Assembly: GCA_035473115.1 (NCBI GenBank) | Contig: DATION010000007.1 | Coordinates: 41,734 to 105,733 of the forward strand | Direction of reading: 5' to 3' | Source of the DNA: Candidatus Udaeobacter sp. | Lineage (GTDB): Bacteria; Patescibacteriota; Patescibacteriia; Magasanikbacterales; GWA2-37-8 | Length of the DNA stretch: 64,000 nucleotides | Shown here: positions 1 to 64,000 of the stretch, one piece after another | Position numbering within the stretch: the first letter of the stretch is position 1 | Layout: the number at the start of each line of letters is the position of its first letter | Position numbers and translations under genes: made by a program | The notes under the pieces: model-generated | Databases searched by the model: none | What the model was told of the DNA's origin: nothing | What the model saw: the letters and a program-made list of their open reading frames with translations, nothing else

Positions 1-897
1 GCCACCGTTGGCACCGTCAGCCAAATCGTTGCCATCGGCAATGACCTGTCCGGCGGTAATGCCAAGCTGAAAGTTGACGATGGAATTGACTTCATCCGGA
101 GTCAGGTCTCGGGTCGCTTGAGCGTGTCCACGAGTTGCGTCATTGGCCTGACGCGTCAGCATGCCTTGGATATCAGTCGCAGACGATGGGCCAGCGATAC
201 CCGTTGGATCGGGAGCGCTGGTGTTCGCTCGGAGCTTGTTCTCGCGGCCGTCCCACATGATCGTGCTGTCGAACTTAAGGTTCGCAGTCGGCAGAGGGCG
301 CCGGAATAGTGACAGCTCCGCAGCGCTTGCAAAATGGTAAGGATCATCGACTGCATCGAGAGCGAATTCGGCGCCAGCTGGAATTGGTAGGCCGACGCGA
401 ATCAACCCCTTGGTCAGCAGCATGCTGAAAGCCTTTTTCCTCTTTCCAAGCGTGGAAAGGTCCGCATTTGGCGAGTTTGACCCGTCATTGGTGCGGAAGA
501 TCGCGCAGAATCCGGAAGTGTCCGTGTCGTTGGCCTCGCCGACTCCTCCGTTGCAGAGCTTGAAAAACAGCGTCGTGAACTTTGGAGTGATGGTCCAGCC
601 AGTGAAGGGAGCGTGACAGCTGACACAGCGTCGTCCGTTTGACCCCAGACTCTGAAAGAACAGGTTGCTTGAGTCGATGGAACCAGACGAACTGACCGAA
701 GCAAAAAACCCATTTGGGCTGGTGATCGGTAAGTGATCTCCAACCTGCTGGGCAAAGTTGCTCACGATCGTAACCATCTGATCGGTCTGACCCATCTGGG
801 GCGTATTGCCGCCACCAGCTTGGGTATCACACCCAGATGATCCGAAAAACAGTCCGAGACCAAACAGCCATGCAAGAACATACGATTTTCTCAACAT
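1..897 (-). CDS. Secreted lipoprotein with CxxCH haem-c motif (RCVSCH) and WDGR motif; putative di-haem cytochrome c peroxidase/MauG-like c-type cytochrome. 5' part only; the ORF runs off the window start.
   Basis: Manual minus-strand translation is open from 897 to position 1. It begins MLRKSYVLAWLFGLGLFFGSSGC (signal peptide plus lipobox-like Cys), then CVSCH and IMWDGRE. GC ~57% against ~38% elsewhere. This frame is absent from the ORF track, presumably because it is truncated at the window edge. Confidence 0.45.
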   Translation of the reverse strand, partial: MLRKSYVLAWLFGLGLFFGSSGCDTQAGGGNTPQMGQTDQMVTIVSNFAQQVGDHLPITSPNGFFASVSSSGSIDSSNLFFQSLGSNGRRCVSCHAPFTGWTITPKFTTLFFKLCNGGVGEANDTDTSGFCAIFRTNDGSNSPNADLSTLGKRKKAFSMLLTKGLIRVGLPIPAGAEFALDAVDDPYHFASAAELSLFRRPLPTANLKFDSTIMWDGRENKLRANTSAPDPTGIAGPSSATDIQGMLTRQANDATRGHAQATRDLTPDEVNSIVNFQLGITAGQVIADGNDLADGANGG

Positions 898-1123
898 TCT
901 GTGTATCCTGCCTTCTTTTTACCGCTCTGTACTCCTGGTTTTACTTCTTACTTTTTTCTCTTGAGGATTCAAGAGTGAGAGGATAGTATCATAAAAGCTA
1001 ATATTAAGCAAAGGTAGGGGTGTGGATGAGTTTTTTATGTTTTATTTTATTTTGACCAGCAAATTATAATATGGTACAAAAGATATTCGCGAGAACGTTG
1101 ACAACAATCAGAGAGGATAAGTC

Positions 1124-1990
1124 ATGACCAGATTTCTCAGGCAGTTGGTAATTATTGGAATGGCATTATTGCTTGTTGGTTCGTGCGGTTCGCACCGAAA
1201 CCATCCAATAAATGTGCACAGGCTTTGCGACCATAATTCTGCGACAGCTCAATTGCGTCCGTCAGAAGCAGCGGTATCACCAGAAAATCTGCTTACATAT
1301 CGAGGCGGTCGGTTGCTAACTTCCGTAGTAGTTCAACCTATTTTTTGGGGATCAGTAGCTTGGAGTAGTCCTCAGATTAACACTGTACCAAAAAAGATCG
1401 CCGATTTTTTTGCCGCGATCTTGAAGAAGGGCAGTGTTTTCAATGCACAGTTAGCTGAGTACAGTCTGTCTGGCCGTCCGCAATTTGGTCCCGGCAGTTT
1501 GCTGGCTAGTGTAGTTGTAAATTCAAGCCCGCCCAAGCGAGTTTCTGATGCGGCGATTCGTACTGCACTTGCTGGCTGGATTCGTCAAGGAGTTGTGGCT
1601 GCCACTCGTCAGCAGACTTTCTATGCCATATATTTGCCGCCCGGAACTGTTTCGGTCAATGGCCGAGAGATGTCTTGCCGTGATTACTGTGGTTATCACG
1701 ATTCGTTTGTAAGTAATGGTGTCAGTGTTTTTTACGCTGTACTGCCGTACCCATCTTGCCAGGGCTGTTTGCCAAGAGTTTCTTTTGAGAGGCTGCTTGA
1801 TCCGGCCAGCGCGCTCATGGTAGTCAGTTCGCATGAGCTGGCCGAAGGACAGACAGATCCAATTCCAGGAGAGGGTTGGTATAACGATATCAATGGAGAA
1901 AATGGAGATTATTGCGTTGGCCAGATACGCCAAGAGGGAAACTTCTTCATCCAAAAAGAATGGTCCAACCGGGCCGGCGCCTGTCTTTAA
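1124..1990 (+). CDS. Hypothetical secreted lipoprotein
   Basis: 288-aa ORF with N-terminal signal and lipobox (LLVGSCGS); no catalytic motif recognised; intermediate GC. Confidence 0.5.
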   Translation: MTRFLRQLVIIGMALLLVGSCGSHRNHPINVHRLCDHNSATAQLRPSEAAVSPENLLTYRGGRLLTSVVVQPIFWGSVAWSSPQINTVPKKIADFFAAILKKGSVFNAQLAEYSLSGRPQFGPGSLLASVVVNSSPPKRVSDAAIRTALAGWIRQGVVAATRQQTFYAIYLPPGTVSVNGREMSCRDYCGYHDSFVSNGVSVFYAVLPYPSCQGCLPRVSFERLLDPASALMVVSSHELAEGQTDPIPGEGWYNDINGENGDYCVGQIRQEGNFFIQKEWSNRAGACL

Positions 1991-2051
1991 AAAGGCGCTA
2001 AATAGTTAGGCTAGTCAAGACGAATCTATCATGGCTAGCAATCGCAGTAGA

Positions 2052-2120
2052 AAACCACCTCTGTACTCATTGTTTTTCATTAAAAAATGGAAAATAGCGA
2101 GCAGGTGGTTTTTTGTTTAT
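2052..2120 (+). terminator. Putative rho-independent terminator / structured leader upstream of mgtE
   Basis: 10-bp stem aaaaccacct / aggtggtttt enclosing an inner hairpin, followed by a T-run (ttttttgttt). Confidence 0.35.
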
Positions 2121-2177
2121 AAATAAAGGTATGTTGTAAAAATAAGTAAAATGGAGTAAGCTATAGAAAATTTTAAT

Positions 2178-3530
2178 ATGGAACTATCTCTAATTGAACA
2201 TTTAGAAAATTTAGTACGGGAAAAAAATAATCAAGAACTGCAGCAGTTTTTGGAACACGAAGATGCCAGATCAGTGGCCGAAATTATTAATGAAATTCCC
2301 AGCGGAAAGCTAGAGATTTTTGTTCTGCTTCCTCCAGAAAAACAGGCTGCAGTGCTCAGGCTTTTTTCTGATTCCACTCGAGAAATTGTGCCTCCGCAAC
2401 TACCAGATTCTATGCTTGCCCGCCTGTTTCATTTTTTGGATGAAGATAACGCGACCGATATTTTACAGCAGCTGCCAAGCGAACGTCAGAACAATATTTT
2501 AAAAGGTGTTAGTGAAGACCGCCGTTTGCGCATTGAAAAATTATTAAAGTTTGGACCGGAAACAGCTGGCGGTTTGATGGACTTGAATTTTATTGAATTG
2601 CCAGCCGCAACCAAAATTAATGAAGTGATCGATGCTGTGCAAAAATATGCCAAGCAGCATAAGCAGGTGCCAATTGTTATGCTGCAGACAAAAGATGGTG
2701 TGCGTTGGGCGCCGGCTCGCAAGCTTGTTTCTGCTCCAAAAAATGTTGAAATAGTTCGTGTATCGCGCGAAGTACCGACAATTTTACATACTGCGGATCG
2801 AGAGGAAGTGCTTGAGCTAATGGGCAAAGAAAATGGTGATATTATCTGTGTTATTGATGAGAATAAAAAAATGCTTGGTATTATTCATATTAAAGATCTT
2901 TTGCGTATTGCCCGGGTGGAAGCCAGTGAAGATCTTTACCGCATGGGTGCGGTTGGTCATATCGATACCAGCTATTTAGAAAGTAAATTTTTTACTATTT
3001 GGAAAAAAAGATTTGGCTGGCTTTCCGTTCTTTTTATTGCTGAACTGTTTACTTTTACCGCTTTATCCAGATTTGAATCATCTATTGCTGCTGTGACTGC
3101 TTTGGCTTTGTTTGTTCCTCTGGCTATTTCGACCGGCGGCAATAGCGGCTCTCAAGCTGCTACTATTATCACTCGCGCTATGGCTTTGGGTCATATCAAT
3201 CTGCGCGATTGGTGGAAAGTTTTTCGTCATGAATTTTTTATGGGGATTGTCCTCGGTTTATCTTTAGGAGTTATTGGTTTTTTTCGAGCTTCTCTTACTC
3301 CGCAGCATATTCTGGGTTCAGCCAATCGTTTAATTATTGGGTCAGTCATTGGACTATCAGTTGCCGGTATCTGTCTTTGGGGAACATTAGTTGGTTCCAT
3401 GTTGCCAATCGCTTTCAAAAGGCTGGGAGTTGATCCCGCCTATGCCAGCAGTCCGTTTGTGGCCACGTTTGTGGATGTGACGGGAATTATAATCTATTTT
3501 TCCATTGCTAACGCGTTTATTTTAGGTTAA
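2178..3530 (+). CDS. mgtE: Magnesium transporter MgtE
   Basis: MgtE N-domain, CBS pair and C-terminal TM domain with the PFVATFVDVTGIIIYF signature. Confidence 0.9.
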   Translation: MELSLIEHLENLVREKNNQELQQFLEHEDARSVAEIINEIPSGKLEIFVLLPPEKQAAVLRLFSDSTREIVPPQLPDSMLARLFHFLDEDNATDILQQLPSERQNNILKGVSEDRRLRIEKLLKFGPETAGGLMDLNFIELPAATKINEVIDAVQKYAKQHKQVPIVMLQTKDGVRWAPARKLVSAPKNVEIVRVSREVPTILHTADREEVLELMGKENGDIICVIDENKKMLGIIHIKDLLRIARVEASEDLYRMGAVGHIDTSYLESKFFTIWKKRFGWLSVLFIAELFTFTALSRFESSIAAVTALALFVPLAISTGGNSGSQAATIITRAMALGHINLRDWWKVFRHEFFMGIVLGLSLGVIGFFRASLTPQHILGSANRLIIGSVIGLSVAGICLWGTLVGSMLPIAFKRLGVDPAYASSPFVATFVDVTGIIIYFSIANAFILG

Positions 3531-3581
3531 TATTTTCTTGCTTAAATTTTTATAGTTTAATTTTTTTAATATTTACTATCT

Positions 3582-3893
3582 ATGAAAACTTGTATAACTT
3601 GCGGTATGCCTTTTGAGGGGGATCATGCTAATGATGTCGCTCTAGAATTAATTGAAGGTCCGGTCTGTAAATTTGACTGTGAAAATGGAAAAATAAAAAG
3701 TGGTGATGAGATCTTCGCGGGTGGAGTCAGTTTTTTTGCCGAATCAGTTACTGATGGCGATCTTGATTTAGCAACTCGCTTAACCAGAAAGAACATGAAG
3801 TCTTTGGCTTACTGGCAAGCTCATCCTTTTGCCAAGCTTGTCGGCGATGAAGCTACAGATGCCGAATTCCAAGTTGCCATGGCAAAATTATAA
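3582..3893 (+). CDS. Hypothetical zinc-ribbon protein
   Basis: 103-aa ORF with CxxC...C..C (MKTCITCG...CKFDC). Confidence 0.4.
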   Translation: MKTCITCGMPFEGDHANDVALELIEGPVCKFDCENGKIKSGDEIFAGGVSFFAESVTDGDLDLATRLTRKNMKSLAYWQAHPFAKLVGDEATDAEFQVAMAKL

Positions 3894-3904
3894 AATAGCT
3901 TGCT

Positions 3905-6511
3905 ATGTCAGAAAAACCTAGTTGTCTTTTGCCAAACTCAATTGTTCCGGCTCATTACGAAATTCATCTTCAGCCGGATTTTGTTAACTTTACATTTGCC
4001 GGGACTGTTTCTATAAACATTAATATTCATGAGTCAGTTGATAAAATAATTCTTCATGCAGCTGATCTGGAAATTAAAAGTTCTGATGTAGCTGTTTGGT
4101 TTGACGAAAATAATTCTGTTGTCTGTAAAGAAATAAATTTTGACGCGGAAGCCCAAACCGCCACTTTTGCTTTTCCTAACCAGCTGCCAAAAGGCGAAGC
4201 TATTTTAAAAATAAAATATACCGGTATTTTAAACGACAAAATGGTTGGGTTTTATCGCAGTAAGTATGTTACGGCTAGCGGTCAGGAAAAATATTTGGCC
4301 ACCACCCAGTTTGAAGCCACCGATGCTCGCCGCGCTCTGCCTTGCTGGGATGAACCGGCACGCAAAGCTACTTTTGATGTCAATTTAATTGTGCCAAAAA
4401 ATTTGGTCGCTTTATCCAACATGCCAGTAAAGTCGACCAAAGTTTTGGAAAATACTGACTTACAAACTGTAAGTTTTGAACGCACGCCAATAATGTCTAC
4501 ATATTTATTGGCCTTTGTAGTTGGTGAATTTGAATTTGTGGAAACCAAAACTAACAACGGTACTCTAGTTAGAGTTTATACGATGTTAAAAAAATCTCAT
4601 CAAGGCATGTTTGCTTTAGATGTCGGCCGCAGATCTTTGGAACTATATAATAATTATTTTGCTTTCCCTTATCCTTTGCCAAAATTAGATATGATTGCTA
4701 TTCCGGATTTTGCTTCGGGAGCCATGGAGAACTGGGGACTGGTAACTTACCGAGAAAATGCCTTATTAATTGATGAAACTAATTCGTCTTCGGCCAGCAA
4801 ACAGCGAGTGGCTGAAGTTGTGGCCCACGAATTGGCGCATCAATGGTTTGGTAATTTAGTCACCATGCAGTGGTGGACTAATTTATGGCTAAACGAAGGC
4901 TTTGCTTCTTGGATGGCCAGTTTTGTTTTAGATAAATTATTTCCGGAATGGGATATCTGGACTCAGTTTTTGGCCGATGATTATGCTGATGCTTTGTCAC
5001 TAGATGGTCTGCGTTCCACTCATCCGATTGAGATTCCAGTTAATAACCCCAACGAAATCAGCCAGATTTTTGACGCCATCAGTTATTCCAAAGGCGCCAG
5101 TGTGATACGTATGATTCACGATTTTCTTGGCGCTGATATTTTTCGCGATGGTTTGCGAGTTTATTTAAAGCGGCATGCCTATAGCAATGCTGTAACCGAA
5201 GATTTGTGGCAAGCTTTGGCAGAAGTTTCTGGTCAGCCGGTGCAAAAAATTATGAATACTTGGACCAAGCAGGCTGGTTATCCTCTTATCCAAATAATTC
5301 AGGAAAATGAAAATATTTGCGCGTTTTCTCAAAAAAGATTTTTGGCTAGCGGCCAGCCGTTAACCAAAGACGAAGCTGATCAGAATTGGCATATTCCGCT
5401 GGCCGCAGAATTAAACCACGAATCTGGCCAATCAGATTTTACCAAATATATTTTTTCTGATACTAGTCCAAAAATTAATATTGATAAAATTAATTTTATA
5501 AAACTTAATAGCGCTCAAATCGCTTTGGCTAGAGTTAATTATTTGCCCCAGCAGTGGCAGAAACTTGCCCAAGCAGTTACCAACGGTTTGTTAAGTCCGG
5601 CAGATCGTTATGGTATTCTTAGTGACGCTTTGGCACTAGTTATTGCTGGCCACTTGTCGTCGGCAGAATTAATTAATTTATTATCAGCTTATAAAACCGA
5701 AGATAATTTTGTGGTTTGGGCGGTAATTTTAAGATCATTGGGCGTATTAGGAAATGTTTTGGAGGAAACTCCGGAAAAAATTTATTTTGAATCTTTTGCT
5801 AAATCCACTCTGGCGCCGATTGTGAGCAGATTGGGTTGGGAGGAATCTGCTGATGAATCTCATACCACCAAACTTTTGCGCGGCAATGTATTATCTTCTA
5901 TGGGCAGCTACGGACATGACCAAACGGTTGCCGAAGCTAAATCTCGTTTTAAAAATCATGCTGCTAATATTTCTCCTGCCGAGCCAAATCTGCGTCATGC
6001 CATTTATGGTACTGCTGCCAAACATGGGGACAAAGAAGTTTTTGCTAGCGTAGTTGGTTTATACCAAAAAGAAACTTTTCAGGAAGAAAAAGTTCGTTTG
6101 TTGTCGGCTCTGGGAAGATTCGCTGATTCGGAATTTTTACCAACTGTGCTTGAGTACGGTTTTAATTCCGGAGAAGTGCGTTCCGGAGATTTTATTTATC
6201 TGCTTGGTTCAATGGGCGGGCATGCTAATGGCCGCCGGGCCGCTTGGAATTTTTTGACCAGTAATTGGTCTAGTTTTACTCAGCGTTATGCTGCTGGCGG
6301 TCTTAAAATGTTGGGTCGGATTATTTCTTTGATTTGCGATGGTTTTATAAATAAAGAAGATGCAAAAATAATTGAACAGTTTTTTAAAGATAACCCCGCG
6401 CCTAGCGCCGATAGATCGATCGCTGAAGCTATTGAACGAATTAATGTCAGAGCCGCTTGGTATGAGCGTGATAAAGATATAATTATTGAAGCGCTTAAAA
6501 AATTACAATAA
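3905..6511 (+). CDS. pepN: Aminopeptidase N (M1 family metallopeptidase)
   Basis: GAMEN motif (GAMENWGL) and the HELAHQWFGNLVT...WLNEGFA zinc-binding HExxH-(18)-E motif. Confidence 0.9.
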   Translation: MSEKPSCLLPNSIVPAHYEIHLQPDFVNFTFAGTVSININIHESVDKIILHAADLEIKSSDVAVWFDENNSVVCKEINFDAEAQTATFAFPNQLPKGEAILKIKYTGILNDKMVGFYRSKYVTASGQEKYLATTQFEATDARRALPCWDEPARKATFDVNLIVPKNLVALSNMPVKSTKVLENTDLQTVSFERTPIMSTYLLAFVVGEFEFVETKTNNGTLVRVYTMLKKSHQGMFALDVGRRSLELYNNYFAFPYPLPKLDMIAIPDFASGAMENWGLVTYRENALLIDETNSSSASKQRVAEVVAHELAHQWFGNLVTMQWWTNLWLNEGFASWMASFVLDKLFPEWDIWTQFLADDYADALSLDGLRSTHPIEIPVNNPNEISQIFDAISYSKGASVIRMIHDFLGADIFRDGLRVYLKRHAYSNAVTEDLWQALAEVSGQPVQKIMNTWTKQAGYPLIQIIQENENICAFSQKRFLASGQPLTKDEADQNWHIPLAAELNHESGQSDFTKYIFSDTSPKINIDKINFIKLNSAQIALARVNYLPQQWQKLAQAVTNGLLSPADRYGILSDALALVIAGHLSSAELINLLSAYKTEDNFVVWAVILRSLGVLGNVLEETPEKIYFESFAKSTLAPIVSRLGWEESADESHTTKLLRGNVLSSMGSYGHDQTVAEAKSRFKNHAANISPAEPNLRHAIYGTAAKHGDKEVFASVVGLYQKETFQEEKVRLLSALGRFADSEFLPTVLEYGFNSGEVRSGDFIYLLGSMGGHANGRRAAWNFLTSNWSSFTQRYAAGGLKMLGRIISLICDGFINKEDAKIIEQFFKDNPAPSADRSIAEAIERINVRAAWYERDKDIIIEALKKLQ

Positions 6512-6519
6512 AATAACAA

Positions 6520-6553
6520 AATCGACTGTGTACGGCAGTCGATTTTTGTTTGG
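6520..6553 (+). terminator. Rho-independent terminator after pepN
   Basis: aatcgactg-tgtacgg-cagtcgatt hairpin followed by a T-run. Confidence 0.6.
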
Positions 6554-6583
6554 TGTTTTTTCTCCGTACAAGAGGTTTGGTGT

Positions 6584-7147
6584 CTAGTTCGGATCAAGGG
6601 CGTCTGTGGAAGAGACAGCTTGTTGATGTGATTGGCCAAGTTTTATAATGACCATCTTTAGCAGGCGTGCCGCTTCATATTGATCCATCATACCGCCGTC
6701 AAACAGTTCGTTACAGGCATGGTACACCGAAAAAATATCTTCCACATAGCCGCACTCCAATTCGATATCTCTGGATACGCTTACTAGAGTAGCATGTAAA
6801 GAAGCGCTAGGCTCATTTTCATCATCCTCATCATCATATTCGTCTTGTTCGTTTCCCCATTCTATTTCCCAGCTTGGAGTAAAATCATCTGGTATGGCAA
6901 CGTTGAGAATTCTTTCTAGCACCTCCGCCATGTCAGTGCATAGGCCTGCACTTTTGGCAGTTTCAAAGATAGTTTCCTCTTGCGCGGGAGTAATGGTATT
7001 GGCTTTAACCATCTCTACGGTAGTTGCCGTTACTCCAGACAGAGCGAATACACAGACGGGGTTAAAATCCTCAGCGCCGATAAATCCAAACATAATCCCC
7101 AAGGCTCGCAGTATGTCTTTAGGGCTGCCTTTTTGAAATTGGGCCAT
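6584..7147 (-). CDS. Hypothetical acidic protein
   Basis: ORF track gives 6584..7198; the ATG at 7147 is preceded by a GGAGAAAA Shine-Dalgarno and is preferred. Contains a DEYDDEDDENE acidic stretch; no known domain recognised. Confidence 0.4.
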   Translation of the reverse strand: MAQFQKGSPKDILRALGIMFGFIGAEDFNPVCVFALSGVTATTVEMVKANTITPAQEETIFETAKSAGLCTDMAEVLERILNVAIPDDFTPSWEIEWGNEQDEYDDEDDENEPSASLHATLVSVSRDIELECGYVEDIFSVYHACNELFDGGMMDQYEAARLLKMVIIKLGQSHQQAVSSTDALDPN

Positions 7148-7215
7148 GAGTGTTTTCTCCTGTAAAGAGTTTTTAACATGGTCGAGAAAAACTGTCAATT
7201 AAAAAAAGTTTTATT

Positions 7216-7722
7216 TTATTCTATCTTAATAATTTTATATTCAACTTCTTTAGTATTTGTTTTAATTTTTATTATTTCGCCAACTTTGTGTCCCATCAGT
7301 GCCGCGCCGATCGGGGAGTTATGAGAAATAATTCCTTGTTGCGGATTGGTTTCTACAGATCCTAGAATTTGAAAAGTTACGACCCCGCGTTCGTTTTGAA
7401 TTGTTACTTTATGTCCAAGTTCAACAGTGTCAGTATGTTTCTGATTAGGAATAACAACTGCATTTTTTAACTGATTTTCTATTTTTAAAATATTATCATT
7501 TATTCCGCGCAAGCGCCCTTTGGCCAGTTGATATTCCACATTTTCCGAAAAATCTCCCAGTTCAGCCAGTCTTTTTACTTCTTCGGCTGCTTTCGGTCTG
7601 GTAAAGTTTTTTAATCTATCTAGTTTATTTTGTAATTCCAAAATTTTCCCCTCAGTTAAAAGTGGGTCAGATTTAATTTGGCTATATTTTCCCGGTTTGC
7701 GGTAGGGGACTTGCATATCCAA
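7216..7722 (-). CDS. greA: Transcription elongation factor GreA
   Basis: N-terminal coiled-coil plus C-terminal FKBP-like domain typical of GreA (…AELGDFSENVEYQLAKGRLRGI…SPIGAALMGHKVGE…). Confidence 0.85.
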   Translation of the reverse strand: MDMQVPYRKPGKYSQIKSDPLLTEGKILELQNKLDRLKNFTRPKAAEEVKRLAELGDFSENVEYQLAKGRLRGINDNILKIENQLKNAVVIPNQKHTDTVELGHKVTIQNERGVVTFQILGSVETNPQQGIISHNSPIGAALMGHKVGEIIKIKTNTKEVEYKIIKIE

Positions 7723-7788
7723 AATTGTAATCTATTTTTGGTACTTTATCAATTGCTAGGCTTAGGCTGGCCTCTTGTTTTAATTTGA

Positions 7789-7817
7789 TTGACACTTTGT
7801 TAATTTCCCTCTATAAT
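7789..7817 (+). promoter_or_regulatory. Consensus sigma70-type promoter upstream of infB
   Basis: TTGACA (7789-7794), 17-bp spacer, TATAAT (7812-7817); lies 27 bp upstream of the infB ATG. Confidence 0.6.
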
Positions 7818-7843
7818 AAGGGAACTTTATTATCTTTGTTTAC

Positions 7844-9862
7844 ATGAATGTCTCTGAATTAGCCAGACAACTCAAAATTCATCCGCAGAAACTTTTGCAA
7901 ATTTTGCCTGAGTTTGGTTTTGATATCGGCGCAAAGGCTGTAAAGATAGATGATCGCGTTGCCCAACAAGTCACTCGACAGTGGAAGCGCATCAAATTTA
8001 TTTTGGAAGAAAGAGAAATAAAAGAAAAAGAAAAACAGAAAGAATTAGAAAAAGAAGCTCGTCAAAGCAGCGGCCTTACTGTTTCTATTCCCAATAAAAT
8101 TACCGTTCGTGAATTGGCCGATTTGTTGCAAGTGCCGGTTACCAGACTCATAATGGAATTCATGAAAAATGGTATTTTGGCTACGCAAAATGAAAACATT
8201 GATCATGACACTGCCGCGCTCGTAGCTCAAGACTTAGGGTTTGGCGTAGCAGAAGCTCAAACTGAAACTAAAGAAGAAGAGCCAACTCAACATGTAGAAA
8301 ATTTAGAAAATATTTTAAATACCGATGCCACTGTTTCTCGTCCGCCCATTATAGTGGTAATGGGTCACGTTGATCATGGTAAAACCAAATTACTCGATGC
8401 TATTCGAAGTACAAATGTGATGGCTCAAGAAGCTGGGGGTATTACCCAGCATATTGGCGCCTATCAGGTTGTTTGGACAAATCCAAAGACCAAAGAAAAA
8501 TCGCCACTTACCTTTATTGATACTCCTGGTCATGAAGCGTTTACCGTTATGCGCGGCCGTGGCGCCAAAGTTGCCGATATTGCGGTGTTGGTTGTAGCTG
8601 CCGATGATAGCGTGAAGCCGCAGACAGTCGAGGCAATCAAAATTATTAAAGCGGTAAAATTACCAGTAGTGGTAGCGATAAATAAAATTGATAAAGCGGG
8701 CGCTGATGTAAAAAAGGTGCGCGCTGATTTGGCTCAGTACGATATTATTGCCGAAGAATGGGGCGGGGATACGCCAATGGTAGAAATTTCAGCTAAAGAT
8801 AACTTAAATATTGATAAACTTTTGGATGTTTTGCTTTTGGTGGCCGATGTTCATGCCGATGATGTCAAAGCCAATCCTAGCCGACCGGCCGCAGGTACAG
8901 TTATTGAAGCGCATGTTGATAAAGGCGAAGGCCCGGTAGCCACTATTTTGGTCCAGACCGGAACCTTAAAATTAAACGATCCTTTGGTAGTTAACGGCGA
9001 AATTTATGGCAAAGTCCGCGCCATGAAAAATTATAAAGGCGAAAATTTACAAGAAGCGCCGCCAAGTTGTCCGGTCAGAATTTTGGGCTTTAAAGTTGCT
9101 CCGCAAGTGGGAGATATTTTGGATGTGGGCAGCGCCAGCTCGGCCACGGAAATAAATTTAAAAGAAAAAAGAAATAAACAATCCGGCGCGGAGAAAAAAG
9201 TAATTTCAGCCACCGCCGATGTTGAGGAAGAAGAGAAAAAGAAAGTTTTAAATTTAGTTATTAAAGCTGATACACTCGGGTCTTTAGAAGCGATCATTGG
9301 ATCTTTAGAAAAAATTAAACATGACGAAGTTGGTGTTCGTATAATCGGTAAAGGTTTGGGAAATATTATGGCCGATGATGTGGCTAAAGCCGAAACTGCC
9401 CAAGCGATTATTTGCGGGTTCAATGTATTGCCGGCGCCAACCGCTCAACGGATGATTCAAGATAAAAATATACAGTTTTTACAATTCAGTGTAATATATG
9501 CTTTGCTGGATTTTGTGAAAGGCGAATTAAAGAAGCTTTTGAATCCGGAAAAAATTGTTATCGAACTTGGCAAGATGCGCGTGGCTGCTATTTTCCGCAC
9601 GGCCAAAGGCAGTATGATTGTTGGTGGACGAGTGGAAGATGGAAAGTTGAAAAAAGACGCCAAAGTACGCGTACGCCGAAGCGGAGAAGTTGTTGGTTTG
9701 GGTAAATTAGCTCAATTGCAATCTGGAAAACAGACAGTTAACGAATTACCGGAAGGCAATGAAGGTGGTTTGCAATTTGACGGTAAGGTAAAATTGGAAG
9801 TTGGGGATTTGTTAGAAGCTTATACGGAAGAAGAAAAAGAAAAGAAGTTGATTTTAGAATAG
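7844..9862 (+). CDS. infB: Translation initiation factor IF-2 (short N-terminus)
   Basis: G-domain motifs GHVDHGKT and DTPGHEAF; IF-2 domain architecture. Confidence 0.9.
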
Positions 9863-9890
9863 TTTATTTATATTTTAATTATCTTTAAGT

Positions 9891-10214
9891 ATGGAGCAAG
9901 TATTTACCGACGCAAATTTTGAGGAGGAAGTTTTAAAATCAAATGTACCGGTGTTTGTGGATTTTTGGGCAGTTTGGTGCGGTCCTTGCCAGATGATGAG
10001 TCCGATTGTTGAGGGTTTTGCGAAAGACTATGAAGGTAAAAATATCAAAATCGGCAAATGCAATGTGGATGAAAACCAGGAAACCGCCACTAAGTACAGT
10101 ATTTTAAGTATTCCTTCTTTTGTTGTATTTAAAAATGGCGAAGTCGTAGATCAGGTGGTTGGCGGTATGCCCAAAGAAAAACTGCAAGCGATGTTAGAGA
10201 AGCATTTAGGTTAA
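9891..10214 (+). CDS. trxA: Thioredoxin
   Basis: WCGPC active site; 107 aa. Confidence 0.9.
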   Translation: MEQVFTDANFEEEVLKSNVPVFVDFWAVWCGPCQMMSPIVEGFAKDYEGKNIKIGKCNVDENQETATKYSILSIPSFVVFKNGEVVDQVVGGMPKEKLQAMLEKHLG

Positions 10215-10227
10215 ATTTCTTAAATAT

Positions 10228-10262
10228 TTAAAAACAGATTGCCTAAAAGCGGTCTGTTTTTG
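10228..10262 (+). terminator. Putative rho-independent terminator after trxA
   Basis: aaacagat...gtctgttt stem followed by a T-run. Confidence 0.45.
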
Positions 10263-10341
10263 TTTAAATAAATCTATCATATTTAGAGTTGATTTTTTAT
10301 CCTGTTTTAGGTAAGATATCTAAGATATAGATAATTTATTT

Positions 10342-13300
10342 ATGAAGAAATCTGTTCAATATAATCCAAAAAAAATAGAAAAAAAGTGGCAAAAATATTG
10401 GGAAACCAACAAGACTTTTGAAGTAACTGAAGATAAAACAAAAGATAAGTTTTATTCGCTAATTGAGTTCCCTTACCCAAGCGGCGAAGGCTTGCACGTC
10501 GGTCATCCGCGGCCGTTTACCGCTATGGATGTAGTTTCCCGCAAAAAAAGGATGGAAGGCAAAAATGTTTTGTTTCCAATCGGTTTTGATTCTTTTGGTC
10601 TGCCCACCGAAAATTACGCTATCAAAACCGGACAGCCTCCGGCAAAAGTTACCAAGAAAAATATTGCCAACTTTACCCGTCAGCTAAAAATGCTCGGTTA
10701 TAGTTTTGATTGGTCGCGCGTGGTTGATACTTCTGATCCAAAATATTATAAATGGACCCAGTGGCTGTTTTTGCAATTTTTTAAACATGGCTTGGCTTAC
10801 AAAAAAAATCAACCGATAAATTGGTGTCCAAAAGATAAAATCGGTCTGGCCAACGAAGAAGTGGTAAATGGCTGCTGCGAACGCTGCGGTACGGCTGTGG
10901 AAAAAAGAAATAAAGAGCAATGGATGCTGGCAATCACCAAGTATGCCGATAAACTTTTAGATGGTTTAAATGATGTAGATTACATTGATCGCGCCCGAGT
11001 GCAGCAGGAAAATTGGATCGGCAAAAGCGAAGGAGCGGAAATTGTTTTTCCACTGCGCATGATCCCGGGCCAGTCAGATGACAAACATTCGGTAAAAGTA
11101 TTTACTACCCGGCCGGATACAATTTTTGGCGCAACTTTTATTGCCATTTCTCCGGAGCTGGCCAAAAAATGGCTAGAAGTTGGCTGGCAAACAAATGATA
11201 AAGTAAAAAAATATATTGAAGAAACCATATTGCTGCGCGCTGCCGTAACCGACAGAGAAGAAAAAGCTAAAACTGGAATTGATACGGGTATTAAAGCTGT
11301 AAATCCGGTTAATAACCAAGAGGTTCCGGTTTGGATTACCAATTATGTTTTGGGTGATTTTGGCACGGGCGCAATTATGGGCGTGCCGGCGCATGATGAG
11401 CGTGATGGTGATTTTGCCAAAAAATTTGATTTGCCAATTACGGAAGTAATTCAATTAAAAGAAAACAAAACTAAGCATTTGATTTTTGATTTTGATGGAG
11501 TAATTGGCGACACTTGGGAGGCTGGGATTGAAACCAGAATAAAAATGGGAGATGTAAAAAACAGAGAAGAGGCGATTGAAGCTAATAATTTATATTTTAA
11601 TAGAAAACCGGTTCATACCAAGAATCATAATTTAACCGAAGAAGAAATGAAGGGTCTTCACTTATGGATGCAGAGGTATGGTGAAATTATGGCCAAAACC
11701 ACCTTTCCTTTGTTTGACGCTTTTATTAGCGAAATAAAAAAGATTCCCAATACAAAAATTGCTGTTATTTCTGCTGGTTCCGGACTTTATATGAGAGAGC
11801 GCAGTGCTAACAGTGGACTAAATCCTACTCATGTTCTTTCTTTTGAAGACCATCACTCCAAAGAAGAAAAAATTGAACAGGTCTGCAAAGACTGGGGAGT
11901 AAACATAAAAGATATATATTATTTTACCGATTCCAAAGCTGATGTTTACGAATTGGAAGGCTGTATGGATCAAAAAAAATTAATCGGCTGTGCTTGGGGT
12001 TATTGCGGCTATGATGCCTTACGTGAATTGTTGCCGGAAAATCAAGTTTTAAAGGAAGCCAAAGATATAAGCAAACTTTTTGCTCAGGAAAAATTGGTGG
12101 AAAAAGAAGTTATGGTTAATTCTGATTTCTTAAATGGTTTATCTGTTACCGAAGCCAAAGAAAAAGTTATTTCTTGGCTGAAAGAAAAAAGTTTTGGTAA
12201 GGGCCAAACCCAATACAAACTGCGCGATTGGGTATTTTCTCGTCAGCGTTATTGGGGTGAACCGATTCCATTGGTATTTTGCGAAAATTGTAAAAATAAA
12301 AAACAAAAAGTTCTAATGATCCATGGTTTTGAATCATCGGGCGATAATATTTGGTTTCCGTGGATGAAGAGTGAATTAGAAAAAAATGGCTACGAAGTTT
12401 TTGCGCCGACTGTCAGGAATCCAAATCATGGCAGTGTGAAAGATTGGGTTGCTGACTTGCTTCCTTATATGGAACAGCTTGACGAAAACGATGTTATCAT
12501 CGGACATAGTTTGGGCAGTAAAGCTGCTTTGCACTTGTTAGAAAAAACTGGTAAAAAAATTGGGCATTTATATTTGGTAGCTTCGGCTATCGGTACTATC
12601 CAGAATAGAGATTGGGATGAGCTGCGAGCTAAATGGCCAAAATCTGATATTGATTCTTTGCAAGCTTTTTGGCATGCGCCGGTTGATTATAAGAAAATTT
12701 CCAAATTGGTTAGAAGTATTAATTTAATCCGATCTAGCGACGATAAGAATATTCCTGCTTCTACTCACACAGATTTGCCGCCAGGCTGGCTGGTGCAAAC
12801 CTGGAATGGTTTTGGCCATTTCATGCACTTGGAAATACCGGAATTATTGCGCGAAATTTTAACTAGTAAAAATACCGGCTGGATTCCTTTGCCTGAAAGT
12901 GAATTGCCGCTTAAATTGCCAAAAGTAGAAAAGTATCAGCCGACCGATAATGGTGAATCGCCTTTGGCTGCCATGGAAAAGTGGGTTAATACCAAATGTC
13001 CGCAATGCGGTGGTTCGGCCAAACGAGAAACTGATACAATGCCAAATTGGGCCGGATCAAGCTGGTATTCTTTGCGTTACGCCGATCCGCACAACGACCA
13101 AGAATTTGCTTCTCAAGAAAAATTAAATTACTGGGCTCCGGTAGATTGGTACAATGGTGGAATGGAACATGTGGTTTTACATCTTTTGTATTCTCGTTTT
13201 TGGAATATATTTTTGCATGATATCGGACTAGTGCCGCATTCCGAACCGTATGCCAAACGCACCGCCCATGGAATGATCCTGGCCAAAGGCGGAGAAAAAA

Positions 13301-13962
13301 TGTCTAAATCCAAAGGCAATGTTATCAATCCGGACGATATGGTTGAGCAGTTTGGCGCGGATGCACTTCGGACTTATATTATGTTTATGGGTCCGTTTGA
13401 TCAGGCCGTTGAGTGGGATATCAATGGTTTGATTGGTGTAAAACGGTTTTTGGATAAGGTTTGGAATTTGCAAAGTAAGATCGCCAAAGAAAACGAAAAA
13501 AGTTCAACTGTCAGTTTGATTGCCAAGGCGACCAAAAAAGTAACTGATTGTATTGATATGATGAAATTCAATACAGCTGTGTCAGCTTTAATGGAGCTTA
13601 GCAATGAACTTTATAAGGAAGAAAAGATTGATCTGTATGCTTATCAAAATTTTATCAAACTTCTATCTCCATTTGCGCCTCATTTGGCTCAAGAGCTTTG
13701 GGAAAAATTTGGTGATAAAAATGAATTGGTGTTTTCTTCTTGGCCTAAATATCATGAGGAAGATCTTAAAGAAGAGACTCTAACTCTGGCAGTACAAATA
13801 AATGGCAAACTACGTGATACTATTTTGGTAAGCGCAGAAATTTCCGAAGACGAAGCTAAAAAAATAGCTCTGGCCAGTGAAAAAGTCCAAAAATGGCTGG
13901 AAGGCAAAGAGCCAAAAAAAGTAATTTATGTAAAAGGAAAGTTAGTTAGCATCGTTGTTTAG
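10342..13962 (+). CDS. leuS: Leucyl-tRNA synthetase carrying two inserted domains: a HAD-like hydrolase and a YdeN/RBBP9-type alpha/beta serine hydrolase
   Basis: HIGH (HVGHPRP) and KMSKS motifs, the CP1 editing motif VPAHDERD and the return to the catalytic core (RLRDW..RQRYWGEPIP). A HAD fold (FDFDGVIGDT motif I, VISAGS, FTDSKAD) sits between ITEVIQ and NSDFLNGL. A GHSLG serine hydrolase sits between the FCENC and KCPQCGG zinc-knuckle halves. Confidence 0.85.
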   Translation: MKKSVQYNPKKIEKKWQKYWETNKTFEVTEDKTKDKFYSLIEFPYPSGEGLHVGHPRPFTAMDVVSRKKRMEGKNVLFPIGFDSFGLPTENYAIKTGQPPAKVTKKNIANFTRQLKMLGYSFDWSRVVDTSDPKYYKWTQWLFLQFFKHGLAYKKNQPINWCPKDKIGLANEEVVNGCCERCGTAVEKRNKEQWMLAITKYADKLLDGLNDVDYIDRARVQQENWIGKSEGAEIVFPLRMIPGQSDDKHSVKVFTTRPDTIFGATFIAISPELAKKWLEVGWQTNDKVKKYIEETILLRAAVTDREEKAKTGIDTGIKAVNPVNNQEVPVWITNYVLGDFGTGAIMGVPAHDERDGDFAKKFDLPITEVIQLKENKTKHLIFDFDGVIGDTWEAGIETRIKMGDVKNREEAIEANNLYFNRKPVHTKNHNLTEEEMKGLHLWMQRYGEIMAKTTFPLFDAFISEIKKIPNTKIAVISAGSGLYMRERSANSGLNPTHVLSFEDHHSKEEKIEQVCKDWGVNIKDIYYFTDSKADVYELEGCMDQKKLIGCAWGYCGYDALRELLPENQVLKEAKDISKLFAQEKLVEKEVMVNSDFLNGLSVTEAKEKVISWLKEKSFGKGQTQYKLRDWVFSRQRYWGEPIPLVFCENCKNKKQKVLMIHGFESSGDNIWFPWMKSELEKNGYEVFAPTVRNPNHGSVKDWVADLLPYMEQLDENDVIIGHSLGSKAALHLLEKTGKKIGHLYLVASAIGTIQNRDWDELRAKWPKSDIDSLQAFWHAPVDYKKISKLVRSINLIRSSDDKNIPASTHTDLPPGWLVQTWNGFGHFMHLEIPELLREILTSKNTGWIPLPESELPLKLPKVEKYQPTDNGESPLAAMEKWVNTKCPQCGGSAKRETDTMPNWAGSSWYSLRYADPHNDQEFASQEKLNYWAPVDWYNGGMEHVVLHLLYSRFWNIFLHDIGLVPHSEPYAKRTAHGMILAKGGEKMSKSKGNVINPDDMVEQFGADALRTYIMFMGPFDQAVEWDINGLIGVKRFLDKVWNLQSKIAKENEKSSTVSLIAKATKKVTDCIDMMKFNTAVSALMELSNELYKEEKIDLYAYQNFIKLLSPFAPHLAQELWEKFGDKNELVFSSWPKYHEEDLKEETLTLAVQINGKLRDTILVSAEISEDEAKKIALASEKVQKWLEGKEPKKVIYVKGKLVSIVV

Positions 13963-13967
13963 GTCTT

Positions 13968-15497
13968 ATGAAGGAGGAGCTGCAGCGCATAATTAACTCA
14001 AAAAGCAAAACGTTTCTCGCGTTTTGTTTTTGTTTTATCCTTGGTGCGTCTCTGTTTTCTTTTTTTAATAATAAAGCCTGGTTATTTTATGTGTATATCA
14101 GTTTGTTTCTAATTTTATTTTTTGCCATAATTTTTTGGCAGGATAAATATAAACGATTTTTTATTTTGTGTTTATTAGTTTTTATTTTTGGAGGTTTAAG
14201 ATTTTTAATCAGTATTCCTGCTTATAATTCATCAAGAATAGAATATTACAATGGCAATAAAATAAATTTGCAAGGTTGGGTTTCGGCCGAACCAAGTATT
14301 GGTTTAAGTGATGCCGGTTATATTATTAAAGTACTTTGCCAAGGCAGTCCATGCAATAAAGTAAACGGTAAAATAATTATCAAAACCAGACTTTATCCTC
14401 AATACAATTATGGCGATGAATTAAAAATTAGCTGTCTGTTGCAGCAGCCGGAAAATTTTACTGATAGTAATTTTAACTACCAAAAATATTTAGCCAAACA
14501 AGGCGTCTGGTCTATTTGCTTTAATCCAAAAGTTATAGCCACTGGCAACAACAAAGGAAATTTTTTATTCAAAACAATGTTTTTGCTAAAAGCAAAAATT
14601 CAAACCCAGATGGCTCGTCTTTGGCCAGAGCCGGCCAATAGTTTGATGGCTGGAGTTTTGTATGGCAGCAAAAGCGGTCTGCCGCAAAGTTTAATTGATA
14701 ATTTTACTCGCACCGGAGTTACTCATATTATTGCGGTGTCTGGCTATAATGTCAGTATCATTGTGGCCATGCTTAATATTTGTTTGATTTATTTTGGTTT
14801 GTCGCGGCGGCAATCATTTTGGTTTTTAAACTTTTTAATTTTAGCTTTTGTGTTTTTTAGCGGTGCCACGGCTTCGGTGGTGCGAGCGGGGATAATGGCC
14901 GCTATAGTTTTATTTGCTCAGTACGCAGGCAGATTATCGGCAGTCGGCAGGGTCTTGGTGTATACCGCCGTAATCATGCTGCTATTTAATCCCTATGTTT
15001 TAGTCTGGGACGCTGGTTTTCAGCTTTCATTTTTATCTACGTTCGGATTGGTATATCTGTCGCCAGTTTTACAAAATTTTGCGACAAATAAATTTAAAAC
15101 TCCAAGCTGGTTATTGTCAATCATAGAAGTTTTAGTTACTACTATCTCGGCTATAATTGCCACTCTGCCACTAATTCTTTTTCAGTTTGGCAGATTGTCA
15201 CTAGTAGCGCCGCTAGTTAATGTTTTAGTTTTATGGCTGGTGCCGTGGTTGATGCTGCTTGGTTTTATTTCCTTAATTTTAAGCTGGCTAGTTTTTCCTT
15301 TGGGGCAACTAGCCGCTTGGGTAGCTGGCTTGGGTTTAAATTATGTTATAATTATTGTCGGTTGGTTTGGCAATAAAAATTGGAGCGCAGTTAGTGTTCG
15401 GATCCCTTTATGGTTCATGTTGACTGTATATCTAGTATTAATATTTTTTCTAATCAAAAATTTATATGGCCAAAAAAGCAAAAGTTCTGTCGTCTGA
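13968..15497 (+). CDS. comEC: ComEC/Rec2 competence protein, N-terminal part (DUF4131 plus competence channel domain)
   Basis: THIIAVSGYNVSII, SVVRAGIMA and DAGFQLSF motifs of the ComEC competence domain; polytopic. Confidence 0.8.
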   Translation: MKEELQRIINSKSKTFLAFCFCFILGASLFSFFNNKAWLFYVYISLFLILFFAIIFWQDKYKRFFILCLLVFIFGGLRFLISIPAYNSSRIEYYNGNKINLQGWVSAEPSIGLSDAGYIIKVLCQGSPCNKVNGKIIIKTRLYPQYNYGDELKISCLLQQPENFTDSNFNYQKYLAKQGVWSICFNPKVIATGNNKGNFLFKTMFLLKAKIQTQMARLWPEPANSLMAGVLYGSKSGLPQSLIDNFTRTGVTHIIAVSGYNVSIIVAMLNICLIYFGLSRRQSFWFLNFLILAFVFFSGATASVVRAGIMAAIVLFAQYAGRLSAVGRVLVYTAVIMLLFNPYVLVWDAGFQLSFLSTFGLVYLSPVLQNFATNKFKTPSWLLSIIEVLVTTISAIIATLPLILFQFGRLSLVAPLVNVLVLWLVPWLMLLGFISLILSWLVFPLGQLAAWVAGLGLNYVIIIVGWFGNKNWSAVSVRIPLWFMLTVYLVLIFFLIKNLYGQKSKSSVV

Positions 15498-16071
15498 AGA
15501 AGGCTATAATTTAGCCGCTGATGTATATGATGAAAATGAAAATTATTTAAATAGCTTTGAACAAGGAGAGTTTATTCCTTTGCTTGGCGCTTTGGCCGGT
15601 AAAAAAGTTTTGGATGTCGGAGCCGGTACAGGCCGCCTATCTTTGTCTTTGGCAAGCAGAGGCGCGCAGGTTACCGCCCTGGATGTTTCACCGAAAATGT
15701 TGGAATTAGTAAAAAGAAAAAATGGCAAGATTGAAACAGTTGTTGGTGATGCGGAAAGTCTGCCTTTTGAAAACGAAACTTTTGATATTGTCACAGCCGC
15801 GTTTTTGATTGTGCATCTAAAAAATCCAACTAGGTTTTTTGATGAGGCGTATCGAGTTTTAAAGGACGGGGGAATTTTGGCTGTCACTAACATTAATCAG
15901 AAAGATCCGCCGCAAGTAAAAACAAAATCAGGCAAAATAATTATAGAATCATTTTATCACCGCCCGGAAAAAATAATAGAAATATTAGAGTCATTGGCTT
16001 TTAGTGTGGAAGAAGTTTTTGTAAAAGAAAAGGATCTTTGGATAAATCAGATTTTAGTGGCCAAGAAGTAG
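15466..16071 (+). CDS. Class I SAM-dependent methyltransferase
   Basis: Motif I VLDVGAGTGRLS; overlaps the comEC 3' end by 32 nt. Confidence 0.7.
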   Translation: MAKKAKVLSSEEGYNLAADVYDENENYLNSFEQGEFIPLLGALAGKKVLDVGAGTGRLSLSLASRGAQVTALDVSPKMLELVKRKNGKIETVVGDAESLPFENETFDIVTAAFLIVHLKNPTRFFDEAYRVLKDGGILAVTNINQKDPPQVKTKSGKIIIESFYHRPEKIIEILESLAFSVEEVFVKEKDLWINQILVAKK

Positions 16072-16098
16072 AAGCAAAAAGGTCTCATTTTAATCTCA

Positions 16099-16959
16099 AT
16101 GCTCAAAAACCGAAAAATTATTTTTATCTCCATCATAATCCTGGCTCTATTATCAGGCTGTATTTTTTATTTTTATTATTCCCAGCGCCATCCGCATAAA
16201 TTTCAGGTTACTTTTTTTGATATTGGCCAAGGTGATTCGGCTTTAATTCAATTTGGCAATGGTCAAAAAATGCTGGTAGATTGCGGGCCAGATAAAAAAA
16301 TCCTGGCCAAGTTGGGTCAGGCGCTGCCTTTTTATGACCGCACCATAGATTATGTTTTAGCTACTCATCCAGACTTAGATCATTATGGTGGCTGTGTGGA
16401 TGTTTTAAAAAAATATAAAGTCAAAGAAATTGTTATTAATGGCCGCAAAAAAGAGAATGATCCGTATTGGCGAGCATGGGACAAGGCGGTAAAAGACGAG
16501 CCGGGAGGAATTGTAAAAATTATGGATAGCCCGGAAGAATGGGTGATTGCCAGTTCTACTTTAGATTTTTTGTCTCCAGATGCTTCTTTACCTTTAGACG
16601 TGGCGGCGGCAGATAGTAATAATTATTCTATAGTTTTTAAATTAAAAAATGACCGTACAAGTTTTTTATTCACCGGCGATATGGAAGAGCCTTTAGAAAA
16701 AGCGCTTGTACAAAAATATTGTTCAACGAATTCTACTTGTTCAAAATTGCAAGCAAATATACTTAAAGTTGGTCATCATGGCAGCGGCAGTTCTTCCGGT
16801 CAGGAGTTTTTAGATTTGGTCCAGCCGCAAATAGCAGTTGTTTCAGTGGGTAAAAACAATCATTATGGCCATCCATCTCTGCGGGTATTAAAAAAATTAG
16901 AAAGAGCTGGAGCGGATATTTTGCGAACAGATAAGAGTGGAGATATTATTGAAAACTGA
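16099..16959 (+). CDS. ComEC C-terminal metallo-beta-lactamase domain encoded as a separate ORF
   Basis: N-terminal TM helix, HPDLDHYGG (HxHxDH) and KVGHHGS MBL motifs typical of the ComEC nuclease domain. Confidence 0.75.
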   Translation: MLKNRKIIFISIIILALLSGCIFYFYYSQRHPHKFQVTFFDIGQGDSALIQFGNGQKMLVDCGPDKKILAKLGQALPFYDRTIDYVLATHPDLDHYGGCVDVLKKYKVKEIVINGRKKENDPYWRAWDKAVKDEPGGIVKIMDSPEEWVIASSTLDFLSPDASLPLDVAAADSNNYSIVFKLKNDRTSFLFTGDMEEPLEKALVQKYCSTNSTCSKLQANILKVGHHGSGSSSGQEFLDLVQPQIAVVSVGKNNHYGHPSLRVLKKLERAGADILRTDKSGDIIEN

Positions 16960-16972
16960 TTAATTTGGCCTG

Positions 16973-17045
16973 GTTTGACAGGGGTGCTTTGGTATGGTAT
17001 AGTATTCTCATAAAAGAGCTTCCTTATAGGAATGCTCTTTTTTGT
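16973..17045 (+). promoter_or_regulatory. Promoter-like TTGACA-17-TATAGT followed immediately by a hairpin plus T-run, upstream of nusA
   Basis: ttgaca ggggtgctttggtatgg tatagt, then aagagcttcc-ttata-ggaatgctct followed by tttttt. Confidence 0.3.
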
Positions 17046-17092
17046 TAGCAATTTTTGTGTTATCATATTATTATTAATTTTTAGACTAATAT

Positions 17093-18304
17093 ATGTCCGA
17101 AATTACAAAAGCGATCCAATTTCTCTGTGATGAAAAAAATCTTCCTTACGAATCAGTAATGGAAGCGATAGAGTATGCTTTAGCAGCTGCTTACCGCAAA
17201 GATTTTGGCAATAAACAGCAAAATATTAAAACCAAATTTGACCCGGAAACCGGCGATATGAAAGCTTGGGATGTTAAGACTGTGGTTGAAGATATTGCTG
17301 AAGCCGAACTGGAAGCGGCTCAGGAAGAGACAACCAAACGCCGCGAACAGGCCAAAACCGAAGGTCGGGAATTAACTGAAGAAGATACTGCTGATCTGCC
17401 TCATTTTAATCCAAAAACCGAATTAATGCTCAGTGCAGCTAAAGAAATAAATAAAAAAGTTAAGGTTGGAGAAGTAATGGAAATTCCTTTGGAAATTCCA
17501 AGTGAATTTGGCCGTATGGCTGCGCAAACTGCCAAACAGGTTATTATCCAAAAAATTCGTGAAGCTGAAAGAGGGATTGTCTTTAATGATTTCAAAGGCC
17601 AAGAAGGACAATTAATGACCGGCACGATTCAACGAGCTGAAGCTCGCAAAGTATTGGTAGATTTTGGTAAAGTTACCGGTGTTTTGTTGGCCGATCAACA
17701 AATTAGCCGCGATCATTATCGTCCAGGTGCTCGCATGAAGTTTTTGTTACTGGCAGTACAGATGTCTCCGCGCGGTCCGGAAATAATTTTGTCACGCAGC
17801 GATGTTGGTATGGTGCGAGAAATTTTTAAACAAGAAATTCCCGAAATCAGCGATGGCTTAATTGAAATAAAAGGCATTGCCCGTGAAGCCGGTTTCCGCT
17901 CCAAAGTAGCGGTAGCCACTAGCGACGATTCCATTGACCCAATTGGTTCCTGTATTGGTCAGCGCGGCGGCAGAATAAATACCATCATTGAAGAATTAGG
18001 CGGCGAAAAAATAGATGTAATCAAATATAGCGATAATGCCAAAGAATATATTTCTCACGGTTTATCTCCGGCTAAAGTTTTGAGTGTTGAGTTAGACGAA
18101 GCCAATAAGACTGCTCAAGTTAGTGTTGCTCCGGATCAATTTTCTTTGGCTATCGGCCGCAACGGGCAAAATGTCCGCTTGGCCGCTCAACTTACCGGTT
18201 GGAAAATAAATGTCGTAGAAGAAGGTGGCGGTCAAAAAGTTTCCAGCGAAGAAATAAAGCCAGAAGTTGAAGTCGAAGCCGAAGCCGAAGCTGCTCAAGA
18301 ATAA
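17093..18304 (+). CDS. nusA: Transcription termination/antitermination factor NusA
   Basis: S1 domain plus two KH domains (IGSCIGQRGGRI, LAIGRNGQNVRLA); acidic C-terminus. Confidence 0.9.
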   Translation: MSEITKAIQFLCDEKNLPYESVMEAIEYALAAAYRKDFGNKQQNIKTKFDPETGDMKAWDVKTVVEDIAEAELEAAQEETTKRREQAKTEGRELTEEDTADLPHFNPKTELMLSAAKEINKKVKVGEVMEIPLEIPSEFGRMAAQTAKQVIIQKIREAERGIVFNDFKGQEGQLMTGTIQRAEARKVLVDFGKVTGVLLADQQISRDHYRPGARMKFLLLAVQMSPRGPEIILSRSDVGMVREIFKQEIPEISDGLIEIKGIAREAGFRSKVAVATSDDSIDPIGSCIGQRGGRINTIIEELGGEKIDVIKYSDNAKEYISHGLSPAKVLSVELDEANKTAQVSVAPDQFSLAIGRNGQNVRLAAQLTGWKINVVEEGGGQKVSSEEIKPEVEVEAEAEAAQE

Positions 18305-18314
18305 AATATTTTTT

Positions 18315-19058
18315 ATGTTCAAAACTATTTTGTATCAGCCGATATTTAATCTGTTTGTTTTTTTGTATAACATTCTTCCCGGACACGATGTGGGCGCGGT
18401 TATTTTGGTTATTACAATTTTGGTGCGTTTAGCGCTCTATCCGCTTACCGGATCTTCCATTAAATCTCAGCGCGCTTTGCAGGAGTTGCAGCCAAAAATG
18501 GAAGCTGTCAAAAAACAGTTTGCTGATGACAAACAAAAACAGACCCAAGCGATAATGGAATTGTATAAAACAAATAAAGTAAATCCGATCACTTCTTGTT
18601 TGCCGATGTTAATTCAATTACCAATTCTAATTGCTCTATATTCTGTTTTGCGCGATGGCTTGGCTTCAAAAAACTTAGCCAGCTCTTTGTATCCGTTTAT
18701 CAGCAATCCCGGCACTATCAACCAGATTTCTTTGCATATCTTTAATATGGCTCAGCCAAATTATATTTTGGCTGTTTTGGCCGGCGCTGCCCAGTATTTG
18801 CAGGCAAAAACTTTGAGCCGAAAAAATCCGCCAGCTAATGCCGGTGAAGGATCTAAAGACGAAGCCATGATGACTATGATGAACAAGCAGATGCTGTATT
18901 TTATGCCAATTATGACTATTATTATTGGTTTGCGTCTGCCGGCGGGTCTTACATTATATTGGTTCTTCGGTACTTTGCTTATGGCTTTACAGCAGATGGT
19001 TCTCTTCAAAAAACCAATTGCTAGTGGTAAAATCATAGAAGGAGAAATAGTTAAATAA
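18315..19058 (+). CDS. yidC: Membrane protein insertase YidC/Oxa1 (short Gram-positive type)
   Basis: CLPMLIQLPILIALY and YWFFGTLL motifs. The ATG at 18315 is preferred over the track start at 18267, which overlaps nusA. Confidence 0.8.
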   Translation: MFKTILYQPIFNLFVFLYNILPGHDVGAVILVITILVRLALYPLTGSSIKSQRALQELQPKMEAVKKQFADDKQKQTQAIMELYKTNKVNPITSCLPMLIQLPILIALYSVLRDGLASKNLASSLYPFISNPGTINQISLHIFNMAQPNYILAVLAGAAQYLQAKTLSRKNPPANAGEGSKDEAMMTMMNKQMLYFMPIMTIIIGLRLPAGLTLYWFFGTLLMALQQMVLFKKPIASGKIIEGEIVK

Positions 19059-19113
19059 ACAGAGGCGTTATTGCGTTTTTGTTGGCTATTGTGAATTATT
19101 TCACTCATTCATT

Positions 19114-19374
19114 ATGATTGTTAATCTACAAAAACTTTTGCGCCTGCCGGTTTATACCGAATCAGAAATAAAATTGGGACGAGTTTTTGATTTGGAGCTG
19201 GATGTTACTTCTCAATCTGTATTGCGCTATTTGGTCAGGCCAAATTTTTTAAGCCCTAAATCTTTTTTGATTAGCAGTTCTCAAGTTAAAGAAATTAAAA
19301 ATGACCGGATTGTTGTTTATGACGACACGCTTAAAGTTGAAGCAACAGCCGGGCAAATCGCCGCAGAAGAATAA
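19114..19374 (+). CDS. Hypothetical small protein (PRC-barrel-like?)
   Basis: 86-aa ORF following yidC; no strong motif. Confidence 0.35.
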   Translation: MIVNLQKLLRLPVYTESEIKLGRVFDLELDVTSQSVLRYLVRPNFLSPKSFLISSSQVKEIKNDRIVVYDDTLKVEATAGQIAAEE

Positions 19375-19379
19375 AATTT

Positions 19380-20327
19380 ATGTCTTCAGAACCAACGCTT
19401 CGCCAGTCGATAATTAATACTTTGGCTTATTTTGATTTAGCCGATTTTCCTCTTACCAGAGAAGAGCTTTTTTCTTGGTTGTGGCTCCCGCCAGCTTCTC
19501 TAAATTATCCTGAGTTTTTAGCGGCTTTAGATAAGCTAAAACTAGATTATAAATTTGGTTATTATTTTTTGCCCGGACAGGAAAAAATTATGGAAGAACG
19601 TCGGCAGAAATTTTTAATTTCCGCACAAAAATTAAAAATGGCTCGGTTAGCTATTAGAGTTATAAAATCAATTCCGTACCTCCGAGCTGTATTTATCTGT
19701 AACACCGTTGCTTCCGAACAAGCTGATGAAAATAGTGATATTGATTTTTTTATTATCACAGCGGCAAAACGAATCTGGATCGTGCGGTTTTTTACGAATT
19801 TAATTTTGCGCCTCTGCGGTCTGCGCACTTATGGAAAGAAAAATAAGAACAAAATTTGCTTAAGTTTTTATGTAACAGTAGAAAGTTTGAATCTGGTAAA
19901 TTTACGCATAGCCGATGATGATATCCATTTGGCATATTGGCTAAATCAGATGTTGCCGATTTTTGATCCGGATAATCTTTATGCCAAATTTTTGCAGGAA
20001 AATTCTTGGACAAAATATTACCTGCCAAATTTAGCTGCCGATAAAAATGCTTCGTATTTGCCAAAAATTTCGGAATCTTTTCTGGACAAGCTTTGGAAGA
20101 AGGCTTGGGAGAAAATGTGGCAAGGGAAATATGGCGACTTAATTAATAATCAGGTGAAAAAAATTCAATTATTGAAGATGAAATTTTCTGGTAAACCGGC
20201 TGATCACGGTATAGATAAAGGTGTAGTTATATCTGATCAAGTTTTGAAATTCCATGAAAAAGATACCAGGATTCCTTATCGCCAAGCCTGGCAACAAAAA
20301 ATTTATGAACTGGAAAAAAATATCTAA
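19380..20327 (+). CDS. Nucleotidyltransferase-fold protein
   Basis: NTase signature ...SEQADENSDIDFFII (G/S-x(n)-DxD). Confidence 0.45.
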   Translation: MSSEPTLRQSIINTLAYFDLADFPLTREELFSWLWLPPASLNYPEFLAALDKLKLDYKFGYYFLPGQEKIMEERRQKFLISAQKLKMARLAIRVIKSIPYLRAVFICNTVASEQADENSDIDFFIITAAKRIWIVRFFTNLILRLCGLRTYGKKNKNKICLSFYVTVESLNLVNLRIADDDIHLAYWLNQMLPIFDPDNLYAKFLQENSWTKYYLPNLAADKNASYLPKISESFLDKLWKKAWEKMWQGKYGDLINNQVKKIQLLKMKFSGKPADHGIDKGVVISDQVLKFHEKDTRIPYRQAWQQKIYELEKNI

Positions 20328-21720
20328 TTTATTACTATCATTGCTTTTATTCCTCCTGCCTTGGCAAACTAGATATATTTGGCAATCGGGAGAATTAAAC
20401 AAAGGCTACTGGGAGTACGGAACCTTTAGTATCTATGGAACCGAGATTTTGCTCTGGATTATTTTAATTATATTTTTTGTTAATCATTTTTTACGCAAAG
20501 ATTTTCTGGCTAATTTTAAAGAGAAAAGCAATATTTTGCGAAGCGTATTTATTCTGTTTTTACTTACTTTCGGTTTGGCGATGGTTTTTAGTAAAAATTT
20601 CTGGGTCTCTTATTACTTTGTTTTTAAATTTTTGGAAGCCATAGCTTTGTTATCTGTTTTGCTTTGGGAAGAAGAGAAGACAAAGTATAAAATCGCGCTT
20701 TGGCTGGGCGGAGTGGGGCAGGGTATTTTGGCCATTGTTCAATTTTTGACTCAGTATGTTTGGGGAAATAAATGGCTCGGAATGGCCCAGCAGAAAGGCG
20801 AAAACTTAGGAACGAGCGTCATTGAGTTTGCCGATCAAAGATGGCTGCGGGCTTATGGCAGCTTTGGATCGCCAAATTCGTTGGGAATTTATTTGGCAGT
20901 TTTGTTTGTGCTCGGTTTAGTTTTGTACTTAAAAATAGAATCAGCCAGAACAAGAATACTTATTAGTATTGGTCAGTTATTTATTTTATCCGGATTGGTT
21001 TTATCTTTTTCGCGCGGCGCTTGGCTAGCAGGCGGGCTTGGAGCATTATCTTTATTAGTAATTTTAATTAAAGATTGTCATTCCCCGCTTGGGCGGGGTA
21101 GGGGTGGGTTGGAAACGATTCATCAACAATTGAGTATTAGCCAACCCACCCCTGGCCTTGAGGCCTTCCCCGCCCAAGCGGGGAATTCCAAACAGCAGAC
21201 CACCACCTCGCTCGGGAGGACAAACATAAAAGATTTTGCCAAACAAATATTTTTTGCTTTGGCAGTAATTATTTTTTGGCTGGTAATTTTTTATCCGGTA
21301 TTTACAGCCAGGTTTAATCTTAGTAATCGTTTGGAAGCAAAATCAATTACGGAAAGAAAAAGCCAATATATTGAAGCATTATCTTTCATTCAATCAAAGC
21401 CTGCTTTAGGAGTCGGGCCCGGAGCCTATACTTACGCTTTATATAAAAAATATCCAACCTTAGAATCGTGGCAATTCCAGCCGGTGCATAATATTTATTT
21501 ATTAGCTTTGGCAGAAGTGGGTCTGGCTGGCACCATAGCTTTGTTTTTTATCTTTAAAAAATTATTCTTATTAGTGCTAAAAAATAATTATATTTATGTT
21601 CCGGTTCTAGTTGTTTTAGCCGCCGCCGGGATTTTTGATCACTGGTTGTGGAGTATGTATACCGGAGTTTTGTTATGGTGGGTAATTTTTGGTCTAATTA
21701 GCAAAGAAAAATTAAATTAA
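20305..21720 (+). CDS. O-antigen ligase/Wzy-like polytopic membrane protein with an in-frame insertion of a GC-rich palindromic element
   Basis: Many TM helices and the FSRGAWLAGG motif of the O-antigen ligase family. Residues ~CHSPLGRGRGGLETIHQQLSISQPTPGLEAFPAQAGNS are encoded by the palindromic element. Confidence 0.65.
   Translation: MNWKKISNLLLSLLLFLLPWQTRYIWQSGELNKGYWEYGTFSIYGTEILLWIILIIFFVNHFLRKDFLANFKEKSNILRSVFILFLLTFGLAMVFSKNFWVSYYFVFKFLEAIALLSVLLWEEEKTKYKIALWLGGVGQGILAIVQFLTQYVWGNKWLGMAQQKGENLGTSVIEFADQRWLRAYGSFGSPNSLGIYLAVLFVLGLVLYLKIESARTRILISIGQLFILSGLVLSFSRGAWLAGGLGALSLLVILIKDCHSPLGRGRGGLETIHQQLSISQPTPGLEAFPAQAGNSKQQTTTSLGRTNIKDFAKQIFFALAVIIFWLVIFYPVFTARFNLSNRLEAKSITERKSQYIEALSFIQSKPALGVGPGAYTYALYKKYPTLESWQFQPVHNIYLLALAEVGLAGTIALFFIFKKLFLLVLKNNYIYVPVLVVLAAAGIFDHWLWSMYTGVLLWWVIFGLISKEKLN
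21075..21195. repeat. GC-rich palindromic element (RPE-like) inserted in-frame in a CDS
   Basis: Inverted repeats ccccgcttgggcgggg...ccccgcccaagcgggg and taggggtgggttgg/ccaacccacccc, with termini tgtcattcc...ggaattcc; local GC far above the surroundings. Confidence 0.6.
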
Positions 21721-21732
21721 TATTTACATAAT

Positions 21733-22029
21733 ATGCCAGATAGAGAAACATCAAAAGAAATAATTTTTGCAGAAGAGTTAAAGCATCTCATTGCCGATAA
21801 GCCGCGTATTTATAAAATGACAAAAGAAGGTGAGGATGATTTTTATTTTGATAATACGGATCTGCTTAATCATAAAGATAATTTTTTTGATATGAGAAGT
21901 GGCGGCTGGGAAGTCAGCAAGGATGTATTTGAAGAGCTTCCTAATTACTTGCCAGCTCGTCGGCAATCTATAGCTGACGCTGGTTTTGATTCATTTGATT
22001 GGGGTTATAAGAAGGCTGAAAACCCTTGA
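21733..22029 (+). CDS. Hypothetical protein
   Basis: 98-aa ORF; no motif recognised. Confidence 0.4.
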   Translation: MPDRETSKEIIFAEELKHLIADKPRIYKMTKEGEDDFYFDNTDLLNHKDNFFDMRSGGWEVSKDVFEELPNYLPARRQSIADAGFDSFDWGYKKAENP

Positions 22030-22065
22030 CAGTTTTGCTGGGTTTATAGTAAAGTGGGGTAGTAA

Positions 22066-22092
22066 TTATCACTCTATTATTTTGAGTGATAA
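22066..22092 (+). promoter_or_regulatory. CIRCE-like HrcA operator upstream of groES
   Basis: TTATCACTC-N9-GAGTGATAA is a perfect 9-bp inverted repeat with a 9-bp spacer, one substitution per arm from the CIRCE consensus TTAGCACTC-N9-GAGTGCTAA; a TTGACA -35 lies at 22026. Confidence 0.7.
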
Positions 22093-22123
22093 CACTTAAT
22101 TAATTTAATTTTTTATTTATAGT

Positions 22124-24084
<1,961 letters not shown>

Positions 24085-24117
24085 AAAGAAAGTTATAAAT
24101 TTATTTAGAATTTTTTA

Positions 24118-24150
24118 GGGCGCCTCTCGCGAATGCGGGGCGCCCTTTTG
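24118..24150 (+). terminator. Rho-independent terminator after groEL
   Basis: gggcgcc...ggcgccc stem followed by ttttg. Confidence 0.6.
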
Positions 24151-24194
24151 GTTGGATCTCCTTGGAAATATAGTGCCGTCGTCAGCCACTTGGT

Positions 24195-24341
24195 TTAGAG
24201 TGGCTTTCCTTCGATAACGAAGGCGCGGATGACCTCTCTGAGGTCCAGCATTTTTTCCCTGAGATCGTCAATCAGATTGATCACGGCGATGAGTAGCTTG
24301 CCGACGATGTCGTCGATCTTTTTTCCTAGATCCAGGTCCAT
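24195..24341 (-). CDS. Small 48-aa ORF in a GC-rich patch (hypothetical)
   Basis: ATG preceded by GGAGGA inside the perfect palindrome cctcctagaggaggag; peptide MDLDLGKKIDDIVGKLLIAVINLIDDLREKMLDLREVIRAFVIEGKPL; not in the track (<60 aa). Confidence 0.3.
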   Translation of the reverse strand: MDLDLGKKIDDIVGKLLIAVINLIDDLREKMLDLREVIRAFVIEGKPL

Positions 24342-24480
24342 ATATCCTCCTAGAGGAGGAGATTACTATAATAATTAAATTTTGTCAAAGGTTATTAAGG
24401 TAAGAAGTCTTTTGTTTGTCAAACAGATAATTATGGTGTAAAATTGTATTAAATAATCAACGTTCAATCATACTTACAAT

Positions 24481-24972
24481 ATGGCCGATATAATTCTTAA
24501 TTTTTTCTCTTCATTTCCGCCGGCGCTGGCAACTCTTTTTATTTCCATGCTGCCAATTGTGGAAAGATTTGCTGTGCCGGTAGCTATCGTCGGCTATCAT
24601 TTACCGGTTTGGGAAGTTTTGCTTTTGGTAATTTCCGGCAATATGGTGCCAATTATTATAATTCTTACTTTTGCCGGCAAATTTCATGATTGGGTCTCCA
24701 AAAACTCTCATCATTTTTTTGCCAAAGCCTGGATAAAAACTTTGGCTCATGCCCAGAAAAAATTTGCCCGCTATGAAAAATATGAACTTATTGGCCTAAT
24801 GATTTTTATGAGTATTCCTTTGCCGATTAATGGCGGTTTTACCGGCGCTTTGATTGCGTTTATTTTAGGTTTGCGTTTGGGCAAGGCTTGGCCATATCTG
24901 TTTGGCGGAGTGGTTATCGCCGCCTGTATTACAGTCGGTATTATTGCCGGTTTAGATAAAATCTTCTTCTAA
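24481..24972 (+). CDS. Small polytopic membrane protein (COG2426-like putative small multidrug export protein)
   Basis: 163 aa with 4 predicted TM helices. Confidence 0.4.
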   Translation: MADIILNFFSSFPPALATLFISMLPIVERFAVPVAIVGYHLPVWEVLLLVISGNMVPIIIILTFAGKFHDWVSKNSHHFFAKAWIKTLAHAQKKFARYEKYELIGLMIFMSIPLPINGGFTGALIAFILGLRLGKAWPYLFGGVVIAACITVGIIAGLDKIFF

Positions 24973-24981
24973 TAAAAAAGT

Positions 24982-26058
24982 ATGTCTCTGGAAGATTTAA
25001 AACAGTTGCAATCCAAAATAGCCAATACAAAAAAACTTCTCAACATCGAAGATCTGCAAAAAAAGATGGCGCAACTGGCCACAGAAATGAATGCGACTGA
25101 TTTTTGGAACACGCCAGAAAACGCTCAAGCTATTTCTCAAGATTATCAAGATATAAAAAAAGAAATAGAAAAATTTGCTGATTTGGAAAAAAGAACCAAT
25201 GATATTTTGGAATTAGCCGAAGCTAAAGATGAGTCGTTATTGTCAGAAATAGAACAGCAGGCAAAAAAATTAGAAAAAGAATATTCCGAATATGAACTCT
25301 ATGTTTTGCTAAACGGAACTTACGACAAAAATAACGCTATTATCGCTATTCATGCCGGCAGCGGCGGTACCGAAGCGCAAGATTGGGCAGAAATGTTACT
25401 AAGGATGGTAATGCGTTTTTGCGATAAGATGGGTTGGAAAATAAAAGTAGTAGATGAGTCGCGCGGCGCTGAGGCTGGATATAAATCAATTATGTTTGAA
25501 GTTTCCGGTCGGTTTGCTTATGGTTATCTAAAATCAGAACATGGCGTGCATCGCTTGGTGCGTATCTCTCCATTTGATGCCGAAAAAATGCGCCATACTT
25601 CTTTTGCTTTAATTGAAGTTTTACCGGAAATAAATGATGAGCTAAAAATTGAAATTGACCCCAAAGATCTGCGGATTGATACTTTTATGTCTGGCGGCCA
25701 TGGCGGGCAAAGTGTCAACACCACTTATTCAGCCGTGCGGATTGTGCATATTCCAACCAATATTACAGTTCAATGTCAAAACGAAAGATCGCAGCAGCAA
25801 AACAAAGAAATGGCCATGAAAGTTTTAAAAGCCAAGTTGTTGCGCTTGCAAGAAGAACAGCAAGCCAAAGAGCGCCAGGAATTGCGCGGTGAATATAAAT
25901 CAGCTGAGTGGGGGAATCAAATTCGTTCTTATGTTTTGCATCCCTATCATTTGGTAAAAGATCATCGCACCGAGTATGAATCCACCGATCCGGAATCCGT
26001 ACTGGAAGGAGAATTATTGCCGCTTTGCGAAGCTTATTTGCGGTGGATTAAAAAATAA
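24982..26058 (+). CDS. prfB: Peptide chain release factor 2, encoded without a programmed frameshift
   Basis: GGQ motif and SPF tripeptide (RISPFDAEK), which distinguishes RF2 from RF1; single uninterrupted ORF. Confidence 0.85.
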   Translation: MSLEDLKQLQSKIANTKKLLNIEDLQKKMAQLATEMNATDFWNTPENAQAISQDYQDIKKEIEKFADLEKRTNDILELAEAKDESLLSEIEQQAKKLEKEYSEYELYVLLNGTYDKNNAIIAIHAGSGGTEAQDWAEMLLRMVMRFCDKMGWKIKVVDESRGAEAGYKSIMFEVSGRFAYGYLKSEHGVHRLVRISPFDAEKMRHTSFALIEVLPEINDELKIEIDPKDLRIDTFMSGGHGGQSVNTTYSAVRIVHIPTNITVQCQNERSQQQNKEMAMKVLKAKLLRLQEEQQAKERQELRGEYKSAEWGNQIRSYVLHPYHLVKDHRTEYESTDPESVLEGELLPLCEAYLRWIKK

Positions 26059-26062
26059 ATTT

Positions 26063-26662
26063 GTGAAAATTATTTCTCCAGACAATTTATCCGAAGCGGT
26101 CGAAGCACTGCAAAGTGGCCAAACTATTGTTTTTCCGACCGAAACTTCTTATGGGCTGGGTTGTGATGCCGCCAATCAAGAAGCCGTGGATAAAATTTTT
26201 AAAATAAAACAGAGAAAAAGCGATAAGCCGCTTTTGGTAGTGGTGCCAAATGTAACTATGGCAAAGAAATATTTAGTTTGGAATGATTTATTAGAAAATT
26301 TAGCAAGTAAATTTTGGCCAGGAGCTTTAACAATAGTAGGTGAGTACAATAAAAAAGAAGACTTAGCCAGCGGCGTGGTGGCTGCGGACAACACTATTGC
26401 TGTGCGAGTTACTGATTTTTTATTAACAAAATTTTTGTCAGAAAAATTAGGCCGTCCACTTGTAGCCACTTCAGCTAACTTGGCAGATGCGGGCAATATT
26501 TATGATGCAAAACAAACTTTGGCTGTCTTCTCGGATAAAATAGAAAAACCTGATATAATACTAGACACAGGAGAACTGCCGATTAATCCGCCGACAACCA
26601 TTGTTAGTGTGGTTGATAATAATTTACAAATTTTGCGGCAAGGACAGATCAAGATAAACTAA
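26063..26662 (+). CDS. tsaC: L-threonylcarbamoyladenylate synthase TsaC/YrdC
   Basis: VFPTETSYGLGCDA signature. A GTG start at 26063 is preferred over the track ATG at 25976, which would overlap prfB by 83 nt. Confidence 0.75.
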   Translation: MKIISPDNLSEAVEALQSGQTIVFPTETSYGLGCDAANQEAVDKIFKIKQRKSDKPLLVVVPNVTMAKKYLVWNDLLENLASKFWPGALTIVGEYNKKEDLASGVVAADNTIAVRVTDFLLTKFLSEKLGRPLVATSANLADAGNIYDAKQTLAVFSDKIEKPDIILDTGELPINPPTTIVSVVDNNLQILRQGQIKIN

Positions 26663-26664
26663 AT

Positions 26665-27834
26665 ATGGAGGCGCAGGCTGAGAGTTTTATTAAACATCAA
26701 CATAAATTATTTCTAATTTTAGCAATTAGCGCTTTTATTTTTGCTTCTACTGCAGTTTGGTTATTCTGGACAGGAACGGTTGAAACTATAGAAACTGCCA
26801 CTAATACGCCGAGTGGGTTAATTTCCGGCCAGTCTCAGTCTTTGTTAACTGACAGGGTAAAACCAAATCCGGCAGAAATTAAGGGTCTGTACTTAACTGC
26901 TTTTTCTGCCGGCAGTCCAAAAAAAGTTGCTGAAATTATCGATTTAATAAATAAAACCGAATTAAACGCGGTGGTGATAGATATAAAAGATTATAGTGGA
27001 AAAGTTTTGTATGATAGCCAAAATAAATTGGTAAATGATTTAAAAACAGATGAAAACAGATTGGGAAATGTGCCGGATTTGATTAAAAAATTTCATGATA
27101 AAAATATTTATGTCATTGCTCGCCAGACTGTATTCCAGGATCCGATTTTAGCTGCTAAAAAACCAGAGTGGGCCATCAAAAATAAATCGGGTAATTTATG
27201 GCGAGATAATAAAGGCCTGTCTTGGGTTGATCCGAGCAAAAAAGAAGTATGGGCCTACAATGTTGCTATAGCCAAAGAAGCGATTGGTCTAGGTTTTGAT
27301 GAAATTAATTTTGATTATGTTCGTTTTCCTTCCGACGGCAATATGTCGCAAGCTGTTTATGCTACTGGCAATGAAAAAAAGTATAAAGTAATGGGTGAGT
27401 TTTATCATTTTTTAAATACCAAATTAAAAGACGAACCGGCTTTAATATCTTTGGATATGTTTGGTTTTGTAATGGAAAAAACCGGCGAGGATGACATGAA
27501 TATCGGCCAGAGAATAACTGATGCCGTAGATCAGGTTGATTATATTTCTCCTATGATGTATCCCTCACACTATCCGAGCGGTCATTTGGGACTGGCTAAT
27601 CCAGCGCAGTACCCGGGATTGGTGTTTGAACACGGATTAAAATTGGGTGTGCCAAAGTTTGTGGATAAACGCGCTCAAGTTCGGCCGTGGATACAAGCAT
27701 TTAATCTGGGGGCTGTATATGACAGCGGGAAAATAAGAACTCAGATAGATGAAGTAGAAAAGTACACCGAGGCTGGTTGGCTGATGTGGAATGCGTCTAA
27801 TAGATATAGCGAGAGTGGATTAAAGAAAGAGTAG
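26665..27834 (+). CDS. Putative glycoside-hydrolase-like TIM-barrel protein (DUF4015/GHL family) with N-terminal membrane anchor
   Basis: GFDEINFDYVRFP motif characteristic of the GHL/DUF4015 family; N-terminal TM. Confidence 0.55.
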   Translation: MEAQAESFIKHQHKLFLILAISAFIFASTAVWLFWTGTVETIETATNTPSGLISGQSQSLLTDRVKPNPAEIKGLYLTAFSAGSPKKVAEIIDLINKTELNAVVIDIKDYSGKVLYDSQNKLVNDLKTDENRLGNVPDLIKKFHDKNIYVIARQTVFQDPILAAKKPEWAIKNKSGNLWRDNKGLSWVDPSKKEVWAYNVAIAKEAIGLGFDEINFDYVRFPSDGNMSQAVYATGNEKKYKVMGEFYHFLNTKLKDEPALISLDMFGFVMEKTGEDDMNIGQRITDAVDQVDYISPMMYPSHYPSGHLGLANPAQYPGLVFEHGLKLGVPKFVDKRAQVRPWIQAFNLGAVYDSGKIRTQIDEVEKYTEAGWLMWNASNRYSESGLKKE

Positions 27835-27836
27835 TT

Positions 27837-28664
27837 ATGTCTTCTTTATATAACACTGATTATTTACAGCATCTTTGTAAAAAATATGGCCTTATTCCTT
27901 CCAAAAAATATGGCCAAAATTTTTTAATAAACGAAGAGGTGATAGATGGAATGATTGTGGCAGGGGATTTAAAAAAAGATGATTTGGTAGTTGAGGTCGG
28001 TCCGGGTTTTGGTGTGCTCACTTTGGCTTTGGCGGAAAAAGTAAAAAAAGTTATTACTTTTGAAATTGAAAAAAGATTGGAAAGTTATTGGTCGGAGGAG
28101 ACAGAAAGAATAAAAAATATAGAAGTGGTTTGGGGTAATGTTTTAAAGCAGGATATAAACTTTGATAAGTACAAAGTTGTCGCCAACTTGCCGTATCAAA
28201 TTACGGCCAATGTAATCCGTAAATTTTTGGAAGCAGCCAATAAACCGGAATCAATGGTTTTGATGGTACAAAAAGAAGTGGCCGAAAGAATTTGCGCTGT
28301 GCCGGGCGATATGTCAATTTTGGCTGTTTCGGTTCAGTACTACGCGGAGCCAGAAATAGTTATACAAGTTCCGCGGTCATATTTTTGGCCGGTGCCGGGA
28401 GTTGATTCAGCGGTAATAAAATTAACAATTAAAAAAAACACTGAGTCAGACAAAGAATTTGATGATAGATTTTTCAAGTTAGTTAAAGCCGGCTTTGCCA
28501 ATCGTCGCAAAATGCTCCTTAAGAATTTGGGGTCTGTTATTGATAAGAAAAAACTGCCGGCAATTTTTCAGGAATTGGGCATAAACGATAAAGTTCGAGC
28601 TCAAGAGCTATCGGTAGAGCAGTGGCGAGGTTTGGCCGTTAGGGTGGGTCACTTATCCCCATGA
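27837..28664 (+). CDS. rsmA: 16S rRNA (adenine1518/1519-N6)-dimethyltransferase RsmA/KsgA
   Basis: YGQNFLINEEV and VVEVGPGFGVLT motifs; ends with a TGA stop. Confidence 0.9.
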   Translation: MSSLYNTDYLQHLCKKYGLIPSKKYGQNFLINEEVIDGMIVAGDLKKDDLVVEVGPGFGVLTLALAEKVKKVITFEIEKRLESYWSEETERIKNIEVVWGNVLKQDINFDKYKVVANLPYQITANVIRKFLEAANKPESMVLMVQKEVAERICAVPGDMSILAVSVQYYAEPEIVIQVPRSYFWPVPGVDSAVIKLTIKKNTESDKEFDDRFFKLVKAGFANRRKMLLKNLGSVIDKKKLPAIFQELGINDKVRAQELSVEQWRGLAVRVGHLSP

Positions 28665-28712
28665 ATTTTATTTGGATTTATGGTACACTAAAGGCAATAA
28701 AGTGAAGTAAAT

Positions 28713-29312
28713 ATGTCAGCAGATCAGGGAAGGTCTGGTTTATCAAAAGAGCAAAAGATAGGCGTAATTTTACTATCTATTTTTTCCGTATTTGCGATTG
28801 GTTTAGGTATTTTGCAAATTAGAAATACCATGTATGCTCCGTTTGCTTTAAATAATAACGTTCCGCCACTAGCTAAAGACGATATAAGTAGCAATGAAAC
28901 TTTAATGTATCGTGATACTGATAAAGACGGTTTAAATGATTTTGATGAACTTTATGTTTACTCTACCAGTCCATATTTGGCAGATACTGATTCCGATGGA
29001 ATTAGCGATAAAGCTGAAGTAGATAGCGGGACTAATCCTCTCTGTCCGGAAGGACAAAGCTGTGCTGAAGTGGGAGCCAACGCCGACGCTGTGCCGGGTA
29101 ATGCTTCTATGACTGCCAGCAGTTCGGTGTTAGGAATTGGTTCTGCGCCGCAGGATCTAGATAAAACTTTAAACGATCCGGCTCAAGTTCGAAAAATTTT
29201 AGCTACTTCCGGATTAGATCCTAAAGTTTTAGAACAGACAACAGATGCAGATTTAATGAAAATGGTAAAAGAAATTTTAAGTTCTGCCAGTTCTACATCT
29301 AAACCTCAATAG
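28713..29312 (+). CDS. Membrane-anchored calcium-binding protein with thrombospondin-type-3-like Asp-rich repeats
   Basis: N-terminal TM helix; repeats DTDKDGLNDFDE and DTDSDGISDKAEVD; stop lies 2 nt before the start of the giant gene. Confidence 0.55.
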   Translation: MSADQGRSGLSKEQKIGVILLSIFSVFAIGLGILQIRNTMYAPFALNNNVPPLAKDDISSNETLMYRDTDKDGLNDFDELYVYSTSPYLADTDSDGISDKAEVDSGTNPLCPEGQSCAEVGANADAVPGNASMTASSSVLGIGSAPQDLDKTLNDPAQVRKILATSGLDPKVLEQTTDADLMKMVKEILSSASSTSKPQ

Positions 29313-29314
29313 TT

Positions 29315-32300
29315 ATGCAAAAATTTAATAAATTTGCCCTTAAAATTTTATTGCTCATATTTACTTTTGTAACTATAGCCGGTTCTTTGTCTTTTGTTCA
29401 GCCAGCCCAAGCAATTCCAGTAGAAGTAGTTGCCGACGCGCCTAGTACTATGGATAAAGTACTAGATCAGATCGCGTTATTTTTAAAAACCGCTACGGTA
29501 AATATAGCTGTGCAGTCCTTCGCTTATTTTATGCGCCGGGTATCTTATGATTCAGCGGTTTGGTTAGCTTCCGGCGGCAAAGGTGAAACTCCATTTGCCC
29601 ATACCAAAACTTTTGGCAATTATATTTCCGATGTAGCTGACAATGCTGCCGGAGTAGCTATAGAACAATTAGGTAAACCTTATGGTTTAAATTTATGTAA
29701 AATTCCTGACCCAAAAATTGATTTAGCTATGCGTATTGGGTTGAACTATCAGTTTTTAAGTCAAACAGTAGTTAAGCCGACTTGTACCTGGCAAAGCTTT
29801 CAAAAAGATGTTTTAAATGCCGATAATTGGAAGAGCCAGTTTGGCAGCGTTGATGACGTCGCCAAAAAATTTAATGTTGCTTTTTCTGTAGACCAAAGCG
29901 ATATTGGTATTTTGTTAAGTGCCACAGAAAAAATTGATAATATAGTAGCCCAACAGACAACTGCCGAAACACTGCAAAGACAGGAAGGTCAAGGTGTCAA
30001 AGATAAGAAGACTTTGATTTCTGATAATATTTCTACAAACGGTAACTTGATCGCTCATGATATACAATCCTTAACCCCTTCTGAGCAGCAAAAAAAAGCT
30101 GAACAAGGTTTTTGGTCCACAGTTGGTACAGGACTAACGGGGGCAATCAGTGGAGCTGGTTCGTTGTTTTTAAATACTCTGCTTAATAAAATGGTGGAGA
30201 ATTACAGAAATAAAGGAATGTTTCCTTTTGGGGCTTGTATTGGCGACAGCGGAGATCCTAGCTGCAAAGGAGTACAAAATAATCTTCTTAATGCCGAAGG
30301 CCAAATAAGCCAAGGTGGGCGCCAGGGCGCGCAAGCGTTATTCGCCGATTTTCTTACTCCGCCTAATGTTCAAATTGATCGCTATGATATTTTGGGTAGT
30401 TTTTCCAGTTGTCCGCCAACCTCTCCTGGTCCGGAAAATTGTGTGGTTGATAGCGGTTTGGCTCAAGCGGCTCAGGAAACTAGTGTTGGCAAGCCAATTA
30501 CTATCGCTGACGCGTTGGCCAAAAATTGGCTCCATGGCGAATGGAAGTTACTTTCTCCGGAACGCAGCGCTGATCAAACAGATGTAAATTGTTACCAGCG
30601 AGCTTATTGTTATGCCAATATTGCCAAGCTGCGTAAATCTAGAATTTTGCCTTTAGGTTTTGAAATTGCCGCTTTAAACAGCAATCCGGATACTCCTTGG
30701 ACTTTAAAACAAGTTGTTGACGGCTTTAATGATTGTAATTTCATCAAAGATGCTAATGGTAATGTGGTAGGCGTAGATAATGATCCAATTAATAAACCAT
30801 TTTGCCATCTGATTGATCCAAACTGGGTAGTAAAAGCTCCGGCTTTGAAATGTAACTTTTTAGCGTTTGGCGCCACGCCATTTTTTAGAGGCACACCCAA
30901 TCGCGCTCAAGAATGCGCTGATCTCAGTACCTGTGTAGCTTATGATAAAAATGGCAATTGTTCTAACCAAGGTTATTGTACTCGCGAACGCAATGTTTGG
31001 AAGATAGATGCTGCTAAATGCGATTCTCAATTTCGTACCTGTCAATCTTTCCAAGACAGCACCGGTAAAGATGTCAGTTATCTTTATCGTACGCTTGATA
31101 CTGCTTATTGTAATCAAGACAATGTCGGTTGCGCGGAGTATAGTCTGAAACAAGATAACAATGGCAGCTGGACTAATTATGCAAAAAATGATTTAAATAG
31201 CGCTGGTGAAAATTCAGCTATATATTTGAATAATAAAATTTCCACCAATTGTTCTGCTAACTCTGATGGCTGCGCGTCTTTTCAGGTAGCCAGCACTTCG
31301 GATAAACTTTATTTACGTCAGGCTCCATATTATTTACAGTGTTATGACACAAACCCAAGTACGCTGGCAATAGACTGGCCTCAAACAAACTCTGATCTGG
31401 CCAAATTACCGACCAAATCAGCTTGCAATAATTTTTCTCAAGCCTGTATTCCGGATGAAGTAAATTGTAATAGTTACAACCCAGTCAGTTATGTGGGAAC
31501 TGCGATTCCTGGCAAGTTTACGCCAGCTACAGTTGTAGAGAATCAGATAGTTTGGAATGATCAATGTGATAAAAGATGTGTTGGTTATTCAGCTTATCGA
31601 GAAATACCAAGTAATTATTCTGATGGTCAGGCAGTCAGTTATATTATTCCTTCTTCCGGTTCAAAATGCAGCGCCATTGATGAAGGCTGTACAAGCTTTA
31701 CCAATCTTAGTGCCACAGTTGGCGGTTTAGAAAAAGTAGAACACTTTTCTTATTTGCGACCTTGTATTTTGCCAGATACGACCAAGCAGAAAAACTTTTA
31801 TACTTACGAAGGTTCGGCTGTCGGCGGATATCAGTTAAAAGGTTTTGTCTTAGAAAAAAATTCTGACGGCAGCCCTAAATATTTTTATCGAACTAACGAA
31901 GATTTAGTTGGCTATGATTCAGTTTGCAGTGAGTCTTTGTATAAGCAAGGTTTGGCTAGTCCGGATTGCCGCCAATTTAATGACGATAAAGGTGCGGTAT
32001 ATTATAAATTATTATCAAAAACTATTGCTGTTTCTCAGTCTTGTACGCCGTATCGCTTAAATGACACTGAACTTCGTCCGGTAAATTTATCACAGGCTGA
32101 TTGTCTGACACAAAAAGGAAACTGGGATAGTGCCGCTGGCAAATGCAGCGTCTGTTTCCAAAACGGCGAATATCGCGACGGACAATGTTTTTATTCCGGT
32201 CTGCCTGGTGATGTGCAAAATACCGCCGGCATCAGTAAAACTTGCGCTGCGGAAGTAAACAGCTGTCGAGCCTACAAAGGCAATGCGGGCAATAATGTCA

Positions 32301-35300
32301 AAAATATTTTTAATAATAATTTTGAAGAAACCCCGGCAGCTATGGCTCTAAAAGATTGGGGACCGGCAGCCAATATCTCTGTATCTTTAGAATCTACTCA
32401 TGCGGGCGAACATTCTTTGTCTTATAACGGCACAGCCGCGGTCTATAAAAATCTATCTTTAACTCCAAGCAAAAGTTATGACATAACTTTTTGGGCTAAA
32501 GGCAGCGTTGGAGCTAAGGCGACTGTTATTTTGCAAAATGACAGTGTTGTCACTTTGGGTGACGCTAGCGTAGGTGACGTTTGGCAATTTTATCACTTTG
32601 GTCCGGTAGAACTGGGCGGAACAGCTACCAGCACTCAGCTTAAGTTTTCGATCAACGGACAGTTGTTTATAGATAATGTTAGCCTAAAAGAAGTTACTGA
32701 TTATACTTATTTAGTTAAAAATACCTTAAAAGTTAATCCGGTTTGTGACAGCAATTTAGATGATAATTTACCGGGCGAAGCGCTGGGTTGTTCGGCTTAC
32801 AAAACTCCGGATGACAAACCAGCTTACTTAACTAAGTTTACTTCTCTTTGCCGAGAAAAAGCTATCGGTTGTACAGCTCTATACGATACGCGTAAAACTC
32901 CGGATGAACCTGGTCCGCGCGCTTATAATGTTTGGTTCTCCGGAGAAGGCGGTACTAGTGTTGCCAAAACTATTGGCGGTCAAAATTATAGTTGCCAAGT
33001 TCCGGTCGGCCAAATTGGCTGTTACGTTAATACAGTTGGCGCTACTTTAAGTACAATTACTGCTGCTGGCGGAGAGGTTGTTACTTCCACAATTTATGTT
33101 CAGCCAGACACACCTTTATCATCACCGATATATTTGGTTGCCAATCAAGAAGCTACTTGTAACGCAGTTGATTTAGGCTGTGTATCTGCTGGCAGATTGG
33201 TACAGACTCCAACCGGAGCAACTTATGAAAATATTCTTATAAAAAATGATCCGGCTTTGTACGATACTACCCTTTGTCAGAAAGAAGCGGTTGGCTGTAA
33301 TACTTACACCTCGGCCAATGGCGCTTTGTACTTTAAAGATCCAGCTACTATCGGACAAAAAATTTGCGCTTACAGAGAAAATGTTTTCCTTAACGGCTCA
33401 AATTATAGCGGCTGGTTCTGGAAAAATGTTGGCAAATGTTCAGCGAGCGGTAATTTATGTACGACCGATAAAGATTGTGGCAGCAGCGGCGGCACTTGCG
33501 CTGGTTTAGACGAGCAACCATGTTATCCAAATTATCTACAGACGGGTAATAATTATGGCCTGTGGTCGTACGGTGTAACCAGTTCATATAATAATTTTGT
33601 AGGTGAATGTCCTTCAACACAAAGCGGCTGTACCGAATTTATTGATCATAATGATAATAATAAAGTCTATGATTTAATTAATGATGATCGAATGAAAGCA
33701 TTGCAAAGCGGCTGCAATGGACAGATTAGTGAAAAATCTGGCTGTATCTTGTTTGATAAAACAGATTTGCCAAATAAATTATGGAATACTGCCCAGTCCT
33801 ACGCCAATAGCGTCAAATTAAATAATAGTCTAGTTGGGCCGGTGGCCAGCAATTCCGGAGATCCTAATGATGCTAATATAATTTTGAAAGTAGATCGGGA
33901 CAGAGAATGCGGTGAATGGCTGCAATGTCGATCATCACATCGCGTATTTGATTCTCAAACCGGAAATTATAAAGAAATCTGTGATGCTATTGGCAGGTGT
34001 AATAAGAGTCCGGAATCAGCCGAAAAAGGCGATATTACCAACTGTGCCAACTGGGTCAGTTCGCAAGAATTAGTTAATCAGGTTTTAACCGACGATGCTT
34101 ATCGTAACCGAAACACGGATTGGACCGGTCAAGAGTTTAGTGGTTACAGTATTTTGAATTATTATCCAGTAGAAGAACTATCAGAAGTAAATTTTGGTGG
34201 TAATTCCGCGACCGATCAACAGTGGAGGTTGGCAAAAAAAGTTCCATGCGGCGGCGGATCTAACTGTGCTTCCAGTGTTTTCACCGAAGATTTTGCTTGT
34301 AACACGACCGGCTTAGCTTGCGGACGAGGCAATGCTGGAATTTGCCAAAACCATATTTGTTTGTCTAACCCTAATGGAACTACTGCCGATGTTACTCATC
34401 AATCGATCGGTCAATCTTGCCGCGCCTATCCGGAAGAAACTTCTCCATTCCCTAATTCCGAACCAATTGGCAACTCCTCAGTATATGGATCTGTAAATTT
34501 ATGCAATGAAACTGCCGGTTTTATTACCGACAAAACCAAAGCGGCGGCTTGTGATTGTAATTACACCAAGATTAATTATGGTGATAGCTTTACCAAGTAT
34601 TGGGATTTTAATAACCCAAATAGCAATGGTATTCTGAAACCGGATGGAACTTTGGCCAAAGGAATAGTTAGTGGTATCTGTTCCGGCGGAGTTAGCGCCG
34701 GACTAGTATGCGGTACAGACAGTGATTGTACTGGCGGCAGCTGTCAGAAATTAGGCAAGCAGGCTCGCCTGATCGGCTGGCACGGCTATTGTATTGAGCC
34801 GGATATTTCTAGGCCGTTAAATGCGGAACCGAATAATTTTGCTTGTTTAACCTGGTTCCCGGTTGATACTATTATGGGCTCTCCGGACATTAATAGTCAG
34901 CACGTAGAAGCTGGTTTCCAGGCATCAAGCGCTGGTGGAAAATATTATTGTTTGGACGCGCAAGGAAATCAGCAATTTGACTCCGCCGCTCAGCAAAATA
35001 ATTATGATAAACTTTTAGGTACAAAAACTATTGCTCGTCCCGGTAGTGTAAATAACAGCTGTACTGATACTAGTGGCCCTTGCTCAAGTTGTGTTAGCAA
35101 TGGCTGTTTTACCAATCCTTTTACCAGAGAAAAAAGAGTCATCGGTAATCTTTCCTCACAAAATATTTTCTTAGATGGTATTGATTATATTAAGATAGTC
35201 ACTAAGAGTGGAGATAATAACTGGTTGGGCAACAGAACTTTTTATATTAGAAATGGTTTAAAAACAAAATATAATGGCCCGCAGTGGAGTGTGGTCGGCA

Positions 35301-37009
35301 AAGAAGCGCCACCTGCGCAGCAGCTTAAGGGTGAATCTCTTAATTTAGGATTTGGTCCATACGCTGCATCCGACGGTACGGATCAAAGCAAAAATGCGGA
35401 GTGGTTTTTAAGATACGATGATGGTGAAGGTGATGGTACTGATAATTGGCAATTTGGCGATCCGGCCCAACAAGACATAACGGCTGCCGGATTTACCGAC
35501 CTTTTAATTTCCAATAACTCCGTTCCACCACCAGTGCCAGTAAATGGTGGAAGTAATTGTTCTGTAACCGGAGGAGTAGTAGGTAATCTAGATGCAGAAG
35601 GCAGAGATAATATACAGCTTTGTGTTGGTGATCACGATGATCATGATGATGGCTGCGCGGTAAGAGTTAAATTTAATAATGGAAAATTAGATAGAGTAAA
35701 CTTGGTATGTTACACCGATGATAATGGAGACACCGAATCCGCTACTGCTGATGTTTATGTTGGTTTGCGTGAAACCTGTACCCGTATTGCTCAAACTGAA
35801 GCAGTGCCTTATAGCAGTGTAGGCTGGACAGATCATTTATGGAAAAATACGAATTATATAGTAAGCCAGCCCGATCTGCCATATTTGATTTTTATACCAA
35901 ATATTCTTAATTATCCATTTTCGTTATTAAACGAACCGTTTGGCAGTCTGGCTGTAAATTCATTAGCTCCAAACAAATTAATTAACATATTTACTCACTA
36001 CAATAAAACCACTTTTGATCCGCCGCCAGCGATTACAGGTTTTCCGTATGGCTGTGATGGTGTTTGTGCAGATTTAAGATCTGCCAATCCGGAAGGAACA
36101 CCTGGTCCGGCAAGTAATCAAGGAATAGTCGAGGGAAAATTATTTCTGTCAACTATTTTTGCTAAAATAGATAGTGTTTGGAGTTGGAATCAATCAGTTG
36201 GTGGTTATGAACAAGACAGCAACTGGGAAGATACATTTAATCCTAACCCAACCAATAGGCCATATAATTTTACTGCTGAAACAAACTGGACATCCCAAGG
36301 CCGAGCGCCAAAAATTCATTCTCTAGGCACTTGTAAAAAAGGCGATAAATGTTTGGAAACTAATACCGATGGTTTTACTTTAAACGGAAAATCATCCGGA
36401 GACGTTGTATTCCCGGATAGAGTCGCTCCGGTAAATATTAAATTCTTTGGATTTGCCGACAAAAACCAAATGCCAATTAAGAAGATGCAAGTAGATTGGG
36501 GAGATGGCGATAAAGTTTCTTTAGATGGTTATTTCCGCAATAAACGAGGAGAAGTAAATGGTGTTTGCGGAACCAATAATACCTGTTTTGTTTCCAGTTC
36601 TGCCGGAGATATTAACACCAAGCAATCTTGCGCTTCTAACAATGATTGCCGCTACTTGGATAACTGTTTTGCCGAAAATATATCTCCAAATTTTGGTCAG
36701 ATAGCCGGTCGAACTTGTGATAGTGCTTATTTCCGTTTTGATCACGTTTACCAATGTTTGCGCGGCGGCTCTGGTTGGACAAGTTCTTGTCCCGATGCTC
36801 AAACTCAATCTTTATCTGGCGGCTGTTGTGTTTTCAAACCAAAAGTACAGATAAAAGATAATTGGGGCTGGTGTAATGGAACTTGTGTCGGAGGACCGGG
36901 AGGAAATGGTTGTTATGATAAAAGTTGGCTGCCAGGAAACCAGGATGAGTGTCAAACTTCTGGAGCTTACACAACGTTTAATGGAAAAGTTATAGTAGCT
37001 CCGGAATAA
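29315..37009 (+). CDS. Giant (2564 aa) secreted cysteine-rich surface protein with a CBM-like beta-sandwich module
   Basis: Signal peptide ending VQPAQA; uninterrupted 7.7-kb ORF; hundreds of Cys/Gly/Asn residues; a CBM4/9-like segment (…YKNLSLTPSKSYDITFWAKGSVGAKATVILQN…QLFIDNVSLKEV). Confidence 0.7.
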   Translation: MQKFNKFALKILLLIFTFVTIAGSLSFVQPAQAIPVEVVADAPSTMDKVLDQIALFLKTATVNIAVQSFAYFMRRVSYDSAVWLASGGKGETPFAHTKTFGNYISDVADNAAGVAIEQLGKPYGLNLCKIPDPKIDLAMRIGLNYQFLSQTVVKPTCTWQSFQKDVLNADNWKSQFGSVDDVAKKFNVAFSVDQSDIGILLSATEKIDNIVAQQTTAETLQRQEGQGVKDKKTLISDNISTNGNLIAHDIQSLTPSEQQKKAEQGFWSTVGTGLTGAISGAGSLFLNTLLNKMVENYRNKGMFPFGACIGDSGDPSCKGVQNNLLNAEGQISQGGRQGAQALFADFLTPPNVQIDRYDILGSFSSCPPTSPGPENCVVDSGLAQAAQETSVGKPITIADALAKNWLHGEWKLLSPERSADQTDVNCYQRAYCYANIAKLRKSRILPLGFEIAALNSNPDTPWTLKQVVDGFNDCNFIKDANGNVVGVDNDPINKPFCHLIDPNWVVKAPALKCNFLAFGATPFFRGTPNRAQECADLSTCVAYDKNGNCSNQGYCTRERNVWKIDAAKCDSQFRTCQSFQDSTGKDVSYLYRTLDTAYCNQDNVGCAEYSLKQDNNGSWTNYAKNDLNSAGENSAIYLNNKISTNCSANSDGCASFQVASTSDKLYLRQAPYYLQCYDTNPSTLAIDWPQTNSDLAKLPTKSACNNFSQACIPDEVNCNSYNPVSYVGTAIPGKFTPATVVENQIVWNDQCDKRCVGYSAYREIPSNYSDGQAVSYIIPSSGSKCSAIDEGCTSFTNLSATVGGLEKVEHFSYLRPCILPDTTKQKNFYTYEGSAVGGYQLKGFVLEKNSDGSPKYFYRTNEDLVGYDSVCSESLYKQGLASPDCRQFNDDKGAVYYKLLSKTIAVSQSCTPYRLNDTELRPVNLSQADCLTQKGNWDSAAGKCSVCFQNGEYRDGQCFYSGLPGDVQNTAGISKTCAAEVNSCRAYKGNAGNNVKNIFNNNFEETPAAMALKDWGPAANISVSLESTHAGEHSLSYNGTAAVYKNLSLTPSKSYDITFWAKGSVGAKATVILQNDSVVTLGDASVGDVWQFYHFGPVELGGTATSTQLKFSINGQLFIDNVSLKEVTDYTYLVKNTLKVNPVCDSNLDDNLPGEALGCSAYKTPDDKPAYLTKFTSLCREKAIGCTALYDTRKTPDEPGPRAYNVWFSGEGGTSVAKTIGGQNYSCQVPVGQIGCYVNTVGATLSTITAAGGEVVTSTIYVQPDTPLSSPIYLVANQEATCNAVDLGCVSAGRLVQTPTGATYENILIKNDPALYDTTLCQKEAVGCNTYTSANGALYFKDPATIGQKICAYRENVFLNGSNYSGWFWKNVGKCSASGNLCTTDKDCGSSGGTCAGLDEQPCYPNYLQTGNNYGLWSYGVTSSYNNFVGECPSTQSGCTEFIDHNDNNKVYDLINDDRMKALQSGCNGQISEKSGCILFDKTDLPNKLWNTAQSYANSVKLNNSLVGPVASNSGDPNDANIILKVDRDRECGEWLQCRSSHRVFDSQTGNYKEICDAIGRCNKSPESAEKGDITNCANWVSSQELVNQVLTDDAYRNRNTDWTGQEFSGYSILNYYPVEELSEVNFGGNSATDQQWRLAKKVPCGGGSNCASSVFTEDFACNTTGLACGRGNAGICQNHICLSNPNGTTADVTHQSIGQSCRAYPEETSPFPNSEPIGNSSVYGSVNLCNETAGFITDKTKAAACDCNYTKINYGDSFTKYWDFNNPNSNGILKPDGTLAKGIVSGICSGGVSAGLVCGTDSDCTGGSCQKLGKQARLIGWHGYCIEPDISRPLNAEPNNFACLTWFPVDTIMGSPDINSQHVEAGFQASSAGGKYYCLDAQGNQQFDSAAQQNNYDKLLGTKTIARPGSVNNSCTDTSGPCSSCVSNGCFTNPFTREKRVIGNLSSQNIFLDGIDYIKIVTKSGDNNWLGNRTFYIRNGLKTKYNGPQWSVVGKEAPPAQQLKGESLNLGFGPYAASDGTDQSKNAEWFLRYDDGEGDGTDNWQFGDPAQQDITAAGFTDLLISNNSVPPPVPVNGGSNCSVTGGVVGNLDAEGRDNIQLCVGDHDDHDDGCAVRVKFNNGKLDRVNLVCYTDDNGDTESATADVYVGLRETCTRIAQTEAVPYSSVGWTDHLWKNTNYIVSQPDLPYLIFIPNILNYPFSLLNEPFGSLAVNSLAPNKLINIFTHYNKTTFDPPPAITGFPYGCDGVCADLRSANPEGTPGPASNQGIVEGKLFLSTIFAKIDSVWSWNQSVGGYEQDSNWEDTFNPNPTNRPYNFTAETNWTSQGRAPKIHSLGTCKKGDKCLETNTDGFTLNGKSSGDVVFPDRVAPVNIKFFGFADKNQMPIKKMQVDWGDGDKVSLDGYFRNKRGEVNGVCGTNNTCFVSSSAGDINTKQSCASNNDCRYLDNCFAENISPNFGQIAGRTCDSAYFRFDHVYQCLRGGSGWTSSCPDAQTQSLSGGCCVFKPKVQIKDNWGWCNGTCVGGPGGNGCYDKSWLPGNQDECQTSGAYTTFNGKVIVAPE

Positions 37010-37023
37010 AAATAACTAAATAA

Positions 37024-37052
37024 AAAATCTCGCTAGTATTGGCGAGATTTTT
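37024..37052. terminator. Bidirectional rho-independent terminator after the giant gene
   Basis: aatctcgc-tagtattg-gcgagatt perfect hairpin flanked by A- and T-runs. Confidence 0.7.
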
Positions 37053-37162
37053 TATTCTACTCAATAGAAGATTTTCTTCTGCTAAGTGGATGTGTGCGCT
37101 ACTGATTTCTCAGCAGCGCACGGGTTGATGGTGGAGGGTGGATGTGGAAGGAACGAGGGGGT

Positions 37163-37660
37163 CTAGTTGGCATTTTGGAAGCAGGTGAGAGTCGTATCTT
37201 GACTCACCACCATCACCAGTTTGTTGACGAGATTATCGTCACTCCTGGTGATTGTCACCTGACTCATCTCCTTGGCTCCGCTACCGGCGATGCTCAAAGA
37301 GCAAATGCCGTTGTTAGACGACGTCAACGTGACATCGTAGTTCCCGCTCCAGTTGGAGCAGGTCCATTGTCTCGTCATCATCCAGCTGTAGCTGGCACAT
37401 GGATTGGCTTGGGGTGCATCAGGTGCACCGGCGTCGGGGGGCGTCATCGCTGAGCCCGATCCGGAGCCGGTCATCACGCTGCCATTGCCGTCGTCGTCAT
37501 CGCCGCTGGTCGTGCTGTCGGTAGCACAGCCGCTGCTGAATGCCATGGCACAGATGCCGAGGATCAGCACTCCGATCGAGACCACACGTGCCCATGTGTA
37601 GTAGTTGTGGATCTCTTCGGTGGTCTGGTTGCTCGTGCTGTAACCGTTCGGGTTCTTCAT
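37163..37660 (-). CDS. Hypothetical lipoprotein in a GC-rich patch
   Basis: Strong SD GGAGGA 4 nt before the ATG (MKNPNG...); TM/signal then AFSSGC lipobox; Asp/Gly/Ser-rich; ~55% GC. Confidence 0.5.
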   Translation of the reverse strand: MKNPNGYSTSNQTTEEIHNYYTWARVVSIGVLILGICAMAFSSGCATDSTTSGDDDDGNGSVMTGSGSGSAMTPPDAGAPDAPQANPCASYSWMMTRQWTCSNWSGNYDVTLTSSNNGICSLSIAGSGAKEMSQVTITRSDDNLVNKLVMVVSQDTTLTCFQNAN

Positions 37661-37715
37661 CGTATCCTCCTGAGTTTGTGTGCCGGTTGGCACGTTGGTT
37701 GCTATGTCGTTGGTA

Positions 37716-37857
37716 TTCGAGCTTGAATCTAATTAGCACTTTTGCTAAGCAAACTTAAGCTCGAATATCTTGTTTTTTCCACCATCTTATTGGCTAATCT
37801 TAGAGAAATCTCTAATCTTAGCACTTTTGTAAAGAGCGGTTGTCAGTAACTGACAAC
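37716..37857. promoter_or_regulatory. Divergent control region with operator-like palindromes between the lipoprotein gene and the T4SS-like cluster
   Basis: ~52-bp near-perfect palindrome centred on TTAGCAnnnnTGCTAA (37733-37748), a second ttagcacttttg copy at 37818, and the perfect 19-bp palindrome gttgtcagtaactgacaac (37839-37857). Confidence 0.4.
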
Positions 37858-38050
37858 AAGGTATATTACACCTTTTTTGGGTTTTTGTCAATGTCTGTTT
37901 TTTGTTCCCAATTTTATTCTTGTGTAAGGCAAAATAGAAGAAAAATAGCTTTACAACTACGTTGGGTTTTAAAAGTGGAAAAAAATACTTTTCCACTTTG
38001 CTCGTACCTAGTAATTGTGGTACAATTAAGTTGATAATTTTTCTTTTTTC

Positions 38051-41000
38051 ATGCTTGTCATACTCAATAAATTAAACTCTTATTTTTCTAAGTTTTGGCT
38101 GCTTTTAAAGCCGCGCCGCAGGCTCGGATTGGTTAGTTTTGTTATCTTAACTTCTTTGCTATTGGTAGTTTGGTTTGTTAGTACCAGTACAGCTCAGGCC
38201 GGAGTTATTGATGGCATAAGAGATTTATTTACCAGTTTGATATTTTTGGTAGCCGGTTTATTTATTAAACTGACGTTTTTTTTATTAAAATTTGTTATCG
38301 AAATTGCCGGCTATAACAGCTTCATAGATTCCTCGGCGGTGATTGTCGGCTGGGTAATGGTGCGCGATATAACCAATATGTTTTTTGTGGTTATTTTGCT
38401 GCTCATATCTTTTGGCACTATCCTAGGTTTAGAACAATACGAATATAAAAAATTATTAGTCAAACTGCTCATTGCCGCTATTGTGGTAAATTTTAGTCGA
38501 ATCATTTGCGGTATTATTATTGATATTGCTCAAGTGGTAATGATTACTTTTGTTAATGGTATTGCTGCTACTGCCGGAGGTAATTTAGTCAGTATGTTTG
38601 GGGTAGACAAGATTTTTAAATTAACCGGCAGCGCCCAAGGTATAGCGCAGCAAGGCTCCACATTTTTGGCCGCGGTGGCTGCCATTGGATTTTCTTCCAT
38701 CATGATGATGACGATGTTAACTTTTCTGTTTTTATTATTGGCACGCATGGTGGCATTGTGGATTTTAATTGTACTTTCTCCATTTGCTTTTGTTTTAAAT
38801 GTTTTGCCGCAAACCCAAAAATATGCGGGTCAATGGTGGGACGAGTTTGGCGGCAATGTCGTGGCCGGACCGATTGTCGCTTTTTTTCTTTGGTTAGCTT
38901 TTGTTACCGTCGGCAATGGTCGAATAAACAATGAGATTTCGGCCGGTAGTTCTCAACCACTTACTCAAGAAGGCGCAGAAAATTCTCCGGAAACTTCTAC
39001 TGGTATTACCGATATAATGAGTTGGGCCCAGATGGCTAATTTTGCGATTGCTATCGGTATGTTGCTTACCGGCGCTAAGGTGGCTCAGCAACTTGGCGCG
39101 GCTGGCGGATCTTTAATGAGTAAAGCCGGTGATTTTGGCAAGAGAGTGGCAATGGTTGCTTCTGGTCTTACTGCGGCACGCTGGGCTGGTGGCAAAGCTT
39201 TGGCAGCTGGAAAGGCGACTGGCAAGTTTGCTTTAATGAAAGCGCCATTGATTGGCGGTGAGGCTTGGCAGCGAAGAGGTCGTAGAATTAGAGCTGAAGC
39301 TTCTGGCAGATATTATGATTGGGTAGGAAAAAGAACAATTAAGGCTGGTAAAATTGCAAAACAATTGGCTGTTAATGAAAAAGGTAAATATATAATAAAA
39401 GGTACAGCAGAAAACTCTACTCCAGAATTAGACAAAAATGGCAAGCCTATTCTTGATGAGCATGGTGAGATTAAGTATAAAGATATAAAGCAGAGTGGTC
39501 CTATGGATTGGTTTAGAAGAATGAAAGCCAGGGCGCAGTTAGCTGTTGGACCAGGTTTTTCGACATATAACGATGAGTATCTTACAGATATGGAAACCAC
39601 TGTAAAATATAAAAAGGAACGCTTAGAGCATATGGTCAGCACCAGTAGCTTAAGGGTTGGTTTAGAAAAACGTAAAGCTGAAGAAATGCTTCATGGCTAT
39701 GAAGAAACTGGAAAAGAGATTAAATCTGGTAGAACTGCCAGAATGCAAGCCAGAAGACAAGAAATAAACGAGATAATTGAAAATGGGGTTGATGTTGATT
39801 CTAAACTACGTAAAAAAGGCTTAAATAGTAATGAAATATTTGAAGCTAAAGAATTTTATCAGAGAACAAGAAAAGCTGAGTCTGGTAAGGCTACAGCTAA
39901 AGTTACCAGTGAAGAAACTAATGCCATAAAAAACCTTAAGGAAGCGGAAGTGTTAGAAGGCTATATGGCTTCTAAAGGAGCTGCTCAAGAATCTCGAACT
40001 GCTGCTTTGAAAGCGGAAACAAAACAGATTGATGATAAGTTAAATGCGGAGAGAGAAATAAAAGAATTAGAAGCCATACGAGAATTGATTAGAGAAGGTG
40101 GATTTGGACATGAAAAGCAGAAAGATATCACAGCCAGCAAAGCTATGTTAGAGCAGATTACTTTTGATATCAATCAAGATAAAGATTTGGCTTTAGCTAT
40201 TGCCAGAGATCAGTATTTAAAAGCTCAATACAGAGACAGTGAAGCTCTAAACGAGCAGAATGTGTTGGCAAAACAAGCAAAAGAAAGAATTGAAAAACAA
40301 TCGGTTGGTACCGATTACCCAAGATCAAAAGCCAGAGTAGCCAGCTTGTTAAACCAAAAAAACGATGCATTTGCCGAATTGGAAGCTGCCAAGTTAGCCG
40401 GTGATTCTGATAAAATTAAAATAGCTACTAAAAAATTTGAGCAAAGCGAAAAAAGTTTATCCGAAATGCAGATCGGTAACTGGGAGCAGCACGGTTCGAT
40501 CGGAGCTGGTAATATGGCCGAAGTCGTCTCCAAAATTGATCCCGAGTTGTTAAAAGGCGTAAGCATTGATCCTGCAGATACTAAATCTGTCAGAAAAGTC
40601 CAAGCCGCTATATTTACATCTTTAACTGGAGATAAAGTAGACGCGTCAGGCGCAGGTGTTAATGCCGCAGTTGAGAAATTTAACAAAATGCATGGTGCCC
40701 GTTCGCAGGCAATGTTGGAACAGCTCAGATTGGCGCTCGATAAAGCTGCTGGTCAGGGTGTATTTTCGGTAGCTGGAGTATTGCAAACAGAATTAGGCAG
40801 TGACGGCAGAATTTCAACTAAAGTAGCCGATGTAGACAATGCGGATGAAAAAATAAGAGATAGAGTTGTATCTTATATAAAAAGCCGAAGAGAAGCAGCC
40901 AGATCAGCCGCAAAAATAACAACCATCAGCGCCGGTTTGGATGGAACAGTTGATATCAATAGCGAAGGTAAAGCAGTAGTTGAATCGCCAGAATCAATAA

Positions 41001-41293
41001 AAATTATTACTAACTTATTATCGCCGCTTACTTCTACCAGATTAGATAGTGTCGACGAATACGTCAGAAGCGGTTTGGCTGGAATATTAAAAAATTCAAC
41101 TGATAAAGCATTGGCAGAGTTAAAAAATAGTCTAAGTCAGCAAGGAGTTGCCAGAGATAAGGGAGCTTTGGCTACCTTGCTAAGCGATGCTTTGCGTAAG
41201 GCAGGGGATGATATTAAAAAAGAAAACAAAGAATTGATAGAAAATTGGATTAAAGAATTCGGTCCAAGCGTAAAAGCCAAAAAAACAAAATAA
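38051..41293 (+). CDS. VirB6/TrbL-like polytopic membrane protein with a ~700-aa coiled-coil/Lys-Glu-rich C-terminal extension
   Basis: ~7 TM helices in the first ~330 aa (the Gram-positive T4SS VirB6-like pattern), then a long hydrophilic tail. Confidence 0.6.
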   Translation: MLVILNKLNSYFSKFWLLLKPRRRLGLVSFVILTSLLLVVWFVSTSTAQAGVIDGIRDLFTSLIFLVAGLFIKLTFFLLKFVIEIAGYNSFIDSSAVIVGWVMVRDITNMFFVVILLLISFGTILGLEQYEYKKLLVKLLIAAIVVNFSRIICGIIIDIAQVVMITFVNGIAATAGGNLVSMFGVDKIFKLTGSAQGIAQQGSTFLAAVAAIGFSSIMMMTMLTFLFLLLARMVALWILIVLSPFAFVLNVLPQTQKYAGQWWDEFGGNVVAGPIVAFFLWLAFVTVGNGRINNEISAGSSQPLTQEGAENSPETSTGITDIMSWAQMANFAIAIGMLLTGAKVAQQLGAAGGSLMSKAGDFGKRVAMVASGLTAARWAGGKALAAGKATGKFALMKAPLIGGEAWQRRGRRIRAEASGRYYDWVGKRTIKAGKIAKQLAVNEKGKYIIKGTAENSTPELDKNGKPILDEHGEIKYKDIKQSGPMDWFRRMKARAQLAVGPGFSTYNDEYLTDMETTVKYKKERLEHMVSTSSLRVGLEKRKAEEMLHGYEETGKEIKSGRTARMQARRQEINEIIENGVDVDSKLRKKGLNSNEIFEAKEFYQRTRKAESGKATAKVTSEETNAIKNLKEAEVLEGYMASKGAAQESRTAALKAETKQIDDKLNAEREIKELEAIRELIREGGFGHEKQKDITASKAMLEQITFDINQDKDLALAIARDQYLKAQYRDSEALNEQNVLAKQAKERIEKQSVGTDYPRSKARVASLLNQKNDAFAELEAAKLAGDSDKIKIATKKFEQSEKSLSEMQIGNWEQHGSIGAGNMAEVVSKIDPELLKGVSIDPADTKSVRKVQAAIFTSLTGDKVDASGAGVNAAVEKFNKMHGARSQAMLEQLRLALDKAAGQGVFSVAGVLQTELGSDGRISTKVADVDNADEKIRDRVVSYIKSRREAARSAAKITTISAGLDGTVDINSEGKAVVESPESIKIITNLLSPLTSTRLDSVDEYVRSGLAGILKNSTDKALAELKNSLSQQGVARDKGALATLLSDALRKAGDDIKKENKELIENWIKEFGPSVKAKKTK

Positions 41294-41303
41294 TTATTAG
41301 TTT

Positions 41304-42302
41304 ATGAAATTGTCGGTTAGAGAAATGACAATGGAAGCGTTTGAAAATCTTGAAAAAGAATTAAGAGCTTCGCATATTGATATTTCAGCCATGCAAGAAA
41401 CATGGCAATCTTTGGATGCGTACTTTAGAAATTCCTCATTGGCTGAAGATGAAAGATTTAGATGGACTTATTTTAGAATTTATACTGAACTAACCTGGAA
41501 AATGTTTGGCGCTCAGAACCCGGATTTTATAGTCAATATGGCTATAGCTAGGCAAATTCCGATGGCGCTGCAGCTTGATTTTAATGTTTTTGAAAGCATT
41601 GTTAGTTATCTCGGATCACAAGCTTTGGTTGAAGCGGAAGTACAAAGCCTGTATCTGAAAATTCAGAAAGCATTTTTGGAATCAGAGGCTGTTATTGGGG
41701 TTTGGCAAGGAGAGAATATTACCGTCTCAGAAGTGATCAAAGAAATTAATTCCGTTTATAACAGCGGTGATTCTTTGGAACAAGCTGATTTTGAGAGCCG
41801 GTTATTGCAAATAATGTTTTCTAATGAAGAAGCGGAAAAATACTCCACGGTTGATCCGGAAGATGGTAAAGGTAGATTTTTAGATCTAGTCAGTTTTTTT
41901 CAAACTTTTGCCCAAGAAGATATCTCATATATTGTTGATAGTTTGTTAAATCCGGAAAAATATGAAAATAATGCCGCTGCTCAAGAGGAACTTTCACCAG
42001 AGTCCGAAATTGAAGAAACTTCTGAGTCTGCAGCTGTCGCGCCGCAACCAGCTTCTTCTCGGCTAGAATCAAAATCAGCTTTTGAGCAGACTTCGGTAGT
42101 AGAGCCGCCAGCCCGACTTGCTATGGCGCAGATTAAATCCCAGATTGAATCGCAATTTAAAAAAGATACAGAAGGGAACTTTGTTGATTTAGAAGGAGTT
42201 ATGGCCAAGTTAAGCGAGCTGGCTGATAAGTATAATGATCCAAAAATTGTCGAAGCAATATATTTTGATGAGCAAGACAATAAATTTAAATGGAATATAT
42301 AA
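41304..42302 (+). CDS. Hypothetical acidic cytoplasmic protein within the T4SS-like cluster
   Basis: 332 aa, no TM, no recognisable motif. Confidence 0.5.
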   Translation: MKLSVREMTMEAFENLEKELRASHIDISAMQETWQSLDAYFRNSSLAEDERFRWTYFRIYTELTWKMFGAQNPDFIVNMAIARQIPMALQLDFNVFESIVSYLGSQALVEAEVQSLYLKIQKAFLESEAVIGVWQGENITVSEVIKEINSVYNSGDSLEQADFESRLLQIMFSNEEAEKYSTVDPEDGKGRFLDLVSFFQTFAQEDISYIVDSLLNPEKYENNAAAQEELSPESEIEETSESAAVAPQPASSRLESKSAFEQTSVVEPPARLAMAQIKSQIESQFKKDTEGNFVDLEGVMAKLSELADKYNDPKIVEAIYFDEQDNKFKWNI

Positions 42303-42306
42303 AAAT

Positions 42307-43305
42307 ATGTCTGAGCCAATGGTTACAATAAAAAAACCGGATGGAACTTTTGCCAAAGTTTCTCTTAGCGAATTTAAAAAAGCACAGTCTGCACAGACAA
42401 AACCAAAAGAAGCTGCGAAGCCAAAGATGCCGGCTAGGAGTGGTTCTTTATTAGAAGAAAAATTAAAGCTAACAAATTCAACTCCTTTATTTAGTCCAAA
42501 GCGCGAAAAACAAGTTGAAGAAGTGATTTCTAAGTTAGGTTTTTCCGTCGCTTTAGAAATTTTGGGCAGATTAAAGAGTTTGGTTTTAGCTAAATTAAAA
42601 GATATAAAAAGTGAAGAAGAGATTCGTGAATTAATGTCTCGTTCCATAAAAAACGGCGGTTTAGGATTAACAGCTCAGCAAGTAGAAAAAATTATCAATC
42701 TTTGCGCAGAAGTGGATAGCCAAGAAGATGAGAAAATTTCTCAGACACCAGTTTTAAAAGGCAAGCCAGCGAATTTGGCCTTAATGGTAGAACCGCCCGA
42801 ATTGCCGGCTCTTATTGACGCTTTGCCCGCTGCGGCAAATAAAATGAAAATGCCTGAGCAAAAACAAACAAGACCTTTTGCCGCAGATTCCGATCCGATT
42901 TCTAATTTAATTAATAAAAGTATCGCCAGTGAGCCGGTTTTTAAGATTGATACTCGTCCTGCTGTAAAGCAATCCATGCAAGATATTACCGCTACTAGCG
43001 TGGAAATGGGGCCGGTAGAAGAGATTAGATCTGTGACTCTAGCTGATTTTAGAAGATTTTCCAGTAAGCCGGAAGAGGCGGCCAAAAGATTGCAGCAAAA
43101 AATGTTTAATCTGCAGGATGAATCTTTTGTTTGGTATTTGGAGGCTTTGGCTGGGTATCATGCCTCACCTTTATATACCGAATACGTTCAGGCAGTTTGT
43201 CAGTCTTTGGCTGAAAGAAAGTCGTTAGCCAATGTACTTACTATCAAAAATGGTATAAAATTAAACGAGGTAATAGCTCTGATTGAGATGGAGAAAAGTC
43301 TGTAA
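42307..43305 (+). CDS. Hypothetical protein within the T4SS-like cluster
   Basis: The ATG at 42307 lies just after the previous stop and is preferred over the track start at 42235; no known domain. Confidence 0.5.
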   Translation: MSEPMVTIKKPDGTFAKVSLSEFKKAQSAQTKPKEAAKPKMPARSGSLLEEKLKLTNSTPLFSPKREKQVEEVISKLGFSVALEILGRLKSLVLAKLKDIKSEEEIRELMSRSIKNGGLGLTAQQVEKIINLCAEVDSQEDEKISQTPVLKGKPANLALMVEPPELPALIDALPAAANKMKMPEQKQTRPFAADSDPISNLINKSIASEPVFKIDTRPAVKQSMQDITATSVEMGPVEEIRSVTLADFRRFSSKPEEAAKRLQQKMFNLQDESFVWYLEALAGYHASPLYTEYVQAVCQSLAERKSLANVLTIKNGIKLNEVIALIEMEKSL

Positions 43306-43325
43306 TTTTTTAGAACAGTAAATAT

Positions 43326-43751
43326 ATGGAACAATTTGTTGTCCCACAATTTATAGAAGTAGAAGATAAAATTTTTGGACCAGTAACTACTCGGCAGTTT
43401 CTTATTTTATTGTCTGCCGGTCTAGTTTTGTTTATAATTTTCAAATTAGCGGATGTAGCTTTATTTATTTTTTTAACCGTGCTTATCGGCGGCTCTGCTT
43501 TGGTATTAGCTTTTATCAAGATCAACGGACAGCCTTTTCATTATTTTTTACTGAATATAGTGCAAACAGTTCGCCGGCCTAGCCGCCGTCTTTGGTATAA
43601 AAGTTTTAGTAAAATTGAATTAGCAGAATCAATTAAATCTGGAAAAGTAGAAATAGTAGAGGTGGCTAGAGAAATTCCCAGAATGTCTTATAGCCGAATA
43701 CGGGATTTGTCTTTGGTGGTAAACACAGGAGGGTACTACAAGCCGGAATAA
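43326..43751 (+). CDS. PrgI/VirB3-like small membrane protein
   Basis: 141 aa with two adjacent TM helices (FLILLSAGLVLFIIF / VALFIFLTVLIGGSALVLAFI), immediately upstream of VirB4, as in Gram-positive T4SS. Confidence 0.55.
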   Translation: MEQFVVPQFIEVEDKIFGPVTTRQFLILLSAGLVLFIIFKLADVALFIFLTVLIGGSALVLAFIKINGQPFHYFLLNIVQTVRRPSRRLWYKSFSKIELAESIKSGKVEIVEVAREIPRMSYSRIRDLSLVVNTGGYYKPE

Positions 43752-43760
43752 TAAATTATT

Positions 43761-44438
43761 ATGGAAGAAAAACCTAAACAAAAGAAAATAAAATTTCCCA
43801 GCACTCAGCAGCACCTGCCCTTTGCGGAAATAAAATTTGATACAGTAATAATGAAAGACGGAACTTTACGCGCCGTGCTTATGGTTTCCAGTATAAATTT
43901 TGCTCTCAAAAATGAAGATGAGCAAAATGCCATTGTTTCATCCTATGTATCTTTTTTAAACGGTATTGATTTTCCTTTACAAATAGCTATTCAGTCTCGG
44001 CAGCTTTATATCAAGCCTTATTTAGAAAAATTATTAAAATTAGAGCGGGAACAGACAAATGAATTATTGCGGGTTCAGATAGCCGATTATCGTTCTTTTG
44101 TATCCGAACTTGTTAGTCTGGGCAAAATTATGAGCAAACAATTTTTTGTGATTGTGCCTTATGATCCGCTGTCCAACAAAAAACGAGGTTTTTGGTCAAG
44201 GATTGGTGAAGTCATTAACCCGGCTGTGACGGTGAAACTCAAAGACGAAAGATTCCAGCAGCGTAAACATGACTTGGATATGCGAGTCAGGCAAATTGAA
44301 TCTGGGTTAACTAGTATGAACTTGGAAGTAGTTCGTCTGGACACGCAATCGCTTATTGAATTATTTTATTCCACCTATAATCCGGATATTGCCTTTAGCG
44401 AGTTTTTAGCTCCGGTTAATCAATTACAAGTGGAGTAA
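43761..44438 (+). CDS. virB4: VirB4-like ATPase, N-terminal domain (separated from the C-terminal ATPase by two in-frame stops)
   Basis: VirB4 N-domain pattern (LPFAEIKFDTVIMKDGTLRAVLMVSSINF...); same reading frame as the next ORF, with TAA codons at 44439 and 44448. Confidence 0.6.
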   Translation: MEEKPKQKKIKFPSTQQHLPFAEIKFDTVIMKDGTLRAVLMVSSINFALKNEDEQNAIVSSYVSFLNGIDFPLQIAIQSRQLYIKPYLEKLLKLEREQTNELLRVQIADYRSFVSELVSLGKIMSKQFFVIVPYDPLSNKKRGFWSRIGEVINPAVTVKLKDERFQQRKHDLDMRVRQIESGLTSMNLEVVRLDTQSLIELFYSTYNPDIAFSEFLAPVNQLQVE

Positions 44439-44456
44439 GTGAGTTAAATTTATATT

Positions 44457-46325
44457 ATGGCTTTTAAACCAAAATTTGCGACTGGTCCAATGAAAAGAAA
44501 GGAAGACCTAGACGCTAAAAAATCCGCAGTGACCAAAAAAACTACTGAAGAATTAGTGACTCTTGAAGAAGAGAGAGTTTATCGTGAAGGCACAGTTTCC
44601 ATTAAAGATTTATTGGCGCCGTCGGCTTTTAATATTGAATCTAATTATTTAAAATTAGGCGACATATTTTGCCGGACAATTTTTGTGGTGACTTATCCGC
44701 GCTATATTTCTGTCGGTTGGAGTTCTCCCATTTTAAATTTATCCATCACTATGGATATAGGGATGTTCTTTTATCCGGTAAAATCCACGATAATTTTGAA
44801 GCAGTTAAGAAACAAAGTCGGAGCTTTGGAAGCTCAGCTTAATGCTGACTCAGAAAAAGGCGCGCCGCGAGATCCAACCCGCCAAACCGCTTTACGTGAT
44901 ATTGAACAATTACGCGATGATCTTACCCAAGGTACGGAACGGTTTTTCCAGTTTGCTTTTTACGTCACTGTTTATGCGAAGACTAAAGAAGAATTAGATC
45001 AAACATCGGAAGATGTAGAAAATATATTTGGTTCCAAGCTTATCAACAGCCGCAAGGTTTTGTATCAAGCAGAACAAGGCTTTAATTCTACTTTGCCTTT
45101 GGCTAACGATGAATTACTGATAGCTTTTAACCTTAATTCATCACCGATTGCAGCATCCTTTCCTTTTATTTCAGCCGAACTGACTTCAGATGATGGTATT
45201 TTGTACGGAGTTAATCGCCACAATAACAGCTTGATTCTTTTTGATCGGTTTTCTTTGCAGAATGCGAATATGGCTGTGTTTGCTACTTCCGGTGCTGGTA
45301 AAAGTTATGCTATTAAGTTAGAAATTTTGCGAACCATGATGATGGGTTCGGATATTATTGTGATTGATCCGGAAATGGAATATAAGCATTTGGCCGATGC
45401 CGTAGGCGGAACCTATATAAATATTTCCCTTTCTTCCGAAAGTAAAGTTAATCCGTTTGATTTACCGCGGCCTACCGGTGGCGAAGAATTTTCCACCGAA
45501 GATGTTATTCGCGGAGCGGTTATAACGGTAAAGGGTTTGTTGCGTATTATGCTTGGTAATTTAACTACTGAACAGGATTCAATAATAGATCGGGCTTTAA
45601 TAGAAACTTATGCCAAGAAAGATATTACGCCCGAAGCGGACCTAAGTGTCGTGCAGCCGCCGATAATTCAAGATCTACAAGAAATTTTGGAAGGTATGGA
45701 AGGTTCCGGAGATTTGGTTTTAAGGCTACAAAAATATACTCAAGGCACATTTAGCGGCTTGTTTAATTCCCCGACCAATGTTGATATGAAGAATCAACTA
45801 GTGGTTTTCAGCGTGCGTGATTTAGAAGATGAACTTCGGCCAATTGCTATTTATGCTATAATTAATTATATTTGGAATGTTGTCCGTTCCGAACGCAAAA
45901 AACGCATCTTGGTAATTGATGAGGCCTGGTGGCTGATGCAGCATGAAGACAGCGCCAGATTTATTTTTGCCTTAGTCAAACGCGCCCGTAAATATTACCT
46001 CGGTGTCACTACCATTACTCAAGATGTTAATGACTTCTTGCAATCTCAGTATGGTCAGGCGATTGTTACCAATTCCGCTTTGCAATTATTATTGCGTCAA
46101 TCTCCGGCAGCTATTGATCTGGTGCAGAAGGTCTTTATTTTAACCGAAGGTGAAAAGTATTTGTTATTAGAAAGCGGAGTCGGAGAGGGGATTTTCTTTG
46201 CCGGCAATAAGCACGCTGCTATTAAAGTGGTCGCTTCTTATACGGAAGACCAATTGGTAACCACCAATCCGGAACAGCTTTTGGAAATAGAAAGATCAAA
46301 AAAAGAATTTGAAAAACAAACCTAG
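44457..46325 (+). CDS. virB4: VirB4/TrbE/ConE-like type IV secretion ATPase, C-terminal ATPase domain
   Basis: Walker A FATSGAGKS; Walker B RILVIDEAWWLM (VirB4 hhhhDEAW signature); 622 aa. Confidence 0.8.
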   Translation: MAFKPKFATGPMKRKEDLDAKKSAVTKKTTEELVTLEEERVYREGTVSIKDLLAPSAFNIESNYLKLGDIFCRTIFVVTYPRYISVGWSSPILNLSITMDIGMFFYPVKSTIILKQLRNKVGALEAQLNADSEKGAPRDPTRQTALRDIEQLRDDLTQGTERFFQFAFYVTVYAKTKEELDQTSEDVENIFGSKLINSRKVLYQAEQGFNSTLPLANDELLIAFNLNSSPIAASFPFISAELTSDDGILYGVNRHNNSLILFDRFSLQNANMAVFATSGAGKSYAIKLEILRTMMMGSDIIVIDPEMEYKHLADAVGGTYINISLSSESKVNPFDLPRPTGGEEFSTEDVIRGAVITVKGLLRIMLGNLTTEQDSIIDRALIETYAKKDITPEADLSVVQPPIIQDLQEILEGMEGSGDLVLRLQKYTQGTFSGLFNSPTNVDMKNQLVVFSVRDLEDELRPIAIYAIINYIWNVVRSERKKRILVIDEAWWLMQHEDSARFIFALVKRARKYYLGVTTITQDVNDFLQSQYGQAIVTNSALQLLLRQSPAAIDLVQKVFILTEGEKYLLLESGVGEGIFFAGNKHAAIKVVASYTEDQLVTTNPEQLLEIERSKKEFEKQT

Positions 46326-46343
46326 TAATTTATATTTTAGTAT

Positions 46344-46943
46344 ATGTCACTTCGCGCCCGTATTTTTATCATAGTTAGCATCCTGGTATTTTTTGTTTTG
46401 GTAGTCAGTATTTTTTTGATAGTCAGACAAAAAAAAATAAACGCTCCAGTTCCTCAAGTTGGAGTATCAGGCAATAGCTCAAGCGCCCAGAATAATGGGC
46501 AGCCAAGCAATCCCAATGCGGTGGGCGAGCAAGCGCCAGCCGGAGTATCAATTAAAAAACCAACTTCAATTGAAGTTGAAAAGAACGCGGTAGAGCAACT
46601 GGCCAAAGTTTTTATTGAACGTTACGGCACTTTTTCAACCGATAATAACTTTCAAAATATTAAGGATGTTTCCACTTTGGTTACTCAGTCTCTATGGTCA
46701 AAAATTAGCGCTTCTATTTCTTCTAAACCTGCAACCGGTTCTGCACAAAGTTTTGATGGTGTGACAACTAAAGTTATTAACGCTGATTTAACTGCTTGGT
46801 CAGATAGTAAAGCTTCGGTAGAGTTAAAATTAACTCGTACAGAAGAAAAGAACGGTTCAGTTAGCACTCGTTATCAAAATGTTTCTTTAGAATTGGTAAA
46901 AACAGACTCTCTTTGGTTGGTGGACAAGGTAACCTGGCATTAA
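46344..46943 (+). CDS. Bitopic membrane protein, putative VirB8-like (NTF2-fold) T4SS component
   Basis: N-terminal TM (IFIIVSILVFFVLVVSIFLIV) plus a ~130-aa C-terminal domain; position and topology match VirB8-like proteins (inference). Confidence 0.35.
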   Translation: MSLRARIFIIVSILVFFVLVVSIFLIVRQKKINAPVPQVGVSGNSSSAQNNGQPSNPNAVGEQAPAGVSIKKPTSIEVEKNAVEQLAKVFIERYGTFSTDNNFQNIKDVSTLVTQSLWSKISASISSKPATGSAQSFDGVTTKVINADLTAWSDSKASVELKLTRTEEKNGSVSTRYQNVSLELVKTDSLWLVDKVTWH

Positions 46944-47599
46944 TTATGCTGTCTAAGTTGGTAAGTATTATAAAGGATATATTTTTTCCTCGATTTTGTG
47001 TTAGTTGTGGACAAGAAGGCAACTGGTTTTGCAATAGTTGTTTCCTTATTAATAAAAATTTATTTCAGAAGAACAGCTTAACTGTTCAAGCTTTAGACCC
47101 TGCTTGTTTAGACGGAATAACAGCACTGTTTGCTTATGGAGAAAATGATATTTCAAAACTTATCAAGCTGTTGAAGTATAATTTTTTATTGGAGATAACC
47201 GATGTTTTTACTAAAATTTTTAACAATATTTATTTAAATAATGCTTGGCAAGATTTTGTTATTATTCCGGTGCCGCTGCACTTGCGCCGAGAGCGCGAAC
47301 GAGGTTTTAATCAAGCAGAAATTATTGCCAACCTGTTTGCAAAAAAGCTTGGGTTAAATATAAATAAAAATTTACGTCGGTCAATTTATACTGCGCAGCA
47401 GGCAAGACTAACCGGCCAACAAAGACAGGTAAATCTAAAAGGAGCTTTTAGTTGGAGTAGTAATATTAAAAATATTCCGGAAAAAGTTTTATTGGTAGAC
47501 GATGTTTTTACTACCGGAGCGACCATGCAAGAGTGCGCTAAAGTTTTAAAAAGTAACGGTGCTAAAATTGTCTGGGGACTAGCTTTGGCAAGAGGTTAA
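46913..47599 (+). CDS. comFC: Competence protein ComFC (phosphoribosyltransferase-type)
   Basis: N-terminal CxxC..CxxC zinc finger (FCVSCG...CNSCF) and PRTase motif VLLVDDVFTTGATM. Confidence 0.85.
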   Translation: MVGGQGNLALIMLSKLVSIIKDIFFPRFCVSCGQEGNWFCNSCFLINKNLFQKNSLTVQALDPACLDGITALFAYGENDISKLIKLLKYNFLLEITDVFTKIFNNIYLNNAWQDFVIIPVPLHLRRERERGFNQAEIIANLFAKKLGLNINKNLRRSIYTAQQARLTGQQRQVNLKGAFSWSSNIKNIPEKVLLVDDVFTTGATMQECAKVLKSNGAKIVWGLALARG

Positions 47600-47607
47600 G
47601 TAGCTTT

Positions 47608-47937
47608 TTAAATTCCCATCATAGCTCGCACATCGGGGTTTATTCTGTCCGCAGTCCAAGCCGGATCCCAAACCAAATTTATAGAAACTTTTTTTACACC
47701 CTCAATCTGTTCCGCCTCTTCTTCAACTCCATGGATAATAGTTGGTCCCACTGGGCAGGCGGTGCTGGTCAGAGTCATAGTAACAGTCGCTTCTTGGTCT
47801 TTTATTTCGACATTATATACCAGCCCCAAGTCCACAATTCCAATTCCGATTTCCGGATCAATAACCGTATTAAGCAGCGCCCAGTATTTTTCAGTGCGTT
47901 TTTCCGGTGGAATAATTTTAACTTTTTTATTATCCAT
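47608..47937 (-). CDS. sufT: Fe-S assembly protein SufT (DUF59/MIP18 family)
   Basis: DPEIGIGIVDLGLVY...TSTACP motif. Confidence 0.8.
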   Translation of the reverse strand: MDNKKVKIIPPEKRTEKYWALLNTVIDPEIGIGIVDLGLVYNVEIKDQEATVTMTLTSTACPVGPTIIHGVEEEAEQIEGVKKVSINLVWDPAWTADRINPDVRAMMGI

Positions 47938-47938
47938 A

Positions 47939-48304
47939 TTATTTAATTTCTTTTAAAGCCTGTTGCAGAGCTGAAAAGCCGAGCAGGGCGCATTTTGTTC
48001 GTCCGGGGCTGATGGGAATATGTAAAAGCTTATAGATTTTAGCGGTTGTTATTTTTTTTAAGGAAGCTATTTTTTTACCTTGGACCTCGTCTGTCAATAA
48101 AGACATAGCTGCTTGGCTAATGGCGCAGCCGGTACCGATAAAACCAATATCTGTGACTGTGCCATTTTTAATTTTTAACTCCAGAGATATCTTATCACCG
48201 CATAAAGGATTATCAGCCTTTATTTTTATAGTTGGATCAGAAATTTCTCCGGCGTGGTGCGGATGCTGATAATGATCAAGAATTGTTTCTGTATAGATGT
48301 CCAT
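47939..48304 (-). CDS. sufU: SufU/IscU-type Fe-S scaffold / sulfur-transfer protein
   Basis: NPLCGD, GTGCAIS and KCA motifs. Confidence 0.85.
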   Translation of the reverse strand: MDIYTETILDHYQHPHHAGEISDPTIKIKADNPLCGDKISLELKIKNGTVTDIGFIGTGCAISQAAMSLLTDEVQGKKIASLKKITTAKIYKLLHIPISPGRTKCALLGFSALQQALKEIK

Positions 48305-48315
48305 ACAAATTTGGC

Positions 48316-49536
48316 CTATTTAACTTTAAAGATTTTCAGAACTTTTTTTAGGGCGCGTTCGGCCGCATCAACATCTTTGGTTGTATTATACAAATAAAAA
48401 CTCATTCTGGCCGTAGCGGTAACGCCAAGACGAGCAGCGAGCGGTTCGGCACAATGCAAGCCAGAGCGAATAGCTATGCCTTCCTCGTTAAAGATAGTGG
48501 CAATATCGTGCGGGTGAACTCCGGATACAGCAAAAGAAAGCACGCCGTTTGTGTCCGTTATTTTTGATGGTGAGAAGATTTTAACACTGGAATATTTTGC
48601 GAATTTTTGTTTGGCGTAAGCCAACAGCTGACGGCTGTGAGTAGAAATATTTTTCAAGCCTATTTTATTCAAGTATTCAATTGCCGCACCAAAAGCAATA
48701 ATATCGGCAATATTTGGCGTGCCAGCTTCAAATTTCCACGGACCGGAGCGATAAGTGGAAGAAAATTCAGCAACAGTTTCCACCATATCTCCGCCATACA
48801 TAAATGGCGGCATCTCTGCCATTAAAGATTGTTTAATGTACAAGATACCCACGCCGGTTGGACCAAGCATTTTGTGGGCGGAAAAAGCTAAGAAGTCGCA
48901 GCCGATATCCCGGATATTGATTGGCGAGTGGCCGACAATTTGCGCGCCGTCAACCAAAACTTTGGTGCCCACAGCCTGCGCCATAGCGGTAATTTTTTTG
49001 ATTGGTGTAATTGTGCCGGTTACATTGGATTGAGCGGTAATACATACCAGTTTTGTTTTTGGTGACAGTAATTGCTGATAAGCTGTTAAATCCAGTGTAT
49101 AATCCGCAGTTAAAGGAATAACTCTTAAAATAGCTTTTTTTTCTTTGGCCAGTTCTTGCCAAGGAACTAAGTTGGCATGGTGTTCCAGAGCGCTAACAAT
49201 AATTTCATCGCCGGCATTAATGTTTTTTTTGCCCCAAGAAGCGGAAACGCAGTTAATCGCTTCCGTGCAATTTTTGGTAAAGATTATTTCTTCTGTTGTT
49301 TTGGCATTAATAAATTTGGCTACTTTTTTTCTGACATCTTCGTAAGCAGCAGTAGCTTCTTCGGAAAGAGTGTGGATACCGCGATGAATGTTGGCATTAC
49401 TGGTAGTGTAGTATTTTTGTAGAGCTTTTAAGACAGCCGTCGGTTTTTGGCTAGTGGAAGCATTATCTAAATAGACTAGCGGTTTGCCGTTAATTTTTCT
49501 TTTTAAAATAGGGAAGTCCTTTTTGATGTTTTTCAT
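48316..49536 (-). CDS. sufS: Cysteine desulfurase SufS
   Basis: PLP-lysine motif SAHKMLGPTGVG; RSGLHCAEP (class II SufS). Confidence 0.9.
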   Translation of the reverse strand: MKNIKKDFPILKRKINGKPLVYLDNASTSQKPTAVLKALQKYYTTSNANIHRGIHTLSEEATAAYEDVRKKVAKFINAKTTEEIIFTKNCTEAINCVSASWGKKNINAGDEIIVSALEHHANLVPWQELAKEKKAILRVIPLTADYTLDLTAYQQLLSPKTKLVCITAQSNVTGTITPIKKITAMAQAVGTKVLVDGAQIVGHSPINIRDIGCDFLAFSAHKMLGPTGVGILYIKQSLMAEMPPFMYGGDMVETVAEFSSTYRSGPWKFEAGTPNIADIIAFGAAIEYLNKIGLKNISTHSRQLLAYAKQKFAKYSSVKIFSPSKITDTNGVLSFAVSGVHPHDIATIFNEEGIAIRSGLHCAEPLAARLGVTATARMSFYLYNTTKDVDAAERALKKVLKIFKVK

Positions 49537-49547
49537 ATATTATAGGT

Positions 49548-49632
49548 TGTCATCCCGAGCGAGCCGTAGCGACGAGGGGTCTATGCTCTAATGATTAGAT
49601 TCCTCACCCTCTTGTGAGAGGGGTTCGGAATG
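49548..49632. repeat. GC-rich structured palindromic element between sufS and sufD, possibly related to the 21075 element
   Basis: Termini tgtcatcccga...tcggaatgaca (11-bp imperfect inverted repeat); internal ccctct-tgtg-agaggg hairpin; GC far above the flanks. Confidence 0.5.
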
Positions 49633-49636
49633 ACAG

Positions 49637-50257
49637 TTATGATTTTGTCTGAGAAAGAAACTCAGTCACAGTCTCACGGATTGTATTTTTTATTTTTTCA
49701 TCGTTGATAGCGTTTAATTCAGTCTCAAAAAAACCTTGCACTAACATCATCCGAGCTTGTGTTTCCGATAAGCCGCGAGAAAGCAGATAGAAAAGAGCTT
49801 CGTCATCGACTTTGCCTACGCTGGCCGCATGACCGGCTTTGACATCGTCTGTTTTAATTTCTAAAAACGGCGCAGTTTTGGCGGAAGCGTTTGGCGACAA
49901 AAGCAAAGTGTGATGAGCAAAATAAGTGTCTGTGCCAGAAGCAGTTTTTTCAATGCTCCACGCGCCTTCAATGGAACAGGAAGAACTGTCAGTTAAAGCG
50001 GAACGAATTCGGGCTTTAATTTGCGTTTTTGGCGCTTGGTGGTTAGCTTCTATTTTTGCCAAAAAAGAATCATTATTTTTTCCTAAAATAAAAAAAATAC
50101 AGCGGCAAACTGCGCCGCGGCCTTCAGTTTTTATAATTAAATGGCGAGTTCCATCCCAGCCTTTAGTGATCAAACCAACAACAGTTAATTCTTCATCATT
50201 TTTTAAAGCAATGGTTTGGTTAGGGATGGTATCGATGAACAAAATTTTTTCAGACAT
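49637..50257 (-). CDS. sufD: Short SufD-like Fe-S assembly protein (206 aa)
   Basis: Operon position between sufB and sufS and a SufBD-like C-terminal beta-helix region; the length (206 aa) is well below a full-length SufD. Confidence 0.6.
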   Translation of the reverse strand: MSEKILFIDTIPNQTIALKNDEELTVVGLITKGWDGTRHLIIKTEGRGAVCRCIFFILGKNNDSFLAKIEANHQAPKTQIKARIRSALTDSSSCSIEGAWSIEKTASGTDTYFAHHTLLLSPNASAKTAPFLEIKTDDVKAGHAASVGKVDDEALFYLLSRGLSETQARMMLVQGFFETELNAINDEKIKNTIRETVTEFLSQTKS

Positions 50258-50283
50258 ATATTTTTAACAAAACCGTTTTAGCT

Positions 50284-51702
50284 TTATCCAACCGAACCGG
50301 TCATTTCTAAAGCCAGTAAACGATTTAGCTCAAGAGCATACTCCATTGGCAGCTGCCGCACAATTGGGTTGGCAAAACCATTCACAATTAGGGTGGCTGC
50401 CTGCTCTTCAGAAAGTCCGCGGCTCATTAAATAGAAAAGTTCATCCTCACCGATACTGGCCACAGTTGCTTCATGAGCGATGGCTACATCTTCTTCTTTT
50501 ATATCCATGGTTGGATAAGTATCCGATCGGGATGCAGGGTCAAGCATTAAAGCGTCGCAGACCACACGAGTTTTGACATTTTTTGCTCCTTTGATAACTT
50601 TAACAAGCCCGCGATAAGTAGAGCGCCCGCCGTTTTTGCTGATTGATTTTGAGACAATTGTGGAGCTGGTGTCTGGAGCCAGATGAATTACTTTGCCGCC
50701 GGCATCTTGGTGCTGGCCAGTGGAGGCAAAAGCCAGAGATTGGATTTCTCCTTTGGCGCCGCGTTCTCGCAAAATGATGCTCGGGTATTTCATGGTTACT
50801 TTTGAGCCCAAGTTGCAATCAAGCCAAAACATTTCGGCGTTTTCGTGGGCCATAGCTCTTTTGGTAACCAGGTTGTAAACATTACCTGACCAATTTTGGA
50901 TAGTGGTATATTGAACTCGCGCGCCTTTTTTGACAATAATTTCTACCACAGCCGAGTGTAGAGAGTCGCTGGAATAAGTTGGGGCAGTGCAGCCTTCAAC
51001 ATAATGCACGGAGCTGCCTTCATCGGCAATAATTAGAGTGCGTTCAAATTGACCCATGTTTTCTATGTTGATACGGAAGTAGGCTTGTAAAGGCAATTCA
51101 ATATGTACGCCTTTGGGTACATAGATAAAAGATCCACCAGACCAAACTGCAGAATTGAGAGCGGCAAATTTATTATCTCCCGGAGGAATAACAGTGCTAA
51201 AATATTTTTTAAAAAGTTCCGGATGATTTTTTAGGGCGTCATCGGTAGATTCAAAAATCACGCCTTGTTTGGCCAGGTTTTTGGCCAAGGAATGATAGAT
51301 CATTTCTGATTCAAACTGAGCACCGGTTCCGGCTAAGAATTTTTTTTCCGCTTCGGGAATTCCTAGTTTATCAAAAGTGTCTTTGATTTCTTTTGGTACC
51401 TCATCCCAGCTGCGTTTGGCTTTATCTTGCGGGCGAACATAATAATGAATGTTGTCAAAATCAATTCCTGATAAATCAGCACCCCATTTTGGCATCTCTT
51501 TTTTTAAAAATATTTCGTAGGCATGCAGGCGAGATTTAAGCATCCATTCCGGTTCGTTTTTTTGGCGAGAGATTTCTCGGATAATATTTTCGTTTAATCC
51601 TTTTTGAGAAGCAAAAAAACTTTTGGTTTCGGTACGAAAACTAAAAGCCGAATTATCTCCGGTTTGGGTAAGCATCTTTTTTGTTTTTATCGGTACTGCC
51701 AT
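50284..51702 (-). CDS. sufB: Fe-S cluster assembly protein SufB
   Basis: 472 aa; SufB family motifs throughout the ORF. Confidence 0.9.
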
Positions 51703-51705
51703 ATT

Positions 51706-51806
51706 TTTTTAATTGATAATGATTTTTTGGCGTCAAAACGACCCATAAATGGGTCGCCCCTGTGGGGGTTTTTGATTGACGCGGCAAAAATCATTATCAA
51801 TTAACA
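51706..51806. repeat. Inverted-repeat structured element between sufC and sufB
   Basis: Perfect arms ttgataatgatttt / aaaatcattatcaa; internal gacccat-aaa-tgggtc and gcgtcaaaac/gttttgattgacgc pairings. Confidence 0.45.
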
Positions 51807-51810
51807 TAAT

Positions 51811-52575
51811 TTAAGATTTCTTTAAAAAAGAATCGTATCCACCCTTTTCTATCTTTTTAATAATTTCGGTTCCGCCTTGAGCGATGATTTTGCCTTTGCG
51901 CATGATATGAATCTTGTCTGGTTTGAGGAATTTAAGAATTTTTGGATTATGGCTGACGATTACTATACCCATGCCTTGTTTTTTTTGTACAGCGCCGATT
52001 TCTTTGATGACAATTTTGAGCGCGTCTATATCTAAGCCAGAATCTATTTCATCCAAAAAAGCAAATGACGGTTCCAGCATAGCCATCTGCAAAACTTCGG
52101 ATTTCTTTTTTTCTCCGCCGGAGAATCCTTCATTTACGGAGCGAGAAATAAAAGCGGGATCTATTTTTAATTTCTCCATCTGAGCGCGCATTAATGCGGC
52201 AAAATCAGCCGGACCAATCGGCGGTGTTTTTACTTTCTTGGCTTTGTCGGTAGTATTGCGAGCCAAACGCAAGAAATTACCCAAACCTACACCAGACACC
52301 ACCTGAGGGTGCTGGAAGCCCAAAAACAGGCCCGCTTGAGCGCGTTCCGTAGGGGACAGGTCAAGAATCTCTTTTTTATCCAGAGTTACAGAACCGGAGG
52401 TTACGGTATATTTTGGGTTGCCCATTAACACCGAAAGCAGAGTGCTTTTGCCGGAGCCATTTTGACCCATGATAATATGAATTTCTCCCAGAGCTATATT
52501 TAAAGAAACGCCATTTAATATTTTGGTGTTGCCGATAGAGGCGTGAAGATTTTTGATTTTAAGAGTATTTGCCAT
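51811..52575 (-). CDS. sufC: Fe-S cluster assembly ATPase SufC
   Basis: Walker A GQNGSGKST; ABC signature; 254 aa. Confidence 0.9.
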   Translation of the reverse strand: MANTLKIKNLHASIGNTKILNGVSLNIALGEIHIIMGQNGSGKSTLLSVLMGNPKYTVTSGSVTLDKKEILDLSPTERAQAGLFLGFQHPQVVSGVGLGNFLRLARNTTDKAKKVKTPPIGPADFAALMRAQMEKLKIDPAFISRSVNEGFSGGEKKKSEVLQMAMLEPSFAFLDEIDSGLDIDALKIVIKEIGAVQKKQGMGIVIVSHNPKILKFLKPDKIHIMRKGKIIAQGGTEIIKKIEKGGYDSFLKKS

Positions 52576-52738
52576 AGAGTTTTTAACTGTAGTTACAGCG
52601 GTATTTTATAATCGAAATGAGTGAGTGAAATATCTAGCTTGCCAGTATATTTCCGAACGAGTGAGATTATATGTAAAACTATATAGGAAAACAATGCCAA
52701 AGTCAATTATGCTTAGCAAAGTGAAGAAGTTCATTTTT

Positions 52739-53323
52739 TTATCTTTTTATTAATTTTTGGATATATTTGGCCAGAATATCTGTTTCGATATTTACCAAAT
52801 CTCCCTTTTTGGTATTTTGAAAAGCAGTGTGGGCAATTGTGTAGCTCACCAGAGATACTGTGAACCAATCTTTGCCAGTATCAACGACTGTTAAGCTTAC
52901 GCCATCTACAGCAATTGACCCTTTATCAACGATAAATTTCATGAATTTTACCGGCAGTTTGAATTTTAAAATTTTGGAATCTTTTGCAGGTTTAATATCA
53001 ATTACTTTCGCGGTTGTGTCCACATGGCCTTGCACAATATGACCATCCAACATGGTATTTAAATTTAAACTTGTTTCTAAGTTTACCAGCAGTCCTTTTT
53101 GGTATTTTCCCACTGAAGTTTTTTTAATAGTTTCCGGCATATACTCAACCAAGAAACTATTTTGATCAAAGCTTTTAACTGTGGAACAGACGCCGTTAAT
53201 GGCGATGCTTTGGCCCAGTTCTGTTGGCCAATCTTTTTCTTTTTTTATGGAAACAAATTCGCTACCATTTTTTTCGGTTACGTCAGTTATGATCGAAGTT
53301 TTTTTAATGATGCCGGTAAACAT
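52739..53323 (-). CDS. ribE: Riboflavin synthase (alpha subunit)
   Basis: MFTGII...AINGVCSTV N-terminal lumazine-binding repeat, duplicated. Confidence 0.85.
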   Translation of the reverse strand: MFTGIIKKTSIITDVTEKNGSEFVSIKKEKDWPTELGQSIAINGVCSTVKSFDQNSFLVEYMPETIKKTSVGKYQKGLLVNLETSLNLNTMLDGHIVQGHVDTTAKVIDIKPAKDSKILKFKLPVKFMKFIVDKGSIAVDGVSLTVVDTGKDWFTVSLVSYTIAHTAFQNTKKGDLVNIETDILAKYIQKLIKR

Positions 53324-53332
53324 ATTAAAATT

Positions 53333-53677
53333 TTAAAGTTCATTGTTAATTAAACGGACATAGGCAATATCGATAGCTATCTGTTTTTTTAATTCTTCTT
53401 CACTAGTAAATTTTTTTGAATCTCTAATTTTTTCTCCCATCTCTATTTCCAAAAATTGGCCATAAAGATCGCCGGTAAAATCTAAAAAGTGTATTTCAAA
53501 CAAATCTCCTCCGGGGTAAATAAAAATGGCCCCCAAGTATTGTTTGCCAAGAATATTTGCCTTGCCGGCATAAATACCGCCGGATATATTTTCTGTCAGT
53601 TTGATATTGGCGGTAGGGAAGCCAAGTTCACGGCCTTTTTTTTGGCCGGGAATAACTGTTCCGGAAATTATTTTCAT
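53333..53677 (-). CDS. Riboflavin kinase domain protein (RibF C-terminal-like)
   Basis: GRELGFPTANI motif of the flavokinase domain; 114 aa. Confidence 0.6.
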   Translation of the reverse strand: MKIISGTVIPGQKKGRELGFPTANIKLTENISGGIYAGKANILGKQYLGAIFIYPGGDLFEIHFLDFTGDLYGQFLEIEMGEKIRDSKKFTSEEELKKQIAIDIAYVRLINNEL

Positions 53678-53705
53678 ATTTTTGACAGAAGAAAATATTT
53701 ATCTT

Positions 53706-54635
53706 TTAGCCGCGCTTGCCGATATGTCTGAAAACCATAAACATATTTCTGAATTTATTTATCAAAGCGCAGCGCCAAGAACAGAATGGTTCGCCCTTTG
53801 CATTTAAACAATTTTGGCAGCAGATAAAATGATCATGGCAGGTTGGTAAGAGGCAGTTAACAAAATTTTCATTAGATGTGCCGCATTTTCGGCAATGGCC
53901 GACTATTTCGTGTTTATTATTCTCGCTGCTAAAAGCCATAGTTACTCGGCCGTCAAAAACATATAATTTGCCGGCAAAATCTTCATCCGGATATTTTTCC
54001 ATATAGGACACAATGCCGTTGTGGAGCTGGTAAACATCGTTAAAGCCATTTTCCACCAAAAATCCGGAAGCTTTTTCACAGCGAACACCGCCGGTGCAGA
54101 CTGTAACCACTGTTTTATTTTTTAAATGCGCTAATTTCGGCAGAATTTTTGGCAAATCACGGAAGTTCTTTAGCGGTGGTAAAATAGAATTTTTAAAAAA
54201 TCCGACGCAGTGTTCGTAATCATTACGCATATCCACAATATAAAATTCTTTGGAGCTGTGGATCCATTCATGCAATTGTTCCGGTGCTAAATATTTTCCG
54301 GTAGTAATTGCCGGATTAACATCTTTTTCGCCTAAATGAGCGCTGACAATTTCTGAGCGCGCTTTGACAGAGAGCTTGGGAAAAGCATTGCCTGTGCCGA
54401 TACTGCGTTTGAAATTCATATCGGTAAAACGTGGATCGCTTATCATTTTATCAATATATTTTTGGGTATTTTCTTTTAGACCTTCAACTGTGCCATTGAT
54501 TCCTTCCGGAGCGATAATAATTCGGCCGGTTAAACCAAGCTGCTCGCAGAGTGATTTTTGCGCATTACAAAATTCGCCAGGGTTGGCGATATTTGTATAC
54601 TTATAGTATAAAAGAATTTCGTACATATTAAGCAA
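53706..54635 (-). CDS. trhO: Rhodanese-domain protein TrhO/YceA (UPF0176) with a C-terminal Cys-rich zinc-ribbon extension
   Basis: IIAPEGINGT signature; rhodanese Cys; C-terminal CRKCG...CCQNC...CSWRC. Confidence 0.7.
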   Translation of the reverse strand: MLNMYEILLYYKYTNIANPGEFCNAQKSLCEQLGLTGRIIIAPEGINGTVEGLKENTQKYIDKMISDPRFTDMNFKRSIGTGNAFPKLSVKARSEIVSAHLGEKDVNPAITTGKYLAPEQLHEWIHSSKEFYIVDMRNDYEHCVGFFKNSILPPLKNFRDLPKILPKLAHLKNKTVVTVCTGGVRCEKASGFLVENGFNDVYQLHNGIVSYMEKYPDEDFAGKLYVFDGRVTMAFSSENNKHEIVGHCRKCGTSNENFVNCLLPTCHDHFICCQNCLNAKGEPFCSWRCALINKFRNMFMVFRHIGKRG

Positions 54636-55416
54636 GTTTGCTTAGCATCACACCGACAATATAAGCGGCAGTGGCAGCCAGACCACCCAACAAAAGCATT
54701 TCCAGTCCAGCTCGATACCAAACTTCGCGGGTGAAATATATTTTTAGAGTGCCAAGAATAAACAGAGTCAGACCGGTAAGAACACAGGCAGTAGCAAAAG
54801 TATGGATAGCAAAAAAAGGAATAAATTGAGCGATAATATAGATTAGGATTGGAATTGAGCCAAATAGCGTAAATGATCCAAAAGTCACCAAAGCATTTTT
54901 GAGCGGTGACTCATAGTTTTCCACTAGTCCCAACTCTTCCACCATCATAATATCTACCCAAGGTTTTTCAATTTTTGATAAAGCTTCAACTGCAATTTTG
55001 GCGTCTTGGGGCGCAATGCCTTTTTCTGTGTAAAGTTCAACCATTTCTCGCTTTTCTCCTTCCGGATAATTTTGTACTTCCCAAGTTTCGCGGACCCGTT
55101 CGGCCGCCATGTATTCGTTTTCCGCCTTTGTGCTTAGGTAGTCACCAAAAGCCATTGAGATGCCATCGGCAATAAGATTAGCAATACCAAAAATAAAAAT
55201 CAAGCCCGCTGACAGATGAGCGCCGGCTACTCCGGCCACTACGGCAAAAGTGGTAACAGTACCATCTAGTCCGCCATAAACAAAACTTTTAAGGTATTGT
55301 CCATTGCCAGTTTGGTGTTCTTCGGGAGCGCTGCCGCTTTCGTGGGCTTGGCGGCTGGCTGCCAAATCGTTATGGCGAAAAGCGTTTCGCGCTTTTTCCA
55401 AATTACGAGTGAGCAT
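54628..55416 (-). CDS. VIT1/CCC1-family iron/manganese transporter
   Basis: GGLDGTVTTFAVVAG and ANLIADGISMAFGDYLS signatures. Confidence 0.8.
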   Translation of the reverse strand: MLTRNLEKARNAFRHNDLAASRQAHESGSAPEEHQTGNGQYLKSFVYGGLDGTVTTFAVVAGVAGAHLSAGLIFIFGIANLIADGISMAFGDYLSTKAENEYMAAERVRETWEVQNYPEGEKREMVELYTEKGIAPQDAKIAVEALSKIEKPWVDIMMVEELGLVENYESPLKNALVTFGSFTLFGSIPILIYIIAQFIPFFAIHTFATACVLTGLTLFILGTLKIYFTREVWYRAGLEMLLLGGLAATAAYIVGVMLSKLA

Positions 55417-55419
55417 AAA

Positions 55420-55809
55420 TTATTCAGTAACTTTTAAAGTTCCCCATTGTCCATTTTGTCTGTGTCCTGGTTTTGAGCAGTAATAAATAAATTCTCCGGC
55501 TTTATCAGCGGTAAATTCAACCACTACTTCTTTATTCATAGGCAATTCTTCTTTTATTTTGAATTCATCAATCGTAAAATCGTGCATACCCATGGTGTTG
55601 GTTACTTTAACTTTTACTTTGTCTCCCTTTTTGACAATCATTTGCGGCAAAGAAAATACCGGTTTTTTTATAGCCGGATCATAATAGGCGGTCATGGAGA
55701 ATTCTTTGTTGGTATTGGTAACGACATTCATTGGTTTTGATTTCCAGACAAATAGAGCGGCTCCGGCGATTAGAGCAACTGCCAAGACAATAAATATAGA
55801 TTTACGCAT
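55420..55809 (-). CDS. Secreted cupredoxin-like (blue-copper) domain protein
   Basis: Signal/TM anchor; His in MGMHDF and the C..PGH..N/Q ligand pattern in YYCSKPGHRQNGQWG (stellacyanin-like). Confidence 0.5.
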   Translation of the reverse strand: MRKSIFIVLAVALIAGAALFVWKSKPMNVVTNTNKEFSMTAYYDPAIKKPVFSLPQMIVKKGDKVKVKVTNTMGMHDFTIDEFKIKEELPMNKEVVVEFTADKAGEFIYYCSKPGHRQNGQWGTLKVTE

Positions 55810-55832
55810 ATATTTTTAATATTTTAATTAAA

Positions 55833-56087
55833 TTAATTAATAGCTTTTTCTTTTTTAAGTATCAGTTTTTTTTGTTCAGCGCCGCGATTATAGCTGCCCA
55901 GTTTTCCGTCGGACCTAATAACTCGATGGCAGGGGATGTCTGGCGCGTAATTTTTGCTTAAAGCCGTACCGACCGCTCGATAAGCTTTTGGTTGGCCGAT
56001 TTTTTGTGCCACTTGCTTATAAGTTAGCGTTTGACCTTTGGGGATTTTTTTAACTACAGCGTAAACTTTTTGTTGGAACGGAGTCAT
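55833..56087 (-). CDS. MGMT-family DNA-binding domain protein (stand-alone Ogt C-terminal domain)
   Basis: PCHRV active-site motif; 84 aa. Confidence 0.75.
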   Translation of the reverse strand: MTPFQQKVYAVVKKIPKGQTLTYKQVAQKIGQPKAYRAVGTALSKNYAPDIPCHRVIRSDGKLGSYNRGAEQKKLILKKEKAIN

Positions 56088-56260
56088 ACTTGCAGTTGCT
56101 AATATTTTTAAATTTATATTGCTAACTTAAAATTATTATAAGATAAAATTGTTATTTTGTACAGTTAGTTAAAAGTCTTTATAAAAATTTTAAGCCCGTC
56201 AACCAGTGTTTGGTTGCGGGCTTGATGGCCGGCTAAAGCTCCTTATATTTCTGGGTGTGG

Positions 56261-56760
56261 TTAGAGTTTTTGTCGCAGTGCTTGGAGTATTTTCTCTCCC
56301 TTTGCGACCGTAAACTCGGCTTGGGCACACAGCCTGCTGCCAAACATATTACAGCTAAGTGTGCCAAGTCTGGCGGCAAGTCTGGGCTTCAGCCATAGCG
56401 CGAATCCTCGCGGGGCTTTATCCGTCTTTTGTCCACCCCTACCTTTGCCTTTTTCTTCGATCTCTTCGAGAGATCGGATCAGCCGCAGAATGCTGGCGCG
56501 CATCTTTTCTGCGTCTAAAACTGATAGACCGTTGATGTGTGCAGTCCGAGCTGCTGAGCTGGGGTTTTCGTCCCAAAACCCAATTGTGCAAAGCTCAGCC
56601 CAGATCATTTCTCCCAGGGCTGCCCGCAAAGCTCCACGCTCGGCGCGGTCTTTAAACCAGTCAGCCTGTTTGGTTTTTTACCACTTCGGGTCTTTTTTGC
56701 CTTTGGTTTCACGAACGCTCCTTTAGCCGGTTTAATGGGAAACTACCATAATTTAATTAA
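56261..56760 (-). pseudogene. GC-rich frameshifted gene fragment of unknown family
   Basis: Two overlapping minus-strand frames (VKPKAKKTRSGKKPNRL... and ...ADWFKDRAERGALRAALGEMIW...) meet at a poly-A tract; ~55% GC. Confidence 0.4.
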
Positions 56761-56773
56761 TAAGTCAACCCTA

Positions 56774-56802
56774 TTGACACTAGAGTTAACTCTGTGATAA
56801 AT
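56774..56802 (+). promoter_or_regulatory. Putative promoter TTGACA-17-ATAAAT for the 56878 gene
   Basis: ttgaca at 56774, 17-bp spacer, ataaat at 56797; SD AAGGAGAG precedes the ATG. Confidence 0.4.
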
Positions 56803-56877
56803 TATTCAGCTATCTTGGGATTCTCCAAGAAGCGCGGCAGGTTGTAGCAACACGATAAGTAACAAGGAGAGTTCCAG

Positions 56878-57465
56878 ATGCGTATCATCGTTTCCATCGT
56901 CATTATTGTCGCATGCTTCGGCTTCGCCTCTGCTGTCCAGGCCGACGTGAAGTCCAATGGCCAGCTCCTCGTTGTCCATGGCGAGCACTTTGGTGATGAT
57001 AATTTCGGTGGATATCTCCACCTTGCAGGTATGGCTTCGACAGGCGGAAACTTGTCTATGCCAATCTATATTGGCGGGGAATACCGCGCCAAAGGAGTAA
57101 ACTTCAAGCTGCTCACCGGGCTTTCTCTATCAGGGAATGGTGGAACATCTGTCATTGCCAGTACCTGGTTTTACGATGAGCTGAGCTCAGATATCAGTTT
57201 GTTTGTCCAAGGAGACGTTTATTTGCCAACCAAACCTGCTGGCAATCACGTTTCACTTTACACTTATGCTAGTTTGTCCAAAGTGAGAGCAGGTTCTGAT
57301 TCAGGCTTTGGTCTGATTTACGAGAATTTTTTCTTTGGACGGGATTGGGTGAAGGCTGCTGTCGGACCAACAGTGATTCTCAGCAACAAGAATTCTCTCT
57401 GGGTTGCCTACGACTTCCAGCCTGATGGATACAACCTGCTTGTCAGGTGGGTAGTCAAGCTCTGA
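56878..57465 (+). CDS. Secreted beta-rich protein (outer-membrane-protein-like) in a GC-rich patch
   Basis: Signal peptide ending AVQA; alternating hydrophobic pattern; ~50% GC. Confidence 0.45.
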   Translation: MRIIVSIVIIVACFGFASAVQADVKSNGQLLVVHGEHFGDDNFGGYLHLAGMASTGGNLSMPIYIGGEYRAKGVNFKLLTGLSLSGNGGTSVIASTWFYDELSSDISLFVQGDVYLPTKPAGNHVSLYTYASLSKVRAGSDSGFGLIYENFFFGRDWVKAAVGPTVILSNKNSLWVAYDFQPDGYNLLVRWVVKL

Positions 57466-57540
57466 GACAACAACAGCTGCTCCAATTCGGCTCAAGCCGA
57501 GCGGGGCGCTGCGGCCAAGGTCGGCAGATTCGCTGTTCGG

Positions 57541-57608
57541 CCAGACCTCTACCATTATCTATGGTACTGATGAGTCCATATAAAATATTTGAAAGGACGA
57601 AAGGTTTT
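57541..57608 (+). ncRNA. Candidate type III hammerhead ribozyme
   Basis: Stem III agaccU/Aggttt (6 bp, one G-U pair); cleavage triplet CUC with C17 at 57549; stem I taccat-tatct-atggta; core CUGAUGA; stem II gtcc-(17 nt)-ggac; GAA; A15.1-U16.1 pair. All invariant core positions are present. Confidence 0.5.
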
Positions 57609-57611
57609 AAA

Positions 57612-57650
57612 AAATAACCCCGCCTCTCACGAGAGGCGGGGTTATTTTTT
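57612..57650. terminator. Bidirectional rho-independent terminator
   Basis: aaaaaataaccccgcctctc-acga-gagaggcggggttattttttt, perfect 13-bp stem. Confidence 0.8.
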
Positions 57651-57670
57651 TGTATGAATTTTTTATAGAA

Positions 57671-60517
57671 TTAAAGCGTTTGGAATTGTTGGCCAGAAAC
57701 ATTTCCTGCCGCATCAAAAGATAAAATGAAATAAGAATAGAAAGTTGCCGGAGATAATCCGGTATCAGAATAATTATTTGTGGCTGATGTTCCTACTTGA
57801 ACACCGTTGCGGAATATTTTATATCCAATTACGCCAACATTATCTGTCGAAGCTGTCCAAGTTAAATTAATTTGCGAAGAGGATATAGCAGTACCAGATA
57901 AGTTTGTTGGCATTGATGGTGCAACAGTATCTGGAGGAACTACAACTGCCGGCGCAGGAATAGAACCAGTTCCTGGTGAAGCAAGTTGCAAAGCATTATC
58001 ATCAAGAACTAGAACCCAATCACCGCTGGCTGGAGGATTAAATACGCGGCTGCCAGTAGTTGGGAATACACCGATTAAACTTTCCGCGCCAGTGGTTGGA
58101 TTGTACCACCATGCATTTGCGTTAGCACCGGAAACTTTAGTCATGTTGATTGTCAAATTTCTTTGGCTAGGAGTATAGACTATCACTGTGCCTCCATTTG
58201 CAGTTCTGGCTGCGGCTGCAAAGGTGTTATTACTAATATTTCCGAATCCGGCAGTCAGTGTTAAATGGTTACTATCTGGCAATAAATCTTGCCAAGGACG
58301 AGAACCAAAAAGTTGATGAGCAAATTTGGCGCCAACTGATCCCTGACTGTTTAAAGCTGTTTTCCAGCCGCCTTGAAATTGACCGTCACCAAAACTCCAA
58401 CCTGGATTGCCATCGCTTGGGTTGTTGCCGAAGAACCAGATTGGATCATTACCAAACAGTGATCCGTCTGCTCCCATTAAGGTTGGCCAATATTCTTGGC
58501 CGTGAAGACAGGCTAGAGAGGTAGTATGTTCATTCTCATACCAGGCTTCAACCATAAAGGTTGGGAAAGGTCCCGAGTGGTTATAATCACTAGCAATTCG
58601 ACTTGGCAAAGTGTTGCAGGTTGTATAAGTGGAATTAAAATTAATCCAAGAATCATTTGCTGGATAAGCATCCATTTGTGAGTTATCTCTGGTGCCATGA
58701 ATAGTTATTAGTTGGTTGGAACCGGAATCTTTAATGCCTTGAACCATAGCTTCAACTTCAGGCAGAGCCAAATCTGGTTCGCGATCACCGCCGATAACCC
58801 AAATTAGATTGTTATAATTTTTATAACGATTGCCTAAATATTGTCCGTAAGCGCGCATTTTCGTAGTACCGTTAGCAATTACTTCGTTATACCAGCCTTC
58901 ATCGGTATTTGGAAAACCAAGATAAGCCGGTGTTAACAGCACCAGCATATTTTTTTGCGCAGCCATTGATAATAAATTGTCTACGTGAGCAAAGTAGGCT
59001 TCGTTGGGAGTAGAGAAGTCGCCCGGAGAAGTAAATGGAGCCACTCCAAAAGCATTAAGCGGAGCTTGCGGAACAAATTTATGTTCAATGATTGAAGCTA
59101 GCACGGTATTAAATCCTTTTTGTTGGCGATCAGACAAGAATAAGTCCGCATCTTGATCATTTAAGCCAGCTACCAGCGACCAGGCTGAATCTCCTTTTAT
59201 TAAGAAAGGTTGTCCGTTGTTATCTTCCAGTCGGCGGCGGTCGGCGCTTACATGAAGCGGGAATGGGAAAGTAGAAGAAGCGCTTACTACGTTAATAGTT
59301 GCTATGCTTGTTTTTGCAGGGTTGGCATTACTGGAAGCTACTAAGTGGTAAATACTAGGCACAGAAGGAGCAGTGTATAAAGAAGAGGAACTGCCAGTTG
59401 GAGTTACCAAACCTCCAACAGAGCCTTCTTGAATTGACCAAGAGCAAGAAGTGTCTGTTGAGCCCGTAACAGTACAAGTAAATGTCTGAGTGGAATTAGT
59501 AATTAAAGTTTTACTGCTCGGGCTAACAGTAATTGTTATTGGCAGTGCTTGGGTAGTCGCATTTGCGGAAATTGACAGAGCTGAAGTATTCCCAGCTGCA
59601 TCAAAAGCAGCCACAGTATATGAATAGTCTGTTGAAGGAGTTAAACCAGTGTTAGAGAAAGAGGTAGCTGCAGTAGTAGCAATTTGTACACCGTCACGGA
59701 ATATTTTATATCCGGTTACGCCAACGTTATCTGTAGCAGCTGTCCAAGCAAGATTTATTTGAGAAGCAGAGACTGCGTTGGCGGATAGGTTGGTTGGAAC
59801 TGTTGGAGCTTGAGTGTCAGAAGTGATTGCTGCTGGTCGTAGAGCCACCATTTGCATTGTCCAGCCTCTAGTAGCTGATCCTGTAGCCGCAAATACTCCG
59901 GCTGTTCCAGCAACTTTATCTTCAGAAAGATTGCTGTTCATGGTAGAGCGAGCGGTAAAACCTGAACCAATAGTACAAGCATCGTCTCCAATACAGAAAC
60001 CATAAATAATATCACCAGCAGAAGTTGTAGTAACATTACCGCTGGTTACTGTTCCTGTATTTCCGGTTCTGCCAGCGCTGGCGTCGATAGGATTTACATT
60101 ATCTATACCTCTATAAGCGGTAATATATGCTTCAATAAAACTTGAGCCAGCTGTTAGATTAACTGTTACTGTATCTGTTCCGGCAGTAGTGTTTTTAGCA
60201 TAATACAGACGAGTGTGAGCTCCGCCCGGAGTGGTTAGTTCAGTGCCGATCTGAGTAAAAGTATTGCCGCGTGAATCGGTAACCGAAGCTACATTGGCAT
60301 TTTGGCTTTTATCATAATCAAAACCAACCAGAATAATATCACCCGCAGCCACACTAGAAGTAAATGTGGTCGCCAGAGAGCTGGCTCCGCTGGCTGCAGC
60401 GGCAGCTTTTTGCTGTACAAAGGAAGCGGCGGCGCTGGATTCATTGCTAGTAAGCAATAAAAATACGGCGATAAAAATCGCTACTGCGGACAGGCTTATT
60501 TTTTTGATATTATACAT
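57671..60517 (-). CDS. Secreted multidomain glycoside hydrolase (DUF4038/GH140-like catalytic region) with fibronectin type III domains
   Basis: Signal peptide; two FN3 modules (…TNLSANAVSASQINLAWTA…GYKIFRDG…); central FLIKGDSAW...FNTV...WVIGGD region resembling DUF4038. Confidence 0.55.
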   Translation of the reverse strand: MYNIKKISLSAVAIFIAVFLLLTSNESSAAASFVQQKAAAAASGASSLATTFTSSVAAGDIILVGFDYDKSQNANVASVTDSRGNTFTQIGTELTTPGGAHTRLYYAKNTTAGTDTVTVNLTAGSSFIEAYITAYRGIDNVNPIDASAGRTGNTGTVTSGNVTTTSAGDIIYGFCIGDDACTIGSGFTARSTMNSNLSEDKVAGTAGVFAATGSATRGWTMQMVALRPAAITSDTQAPTVPTNLSANAVSASQINLAWTAATDNVGVTGYKIFRDGVQIATTAATSFSNTGLTPSTDYSYTVAAFDAAGNTSALSISANATTQALPITITVSPSSKTLITNSTQTFTCTVTGSTDTSCSWSIQEGSVGGLVTPTGSSSSLYTAPSVPSIYHLVASSNANPAKTSIATINVVSASSTFPFPLHVSADRRRLEDNNGQPFLIKGDSAWSLVAGLNDQDADLFLSDRQQKGFNTVLASIIEHKFVPQAPLNAFGVAPFTSPGDFSTPNEAYFAHVDNLLSMAAQKNMLVLLTPAYLGFPNTDEGWYNEVIANGTTKMRAYGQYLGNRYKNYNNLIWVIGGDREPDLALPEVEAMVQGIKDSGSNQLITIHGTRDNSQMDAYPANDSWINFNSTYTTCNTLPSRIASDYNHSGPFPTFMVEAWYENEHTTSLACLHGQEYWPTLMGADGSLFGNDPIWFFGNNPSDGNPGWSFGDGQFQGGWKTALNSQGSVGAKFAHQLFGSRPWQDLLPDSNHLTLTAGFGNISNNTFAAAARTANGGTVIVYTPSQRNLTINMTKVSGANANAWWYNPTTGAESLIGVFPTTGSRVFNPPASGDWVLVLDDNALQLASPGTGSIPAPAVVVPPDTVAPSMPTNLSGTAISSSQINLTWTASTDNVGVIGYKIFRNGVQVGTSATNNYSDTGLSPATFYSYFILSFDAAGNVSGQQFQTL

Positions 60518-60619
60518 ATCCTTATCTTAATGAGTTAGTGAATTAAAGTTATACGCTAAAATATAGCACTAGGCAACAGTCTAGCACAGATTAAAATAAA
60601 AATCTAGTTGCCTAAGACT

Positions 60620-61138
60620 CTATTTTTCTATATTTATCTGTATCTCATGAGTGAGGGGTTGAACTACTTTCATTGAAGCCAAAACGTCATCCCAATATGG
60701 AGATTGATAATTATTCCAGCGCCGCATGTTTACCTGAATGCCATCGGAGGAAAAAACAAATTGCGGTGAACTAGTTGCTTTAGGATCGTCTGGACAAACA
60801 ATATAGATAGAGCCAGCTCCGGCATCAGAATTACAGCTGGCAGGAACTTGAAAATTGACAATTCCGCCGATAGAGTATGTTTTTAGTTTGTTTGAATTTT
60901 GAGGTTCGTTATTGCCTGTGCAGTTGCCATTTTGGCAATTTTTTTCCAAAGAGCAAGGAGTAAATTCACAGTTTGGTCCTGTGCGGCCAACATAACTACC
61001 ATCTGGGCATAGTTTGGCATCTTGAGTACAGTAAACTGGTTTAGCAGGAGAGATTGGTTTGGTGGTACTTTGGGCAATAGTGCAGCCCGCGCCGGTTAGA
61101 AGCAGCAAGGGTGCTAGTAGTAGGAAAGTTTTTTTCAT
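60620..61138 (-). CDS. Hypothetical Cys-rich lipoprotein
   Basis: MKKTFLLLAPLLLLTGAGC lipobox; multiple Cys. Confidence 0.5.
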   Translation of the reverse strand: MKKTFLLLAPLLLLTGAGCTIAQSTTKPISPAKPVYCTQDAKLCPDGSYVGRTGPNCEFTPCSLEKNCQNGNCTGNNEPQNSNKLKTYSIGGIVNFQVPASCNSDAGAGSIYIVCPDDPKATSSPQFVFSSDGIQVNMRRWNNYQSPYWDDVLASMKVVQPLTHEIQINIEK

Positions 61139-61162
61139 ACCTTTAATAATTATTTTCAAAAT

Positions 61163-61612
61163 TTATTCCAAATCAAATCGGTAATATTCTTGGTGATTAA
61201 CAGGATCAGTGGTTTCTTCAAAGCCAATTCGTTCCAAAAAAGATTTACCCGATGAAGTTTCGGCTTTAGCCGAGATATGAGTGCAGTGGGCCGCGTTAGC
61301 AATTGATTTTATTTCTGCAAATAACTCGTCCGATAATCCGTCTCCACGTCCATCTTCCTCTATTACTATAACACCTAAAGCGCAATAATTTTGTTTTTTA
61401 TTATCTGACCCGATAGTATAAGTCAGTAAGCCAATTAATTCATTATTTTTATTTCTTCTTTCAAGTACTTCAAATCCATCTAAGGCCGTTTCAATTATAT
61501 GTTGATTGGCGAGTTCATTTTTAGAGTAATTATTTTCAATAAACTTAGAATATTCAGTAAACCTGTCTTCGCTATTGTCTTGTTCAATATGAGGGTGTTC
61601 GAAGCTGTGCAT
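61163..61612 (-). CDS. GNAT-family N-acetyltransferase
   Basis: Acetyl-CoA-binding region ...GVIVIEEDGRGDGLSDELFAEI... Confidence 0.55.
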   Translation of the reverse strand: MHSFEHPHIEQDNSEDRFTEYSKFIENNYSKNELANQHIIETALDGFEVLERRNKNNELIGLLTYTIGSDNKKQNYCALGVIVIEEDGRGDGLSDELFAEIKSIANAAHCTHISAKAETSSGKSFLERIGFEETTDPVNHQEYYRFDLE

Positions 61613-61842
61613 AAAACTATATTAGTAATTAATTATTTTAACAAGTTATGATTGTAATCATTGTAAGGTTTTCTAAGTATTATGTCCAGATGAATTTAAG
61701 GCGTTTAGTTTGGATTGGTTAAAGCCAAACAGATATATAAATTGACACCAAGTTGTTTTTATGCTAGATTATATAGTCAAAATTATTAGACAGCTAAGTA
61801 TGAGTTTGATTATTTTTTAGTAATTAAACCCATGCTCAGCGG

Positions 61843-62217
61843 TTGAGCAGCAATAAAAAAGGAGGGCAAATGAAGACCGTTGGTAATTGTGATCTCTGTG
61901 GTCAACCCGTAGAGGATTGTAATGATTCTACGAGATTCACAGTAATTTTGGAAATGGTTAGGATTTATGGCGATAGTTATCAACTAGAGCATGAACAGGC
62001 TCATAGGGATGATGATTGGATGATAGTTTTACGAAGAAAGAGCCCACGTCATCTGTTACCTGTAGATGGGTGTAAAGGTTCTCCTAGTCGAGCGCAGTAT
62101 CTGCCGTGCCAGCCAAAAGATACACGGGAGGATGCCACCTTTTACCCTGAAGCGGTACCAAGTTTTCGTATTGCATACGGTATTCTCTTGCTACAGACCA
62201 TGAAATCCGAAAAGTAG
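61843..62217 (+). CDS. Hypothetical protein (higher GC)
   Basis: 124-aa ORF, Cys pairs near the N-terminus; stop overlaps the next start. Confidence 0.35.
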   Translation: MSSNKKGGQMKTVGNCDLCGQPVEDCNDSTRFTVILEMVRIYGDSYQLEHEQAHRDDDWMIVLRRKSPRHLLPVDGCKGSPSRAQYLPCQPKDTREDATFYPEAVPSFRIAYGILLLQTMKSEK

Positions 62218-62552
62218 TGGTTATCCTGTCTCATAATATAGAGGAGTGGATAAAGATGAACAATCAGTTTTCTGGCTATCACAGCTCCAATGCCTTTCAG
62301 AGCGTGATGGACATACTGCGTGCCTTACATGCCGTTGGAGTTTTTCAGAGAAGCGGGTATAGGTATGAAGAGCTAGCAGATTTAGACACAGCTGAAAGGC
62401 TCGGAGTTGCTCAAGCAGTTTGTGATAACGAAATATTTTGGCGCAGAGTTGTTCCGGCAGACTTTGGACTTGAAGGTTCAACTCATGCTACCAATCGGGA
62501 AAATTCATGGGACTGGCTGGAGCAATTATTGAATCAGCTGGCTGACAAGTAA
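62217..62552 (+). CDS. Hypothetical protein
   Basis: 111-aa ORF translationally coupled to the previous one. Confidence 0.35.
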   Translation: MVILSHNIEEWIKMNNQFSGYHSSNAFQSVMDILRALHAVGVFQRSGYRYEELADLDTAERLGVAQAVCDNEIFWRRVVPADFGLEGSTHATNRENSWDWLEQLLNQLADK

Positions 62553-62675
62553 TAATCAAGAATATATCCGTTTGTCTTTTAGACGGCGGGAAGGAAAGTT
62601 AAGCATCAGACTACCAACTCGTTAGTATTATATTATTTATAATATTGGCGAGTAGCCTGATGTTAAAATTAAAGA

Positions 62676-62707
62676 AAAACCTCTATTTCATAGAGGTTTT
62701 TCTTTTT
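62676..62707. terminator. Rho-independent terminator
   Basis: aaacctcta-tttca-tagaggttt followed by tcttttt. Confidence 0.7.
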
Positions 62708-62830
62708 ATATATTTCAATTTTTTGAGCATGTCATTAATCTCGTTTATCCACAAATAACAATAAATATATATTGACAAACGATAAATATAAGATTAAAGT
62801 ATATTTATTAATAATTTAAAATTAATATTT

Positions 62831-63307
62831 ATGAAACGCAGCTCAACAATATTTCTTCAGGCAATAATCATCCTTATCGGCATTGGCGCTTTTGCCCTTT
62901 TGCTTTGGGAACCTCGCGTCGAAGGCAGAAACGCCCATGCCACAAACTTCGAAATATATTTTAAGGATCCTTTCTTAGTTCTTGTTTACTTAGGCTCTAT
63001 TCCTTTTTTTGCAGCCCTCCATCAAGCATTTAAAGTACTTGGATGCATTAGGCAAAATAAAATATTTTCTAAAGGAGCTGTCAAAGCTTTGCGAACTATA
63101 AAATATTGCGCGCTAGCTATCATTGGTTTTGTGATAGTAGAAGAAATATTTATTATGTCAAACACCAGTGATGATCGGGCCGGTGGAGTTTTTATGGGCG
63201 TCCTAATAACCTTCGGTTCAATCGTGATCGCCACCGCGGCAGCAGTATTTGAGCGGATCTTGCAAAACGCCGTAGATATAAAATCCGAGAACGATTTAAC
63301 TGTTTAA
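62831..63307 (+). CDS. DUF2975-family membrane protein
   Basis: 4 TM helices; typical partner of a YozG-like HTH regulator. Confidence 0.55.
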   Translation: MKRSSTIFLQAIIILIGIGAFALLLWEPRVEGRNAHATNFEIYFKDPFLVLVYLGSIPFFAALHQAFKVLGCIRQNKIFSKGAVKALRTIKYCALAIIGFVIVEEIFIMSNTSDDRAGGVFMGVLITFGSIVIATAAAVFERILQNAVDIKSENDLTV

Positions 63308-63311
63308 TGCT

Positions 63312-63515
63312 ATGTCAATCATTATTAACATTGATGTCATGTTGGCAAAAAGAAAGATGAGCGTCACCGAACTGGCTGAGAAAGTAGGCATCACGATGGC
63401 CAATATTTCTGTATTAAAAAATGGAAAGGCCAAAGCGATACGGTTTTCAACTTTAGAAGCTATTTGTAAAGCTTTAAGGTGTCAGCCGGGAGATATTTTG
63501 GAGTATAACGGTTAA
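63312..63515 (+). CDS. XRE-family (Cro/C1-type, YozG-like) HTH transcriptional regulator
   Basis: MSVTELAEKVGITMANISVLKNGK helix-turn-helix; 67 aa. Confidence 0.7.
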   Translation: MSIIINIDVMLAKRKMSVTELAEKVGITMANISVLKNGKAKAIRFSTLEAICKALRCQPGDILEYNG

Positions 63516-64000
63516 CCGATTTTACTCAGTGCCTTTAAAATTTTTTCTGCTAATTTTTTTGCTGACAGGGGATTCTGTCCAGTTATAAGTCTATTATCAG
63601 AAACTGTATATGAGGAAAAGGGGATGAATCCCTTTGAATAAATCGCGCCGCGATCTGTTAGTTCTTTTTCCAGTTTAAATGGCGCCAGTTTATTTTTTCC
63701 AGCCAGAATTTCTTCCGGCCAAGAATAACCTGTAACTTTTTTATTTGCGACTAGAGGCTGATTATCAATTTTTATATTTAATAGACCAGCGCTGCCGTGG
63801 CAGACAGCTGAAATTATCCCGCCGTTTTGATAAATTTTTTCGGCGATTTTAGCAATCTGTTCATTGTTTGGAAAATCCCACATAGCTCCGTGTCCGCCGG
63901 CATAGCAAATTGCTAAATAATTTTCTGGATTAATTTGCGCGGGGTTTAAAGTATTTTGCAGTAATTTTTGGAAATCTTCGTTTAAATAATATGATTTGGT
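63512..64000 (-). CDS. DJ-1/PfpI-family (class I glutamine-amidotransferase-like) protein; the N-terminus lies beyond the window end
   Basis: AICYAGGHGAMWD and ISAVCHGSAGLL motifs; the ORF is open to the window end. Confidence 0.6.
   Translation of the reverse strand, partial: TKSYYLNEDFQKLLQNTLNPAQINPENYLAICYAGGHGAMWDFPNNEQIAKIAEKIYQNGGIISAVCHGSAGLLNIKIDNQPLVANKKVTGYSWPEEILAGKNKLAPFKLEKELTDRGAIYSKGFIPFSSYTVSDNRLITGQNPLSAKKLAEKILKALSKIG

What the first reader, a model, noticed from the sequence alone, without database searches (positions are those of the whole stretch)
1..2000. GC-rich segments encoding signal-peptide/lipoproteins, including a CxxCH haem protein, in an otherwise low-GC genome
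Regions 1-~2000, 37040-37760 and 56230-57540 (plus a small patch at 24150-24350) run ~50-58% GC against ~38% background. Each encodes exported proteins: a CCP/MauG-like CxxCH lipoprotein with a WDGR motif, a lipoprotein with a similar (F/A)(F/S)SSGC lipobox, a frameshifted gene and an OMP-like beta protein. c-type cytochromes and OMP-like proteins are unexpected in a fermentative CPR-like cell, pointing to horizontal acquisition from a high-GC Gram-negative donor or to chimeric assembly.
Basis: partly seen in the sequence, partly recalled or inferred. Interest (0 to 1): 0.55.

Follow-up and report, generated by a model that had tools for sequence, protein, structure and literature searches.

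The report
Foreign haem-protein gene fixed in CPR bacterium
A tiny, low-GC "candidate phyla radiation" bacterium carries a few GC-rich genes for surface proteins, including a two-haem MauG-like cytochrome that was most likely taken from high-GC soil bacteria long ago and kept; the GC-rich patches are real biology and not an assembly error.

Summary
The composition claim is confirmed. The window averages 40% GC. Genes at 1-897, 37163-37663 and 56878-57465 have GC3 of 0.61, 0.74 and 0.52, against 0.34 +/- 0.04 for 41 other genes.

By GroEL the host is a Magasanikbacteria-like CPR bacterium, although NCBI labels the MAG Ca. Udaeobacter.

Gene 1-897 (-) is the 5' part of a 513-aa lipoprotein with two CxxCH motifs, WDGR, and a Tyr at the MauG Tyr294 position. 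It is a MauG/MbnH-type di-haem protein. Its nearest outside relatives (52-57% identity) lie in 69-72% GC genomes, where they are compositionally native.

All three islands sit at the same loci in a second, independently assembled relative whose flanking genes are 72-90% identical. This excludes chimeric assembly and dates the acquisitions to about or before the split. The two CPR copies of the haem protein are sisters (185/200 bootstraps) and about 70% ameliorated.

Of the other genes:
- B (1124-1990) is a zincin-fold lipoprotein.
- E folds as a 12-stranded outer-membrane-type barrel.
- D is frameshifted in an A6 run.
- C, D and E belong to tiny families with no visible Gram-negative donor.

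Verdict: old horizontal transfer is well supported for the haem protein, plausible for B, and open for C, D and E. Whether haem can be attached is untested.

The parts
1..897 (-). First 299 codons of a 513-aa di-haem MauG/MbnH-type c-type cytochrome lipoprotein. The full protein is P0001 (NCBI HSR89577.1), and the remaining 214 codons lie left of the window. GC 0.555, GC3 0.609.
   Evidence: Translation. 100% match to P0001. Full sequence with CVSCH-91, WDGR-215, CTTCH-394, PYFHNG-473 and Y490. Pfam CCP_MauG scores 30.1 bits against a cutoff of 25.6 on the full protein. Y490 aligns with MauG Tyr294.
898..1123 (.). AT-rich divergent intergenic region between the haem-protein gene and gene B, with host-like composition and promoter-like hexamers (TTGACC-N17-TACAAA read by eye).
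   Evidence: Sequence. The GC drop is visible. The promoter reading is by eye only and was not tested.
1124..1990 (+). Gene B: a 288-aa lipoprotein (LLLVGSC) with a zincin/metzincin-like fold and an invariant SHELAExxTDP motif. GC 0.486, GC3 0.422.
24195..24341 (-). 48-aa ORF with AGGAGG 5 nt upstream and GC3 0.67. It accounts for the small GC patch after groEL. It has no signal peptide.
   Evidence: No Pfam or Rfam match.
37163..37663 (-). Gene C: a 166-aa lipoprotein (AMAFSSGC) with a four-Cys C-terminal domain. GC 0.567, GC3 0.743. It is convergent with the 2564-aa Cys-rich protein gene.
   Evidence: The family has 3 members, all at the same locus in CPR contigs L011 and L012.
37714..37767 (.). 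Imperfect 25-nt inverted repeat upstream of gene C, with a TTAGCA...TGCTAA palindrome repeated at 37818. Possible operator.
   Evidence: Function not tested.
56261..56712 (-). Gene D: a 151-aa basic cytoplasmic protein of unknown function, starting at SD + GTG. It is interrupted by a 1-nt frameshift in the A6 run (T6 on the + strand, 56674-56679).
   Evidence: Intact 150-154-aa homologues P0265 (61% identity), P0271 and P0275. No Pfam, PHROG, NCBIfam or PDB match.
56878..57465 (+). Gene E: a 195-aa secreted protein (signal peptide ...ASAVQA/D) predicted to form a 12-stranded outer-membrane-type beta-barrel with a beta-signal-like C-terminus (LLVRWVVKL). GC 0.485, GC3 0.515.

Best explanation
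Coordinates 1-2000 hold a divergently transcribed pair of lipoprotein genes in a Magasanikbacteria-like (CPR/Patescibacteria) genome.

The first gene (1-897, minus strand, continuing left of the window) encodes a 513-aa di-haem c-type cytochrome of the CCP/MauG superfamily. Its second haem has the His/Tyr ligation of MauG and MbnH. The gene entered this CPR lineage by horizontal transfer from a high-GC soil diderm (Myxococcota- or Burkholderiales-like relatives), at about or before the split from a sister lineage. It was fixed at a site near mgtE. Its 4-fold sites have since moved about 70% of the way from donor-like GC (0.96-1.0) to host-like values in both descendants, while every catalytic motif has been kept.

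Inferred mechanism (not shown):
1. The protein is exported by Sec and lipid-anchored on the outer face of the cell membrane.
2. It receives two covalently bound haems.
3. It reacts with H2O2 at the five-coordinate haem.
4. It passes oxidising equivalents through Trp215 to the His/Tyr haem.
5. It thereby removes peroxide or oxidises a protein or small substrate outside the cell. This would be useful for a non-respiring CPR cell living in oxic soil or groundwater.

The neighbouring gene B encodes a zincin-fold, probably metal-dependent, hydrolase-like lipoprotein. Its non-CPR homologues lack a signal peptide. It is probably also foreign but older, since its synonymous sites are already host-like.

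The other GC-rich patches (C; D and E; the 48-aa ORF) are separate small genes. C, D and E are likewise conserved in place in the sister genome. They are best read as further acquisitions of similar age from GC-richer sources that are not represented in the databases. E is an outer-membrane-type porin-like barrel.
For: Host identity: GroEL is 88-93% identical to Magasanikbacteria/Parcubacteria GroELs, and the window carries IF-2, NusA, LeuRS, RF, YidC and SufBCDS.

Family: two CxxCH motifs, WDGR, FKGPxLR and PYFHNG are all 98-100% conserved in 100 homologues and intact in both CPR copies. Pfam CCP_MauG is above its cutoff. The best PDB hits are MbnH-like 6e1c, MauG and di-haem CCPs. Y490 aligns with MauG residue 294, where CCPs have Met.

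Foreign origin: there are 4351 homologues. The three outside homologues examined lie in 69-72% GC DNA, with gene GC equal to flank GC. The CPR copies are GC islands: 0.555 against a window-wide gene average of 0.395, and 0.496 against flanking DNA at 0.359.

Single old event: the arrangement haem-protein gene / B / mgtE is the same in L001, where MgtE is 79% identical. P0001 and P0002 are sisters in 185 of 200 NJ bootstraps. 4-fold GC is 0.96-1.0 in the outside homologues, 0.57-0.60 in the window and 0.47-0.51 in the relative, against host values of about 0.41 and 0.28. That is about 70% amelioration in both genomes.

Not an artefact: all three islands are syntenic in contigs L001, L010 and L011, which come from another run.

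B: fold and motif. Homologues lie in 57-58% GC genomes and lack signal peptides.

E: orthologues are sisters in 197 of 200 bootstraps. Barrel fold.
Against: No cytochrome c maturation gene (Ccm, CcsBA/ResBC, CcdA) and no haem synthesis or uptake gene was seen in the 64-kb window or in the three relative contigs. Holo-protein formation is therefore unproven.

The two CPR copies show no residual synonymous similarity (0.256 observed against 0.252 expected, n = 82). Housekeeping pairs still do (0.42-0.50 against 0.32-0.35). The relative's copy is closer in protein sequence to outside homologues (67-69%) than to the window copy (60%). Two separate imports of related genes into the same site are therefore not strictly excluded.

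B orthology is unresolved (85 of 200 bootstraps).

For C the amelioration arithmetic does not fit. Its 4-fold GC is 0.74 in the window, although the gene sits at the same locus in a much more distant CPR contig.

No donor is visible for C, D or E.

The NJ trees are simple distance trees. No reads or coverage were available.
Confidence: 0.68

Rival explanations
1. Chimeric assembly or contamination: high-GC fragments from another organism in the sample (for example the Verrucomicrobiota the MAG is named after) were joined to a CPR contig.
For: NCBI labels the MAG Candidatus Udaeobacter sp. although the window is CPR, so binning of this assembly is unreliable. The first island touches the window edge.
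Against: The internal islands are single genes flanked on both sides by low-GC CPR genes, with their own Shine-Dalgarno sites and terminators. All three islands recur at the same junctions in a different genome from another run, where flanking proteins are 72-90% identical and island proteins 35-60%. In L001 low-GC CPR genes continue beyond the haem-protein gene.
Confidence: 0.02
2. The GC-rich genes, at least C, D, E and the 48-aa ORF, are native and lineage-restricted CPR genes. Their GC-rich codon usage is actively maintained, by selection on mRNA or synonymous sites or by repeated replacement at fixed loci. On this view it is not a fading trace of transfer.
For: C has only three known members, each beside the giant Cys-rich protein gene in CPR contigs that span 61-74% identity of that protein. 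Its GC is 0.567, 0.568 and 0.569 in the three. E orthologues are sisters (197/200), and the lower-GC genome has the higher E GC3 (0.606 against 0.515). The only named E relative is from a Patescibacteria MAG. 4-fold GC of C in the window (0.74) is too high for a gene that old.
Against: For the haem protein, ordinary amelioration fits the numbers. GroEL and IF-2, which are expected to be highly expressed, have ordinary GC3 of 0.33-0.35, so translational selection is unlikely to be the cause. The D homologue in the relative is already host-like (GC3 0.36). The L012 background is itself GC-richer (4-fold GC 0.63), so C is hardly an island there. Site counts are small (28-100).
Confidence: 0.2
3. 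The di-haem gene is a decaying or non-functional passenger. The CPR cell cannot attach haem, and the gene persists only by chance.
For: No maturation or haem genes were found in the sequence available. CPR bacteria are generally described as lacking respiration (PMC12577380). The neighbouring island gene D is frameshifted. The window copy sits on a long branch.
Against: The ORF is intact in both genomes, although they share only about 58-60% protein identity and their synonymous sites are saturated. All haem-binding and family-invariant residues are kept. Lipoprotein signals are retained in both. Only 64 kb plus about 32 kb of two genomes were examined, so absence of maturation genes is not shown.
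Confidence: 0.12

Closest known systems
MauG (Paracoccus denitrificans, PDB 3L4M) and MbnH-type di-haem enzymes (PDB 6E1C; NCBIfam TIGR04039)
   Same: Two c-type haem motifs. A conserved Trp in WDGR between the haem domains. A C-terminal FKxPxLRN...PY(F/M)H(N/D)G block. A Tyr at the position of MauG Tyr294, the axial ligand of the six-coordinate haem according to published MauG work. The protein is extracytoplasmic.
   Different: The protein is 513 aa rather than about 355-390, and its first haem domain is much larger (residues 79-229 cover only Pfam model positions 10-81). It is a lipoprotein. It scores 37-48 bits against equivalog cutoffs of 363-444. No MADH (mauA/B) or MbnP partner gene lies nearby. 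The host is a CPR bacterium.
Bacterial di-haem cytochrome c peroxidases (e.g. PDB 3O5C, 1IQC, 3HQ6)
   Same: Same superfamily (Pfam PF03150 above its cutoff). Same order of motifs. Similar C-terminal domain (E = 5e-6 to 1e-4).
   Different: The axial Met of the electron-transfer haem is replaced by Tyr. Only the C-terminal roughly 70 residues align confidently. There is a lipid anchor.
BthA-like 477-aa 'di-haem cytochrome c peroxidase family protein' (PDB 6NX0/6V59; the name BthA is from memory)
   Same: A long-form (about 480-510 aa) member of the same superfamily. It is matched in the same C-terminal block (E = 7e-4).
   Different: The match is weak and partial. No test of overall architecture was made.
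KdgM/NanC family of 12-stranded outer-membrane porins, and PcoB (for gene E)
   Different: 7-10% sequence identity. No Pfam hit. The last residue is Leu, not Phe. The host lineage is regarded as monoderm (bioRxiv 10.1101/2021.05.31.446380). No BamA was seen in the sequence available.
Metzincin / archaemetzincin zinc peptidases (for gene B)
   Different: The motif is HELAExxTD rather than HExxHxxGxxH/D. Identity is 7-11%. One homologue carries a Pfam Phi_1 annotation. Activity is unknown.
Horizontally acquired oxygen-related genes in soil and groundwater CPR (e.g. cytochrome o oxidase in Saccharibacteria and Parcubacteria MAGs; PMC12577380)
   Same: A CPR genome carries an imported gene tied to oxygen or peroxide chemistry.
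   Different: Here the gene is a c-type di-haem MauG-like lipoprotein. The literature searches I ran found no mention of such a protein for CPR.

Membership tests
Di-haem CCP/MauG superfamily (Pfam PF03150) | Score at or above the Pfam gathering cutoff | tested here: met
   The full protein P0001 scores 30.1 bits against a cutoff of 25.6. The 299-aa part inside the window scores only 21.3.
Di-haem CCP/MauG superfamily (Pfam PF03150) | Two CxxCH c-type haem-binding motifs, one in each domain | tested here: met
   CVSCH at residue 91 and CTTCH at residue 394. Both are 99-100% conserved in 100 homologues and present in both CPR copies.
Di-haem CCP/MauG superfamily (Pfam PF03150) | Conserved Trp between the haems (the WDGR block) | tested here: met
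   WDGR at 215-218 is invariant in 100 homologues. It pairs with the FWDGR of PDB 3O5C in a low-scoring HMMER segment.
MauG/MbnH subtype (His/Tyr six-coordinate haem) | Tyr at the MauG Tyr294 position, where peroxidases have Met | tested here: met
   P0001 ...VVDFY490 aligns with MauG ...AILFY294 and MbnH-like ...VIDIY. Nitrosomonas CCP has ...VET-M there. Tyr is present in 98 of 100 homologues. The ligand role itself is taken from published MauG work.
MauG (TIGR03791) / MbnH (TIGR04039) equivalogs | NCBIfam equivalog score cutoff | tested here: not met
   37.0 bits against 443.85, and 48.4 bits against 362.85. Only about 35-55 C-terminal residues match. The protein is therefore neither MauG nor MbnH proper.
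MauG/MbnH systems | Adjacent substrate-protein gene (mauA/mauB or mbnP) | tested here: not met
   The neighbours are a zincin-fold lipoprotein and mgtE. Outside homologues show no conserved partner.
Functional c-type cytochrome | A haem attachment system (Ccm or CcsBA/ResBC) and a haem supply in the same genome | tested here: inconclusive
   None was found by Pfam in the 64-kb window or in contigs L001, L010 and L011. The rest of both genomes could not be retrieved.
Horizontally acquired gene (genomic islet) | Composition and codon usage atypical for the host | tested here: met
   GC3 is +7 SD (haem protein), +11 SD (C) and +4.6 SD (E). Tetranucleotide z is up to 6.1. B is only +2 SD.
Horizontally acquired gene (genomic islet) | Phylogenetic incongruence: nearest relatives lie outside the host lineage | tested here: met
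   Met for the haem protein: 52-57% identity (67-69% for the relative's copy) to genes native to 69-72% GC genomes, with named hits in Kofleriaceae and Burkholderiales. Met for B: relatives lie in 57-58% GC genomes. Not met for C, and probably not for E.
Horizontally acquired gene (genomic islet) | Mobility signatures (integrase, tRNA target, flanking repeats), or presence/absence among close relatives | tested here: not met
   No tRNA. No flanking direct or inverted repeats of note. The islands are present at the same sites in the one relative available.
KdgM/NanC-type outer-membrane porin (gene E) | 12-stranded transmembrane beta-barrel fold | tested here: met
KdgM/NanC-type outer-membrane porin (gene E) | Sequence membership in the family, and an outer membrane with BAM in the host | tested here: not met
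   No Pfam, NCBIfam or PHROG match. Identity to the porins is 7-10%. No Omp85/BamA gene in the sequence available. CPR are treated as monoderm in the literature (10.1101/2021.05.31.446380).
Metzincin zinc peptidases (gene B) | HExxHxxGxxH/D zinc-binding motif | tested here: not met
   The family-invariant motif is S-H-E-L-x-E-x-x-T-D-P. Glu replaces the second His. Only the fold is shared.

The most novel reading that the evidence does not exclude
The GC-rich islets mark a conserved set of cell-surface and host-interaction genes of a Magasanikbacteria clade. The cell is monoderm and non-respiring. On this reading it displays a haem-loaded MauG-like oxidase, using scavenged haem, and exports an outer-membrane-type 12-stranded porin (E). 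Lacking an outer membrane of its own, the cell would insert that porin into the outer membrane of its diderm host to draw off nutrients. For genes such as C, the GC-rich codon usage is actively maintained and is not a relic of transfer.
Probability: 0.1. Interest if true: 0.8.

Novelty: new member of a known kind. Interest (0 to 1): 0.42.

Why it matters
CPR bacteria are usually described as fermentative, non-respiring cells with a single membrane and no haem proteins. A c-type, MauG-like di-haem lipoprotein that has been kept intact in two diverged Magasanikbacteria genomes implies one of two things. Either these cells can obtain and covalently attach haem, which is testable by looking for CcsBA or Ccm in the complete genomes, or the protein has a haem-independent role.

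It would also add a concrete peroxide- or oxidant-handling function to the recent picture of CPR adapting to oxic soil and groundwater.

The outer-membrane-type barrel (E) in the same genomes bears on the open question of what the CPR cell envelope is and how these cells tap their hosts.

On method, the case shows that single-gene GC islands in a MAG need not be binning errors. One syntenic relative is enough to separate old transfer from chimeric assembly.

Tried and rejected
1. Structured RNA as the cause of the GC-rich patches. There were no Rfam matches at gathering threshold in the whole window, no tRNA or tmRNA, and only sub-threshold chance hits at 56050-56900 and 24050-24500. Rejected.

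2. Fetching the source contig or its left flank. Exact look-ups of B, P0001 and MgtE found nothing. A 50-mer scan of GTDB genomes found nothing.

3. Finding more relatives through MgtE.
- The genome-contig scan returned only a 28%-identical Rhizobium gene.
- The metagenome scan returned one Hainich groundwater contig (L009, MgtE 81% identical) that is cut at the gene start, so it says nothing about the haem-protein site.

4. A shared two-gene cassette in donors. B homologues are not next to haem-protein homologues outside CPR, and the reverse also holds. Rejected.

5. A mobile-element origin.
- No PHROG hits.
- No flanking repeats.
- Only 26-30% identical megaplasmid homologues.

6. Function of C and D. 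Pfam, NCBIfam, PHROGs and a PDB sequence search found nothing.

7. A Foldseek search of the AlphaFold database, to get organism names for E-like proteins. The library was not available.

8. Literature on c-type cytochromes, peroxidases or beta-barrels in CPR. Nothing directly relevant was found beyond general statements.

9. A first Biopython bootstrap run timed out. I replaced it with a numpy NJ implementation.

10. I first read the high GC3 of all island genes in both relatives as needing selection. For the haem protein, the comparison with donor-like homologues (4-fold GC 0.96-1.0) showed that plain amelioration suffices. I therefore keep that idea only for C, and weakly for E.
Full report

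Yes. The window averages 40.0% GC, and 300-bp windows have an SD of 4.9 points. Runs at or above 48% lie at 1-~950 (peak 60%), 1300-2050 (~50%), 37050-37800 (peak 61%), 56150-56750 (peak 56%) and, more weakly, 56800-57650 (~50%). The patch after groEL reaches only 50-53%.

At gene level, 41 ordinary genes have GC3 = 0.343 +/- 0.037. The genes in the patches compare as follows:

| Gene | GC3 |
|---|---|
| Haem protein (1-897) | 0.609 |
| C | 0.743 |
| E | 0.515 |
| D | about 0.51-0.60 |
| 48-aa ORF | 0.67 |
| B | 0.422 |

B is therefore GC-rich mostly through its amino-acid content.

Tetranucleotide distance singles out 1-800 (z = 5.6-5.9) and 37001-37800 (z = 5.1-6.1), and more weakly 56801-57600 (z = 3.1). 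None of the patches is a structured RNA.

**2. What organism is this?**

The window carries IF-2, a 1206-aa LeuRS with inserted domains, ComEC, NusA, GroEL, RF, YidC, KsgA, SufBCDS, a VirB4/TraG-like ATPase and a 2564-aa Cys-rich secreted protein.

Its GroEL is 88-93% identical to GroELs named Parcubacteria group bacterium Gr01-1014_13 and Candidatus Magasanikbacteria.

NCBI labels the MAG Candidatus Udaeobacter sp., a verrucomicrobium. That label must be a binning or labelling error.

**3. The gene at 1-897**

The minus strand encodes MLRKSYVLAWLFGLGLFFGSSGC... and runs off the left edge. The full 513-aa protein is on record as P0001 (HSR89577.1), on a 108,916-bp contig.

Its features:
- A lipoprotein-type signal.
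- CVSCH at residue 91, WDGR at 215, CTTCH at 394, FKGPMLRN at 460 and PYFHNG at 473. All are 98-100% conserved in an alignment of 100 homologues.
- The full protein passes the Pfam CCP_MauG cutoff (30.1 against 25.6 bits).
- The best solved relatives are the MbnH-like di-haem enzyme 6E1C, MauG, and di-haem peroxidases.

In the C-terminal block, Tyr490 aligns with residue 294 of MauG. According to published MauG work (my knowledge, not a tool result), that residue is the Tyr ligand of the six-coordinate haem. Peroxidases have Met there.

The protein does not reach the NCBIfam equivalog cutoffs for MauG or MbnH, and no MADH or MbnP partner gene lies nearby. I therefore file it as a new long-form, lipid-anchored member of the MauG/MbnH-like branch of the superfamily. 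It is neither MauG nor MbnH itself.

**4. Where did it come from?**

The search found 4351 homologues. Apart from one, the best share about 46-58% identity over the window-encoded part. Most are from soil metagenomes, and the few that carry names are from Kofleriaceae or Burkholderiales.

Three of them on long contigs lie in 69-72% GC DNA, where gene GC equals flank GC. They sit next to Ser/Thr kinases and CHAT proteins. Many are lipoproteins too.

The exception is P0002 (55% identity over the window part, 58% over the full length). It lies on a 20.9-kb, 36-37% GC contig (L001) from run SRR22808056. There the order is haem-protein gene, a B homologue, a 105-aa ORF and mgtE, with MgtE 79% identical to the window's.

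In a distance tree of 100 homologues, the two CPR proteins are sisters in 185 of 200 bootstraps.

Four-fold-site GC is 0.96-1.0 in the high-GC homologues, 0.57-0.60 in the window copy and 0.47-0.51 in the relative's copy. Host values are about 0.41 and 0.28. Both copies have therefore moved roughly 70% of the way to host composition.

Housekeeping orthologues of the two genomes still show a small synonymous signal: identity at conserved 4-fold sites is 0.42-0.50 against 0.32-0.35 expected. Crude two-state arithmetic puts the amelioration of the haem-protein gene in the same time range as the split of the two hosts. That estimate is rough and is my inference.

The simplest history is one import from a high-GC diderm at about or before the split, followed by ordinary amelioration.

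Two caveats apply. The two copies share no residual synonymous similarity (0.256 against 0.252 expected, n = 82). And the relative's copy is closer in protein sequence to outside homologues (67-69%) than to the window copy (60%). Faster evolution of the window copy explains this, but two imports of related genes are not strictly excluded.

**5. Artefact?**

No. Besides L001, contig L011 from the same run has the giant-protein 3' end (72-74% identical), two GC-rich lipoprotein genes, one of them the C homologue (GC3 0.70), and the 1080-aa membrane protein gene (87% identical).

Contig L010 has VIT (89% identical), MGMT (90%), a 155-aa lipoprotein gene, an intact D homologue, and an E homologue with GC3 0.61.

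The same junctions in a different genome cannot be the same mis-join.

**6. Gene B (1124-1990)**

B is a 288-aa lipoprotein. It has only 22 detectable homologues, one of them annotated with Pfam Phi_1.

The closest non-CPR homologues (42-45% identical) lie in 57-58% GC genomes with TonB receptors and PD40 kinases. They are not next to a haem protein, and they lack a signal peptide.

Orthology of the two CPR copies rests on synteny, because the tree is unresolved (85 of 200 bootstraps).

I read B as a metal-dependent hydrolase-like surface protein. It is probably an older import that gained a lipoprotein signal in the CPR lineage. Its function is inferred from fold only.

**7. The other patches**

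C (37163-37663, -) is a 166-aa lipoprotein with four conserved Cys.
- In 1.84 billion representative proteins it has two relatives.
- Both lie directly downstream of the giant Cys-rich protein gene of CPR contigs (L011 and L012).
- Its GC is 0.567, 0.568 and 0.569 in the three genomes.
- L012's background is itself GC-richer (4-fold GC 0.63), so C is an island only in the two low-GC genomes.
- A gene that old should be fully ameliorated. At a 4-fold GC of 0.74 in the window it is not, and I cannot explain this.

D (56261-56712, -) starts at an SD + GTG and needs one extra A in the run at 56674-56679 to give a 151-aa ORF that matches its 150-154-aa relatives. It has no signal peptide and no known domain.

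E (56878-57465, +) has about 18 representative relatives. The only named one is from a Patescibacteria MAG.
- The window and L010 copies are sisters in 197 of 200 bootstraps.
- The family ends in a beta-signal-like strand (...LSLNF...VCYNL...WVVKL).
- CPR are treated as monoderm in the literature (bioRxiv 10.1101/2021.05.31.446380), so this is unexpected.

The D-E pair is divergently transcribed in both genomes. Its position relative to the neighbouring lipoprotein gene differs between them.

**8. How it most likely works**

Shown:
- An intact ORF in two diverged genomes.
- A lipoprotein signal.
- Two haem motifs and all family-invariant residues.
- Tyr at the MauG ligand position.

Inferred:
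1. Export and lipid anchoring on the outer face of the membrane.
2. Covalent attachment of two haems.
3. Reaction with H2O2 and hole transfer through Trp215.
4. Removal of peroxide, or oxidation of an extracellular or partner substrate.

Recent work reports many oxygen-related genes in groundwater CPR, including Magasanikbacteria-rich communities (PMC12577380). That makes such a role plausible.

The weak point is haem attachment. No maturation or haem genes were seen in the roughly 96 kb of the two genomes available to me. This says little about genomes of perhaps 1 Mb.

**9. Novelty and score**

Horizontal transfer into CPR and partial amelioration are both ordinary. The di-haem protein is a new member of a known superfamily in an unusual host.

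Three points would interest a specialist:
- a conserved c-type MauG-like lipoprotein in a CPR lineage;
- an outer-membrane-type barrel family in the same lineage;
- the unexplained GC-richness of gene C.

All evidence is computational and comes from two or three genomes. Interest: 0.42.

Noticed in passing
whole window (GroEL 22444-24084): NCBI names the source MAG 'Candidatus Udaeobacter sp.' (Verrucomicrobiota). GroEL is 88-93% identical to Magasanikbacteria/Parcubacteria GroELs and the gene content is CPR-like. The contig is mis-binned or the MAG is mislabelled.
   Followed up: partly
window 10342-13962 (+): The leucyl-tRNA synthetase is 1206 aa. It has two inserted domains: a HAD-like hydrolase (about aa 380-535) and a Ser-hydrolase / alpha-beta-hydrolase (about aa 657-818).
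   Followed up: no
window 55420-55809 (-): A 129-aa cupredoxin gene with a signal anchor lies between the VIT and MGMT genes. In the relative (L010) those two genes are adjacent with nothing between them. The cupredoxin gene has host-like GC (0.36), so it is a gain or loss not marked by composition.
   Followed up: partly
window 24195-24341 (-): A 48-aa ORF with a perfect AGGAGG 5 nt upstream and GC3 0.67 accounts for the small GC patch after groEL. It has no signal peptide and no family match.
   Followed up: partly
window 37714-37767 and 37818-37834: An imperfect 25-nt inverted repeat and two TTAGCA...(T)GCTAA-type palindromes 85 nt apart lie upstream of gene C. They look like operator sites.
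   Followed up: no
window 56674-56679: Gene D is split by a 1-nt frameshift in an A6 homopolymer. Adding one A restores a 151-aa ORF like its intact relatives. It could be a sequencing error, a true pseudogene or slippage.
   Followed up: partly
window 57671-60517 (-): A 948-aa secreted protein with an apiosidase-like glycoside hydrolase domain, fn3 repeats and a collagen-binding-like domain is convergent with gene E. E's predicted fold matches oligogalacturonate porins. The adjacency is not conserved in the relative.
   Followed up: partly
window 29315-37009, 38051-41293, 44457-46325: A 2564-aa Cys-rich secreted protein and a 1080-aa membrane protein are followed by a VirB4/TraG-like ATPase. 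This looks like a CPR-type surface or secretion gene cluster, and the GC-rich gene C sits in the middle of it in three genomes.
   Followed up: partly
L011 1508-1999 (+): The relative has a second GC-rich lipoprotein gene (163 aa, lipobox FICNSGC, GC3 0.55) beside its C homologue. The window has no counterpart, so gene content at this site turns over.
   Followed up: no
L002 6001-7697 and 9321-11012: A 72% GC genome carries two paralogues of the di-haem family 2 kb apart. One of them is split into two ORFs.
   Followed up: no

What the first reader, a model, noticed from the sequence alone, without database searches (positions are those of the whole stretch)
10342..13962. Leucyl-tRNA synthetase with two embedded enzyme domains (HAD-like hydrolase in CP1; Ser-hydrolase between the zinc-knuckle halves)
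The 1206-aa LeuRS is ~350 aa longer than typical bacterial enzymes. A ~200-aa HAD-fold domain (DxDGV/T motif I FDFDGVIGDT, Ser motif II, FTDSKAD motif IV) replaces the short loop between the VPAHDxRD motif and the NSDFxNGL segment of the editing domain. A ~185-aa YdeN/RBBP9-type alpha/beta hydrolase (GHSLG nucleophile elbow, His in GFGHFMH) is inserted exactly between the CxxC (FCENC) and the CPQCGG knuckles. Neither has intein terminal motifs, so they are retained domains rather than splicing elements. Catalytic-looking hydrolase modules inside an aaRS editing region suggest added proofreading or moonlighting chemistry.
Basis: partly seen in the sequence, partly recalled or inferred. Interest (0 to 1): 0.8.

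Follow-up and report, generated by a model that had tools for sequence, protein, structure and literature searches.

The report
LeuRS carrying two nested hydrolase enzymes
A leucyl-tRNA synthetase from a tiny-genome (Patescibacteria) bacterium has two complete, apparently active enzymes (a HAD phosphatase and an RBBP9/YdeN-type serine hydrolase) spliced in-frame into its surface loops, and the same enzyme cassettes turn up nested in many other housekeeping proteins of these bacteria, a pattern I could not find described in the literature.

Summary
ORF 10342-13962 (+) is a 1206-aa bacterial-type LeuRS with intact HIGH, KMSKS and CP1 editing motifs. Residues 372-586 replace about 15 residues of the editing domain with a C1-capped HAD-IA fold in which all four catalytic motifs are invariant. 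Residues 651-845, directly after the first CxxC zinc knuckle, form an RBBP9/YdeN-type alpha/beta hydrolase with a conserved Ser-Asp-His triad. Both inserts fold confidently on their own (pLDDT 93). Each is about 50% identical, end to end, to a free-standing Patescibacteria protein of about 190-205 aa. They are not inteins, introns or assembly artefacts: 11 independent assemblies share the architecture.

The finding is part of a wider pattern. Related LeuRS carry HAD, NUDIX, Ser-hydrolase or methyltransferase modules in many combinations at about five hot-spots. The same HAD family is nested in ValRS, other aaRS, EngA, PNPase and CTP synthase. When free-standing, it often sits directly upstream of leuS or overlaps hisS.

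"Added proofreading" is not specifically supported, because CP1 editing motifs stay intact whether or not the modules are present. I read the modules as autonomous small-molecule hydrolases tethered to LeuRS. The HAD module has a genuine but undefined link to aaRS. I rate this a new variant of a known kind.

The parts
10342..13962 (+). Complete leuS ORF (1206 aa plus stop). It is a bacterial-type LeuRS that lacks the leucine-specific domain.
   Evidence: ORF; TIGR00396 953.6 bits against a cut-off of 548.4; four-block alignment to Tth and E. coli LeuRS structures.
10342..11454 (+). LeuRS aa 1-371. This covers the Rossmann-fold N-terminal half with HIGH (HVGH, aa 52-55, nt 10495-10506), the ZN-1 region, and the main body of the CP1 editing domain with TTRPDT (aa 255-260) and GTGAIMGVPAHDERD (aa 341-355).
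   Evidence: q6-371 = Tth3-363; PF13603 aa 223-378 = profile positions 1-148 of 185; motif positions.
11455..12099 (+). Nested module 1, aa 372-586. It is a complete C1-capped HAD-IA phosphatase-like enzyme. Motif I is D383/D385 (nt 11488-11496), motif II is S477, motif III is K507/K510, and motif IV is D530/D534.
12100..12291 (+). LeuRS aa 587-650. This is the C-terminal segment of CP1 (VNSDFLNGL...), the return to the catalytic core (RDWVFSRQRYWGEPIP), and the first zinc-knuckle CxxC (C647, C650).
   Evidence: q587-650 = Tth379-442; alignment A1.
12292..12876 (+). Nested module 2, aa 651-845. It is a complete RBBP9/YdeN-type alpha/beta serine hydrolase (PF06821). The oxyanion HG is H661-G662, the nucleophile is S723 in GHSLG (nt 12508-12510), the acid is D800/D801 (nt 12739-12744), and the His is H826 (nt 12817-12819).
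   Evidence: PF06821 54 bits, GA 22; triad conserved in 46 copies; AF2 pLDDT 93.1, pTM 0.91; Foldseek: RBBP9 and YdeN, E = 1e-13, TM 0.74-0.83; profile against YdeN E = 1.5e-30; 47% identical to free-standing 188-aa P0272.
12877..13959 (+). LeuRS aa 846-1206. This covers the inter-knuckle segment, the second knuckle CPQC (C886, C889), the second Rossmann half with KMSKS (aa 986-990, nt 13297-13311), the anticodon-binding domain and the C-terminal domain.
   Evidence: q846-983 = Tth443-581; q986-1206 = Tth637-876; PF08264 aa 1058-1168.

Best explanation
This is a working bacterial-type LeuRS of a Patescibacteria (Magasanikbacteria-like) genome. Two whole enzymes have been nested in-frame into its surface loops, and both are still enzymes.

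Module 1 (aa 372-586) is a C1-capped HAD-IA phosphatase sitting inside the CP1 editing domain, which is itself an insertion in the Rossmann fold. Module 2 (aa 651-845) is an RBBP9/YdeN-type Ser-Asp-His hydrolase placed immediately after the first CxxC of the zinc knuckle. Both derive from abundant free-standing genes of about 190-205 aa in CPR/DPANN organisms.

Both belong to a small pool of hydrolase 'cassettes' (HAD, NUDIX, Ham1/ITPase, Ser-hydrolase, occasionally a methyltransferase). These cassettes have been nested or fused repeatedly into LeuRS at about five loop hot-spots, and into ValRS, other aaRS, EngA/Der, PNPase and CTP synthase.

The most likely mode of action is that each module folds and acts autonomously as a small-molecule hydrolase tethered to, and co-expressed stoichiometrically with, the synthetase. 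They do not act as a new tRNA-editing site. The HAD family has a real functional tie to aaRS, since it is also encoded directly upstream of leuS or overlapping hisS. It probably removes a phosphorylated by-product or nucleotide (PPi, AMP/NMP, or products of the partner NUDIX/Ham1 modules).

Shown here: the anatomy, the folds, the catalytic-residue conservation, the distribution and the gene linkage. Inferred: that the modules are catalytically active, what their substrates are, and that they act independently of LeuRS editing.
For: Host integrity: TIGR00396 scores 953.6 bits. HIGH, KMSKS, TTRPDT and GTG..AHD are present in the query and in nearly all 120 relatives, whatever their architecture.

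Whole-gene origin: the HAD module is 50% identical without gaps to residues 3-206 of a 208-aa free-standing protein. The Ser-hydrolase module is 47% identical to residues 2-186 of a 188-aa free-standing protein. Hundreds of free-standing members exist.

Cassette behaviour: 95 of the 120 closest LeuRS carry at least one module, in 8 or more combinations. The hot-spots are at core columns ~250, 371, 407, 455-495 and ~615. At least 11 (HAD) and 14 (Ser-hydrolase) gain/loss steps are needed on the core tree. Site-B module identity is uncoupled from host identity (Spearman 0.14; P0011 is 79% identical in the core but 31% in the module). In Doudnabacteria LeuRS the Ser-hydrolase sits at a different site.

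Other hosts: EngA with 2-3 HAD copies, ValRS, a class-II aaRS, a ThrRS/AlaRS-type protein, PNPase, CTP synthase, and stand-alone Ham1-NUDIX-HAD and Ser-hydrolase-HAD chains.

aaRS linkage of the free-standing HAD: the orders NUDIX-HAD-LeuRS, HAD-LeuRS (three loci) and HisRS overlapping HAD by 4 nt account for 5 of 7 sampled contexts.
Against: No activity or substrate is known for either module family. The nearest solved relatives are at most 19% (HAD) and at most 26% (Ser-hydrolase) identical, so chemistry cannot be transferred.

The four HAD-leuS operons come from one clade (their LeuRS are 70-83% identical to each other), so they count as roughly one evolutionary observation.

The three sampled free-standing Ser-hydrolases show no aaRS linkage, so any coupling of module 2 to LeuRS rests only on its nesting.

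Whether the modules face the synthetic site, the editing site or the tRNA path is therefore untested.

RBBP9's aminoacyl-X hydrolase chemistry keeps a proofreading-like role open.

The trees used are quick NJ/identity analyses, not rigorous phylogenies.
Confidence: 0.6

Rival explanations
1. The Ser-hydrolase, and possibly the HAD, acts on LeuRS intermediates or products. It would hydrolyse mis-acylated aminoacyl-tRNA esters or mis-activated aminoacyl-adenylates next to the synthetic site, adding a third quality-control site to LeuRS.
For: The closest characterised relative, RBBP9, forms acyl-enzymes with free-alpha-amine Leu/Ile/Phe/Tyr/Trp, and its authors say it may cleave amide, ester or thioester bonds (PMC8866121). 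That is the chemistry needed for aminoacyl-ester hydrolysis. The module is placed beside the catalytic core, right after the CxxC. A Ser-hydrolase or abhydrolase module also occurs in a ValRS (P0149) and at a second LeuRS site in Doudnabacteria, so aaRS are recurrent hosts.
Against: CP1 editing motifs remain intact with or without the module, so there is no complementarity. Close relatives manage with no module at all, such as the 769-aa forms that are 78-79% identical in the core. Very different Ser-hydrolase cassettes (31% identical) occupy the same site in near-identical hosts, which is hard to reconcile with a co-evolved tRNA-facing active site. Free-standing homologues are common in CPR/DPANN and are not aaRS-linked in the 3 contexts sampled. 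The lid segment carrying RBBP9's alpha-amine anchor (Y99...E108) does not align. The HAD is a capped, small-molecule type.
Confidence: 0.15
2. This is the pure passenger or selfish-cassette reading. The modules have no functional relationship to LeuRS. They are house-cleaning genes that became nested in highly expressed, essential genes. The cause would be either genome streamlining and guaranteed co-expression, or an intein-like persistence strategy in which removal risks damaging an essential gene. They are tolerated because they sit in surface loops.
For: The hosts are diverse and essential: LeuRS, ValRS, a class-II aaRS, EngA, PNPase and CTP synthase. There are multiple sites per host. Distribution among close relatives is patchy, with module swapping at one site. 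The modules equal entire free-standing genes. The HAD segment has slightly lower GC (0.33-0.38) than the LeuRS core (0.40-0.45).
Against: No mobility machinery, target-site duplications or terminal repeats are present at the junctions. The only junction repeat is an A-rich Lys/Asn-coding stretch. The free-standing HAD is preferentially adjacent to aaRS genes, and the NUDIX-then-HAD order is the same in operon and nested forms. This argues for selection on the association, although operon hitch-hiking could mimic it. Catalytic residues are strictly conserved, so the modules are at least not junk.
Confidence: 0.22
3. This is the built-in immunity reading. The tethered hydrolases destroy aminoacyl-adenylate-mimic antibiotics (agrocin-84/TM84-like or microcin-C-like compounds) at the synthetase that they target.
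For: This rests on analogy only. Hydrolases such as MccF (a serine peptidase) and HIT-family MccH detoxify processed microcin C, and Parcubacteria encode MccH homologues (bioRxiv 10.1101/2020.03.04.977132). The hosts are enriched in aaRS.
Against: There is no homology of the modules to MccF, MccH or MccE. EngA, PNPase and CTP synthase as hosts do not fit this idea. No toxin cluster lies nearby in the window.
Confidence: 0.03
4. This is the artefact reading: an assembly chimera or frameshifted neighbouring genes mis-read as one ORF, or inteins or introns that are removed before the mature protein forms.
For: None found. I considered it because the sequence comes from a metagenome-assembled genome with a doubtful taxon label.
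Against: The reading frame is uninterrupted, with LeuRS sequence on both sides of both inserts. Eleven further proteins, 64-71% identical and from independent assemblies, have the same HAD plus Ser-hydrolase architecture, some on contigs of 512-831 kb. There is no Hint or intein domain, no intein terminal residues, and no Rfam intron.
Confidence: 0.01

Closest known systems
Bacterial-type leucyl-tRNA synthetase (TIGR00396; T. thermophilus 1h3n, E. coli 4aq7)
   Same: It has the same class-Ia core, HIGH and KMSKS motifs, a CP1 editing domain with the T-rich and GTG...AHD motifs, two zinc-knuckle regions, and the anticodon-binding and C-terminal domains. The match to 1h3n has E = 5.5e-195.
   Different: It carries 410 aa of foreign catalytic domains at two loops, and the leucine-specific domain is absent. 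The editing domain, which a 2026 survey (PMC13114784) reports as never acting as a host, here hosts another domain. That makes a three-level nest: Rossmann fold, then CP1, then HAD.
HAD superfamily, subfamily IA with a C1 cap (COG0546 phosphoglycolate-phosphatase-like proteins such as 2ah5, 3mc1 and 2hdo; phosphoserine phosphatase 1f5s; BT2127 pyrophosphatase 3qu2)
   Different: Identity to any solved member is only 11-19%, so no substrate can be assigned. It belongs to a distinct CPR-specific family of about 205 aa with its own conserved signature (HHSKEEKIE, YYFTDxKADVYELE, GCAWGYxG). That family is found free-standing, next to aaRS genes, or nested in housekeeping proteins.
PF06821 Ser_hydrolase family: B. 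subtilis YdeN (1uxo) and human RBBP9 (2qs9, 7oex)
   Same: It is a minimal alpha/beta hydrolase of about 190 aa without a large lid, with a Ser-Asp-His triad and an HG oxyanion motif. TM-scores are 0.74-0.83, and the module profile matches YdeN at E = 1.5e-30.
   Different: Identity is 20-26%. The segment bearing RBBP9's alpha-amine anchor does not align. Here the enzyme is nested inside another enzyme rather than free-standing.
aaRS with appended or inserted accessory domains (for example NCBIfam NF040702 'ileS_w_GNAT'; eukaryotic GST, WHEP and EMAPII appendages; free-standing trans-editing factors)
   Same: An aaRS polypeptide carries an extra, non-canonical domain. NF040702 appeared in the NCBIfam scan as a curated class of IleRS with an N-acetyltransferase domain.
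   Different: Those additions are mostly terminal or single, and they are lineage-fixed. Here whole hydrolases are nested internally, in combinatorial and rapidly changing sets, and they are shared with non-aaRS hosts.
Inteins (in-frame elements in conserved sites of essential proteins)
   Same: These are in-frame insertions of autonomous folds into essential, conserved housekeeping proteins. They are patchily distributed among close relatives and recur at the same sites.
   Different: There is no Hint fold, no splicing residues and no homing endonuclease (junction residues read directly). The inserts are expected to stay in the mature protein.

Membership tests
Bacterial-type LeuRS (TIGR00396 leuS_bact) | Whole-protein score above the curated equivalog cut-off | tested here: met
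   953.6 bits against a cut-off of 548.4, matched in 4 stretches because of the two inserts.
Bacterial-type LeuRS (TIGR00396 leuS_bact) | Class-I signature motifs HIGH and KMSKS | tested here: met
   HVGH at aa 52-55 and KMSKS at aa 986-990.
Bacterial-type LeuRS (TIGR00396 leuS_bact) | CP1 editing domain with the T-rich region and the conserved Asp | tested here: met
   PF13603 scores 187 bits in two stretches. TTRPDT is at aa 255 and GTGAIMGVPAHDERD at aa 341.
Bacterial-type LeuRS (TIGR00396 leuS_bact) | Aminoacylation and editing activity | not testable with these tools
   This needs biochemistry.
HAD superfamily (phosphatase-type, subfamily IA, C1 cap) | Motif I DxDx(T/V), with the nucleophile and the acid/base Asp | tested here: met
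   F-D383-F-D385-G-V is invariant in 27 of 27 LeuRS-hosted copies and is present in the free-standing homologue P0135.
HAD superfamily (phosphatase-type, subfamily IA, C1 cap) | Motif II Ser/Thr, motif III Lys, and motif IV acidic pair | tested here: met
   S477, K507/K510 and D530...D534 are all 100% conserved.
HAD superfamily (phosphatase-type, subfamily IA, C1 cap) | Rossmannoid fold with a helical cap inserted between motifs I and II | tested here: met
HAD superfamily (phosphatase-type, subfamily IA, C1 cap) | Assignment to a specific substrate family (for example PSP, PGP, PPase or nucleotidase) | tested here: inconclusive
   No NCBIfam equivalog matches, only TIGR01509 at 13.8 bits, below its cut-off. 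No PDB sequence hit has E < 0.3. Structural neighbours span many activities at 11-19% identity.
PF06821 Ser_hydrolase (YdeN/RBBP9) | Pfam score above the gathering threshold | tested here: met
   54.3 bits against GA 22 on the isolated module.
PF06821 Ser_hydrolase (YdeN/RBBP9) | Ser-Asp-His triad with a GxSxG elbow and an HG oxyanion motif | tested here: met
   S723 (GHSLG), H826 and H661-G662 are invariant in 46 copies. An Asp follows the strand (D800/D801, or shifted by one position in the 180-aa sub-family) in all aligned copies. These residues align with the YdeN and RBBP9 catalytic residues.
PF06821 Ser_hydrolase (YdeN/RBBP9) | Minimal alpha/beta-hydrolase fold of about 190 aa | tested here: met
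   The AF2 model has pLDDT 93.1. The top Foldseek hits are RBBP9 and YdeN, with E = 8e-14 to 6e-13 and TM 0.74-0.83.
PF06821 Ser_hydrolase (YdeN/RBBP9) | RBBP9-type aminopeptidase pocket (alpha-amine anchor Glu108/Tyr99) | tested here: inconclusive
   The lid segment does not align between the module profile and RBBP9. Activity is not testable here.
Intein | Hint-fold splicing domain with an N-terminal Cys/Ser/Thr and a C-terminal His-Asn followed by Cys/Ser/Thr | tested here: not met
   There is no Hint or intein Pfam hit at E <= 0.1. Insert 1 runs L372...E586 and is followed by V. Insert 2 runs K651...G845 and is followed by W. Each insert is fully accounted for by a hydrolase fold.
Group I/II intron or other structured RNA insertion | Match to an Rfam covariance model, and an interrupted reading frame | tested here: not met
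   No Rfam match at gathering score in 9800-14200. The ORF is continuous.

The most novel reading that the evidence does not exclude
Patescibacteria may possess a previously undescribed system of hydrolase cassettes: a dedicated HAD-IA family, NUDIX, Ham1 and RBBP9/YdeN-type Ser-hydrolases. In this reading the cassettes are functionally coupled to aminoacyl-tRNA synthetases and other nucleotide-consuming housekeeping enzymes. They are encoded either in the same operon or nested in-frame at defined loop hot-spots. They act in cis on the host enzyme's by-products or mis-products, for example PPi, AMP or Ap4A clearance, or hydrolysis of aminoacyl esters. That would be a new class of aaRS accessory or quality-control domains, and a case of rapid, site-specific domain-cassette exchange within essential genes.
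Probability: 0.3. Interest if true: 0.85.

Novelty: new variant of a known kind. Interest (0 to 1): 0.66.

Why it matters
aaRS are among the most conserved enzymes, and the bacterial LeuRS architecture is regarded as fixed. Here whole active-looking enzymes are nested inside it, one of them inside the editing domain, which a recent large survey lists as never acting as a host. Close relatives show gain, loss and swapping of such cassettes at the same loops.

If the modules are active, three things follow. First, they offer natural examples of enzyme-in-enzyme nesting that tolerate two or three modules per host, which is useful for protein engineering. Second, they point to an unrecognised metabolic link between aminoacylation and phosphatase, NUDIX or esterase chemistry in organisms with minimal genomes. 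Third, they mean that automated annotation mislabels essential genes: this LeuRS is named 'alpha/beta fold hydrolase' in NCBI. Fourth, insert-bearing markers such as LeuRS, ValRS and EngA can distort alignments used for CPR phylogeny and for genome-completeness estimates.

Tried and rejected
1. Fragmented LeuRS. The genome scan returned apparent LeuRS matches of 4.7-5.3 kb in Doudnabacteria and Saccharibacteria (L008, L051, L072), which looked like LeuRS interrupted by other genes. Pfam showed they are simply neighbouring MetRS-TatD(-PNP)-LeuRS genes joined by tblastn. I rejected them as split genes. L072 and L042 did, however, reveal a Ser-hydrolase at a different LeuRS site.

2. Inteins and introns. 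There is no Hint domain, no terminal splicing residues and no Rfam hit.

3. DNA-level insertion scars. Repeat search across 11300-13050 found no target-site duplications or terminal inverted repeats bracketing either insert. One 23-nt repeat, 74% identical, lies at both 5' junctions (11448-11470 and 12286-12308). It is an A-rich Lys/Asn-coding stretch and probably reflects composition.

4. Assigning a HAD substrate by sequence. The single sequence and the profile against PDB gave nothing below E = 0.3. NCBIfam gave no equivalog. Structural neighbours are too diverse to choose among.

5. Transferring RBBP9's substrate pocket. The lid region does not align.

6. Editing-loss complementarity. I tested whether LeuRS with extra hydrolases had degenerate CP1 motifs. 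They do not.

7. Free-standing paralogues of either module in the 64-kb window or in 80 related loci. None were found outside LeuRS.

8. Literature. Seven full-text searches found no description of HAD, NUDIX or Ser-hydrolase domains nested in bacterial aaRS. This covers open-access papers and bioRxiv only.

9. Full-length AlphaFold model. This was not possible, because 1206 aa exceeds the 1200-aa limit and both jobs went to the modules.

10. NUDIX counts. The single-seed NUDIX detection under-counts, since some proteins scored as 'none' carry PF00293. The NUDIX parsimony figure should therefore be ignored.

Full report
**1. The observation**

The window contains an uninterrupted ORF at 10342-13962 (+) of 1206 aa. 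It lies between infB and a thioredoxin gene upstream and a ComEC-like gene downstream. It scores 953.6 bits against NCBIfam TIGR00396 (bacterial LeuRS, cut-off 548.4), but the match is broken into four stretches.

A phmmer search of PDB sequences aligns it to T. thermophilus LeuRS 1h3n (E = 5.5e-195) in four colinear blocks:
- q6-371 = Tth3-363
- q587-650 = Tth379-442
- q846-983 = Tth443-581
- q986-1206 = Tth637-876

Two segments therefore have no counterpart:
- aa 372-586 (215 aa; nt 11455-12099) replaces Tth 364-378 inside the editing domain.
- aa 651-845 (195 aa; nt 12292-12876) falls exactly between the last Cys of the first CxxC knuckle (Tth C442; query C650) and the next residue.

The leucine-specific domain (Tth ~582-636) is missing.

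Pfam reports PF13603 (LeuRS editing domain) in two stretches, the first ending at profile position 148 of 185 at residue 378. Insert 1 is therefore nested inside the editing domain, which is itself an insertion in the Rossmann fold.

**2. What the inserts are**

*Insert 1.* It passes the Pfam HAD_2 gathering score (31.1 bits against 23.8 when scanned alone). Modelled with an alignment of 20 homologous inserts, it folds with pLDDT 92.9 and pTM 0.90 into a Rossmannoid core with a helical cap between the first two strands. Its structural neighbours are C1-capped HAD-IA phosphatases:
- Foldseek TM 0.67-0.71

Identity is only 11-19%, and no sequence-level PDB or NCBIfam equivalog match exists. The superfamily and cap type are established, but the substrate is not. 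All four HAD motifs are invariant in 27 LeuRS-hosted copies: D383/D385, S477, K507/K510 and D530/D534.

*Insert 2.* It scores 54.3 bits on PF06821 Ser_hydrolase (GA 22) and folds with pLDDT 93.1 and pTM 0.91. Its best structural matches are human RBBP9 and B. subtilis YdeN (E = 8e-14 to 6e-13, TM 0.74-0.83). A profile of 22 inserts hits YdeN at E = 1.5e-30. Across 46 copies that are as little as ~25% identical, the following are conserved:
- the oxyanion motif H661-G662
- the nucleophile S723 in GHSLG
- H826
- an acidic residue after the preceding strand (D800/D801, shifted by one position in one sub-family)

The modules evolve faster than the host. Mean pairwise identity is 61% against 76% for HAD and 35% against 69% for the Ser-hydrolase. 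Even so, they keep exactly the catalytic residues, which is the signature of retained enzymatic function.

**3. Not inteins, introns or artefacts**

- There is no Hint or intein domain.
- The insert termini are L372...E586|V and K651...G845|W, which lack splicing residues.
- Rfam finds nothing in 9800-14200.
- No target-site duplications or terminal repeats flank the inserts.
- The identical protein is in NCBI (P0001).
- Eleven further proteins, 64-71% identical and from independent assemblies, have the same HAD plus Ser-hydrolase architecture, some on contigs of 512 kb and 831 kb.

**4. The wider pattern in LeuRS**

The 120 closest LeuRS relatives are all Patescibacteria-type where they are named (Magasanikbacteria, Parcubacteria, Doudnabacteria, Uhrbacteria). 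They form a mosaic of architectures:

| Architecture | Approximate length (aa) |
|---|---|
| Core only | 769-815 |
| + HAD | ~1010 |
| + Ser-hydrolase | ~1000 |
| + NUDIX | ~950 |
| HAD + Ser-hydrolase | ~1210 |
| NUDIX + Ser-hydrolase | ~1140 |
| NUDIX + HAD in tandem at the CP1 site | ~1165 |
| All three | 1358 |
| Methyltransferase + Ser-hydrolase | 1231 |
| Larger forms | up to 1536 |

Ninety-five of the 120 carry at least one module. This sample is biased towards the query.

Profile alignment to a 770-column core places the inserts at a few hot-spots:
- column ~371 (the CP1 loop; 89 sequences)
- column 407 (after the CxxC; 72 sequences)
- columns ~452-495
- columns ~206-250
- column ~615

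On a quick NJ tree of the core, HAD needs at least 11 and the Ser-hydrolase at least 14 gain/loss steps.

For HAD, module identity tracks host identity moderately (Spearman 0.64). For the site-B Ser-hydrolase it does not (0.14). P0011 is 79% identical to the query in the core but only 31% in the module occupying the same site. In Doudnabacteria the Ser-hydrolase sits at yet another site, before CP1 (L072, L042). Together these indicate repeated insertion or cassette replacement rather than a single ancient event.

**5. Beyond LeuRS**

A profile of the HAD module, searched against 1.84 billion representative proteins, finds 881 relatives (93 with E < 1e-30). About 80 of the best 150 are free-standing proteins of about 205 aa. 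The query module is 50% identical, without a single gap, to residues 3-206 of one of them (P0135).

Fifty-one of the 150 are larger hosts. Nineteen are LeuRS. The others include:
- EngA/Der GTPases with two or three HAD copies; the query module is 45% and 39% identical to the two copies in P0121
- ValRS, one of them also carrying NUDIX and an abhydrolase segment
- a class-I aaRS with HAD plus Ham1
- a class-II Asp/Lys/Asn-type aaRS
- a ThrRS/AlaRS-type protein
- PNPase
- CTP synthase
- host-less chains Ham1-NUDIX-HAD and Ser-hydrolase-HAD

The Ser-hydrolase module is likewise 47% identical to a complete free-standing 188-aa protein. That family is common in CPR bacteria and DPANN archaea.

**6. 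Gene-neighbourhood evidence**

I sampled seven free-standing HAD genes on long contigs:
- Four lie 53-70 nt upstream of leuS on the same strand. One has a NUDIX gene immediately before it (NUDIX-HAD-LeuRS in L081), the same order as the nested NUDIX-HAD tandem of P0018 and P0005. Another precedes a LeuRS that has NUDIX nested (L085).
- One overlaps the stop codon of hisS by 4 nt (L082).
- One abuts a pseudouridine synthase gene and rplS.
- One lies near a NUDIX gene.

The four leuS-linked loci share synteny, and their LeuRS are 70-83% identical to each other but only ~45% identical to the query. They therefore represent one other CPR clade. The HAD-LeuRS association thus exists in at least two distant clades, in two forms: adjacent and nested.

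Three sampled free-standing Ser-hydrolases show no aaRS linkage.

**7. How it most likely works**

*Shown.* The host keeps all catalytic and editing motifs, whatever modules it carries. The modules are complete, confidently folding enzymes with intact active-site residues, and they derive from free-standing genes. They recur in many hosts and at many sites.

*Inferred.*
- Each module acts autonomously as a small-molecule hydrolase tethered to LeuRS. The C1 cap of the HAD argues for small substrates rather than macromolecules; this rests on established knowledge of HAD cap types.
- The HAD family has a functional tie to aaRS. It plausibly removes phosphorylated by-products or nucleotides (PPi, AMP/NMP), or works downstream of its frequent partners NUDIX and Ham1.
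- The modules do not constitute a new tRNA-editing site.

The proofreading idea is not excluded for the Ser-hydrolase. RBBP9 forms acyl-enzymes with free-amine Leu/Ile/Phe/Tyr/Trp and may cleave esters (PMC8866121). However, the RBBP9 amine-anchoring lid does not align with the module. Closely related LeuRS carry very different cassettes or none. And CP1 shows no compensatory decay.

A purely 'passenger' or selfish reading also remains viable. In that reading the modules are co-expressed with an essential gene and are hard to delete, in an intein-like way but without splicing.

**8. Comparison with what is known, and novelty**

Domain insertion is common, and aaRS with extra domains are known. 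NCBIfam even curates an IleRS with a GNAT domain (NF040702). A 2026 survey of 2.7 million domains lists the LeuRS editing domain as an insertion-only module with no instance of acting as a host (PMC13114784). The present protein is a counter-example.

Seven full-text searches found no description of HAD, NUDIX or Ser-hydrolase enzymes nested in bacterial aaRS, or of the cassette pattern across CPR housekeeping proteins. The library covers only open-access papers and bioRxiv, so absence is not proof. The sequences themselves are public but poorly named. This LeuRS is annotated 'alpha/beta fold hydrolase [Candidatus Udaeobacter sp.]'.

I classify the finding as a new variant of a known kind: an aaRS with accessory domains, by way of domain insertion. 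It has a realistic chance (~0.3) of pointing to a new class of aaRS-coupled accessory enzymes.

**9. Limits**

- No activity data exist for either module.
- There is no full-length model, so the orientation of the modules relative to the active sites is unknown.
- The trees and parsimony counts are rough.
- The relatives are sampled with a bias towards the query.
- The gene-context sample is small: seven HAD and three Ser-hydrolase loci.

Noticed in passing
window 10342-13962 (protein P0001): The identical protein is deposited in NCBI as 'alpha/beta fold hydrolase [Candidatus Udaeobacter sp.]', a Verrucomicrobiota label. Its closest relatives and the gene content of the window (ComEC, giant orphan ORFs, minimal LeuRS) are Patescibacteria/Magasanikbacteria-like. 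Both the product name and the taxon label are probably wrong, the latter through mis-binning.
   Followed up: partly
relatives P0046, P0042, P0047, P0050-52 (alignment A1, columns ~370-770): The 769-770-aa 'core-only' LeuRS relatives lack the C-terminal CP1 segment (VNSDFLNGL...EAKEKIISWLEE, ~45 aa) in addition to the leucine-specific domain. That makes them among the shortest editing-domain-containing LeuRS. Whether their editing still works is unknown.
   Followed up: no
window 29315-37009 (+) and 38051-41293 (+): Two very large ORFs (2564 aa and 1080 aa) have no Pfam match at E <= 1e-5. They are followed by a TraG/VirB4-like ATPase at 44457-46325. This may be a surface or conjugation-like apparatus typical of CPR episymbionts.
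   Followed up: no
window 11448-11470 and 12286-12308: A 23-nt A-rich direct repeat (74% identical) lies exactly at the 5' junctions of both inserts. It encodes the Lys/Asn-rich linkers LKENKTK and CKNKKQK. It probably reflects composition, or the MKK... N-termini of the ancestral free-standing genes, but it is the only junction-associated sequence feature I found.
   Followed up: partly
window 11450-12100 compared with flanking leuS sequence: GC content of the HAD module (0.33-0.38) is lower than that of the adjacent LeuRS core (0.40-0.45). The Ser-hydrolase module (~0.40) is not distinct.
   Followed up: no
P0121, P0123, P0160, P0176, P0182, P0186 (EngA/Der homologues): EngA/Der GTPases of CPR bacteria carry two or three HAD modules nested between and within their GTPase domains, reaching lengths of 870-1160 aa. 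This is at least as striking as the LeuRS case and I could not find it described.
   Followed up: partly
P0061 (1231 aa); P0078, P0101 and P0114 (1314-1536 aa): One LeuRS carries a methyltransferase (PF08241/PF13649) at the CP1 site instead of HAD or NUDIX. Others have additional unidentified inserts of ~200 aa at core columns ~206-245 and ~490.
   Followed up: no
L008, L051, L072 (Doudnabacteria, Saccharibacteria): The gene order metG - tatD(-PNP phosphorylase) - leuS is conserved. tblastn joined MetRS and LeuRS into one apparent 4.7-5.3 kb 'match'.
   Followed up: yes
L081, L085, L088/89, L095: A synteny block DUF5671 - (NUDIX) - HAD - leuS - sigma-70-like/HARE-HTH gene is conserved in one CPR clade. 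The sigma-factor-like gene directly downstream of leuS may be co-regulated with it.
   Followed up: no
P0070, P0021, P0018, P0005 (alignment A1, columns 370-510): The nested NUDIX modules keep a canonical Nudix box (for example GGHVEPGETFEQTARREAAEESGY in P0070), so they too look catalytically competent.
   Followed up: partly

What the first reader, a model, noticed from the sequence alone, without database searches (positions are those of the whole stretch)
21075..21195. GC-rich palindromic element inserted in-frame into an O-antigen-ligase-like membrane protein gene (RPE-like behaviour)
A ~120-bp segment of >60% GC with long imperfect inverted repeats (ccccgcttgggcgggg / ccccgcccaagcgggg) interrupts an otherwise AT-rich CDS without breaking the frame, adding ~55 residues (…GRGRGGLETIHQQLSISQPTPGLEAFPAQAGNS…). 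This mirrors the Rickettsia palindromic elements that colonise coding regions. Its terminal motif tgtcattcc / ggaattcc resembles the termini of the intergenic element at 49548.
Basis: seen in the sequence. Interest (0 to 1): 0.6.

Follow-up and report, generated by a model that had tools for sequence, protein, structure and literature searches.

The report
RPE-like palindromic repeat inside ligase gene
A 147-base GC-rich hairpin repeat, of the same class as the Rickettsia palindromic elements and REP sequences, sits in frame in a loop of a membrane O-antigen-ligase-family gene of a Patescibacteria (CPR) bacterium; this extends a known kind of selfish DNA to a new phylum but is not a new kind of element.

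Summary
Window 21080-21186 is a long imperfect hairpin (z = -9.4) with arms of 70% GC, inside a 35% GC Wzy_C gene, and the frame stays open. Against orthologues the insertion is 21076-21222, which is 147 nt or 49 codons. AlphaFold2 models it as a low-confidence coil between two helices.

It is not a native loop. Most orthologues lack it. 34 of 113 carry other palindromic inserts at the same loop, and 24 of 113 at a second loop.

The arm is a dispersed repeat. It occurs in 91 loci in about 14 Patescibacteria MAGs and in at least 120 metagenome contigs. It is found either as a solitary 33-nt unit or as an inverted dimer. About 30% of copies lie in frame in unrelated housekeeping genes (UvrA, UvrD, AddA, LeuRS, TruB, TGT, Dus, RNase J, MnmA).

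I saw no target-site duplication. One clean filled/empty pair differs by exactly the 33-mer. Copies often sit in the apical loop of TGTC...GACA hairpin repeats. Those outer repeats match the CGTC-tagged REP superfamily, which includes Rickettsia RPE-4/-6 and Neisseria dRS3.

I rate it a new family of a known kind in a new phylum. The mobilising enzyme is unknown.

The parts
20254..21720 (+). Host gene: O-antigen ligase/polymerase family (Wzy_C) membrane protein, 488 aa, intact ORF
   Evidence: ORF list. Pfam PF04932, E = 1e-12. 580 homologues in Patescibacteria with conserved synteny.
21076..21222 (+). Whole insertion relative to empty-site orthologues: 147 nt = codons 275-323 (CHSPLGRGRGG...SLGRT)
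   Evidence: Protein and DNA alignment with orthologues that lack it (L097, L103) and with those that carry other elements. AlphaFold2: residues 277-318 are coil, with pLDDT mostly around or below 50 (segments 280-297 and 308-318 below 50), between helices 254-276 and 319-345.
21076..21079 (+). TGTC tetranucleotide directly 5' of the left arm (a tag of the CGTC/TGTC type)
   Evidence: Sequence. The same TGTC-ATTCCCCGC junction occurs in L091 (L090 has only GTC-ATTCCCCGC). The tag is defined in PMC3733652.
21080..21112 (+). Left arm: the 33-nt unit ATTCCCCGCTTGGGCGGGGTAGGGGTGGGTTGG. It has its own hairpin, CCCCGC-TTGG-GCGGGG (21083-21098), followed by a GTAG and a G-rich tail.
   Evidence: Identical or nearly identical in about 100 copies from other genomes, and about 60 of them occur as this unit alone. 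It folds on its own: -8.2 kcal/mol, z = -3.4. 32 of 33 positions are identical in L001.
21113..21140 (+). Variable apical loop of the dimer (28 nt)
   Evidence: Only 44% identical to L001 and unalignable among copies; length 12-40 nt.
21141..21186 (+). Right arm: inverted copy of the unit carrying an extra mini-hairpin GGCC-TTGA-GGCC (21154-21165). The unit hairpin CCCCGC-CCAA-GCGGGG is at 21168-21183.
   Evidence: The same asymmetry is conserved in 34 of 37 aligned full copies. Identical to L001 at 47 of 47 positions (21140-21186 compared).
21187..21222 (+). Remnant of the right half of a second, outer repeat of the TGTC...GACA type (…ACAGCAGA…CCTCGCTCGGGAGGACA)
   Evidence: Aligns with the intact right arm CCTCGCTCGGGATGACA in L001 and with the right ends of outer elements in L091 and L084.
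49548..49637 (.). Separate intergenic copy of the outer repeat type (TGTCATCCCGAGCG...TTCGGAATGACA). It fills the spacer between two minus-strand genes.
   Evidence: Sequence, ORFs, fold. Same family as L084:65-183.

Best explanation
The segment is a compound insertion of selfish REP/RPE-class palindromic repeats, not native coding sequence.

The core (21080-21186) is an inverted dimer of a 33-nt hairpin unit. A 36-nt remnant of a second repeat, tagged TGTC...GACA, follows it. Together they add exactly 49 codons to a permissive loop between two helices of a Wzy_C membrane protein, and they are most likely translated as a disordered loop.

Shown:
- The unit is a dispersed multi-copy repeat in related Patescibacteria.
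- It occurs solo and as inverted dimers.
- It lies in frame in many unrelated genes.
- I saw no target-site duplication at the junctions I read.
- It often sits in the apical loop of other hairpin repeats.

Inferred:
- The unit is non-autonomous DNA moved in trans by a structure-specific enzyme that acts on single-stranded hairpins. This could be of the kind that moves REP/REPIN elements, or an unknown one, as for all CGTC-type repeats. I give this step about 0.35.
- Inside genes, only copies that are stop-free and a multiple of three long survive. The unit is 33 nt and open in 5 of 6 frames.
- The ligase loop is a hot spot because an older palindromic repeat there offers a target, or a recombination partner, for newcomers.
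For: Orthologues lack it or carry other elements.
- Most have a short loop. 34 of 113 have at least 7 extra residues at this loop and 24 of 113 at a second loop. Typical inserts begin CHSE/VIPAKAGIQ/LSFPPQAG and end GMT/RND.
- In an NJ tree the window groups with P0002 and P0004, which carry a plain TGTC...GACA element at the same site.

Multi-copy.
- The 22-nt arm gave 95 genome loci, 91 of them in about 14 Patescibacteria MAGs, with up to about 33 copies per MAG. It also gave at least 120 metagenome contigs.

In frame in unrelated genes.
- About 29 of 100 copies have at least 60 open codons on both sides, and 5 of 6 frames are used.
- Hosts are Wzy_C, AddA-like, UvrD, UvrA, LeuRS, TruB, transketolase, GT2, M16 peptidase, RNase J, sulfatase, WecG, Dus and TGT, and MnmA by reading.

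The arms evolve far more slowly than the host gene.
- Between the window and L001 the arms are 79/80 identical, the loop 44%, and the flanking CDS 65-71%.

The unit behaves as an insertion unit.
- L161 and L195 carry the 33-mer 6 nt from a tRNA-Arg. L119 lacks exactly it, with no duplication.
- In L066 the 33-mer sits in the apical loop of an outer element that has four empty relatives.

Nesting.
- 15 of 39 full copies have GTCAT or ATGAC within about 30 nt, against 2.3% background.

The outer type is a real family.
- 76 GTCAT...ATGAC pairs were found against 4.8 in shuffles.

Loop location.
- AlphaFold2 gives coil for residues 277-318, pLDDT mostly about 50 or lower.

Literature.
- CGTC/TGTC-tagged REPs include RPE-4/-6 and dRS3. 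They occur inside uvrA, uvrD, recB, tRNA-synthetase and truB genes and have no associated transposase.
- R. conorii dimers encode ...LDSRFRGND, the same peptide as the P0025 insert.
Against: - Only one copy of the inner family lies in the 64-kb window, and the rest of the host genome was not available.
- No mobilising enzyme was found. A crude HUH...Y motif scan of about 1.3 Mb of flanks gave nothing.
- The polarity of the one clean filled/empty pair (insertion or precise loss) is not known.
- Translation of the insert is inferred from frame conservation only.
- The arm was found with an exact 22-26-nt pattern, so the conservation of that part among the fetched copies is partly ascertainment. 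The L001 comparison is free of this bias.
- Covariation is weak: only 2 of the 30 predicted pairs show a two-sided change (the main one in 9 sequences), because the arms hardly vary.
Confidence: 0.78

Rival explanations
1. Copies spread and turn over mainly by recombination or gene conversion between dispersed copies (cassette exchange at sites that are already occupied), not by transposition.
For: - At one orthologous GT2 site, L037 has the 33-mer where L015 has a TGTC-type arm of similar length.
- In the ligase loop the right junction is at the same codon in all filled orthologues, although the elements differ.
- Hybrid dimers exist with one CCCCGC arm and one CCCTCC arm (L017, L047).
- The central loop is inverted in L010 and L076 relative to L014, as expected from recombination between the arms.
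- Arms are 79/80 identical across hosts that are 65-71% identical.
Against: Gene conversion cannot create copies at sites that were empty. Copies lie in more than 15 unrelated genes and next to a tRNA, and one clean empty site exists. The short conserved ends give little homology.
Confidence: 0.25
2. The unit is a functional cis element kept by selection: a binding site for a host protein, an mRNA-stabilising or terminator hairpin, or a G-quadruplex. Its spread is a by-product.
For: - The 33-mer is very strongly conserved across species, including at the same mnmA site in three genomes whose flanks differ by about 25%.
- The left arm holds the four-run G motif GGGCGGGGTAGGGGTGGG (read from the sequence).
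- 10 of 37 copies have a T:A to T:G change that keeps pairing only in a top-strand RNA.
- Many copies sit at gene ends.
Against: - Both orientations and 5 of 6 frames are used inside genes.
- Copy number varies from about 1 to more than 30 between related genomes.
- There is no Rfam family.
- The published view of CGTC/GTAG repeats is that uneven distribution argues against a general function.
Confidence: 0.15
3. It is a classical miniature inverted-repeat transposable element derived from a DDE insertion sequence.
For: It has terminal inverted repeats, a size of about 90-150 nt and no coding capacity.
Against: - No target-site duplication was seen at any junction I read, including the filled/empty pair.
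- Solitary 33-nt units are as common as dimers.
- No long repeat or insertion sequence with the same ends was found among 95 genome loci.
Confidence: 0.07
4. The segment is removed or bypassed at the RNA or translation level and never appears in the protein.
For: A very stable hairpin in the mRNA. Precedents exist in mitochondria (my own knowledge).
Against: Every intragenic copy examined keeps the frame and is free of stops. That would be unnecessary if the segment were skipped. The 33-nt unit and the 147-nt insert are multiples of three.
Confidence: 0.03
5. It is a native, lineage-specific GC-rich loop of the ligase.
For: None beyond the open frame.
Against: It is absent from most orthologues. 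The same DNA occurs in unrelated genes and in intergenic DNA of other genomes.
Confidence: 0.01

Closest known systems
Rickettsia palindromic elements (RPE), in particular RPE-4 and RPE-6, which are CGTC-tagged REPs of R. conorii (PMC3733652)
   Same: - Short GC-richer palindromes in an AT-rich reduced genome.
- Inserted in frame in many unrelated, apparently functional genes, including DNA-repair, tRNA-modification and synthetase genes.
- Singles and dimers both occur.
- No known transposase.
- Related inserts in the same ligase family encode the very peptide ...LDSRFRGND listed for R. conorii dimers.
   Different: - A different phylum (Patescibacteria).
- The inner 33-nt unit has a G-rich 14-nt tail and usually no CGTC tag.
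- Sequence relatedness of the inner unit to any RPE was not tested.
CGTC/TGTC-tagged REP superfamily, including Neisseria dRS3 (ATTCCC-N8-GGGAAT)
   Same: - The stem starts ATTCC, is 8 bp long, and the loop is 4 nt.
- Inverted dimers predominate, and intragenic units exist.
- Insertion inside other palindromes is reported for some families.
- The outer elements here (49548, L078, L073, L102, L027) fit tag, stem, loop and CCA tail.
   Different: - Reported in 5 phyla, not in Patescibacteria.
- The inner family mostly lacks the tag and the CCA tail, and its dimers enclose a further hairpin.
REP/REPIN elements mobilised by RAYT tyrosine transposases
   Same: A hairpin unit of 20-40 nt found as singlets and as inverted doublets that fold into one long hairpin; no target duplication; a GTAG next to a stem (21098-21101).
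   Different: - About 30% of copies are intragenic, whereas REPINs are nearly all extragenic.
- No RAYT-like gene was seen in 1.3 Mb of flanks (crude test).
- The singlet itself appears to be an insertion unit.
Bacterial MITEs (Correia/NEMIS, Coxiella QMITE)
   Same: Small non-coding inverted-repeat elements that can make in-frame fusions.
   Different: No target-site duplication, no TA ends and no parent insertion sequence found.
Mobile GC clusters and double-hairpin elements of AT-rich fungal mitochondrial genomes (my own knowledge, not checked here)
   Same: GC-rich hairpins that invade AT-rich genomes, including coding regions.
   Different: Organellar elements with no sequence relation; named only as an analogy.

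Membership tests
CGTC/TGTC-tagged REP superfamily (PMC3733652) | Unpaired terminal tetranucleotide CGTC (or TGTC/CCTC) | tested here: inconclusive
   The window copy has TGTC at 21076-21079, and the 49548 element has TGTC...GACA. Across about 100 copies of the inner unit only about 3 have GTC directly 5'.
CGTC/TGTC-tagged REP superfamily (PMC3733652) | Stem of 8-9 bp whose first positions are A-T pairs; loop of 4-5 nt | tested here: met
   Right arm: TTCCCCGC-CCAA-GCGGGGAA, 8 bp with a 4-nt loop. Left arm: 6 bp plus one T-A pair, loop TTGG. L099 carries TGTC-ATTCCCGC-CGCAA-GCGGGAAT-GACA.
CGTC/TGTC-tagged REP superfamily (PMC3733652) | Three-nt tail, consensus CCA | tested here: not met
   The inner unit is followed by TAGGGGTGGGTTGG, not CCA. 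Outer-type dimers L078, L073, L102 and L027 do have CCA.
CGTC/TGTC-tagged REP superfamily (PMC3733652) | Mostly inverted (head-to-head) dimers; intragenic units occur; no linked transposase | tested here: met
   39 dimers and about 60 singlets. About 29 copies are intragenic. No transposase-like motif was found in the flanks (a weak test).
Rickettsia palindromic elements | The same palindromic repeat inserted in frame in many unrelated ORFs | tested here: met
Rickettsia palindromic elements | Sequence homology to a named RPE family | not tested
   No RPE consensus was available to align. The only link is the shared LDSRFRGND peptide of a related insert.
REPIN/RAYT system | Singlets plus inverted doublets that form one long hairpin | tested here: met
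REPIN/RAYT system | A single-copy RAYT (Y1 HUH transposase) gene flanked by the repeats | tested here: inconclusive
   A regex for HUH...Y motifs gave 0 candidates in 1.3 Mb around copies. Whole genomes were not searched and no profile search was run.
REPIN/RAYT system | Almost exclusively extragenic | tested here: not met
   About 29% of copies lie inside long ORFs.
DDE-type MITE | Terminal inverted repeats flanked by a target-site duplication | tested here: not met
   Inverted repeats are present. No duplication was seen at any junction I read by eye, nor at the filled/empty pair.
DDE-type MITE | A parent insertion sequence with the same ends | tested here: inconclusive
   No long repeat is shared among loci of one MAG, but only flanks of about 8 kb were held.

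The most novel reading that the evidence does not exclude
Patescibacteria may host a still-active system of transposase-less hairpin repeats. Its basic mobile unit would be a 33-nt, 11-codon cassette that inserts into, and swaps at, the loops of other hairpins and protein linkers.

Copies are near-identical across species, and filled/empty and swapped sites can be found in groundwater time-series metagenomes. These genomes are small. Together this could make it possible to identify the long-missing enzyme that moves CGTC-type repeats and RPEs.
Probability: 0.2. Interest if true: 0.7.

Novelty: new member of a known kind. Interest (0 to 1): 0.45.

Why it matters
Palindromic repeats that colonise coding regions are known from Rickettsia and from scattered REP families. 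How the CGTC-type ones move is still unknown.

This shows that the same class is abundant in Patescibacteria. It decorates the same kinds of proteins (UvrA, UvrD, RecB-like, tRNA synthetases, TruB). It also repeatedly remodels two loops of a cell-envelope enzyme.

In practice it explains length variation and odd low-complexity loops in CPR proteins, spurious small ORFs, and probably some contig breaks in CPR MAGs. It also offers a small-genome setting in which to look for the mobilising enzyme.

Tried and rejected
- Rfam search of 20900-21400 at E up to 10: only sub-threshold miRNA-type hairpin hits and a CRISPR-DR10 hit at E = 4.8. No family.
- Peptide search with the 49-aa insert: the word-indexed search found no candidate. 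The exhaustive HMMER search gave one weak hit. These short, biased peptides are not usable for counting host proteins, so I used the DNA pattern plus ORF context instead.
- Viral contigs: no match to the arm.
- Literature string searches for the arm and for GTCATTCCGAGCG: no paper. No paper links these repeats to Patescibacteria.
- Search for a RAYT-like gene by HUH...Y regex in all fetched DNA: nothing.
- Search for insertion-sequence-like long repeats among loci: only orthologous matches between MAGs.
- LeuRS filled/empty comparison (L041, L020, window): not clean, because the loop is variable and L020 has a large extra domain.
- Covariation test: the arms are nearly invariant, so it says little.
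- The four Oscillospiraceae loci share the 22-mer in a different, GC-rich repeat. I set them aside as probably unrelated.
Full report
**1. The observation.**
Window 21075-21191 holds the strongest inverted repeat of the whole 64 kb. The outer arms are 28 nt at 89% and the inner arms 13 nt at 100%. The motif CCCCGCTTGGGCGGGG and its reverse complement occur at 21083-21098 and 21168-21183 and have no other close match in the window.

The strand folds into one long hairpin with a small side hairpin. As RNA it is -81.9 kcal/mol, z = -9.4. As DNA z = -8.4.

The element lies inside ORF 20254-21720 (+), 488 aa, Pfam Wzy_C. GC is 57% for 21075-21195 and 70% in the arms, against 34-37% in the flanking CDS. 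No Rfam family matches.

**2. It is an insertion.**
The gene has hundreds of homologues in Patescibacteria. The ones whose DNA I fetched share the order YidC-PRC-x-Wzy_C-x-GroES-GroEL, so they are orthologues.

Most orthologues have a short loop here (…LIFFKQRQWLQSFGKQ…). The window has 49 extra residues, codons 275-323, which is 21076-21222 or 147 nt.

AlphaFold2 (mean pLDDT 70.5) models residues 277-318 as coil, with pLDDT mostly about 50 or lower, between helices 254-276 and 319-345.

Among 113 aligned orthologues, 34 have at least 7 extra residues at this loop and 24 at a second loop. The inserts differ in sequence. Typical ones begin CHSE…, VIPAKAGIQ…, VILS… or LSFPPQAG… and end …GMT, …RMT or …RND. 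At the DNA level these correspond to GTCAT(T/C)CC… and …GGAATGAC(A).

In a neighbour-joining tree the window groups with P0002 and P0004. Both carry a plain TGTC…GACA element at the same place. P0001, which shares the window's inner hairpin, is not its sister.

**3. Anatomy of the window insert.**

| Part | Coordinates |
|---|---|
| TGTC tag | 21076-21079 |
| Left arm, the 33-nt unit ATTCCCCGCTTGGGCGGGGTAGGGGTGGGTTGG | 21080-21112 |
| Variable loop | 21113-21140 |
| Right arm, an inverted unit with an extra GGCC-TTGA-GGCC mini-hairpin | 21141-21186 |
| Remnant ending CCTCGCTCGGGAGGACA | 21187-21222 |

The remnant aligns with the intact right end CCTCGCTCGGGATGACA in L001 and with the right ends of outer elements elsewhere. 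The insert is therefore compound.

**4. The unit is a dispersed repeat.**
A scan of one genome per species with the 22-nt arm gave 95 loci. Of these, 91 lie in about 14 MAGs.
- H41-bin286_1: about 33 copies.
- SRP119689_co1_192: 15 copies.
- ERP119705_co20_215: 13 copies.
- ERP119705_co13_685: 10 copies.
- Baikal-deep-G194: 8 copies.
- H51-bin093_1: 6 copies.
- Others: fewer.

Several of these MAGs are labelled Gammaproteobacteria. However, some of their loci (L020, L060) show homology to the window, L020 over two neighbouring segments, and some are 78-84% identical in DNA to Patescibacteria MAGs or to one another. The label is doubtful.

Viral contigs gave none. These counts use exact matches and are lower bounds. 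In the window itself there is one copy of this family plus one copy of the outer type.

**5. Two forms.**
About 60 copies are the solitary 33-mer. 39 are dimers: unit, a loop of 12-40 nt, then the inverted unit. 34 of the 37 aligned dimers have the same mini-hairpin in the right arm.

Hybrid dimers occur in which one arm has CCCTCC-TCGG-GGAGGG in place of CCCCGC-TTGG-GCGGGG (L017, L047). This keeps each arm's own hairpin but not the long-range pairing. In L010 and L076 the central loop is inverted relative to L014.

**6. Behaviour in genes.**
About 29 of 100 copies have at least 60 open codons on both sides. Five of the six frames are used, and the sixth contains TAG.

Host proteins are Wzy_C (five loci in all, counting the window and L001; three), AddA-like helicase-nuclease, UvrD, UvrA, LeuRS, TruB, transketolase, a GT2 glycosyltransferase, an M16 peptidase, DUF4012, RNase J, a sulfatase, WecG, Dus and TGT. 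MnmA is hit at the same C-terminal site in three genomes, by my reading of the sequence. UvrA in L084/L217 carries two different repeat inserts.

**7. Junctions.**
I saw no target-site duplication at any junction I read.

A search with joined flanks found one clean filled/empty set. L161 and L195 carry the 33-mer 6 nt from the 5' end of tRNA-Arg(CCG). L119, 85% identical in the flanks, lacks exactly it.

In L066 the 33-mer sits in the apical loop of an outer TGTC…GACA hairpin whose four relatives are empty. 15 of 39 dimers have GTCAT or ATGAC within about 30 nt, against a 2.3% background.

At an orthologous site in a GT2 gene, L037 has the 33-mer where L015 has a TGTC-type arm of similar length.

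**8. Conservation.**
Between the window and L001 the arms are 79/80 identical, the loop 44%, the outer remnant 51% and the flanking CDS 65-71%. L001 was found through the host protein, so this comparison carries no pattern bias.

Two readings are possible. Either the same element arrived independently at both sites, which fits the tree, or the arms are held constant by selection or by conversion.

**9. What is known.**
Di Nocera et al. 2013 (PMC3733652) sorted short palindromic repeats into GTAG- and CGTC-tagged superfamilies. They describe CGTC repeats as follows:
- The tag is CGTC, often TGTC.
- Stems are 8-9 bp and start with A-T pairs.
- Loops are 4-5 nt, with a CCA tail.
- Most copies are inverted dimers.
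- They have no linked transposase.
- They include Neisseria dRS3 and R. conorii RPE-4/-6.
- Some families are inserted within other palindromes.
- Intragenic copies lie in uvrA, uvrB, uvrD, recB, polA, tRNA-synthetase and truB genes.

Their table lists …LDSRFRGND for R. conorii dimers. The P0025 ligase orthologue has …VIPAKAGIQSPVNLDSRFRGND….

In the DNA I fetched, GTCAT…ATGAC pairs number 76 against 4.8 in shuffles. Several fit the published description fully (L078, L073, L102, L027).

The five phyla listed in that paper do not include Patescibacteria. I found no paper that reports such repeats there.

**10. Interpretation.**
The finding is real and the RPE-like reading is right. The inner unit shares the ATTCC-stem-loop core of CGTC repeats, but it mostly lacks the tag and the CCA tail and has a G-rich tail. 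I therefore treat it as a new family of the REP/RPE class, not as a proven member of CGTC-1 to -4.

The mechanism is inferred. The following features point to a hairpin- or single-strand-specific process rather than a DDE transposase:
- no target duplication;
- both singlets and inverted dimers;
- insertion in hairpin loops;
- a 33-nt unit.

Recombination between copies probably adds to turnover at occupied sites. No enzyme was found, but only the flanks of copies were searched, and only with a crude motif.

Noticed in passing
window 49548-49637: An intergenic TGTC...GACA palindromic repeat fills the whole 100-nt spacer between two minus-strand genes (ends at 49536 and 49637). It belongs to the same family as L084:65-183 and to the outer type whose remnant lies at 21187-21222.
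   Followed up: partly
A3 (113 Wzy_C orthologues); L100:1314-1453 and 1851-1994: Two loops of this ligase family are hot spots. 34 of 113 orthologues carry inserts at one loop and 24 of 113 at the other, and the inserts are of many repeat types. P0017 (L100) has the same element in both loops of one gene. The right junction at the second loop is at the same codon in all filled orthologues.
   Followed up: partly
L037:3946-3978 versus L015:~1440-1480: At one orthologous site in a GT2 glycosyltransferase gene, one genome has the 33-mer and the other has a TGTC-type arm of similar length. One repeat module appears to have replaced another.
   Followed up: partly
L161:1214-1246, L195, L119:~2350: The 33-mer lies 6 nt upstream of tRNA-Arg(CCG) in two contigs and is exactly absent in a third. 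Its effect on tRNA transcription is unknown.
   Followed up: partly
L084/L217 UvrA ORF (L217:2171-5341): One UvrA gene carries two different repeat inserts (…NSPLGRGRGGL…AQAGN… and …VIARSEATKQS…). This echoes the dual REP inserts in uvrA reported for other phyla. DNA-repair and tRNA-modification genes recur among the hosts.
   Followed up: no
window 21091-21108 and all left arms: The unit contains four G runs (GGGCGGGGTAGGGGTGGG), a textbook G-quadruplex motif, in a genome of 40% GC.
   Followed up: no
window 21082-21101: From memory, the unit's hairpin TTCCCCGC-N4-GCGGGG-TA resembles the hairpin of type I-E CRISPR repeats (…TTCCCCGCGCCAGCGGGGATAAACCG). Rfam gave only a sub-threshold CRISPR-DR10 hit (13.7 bits, E = 4.8). 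This is a lead, not a result.
   Followed up: no
L010:652-740, L076:364-472 versus L014:68-156: The central loop of the dimer is inverted in some copies while the two unequal arms keep their order (a flip-flop arrangement).
   Followed up: no
L017:880-945, L047:~962-1060: Hybrid dimers pair a CCCCGC-type arm with a CCCTCC-TCGG-GGAGGG-type arm. The arm hairpin changes on both sides of its stem.
   Followed up: no
L002-L096, records CAYIHE, CAZXML, CAYHHR and others: MAGs deposited as 'uncultured Gammaproteobacteria' have loci homologous to this Patescibacteria window (L020, L060) or 78-84% identical in DNA to Patescibacteria MAGs or to one another. The taxonomic label is probably wrong.
   Followed up: partly
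L030, L040, L042, L093 (Oscillospiraceae MAG): The same 22-mer occurs in a different, GC-rich repeat (GCCTTCCCCGCTTGGGCGGGGAAGGGTAGGGATGAGG…) that recurs about 600 nt apart. It is probably unrelated.
   Followed up: no
window 1-2000: The first 2 kb have 50% GC against about 39% for the rest of the window, and there is no ORF of at least 120 aa before 1124. This could be foreign DNA or a contig-end problem.
   Followed up: no
window 37406-37533: A 128-nt GC-rich stretch lies inside a minus-strand ORF (37163-37693). It encodes a low-complexity linker (…TSGDDDDGNGSVMTGSGSGSAMTPPDAGAPDAPQ…) and is not a palindromic repeat.
   Followed up: partly
window 1-64000: ARAGORN found no tRNA gene in the 64 kb.
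   Followed up: no
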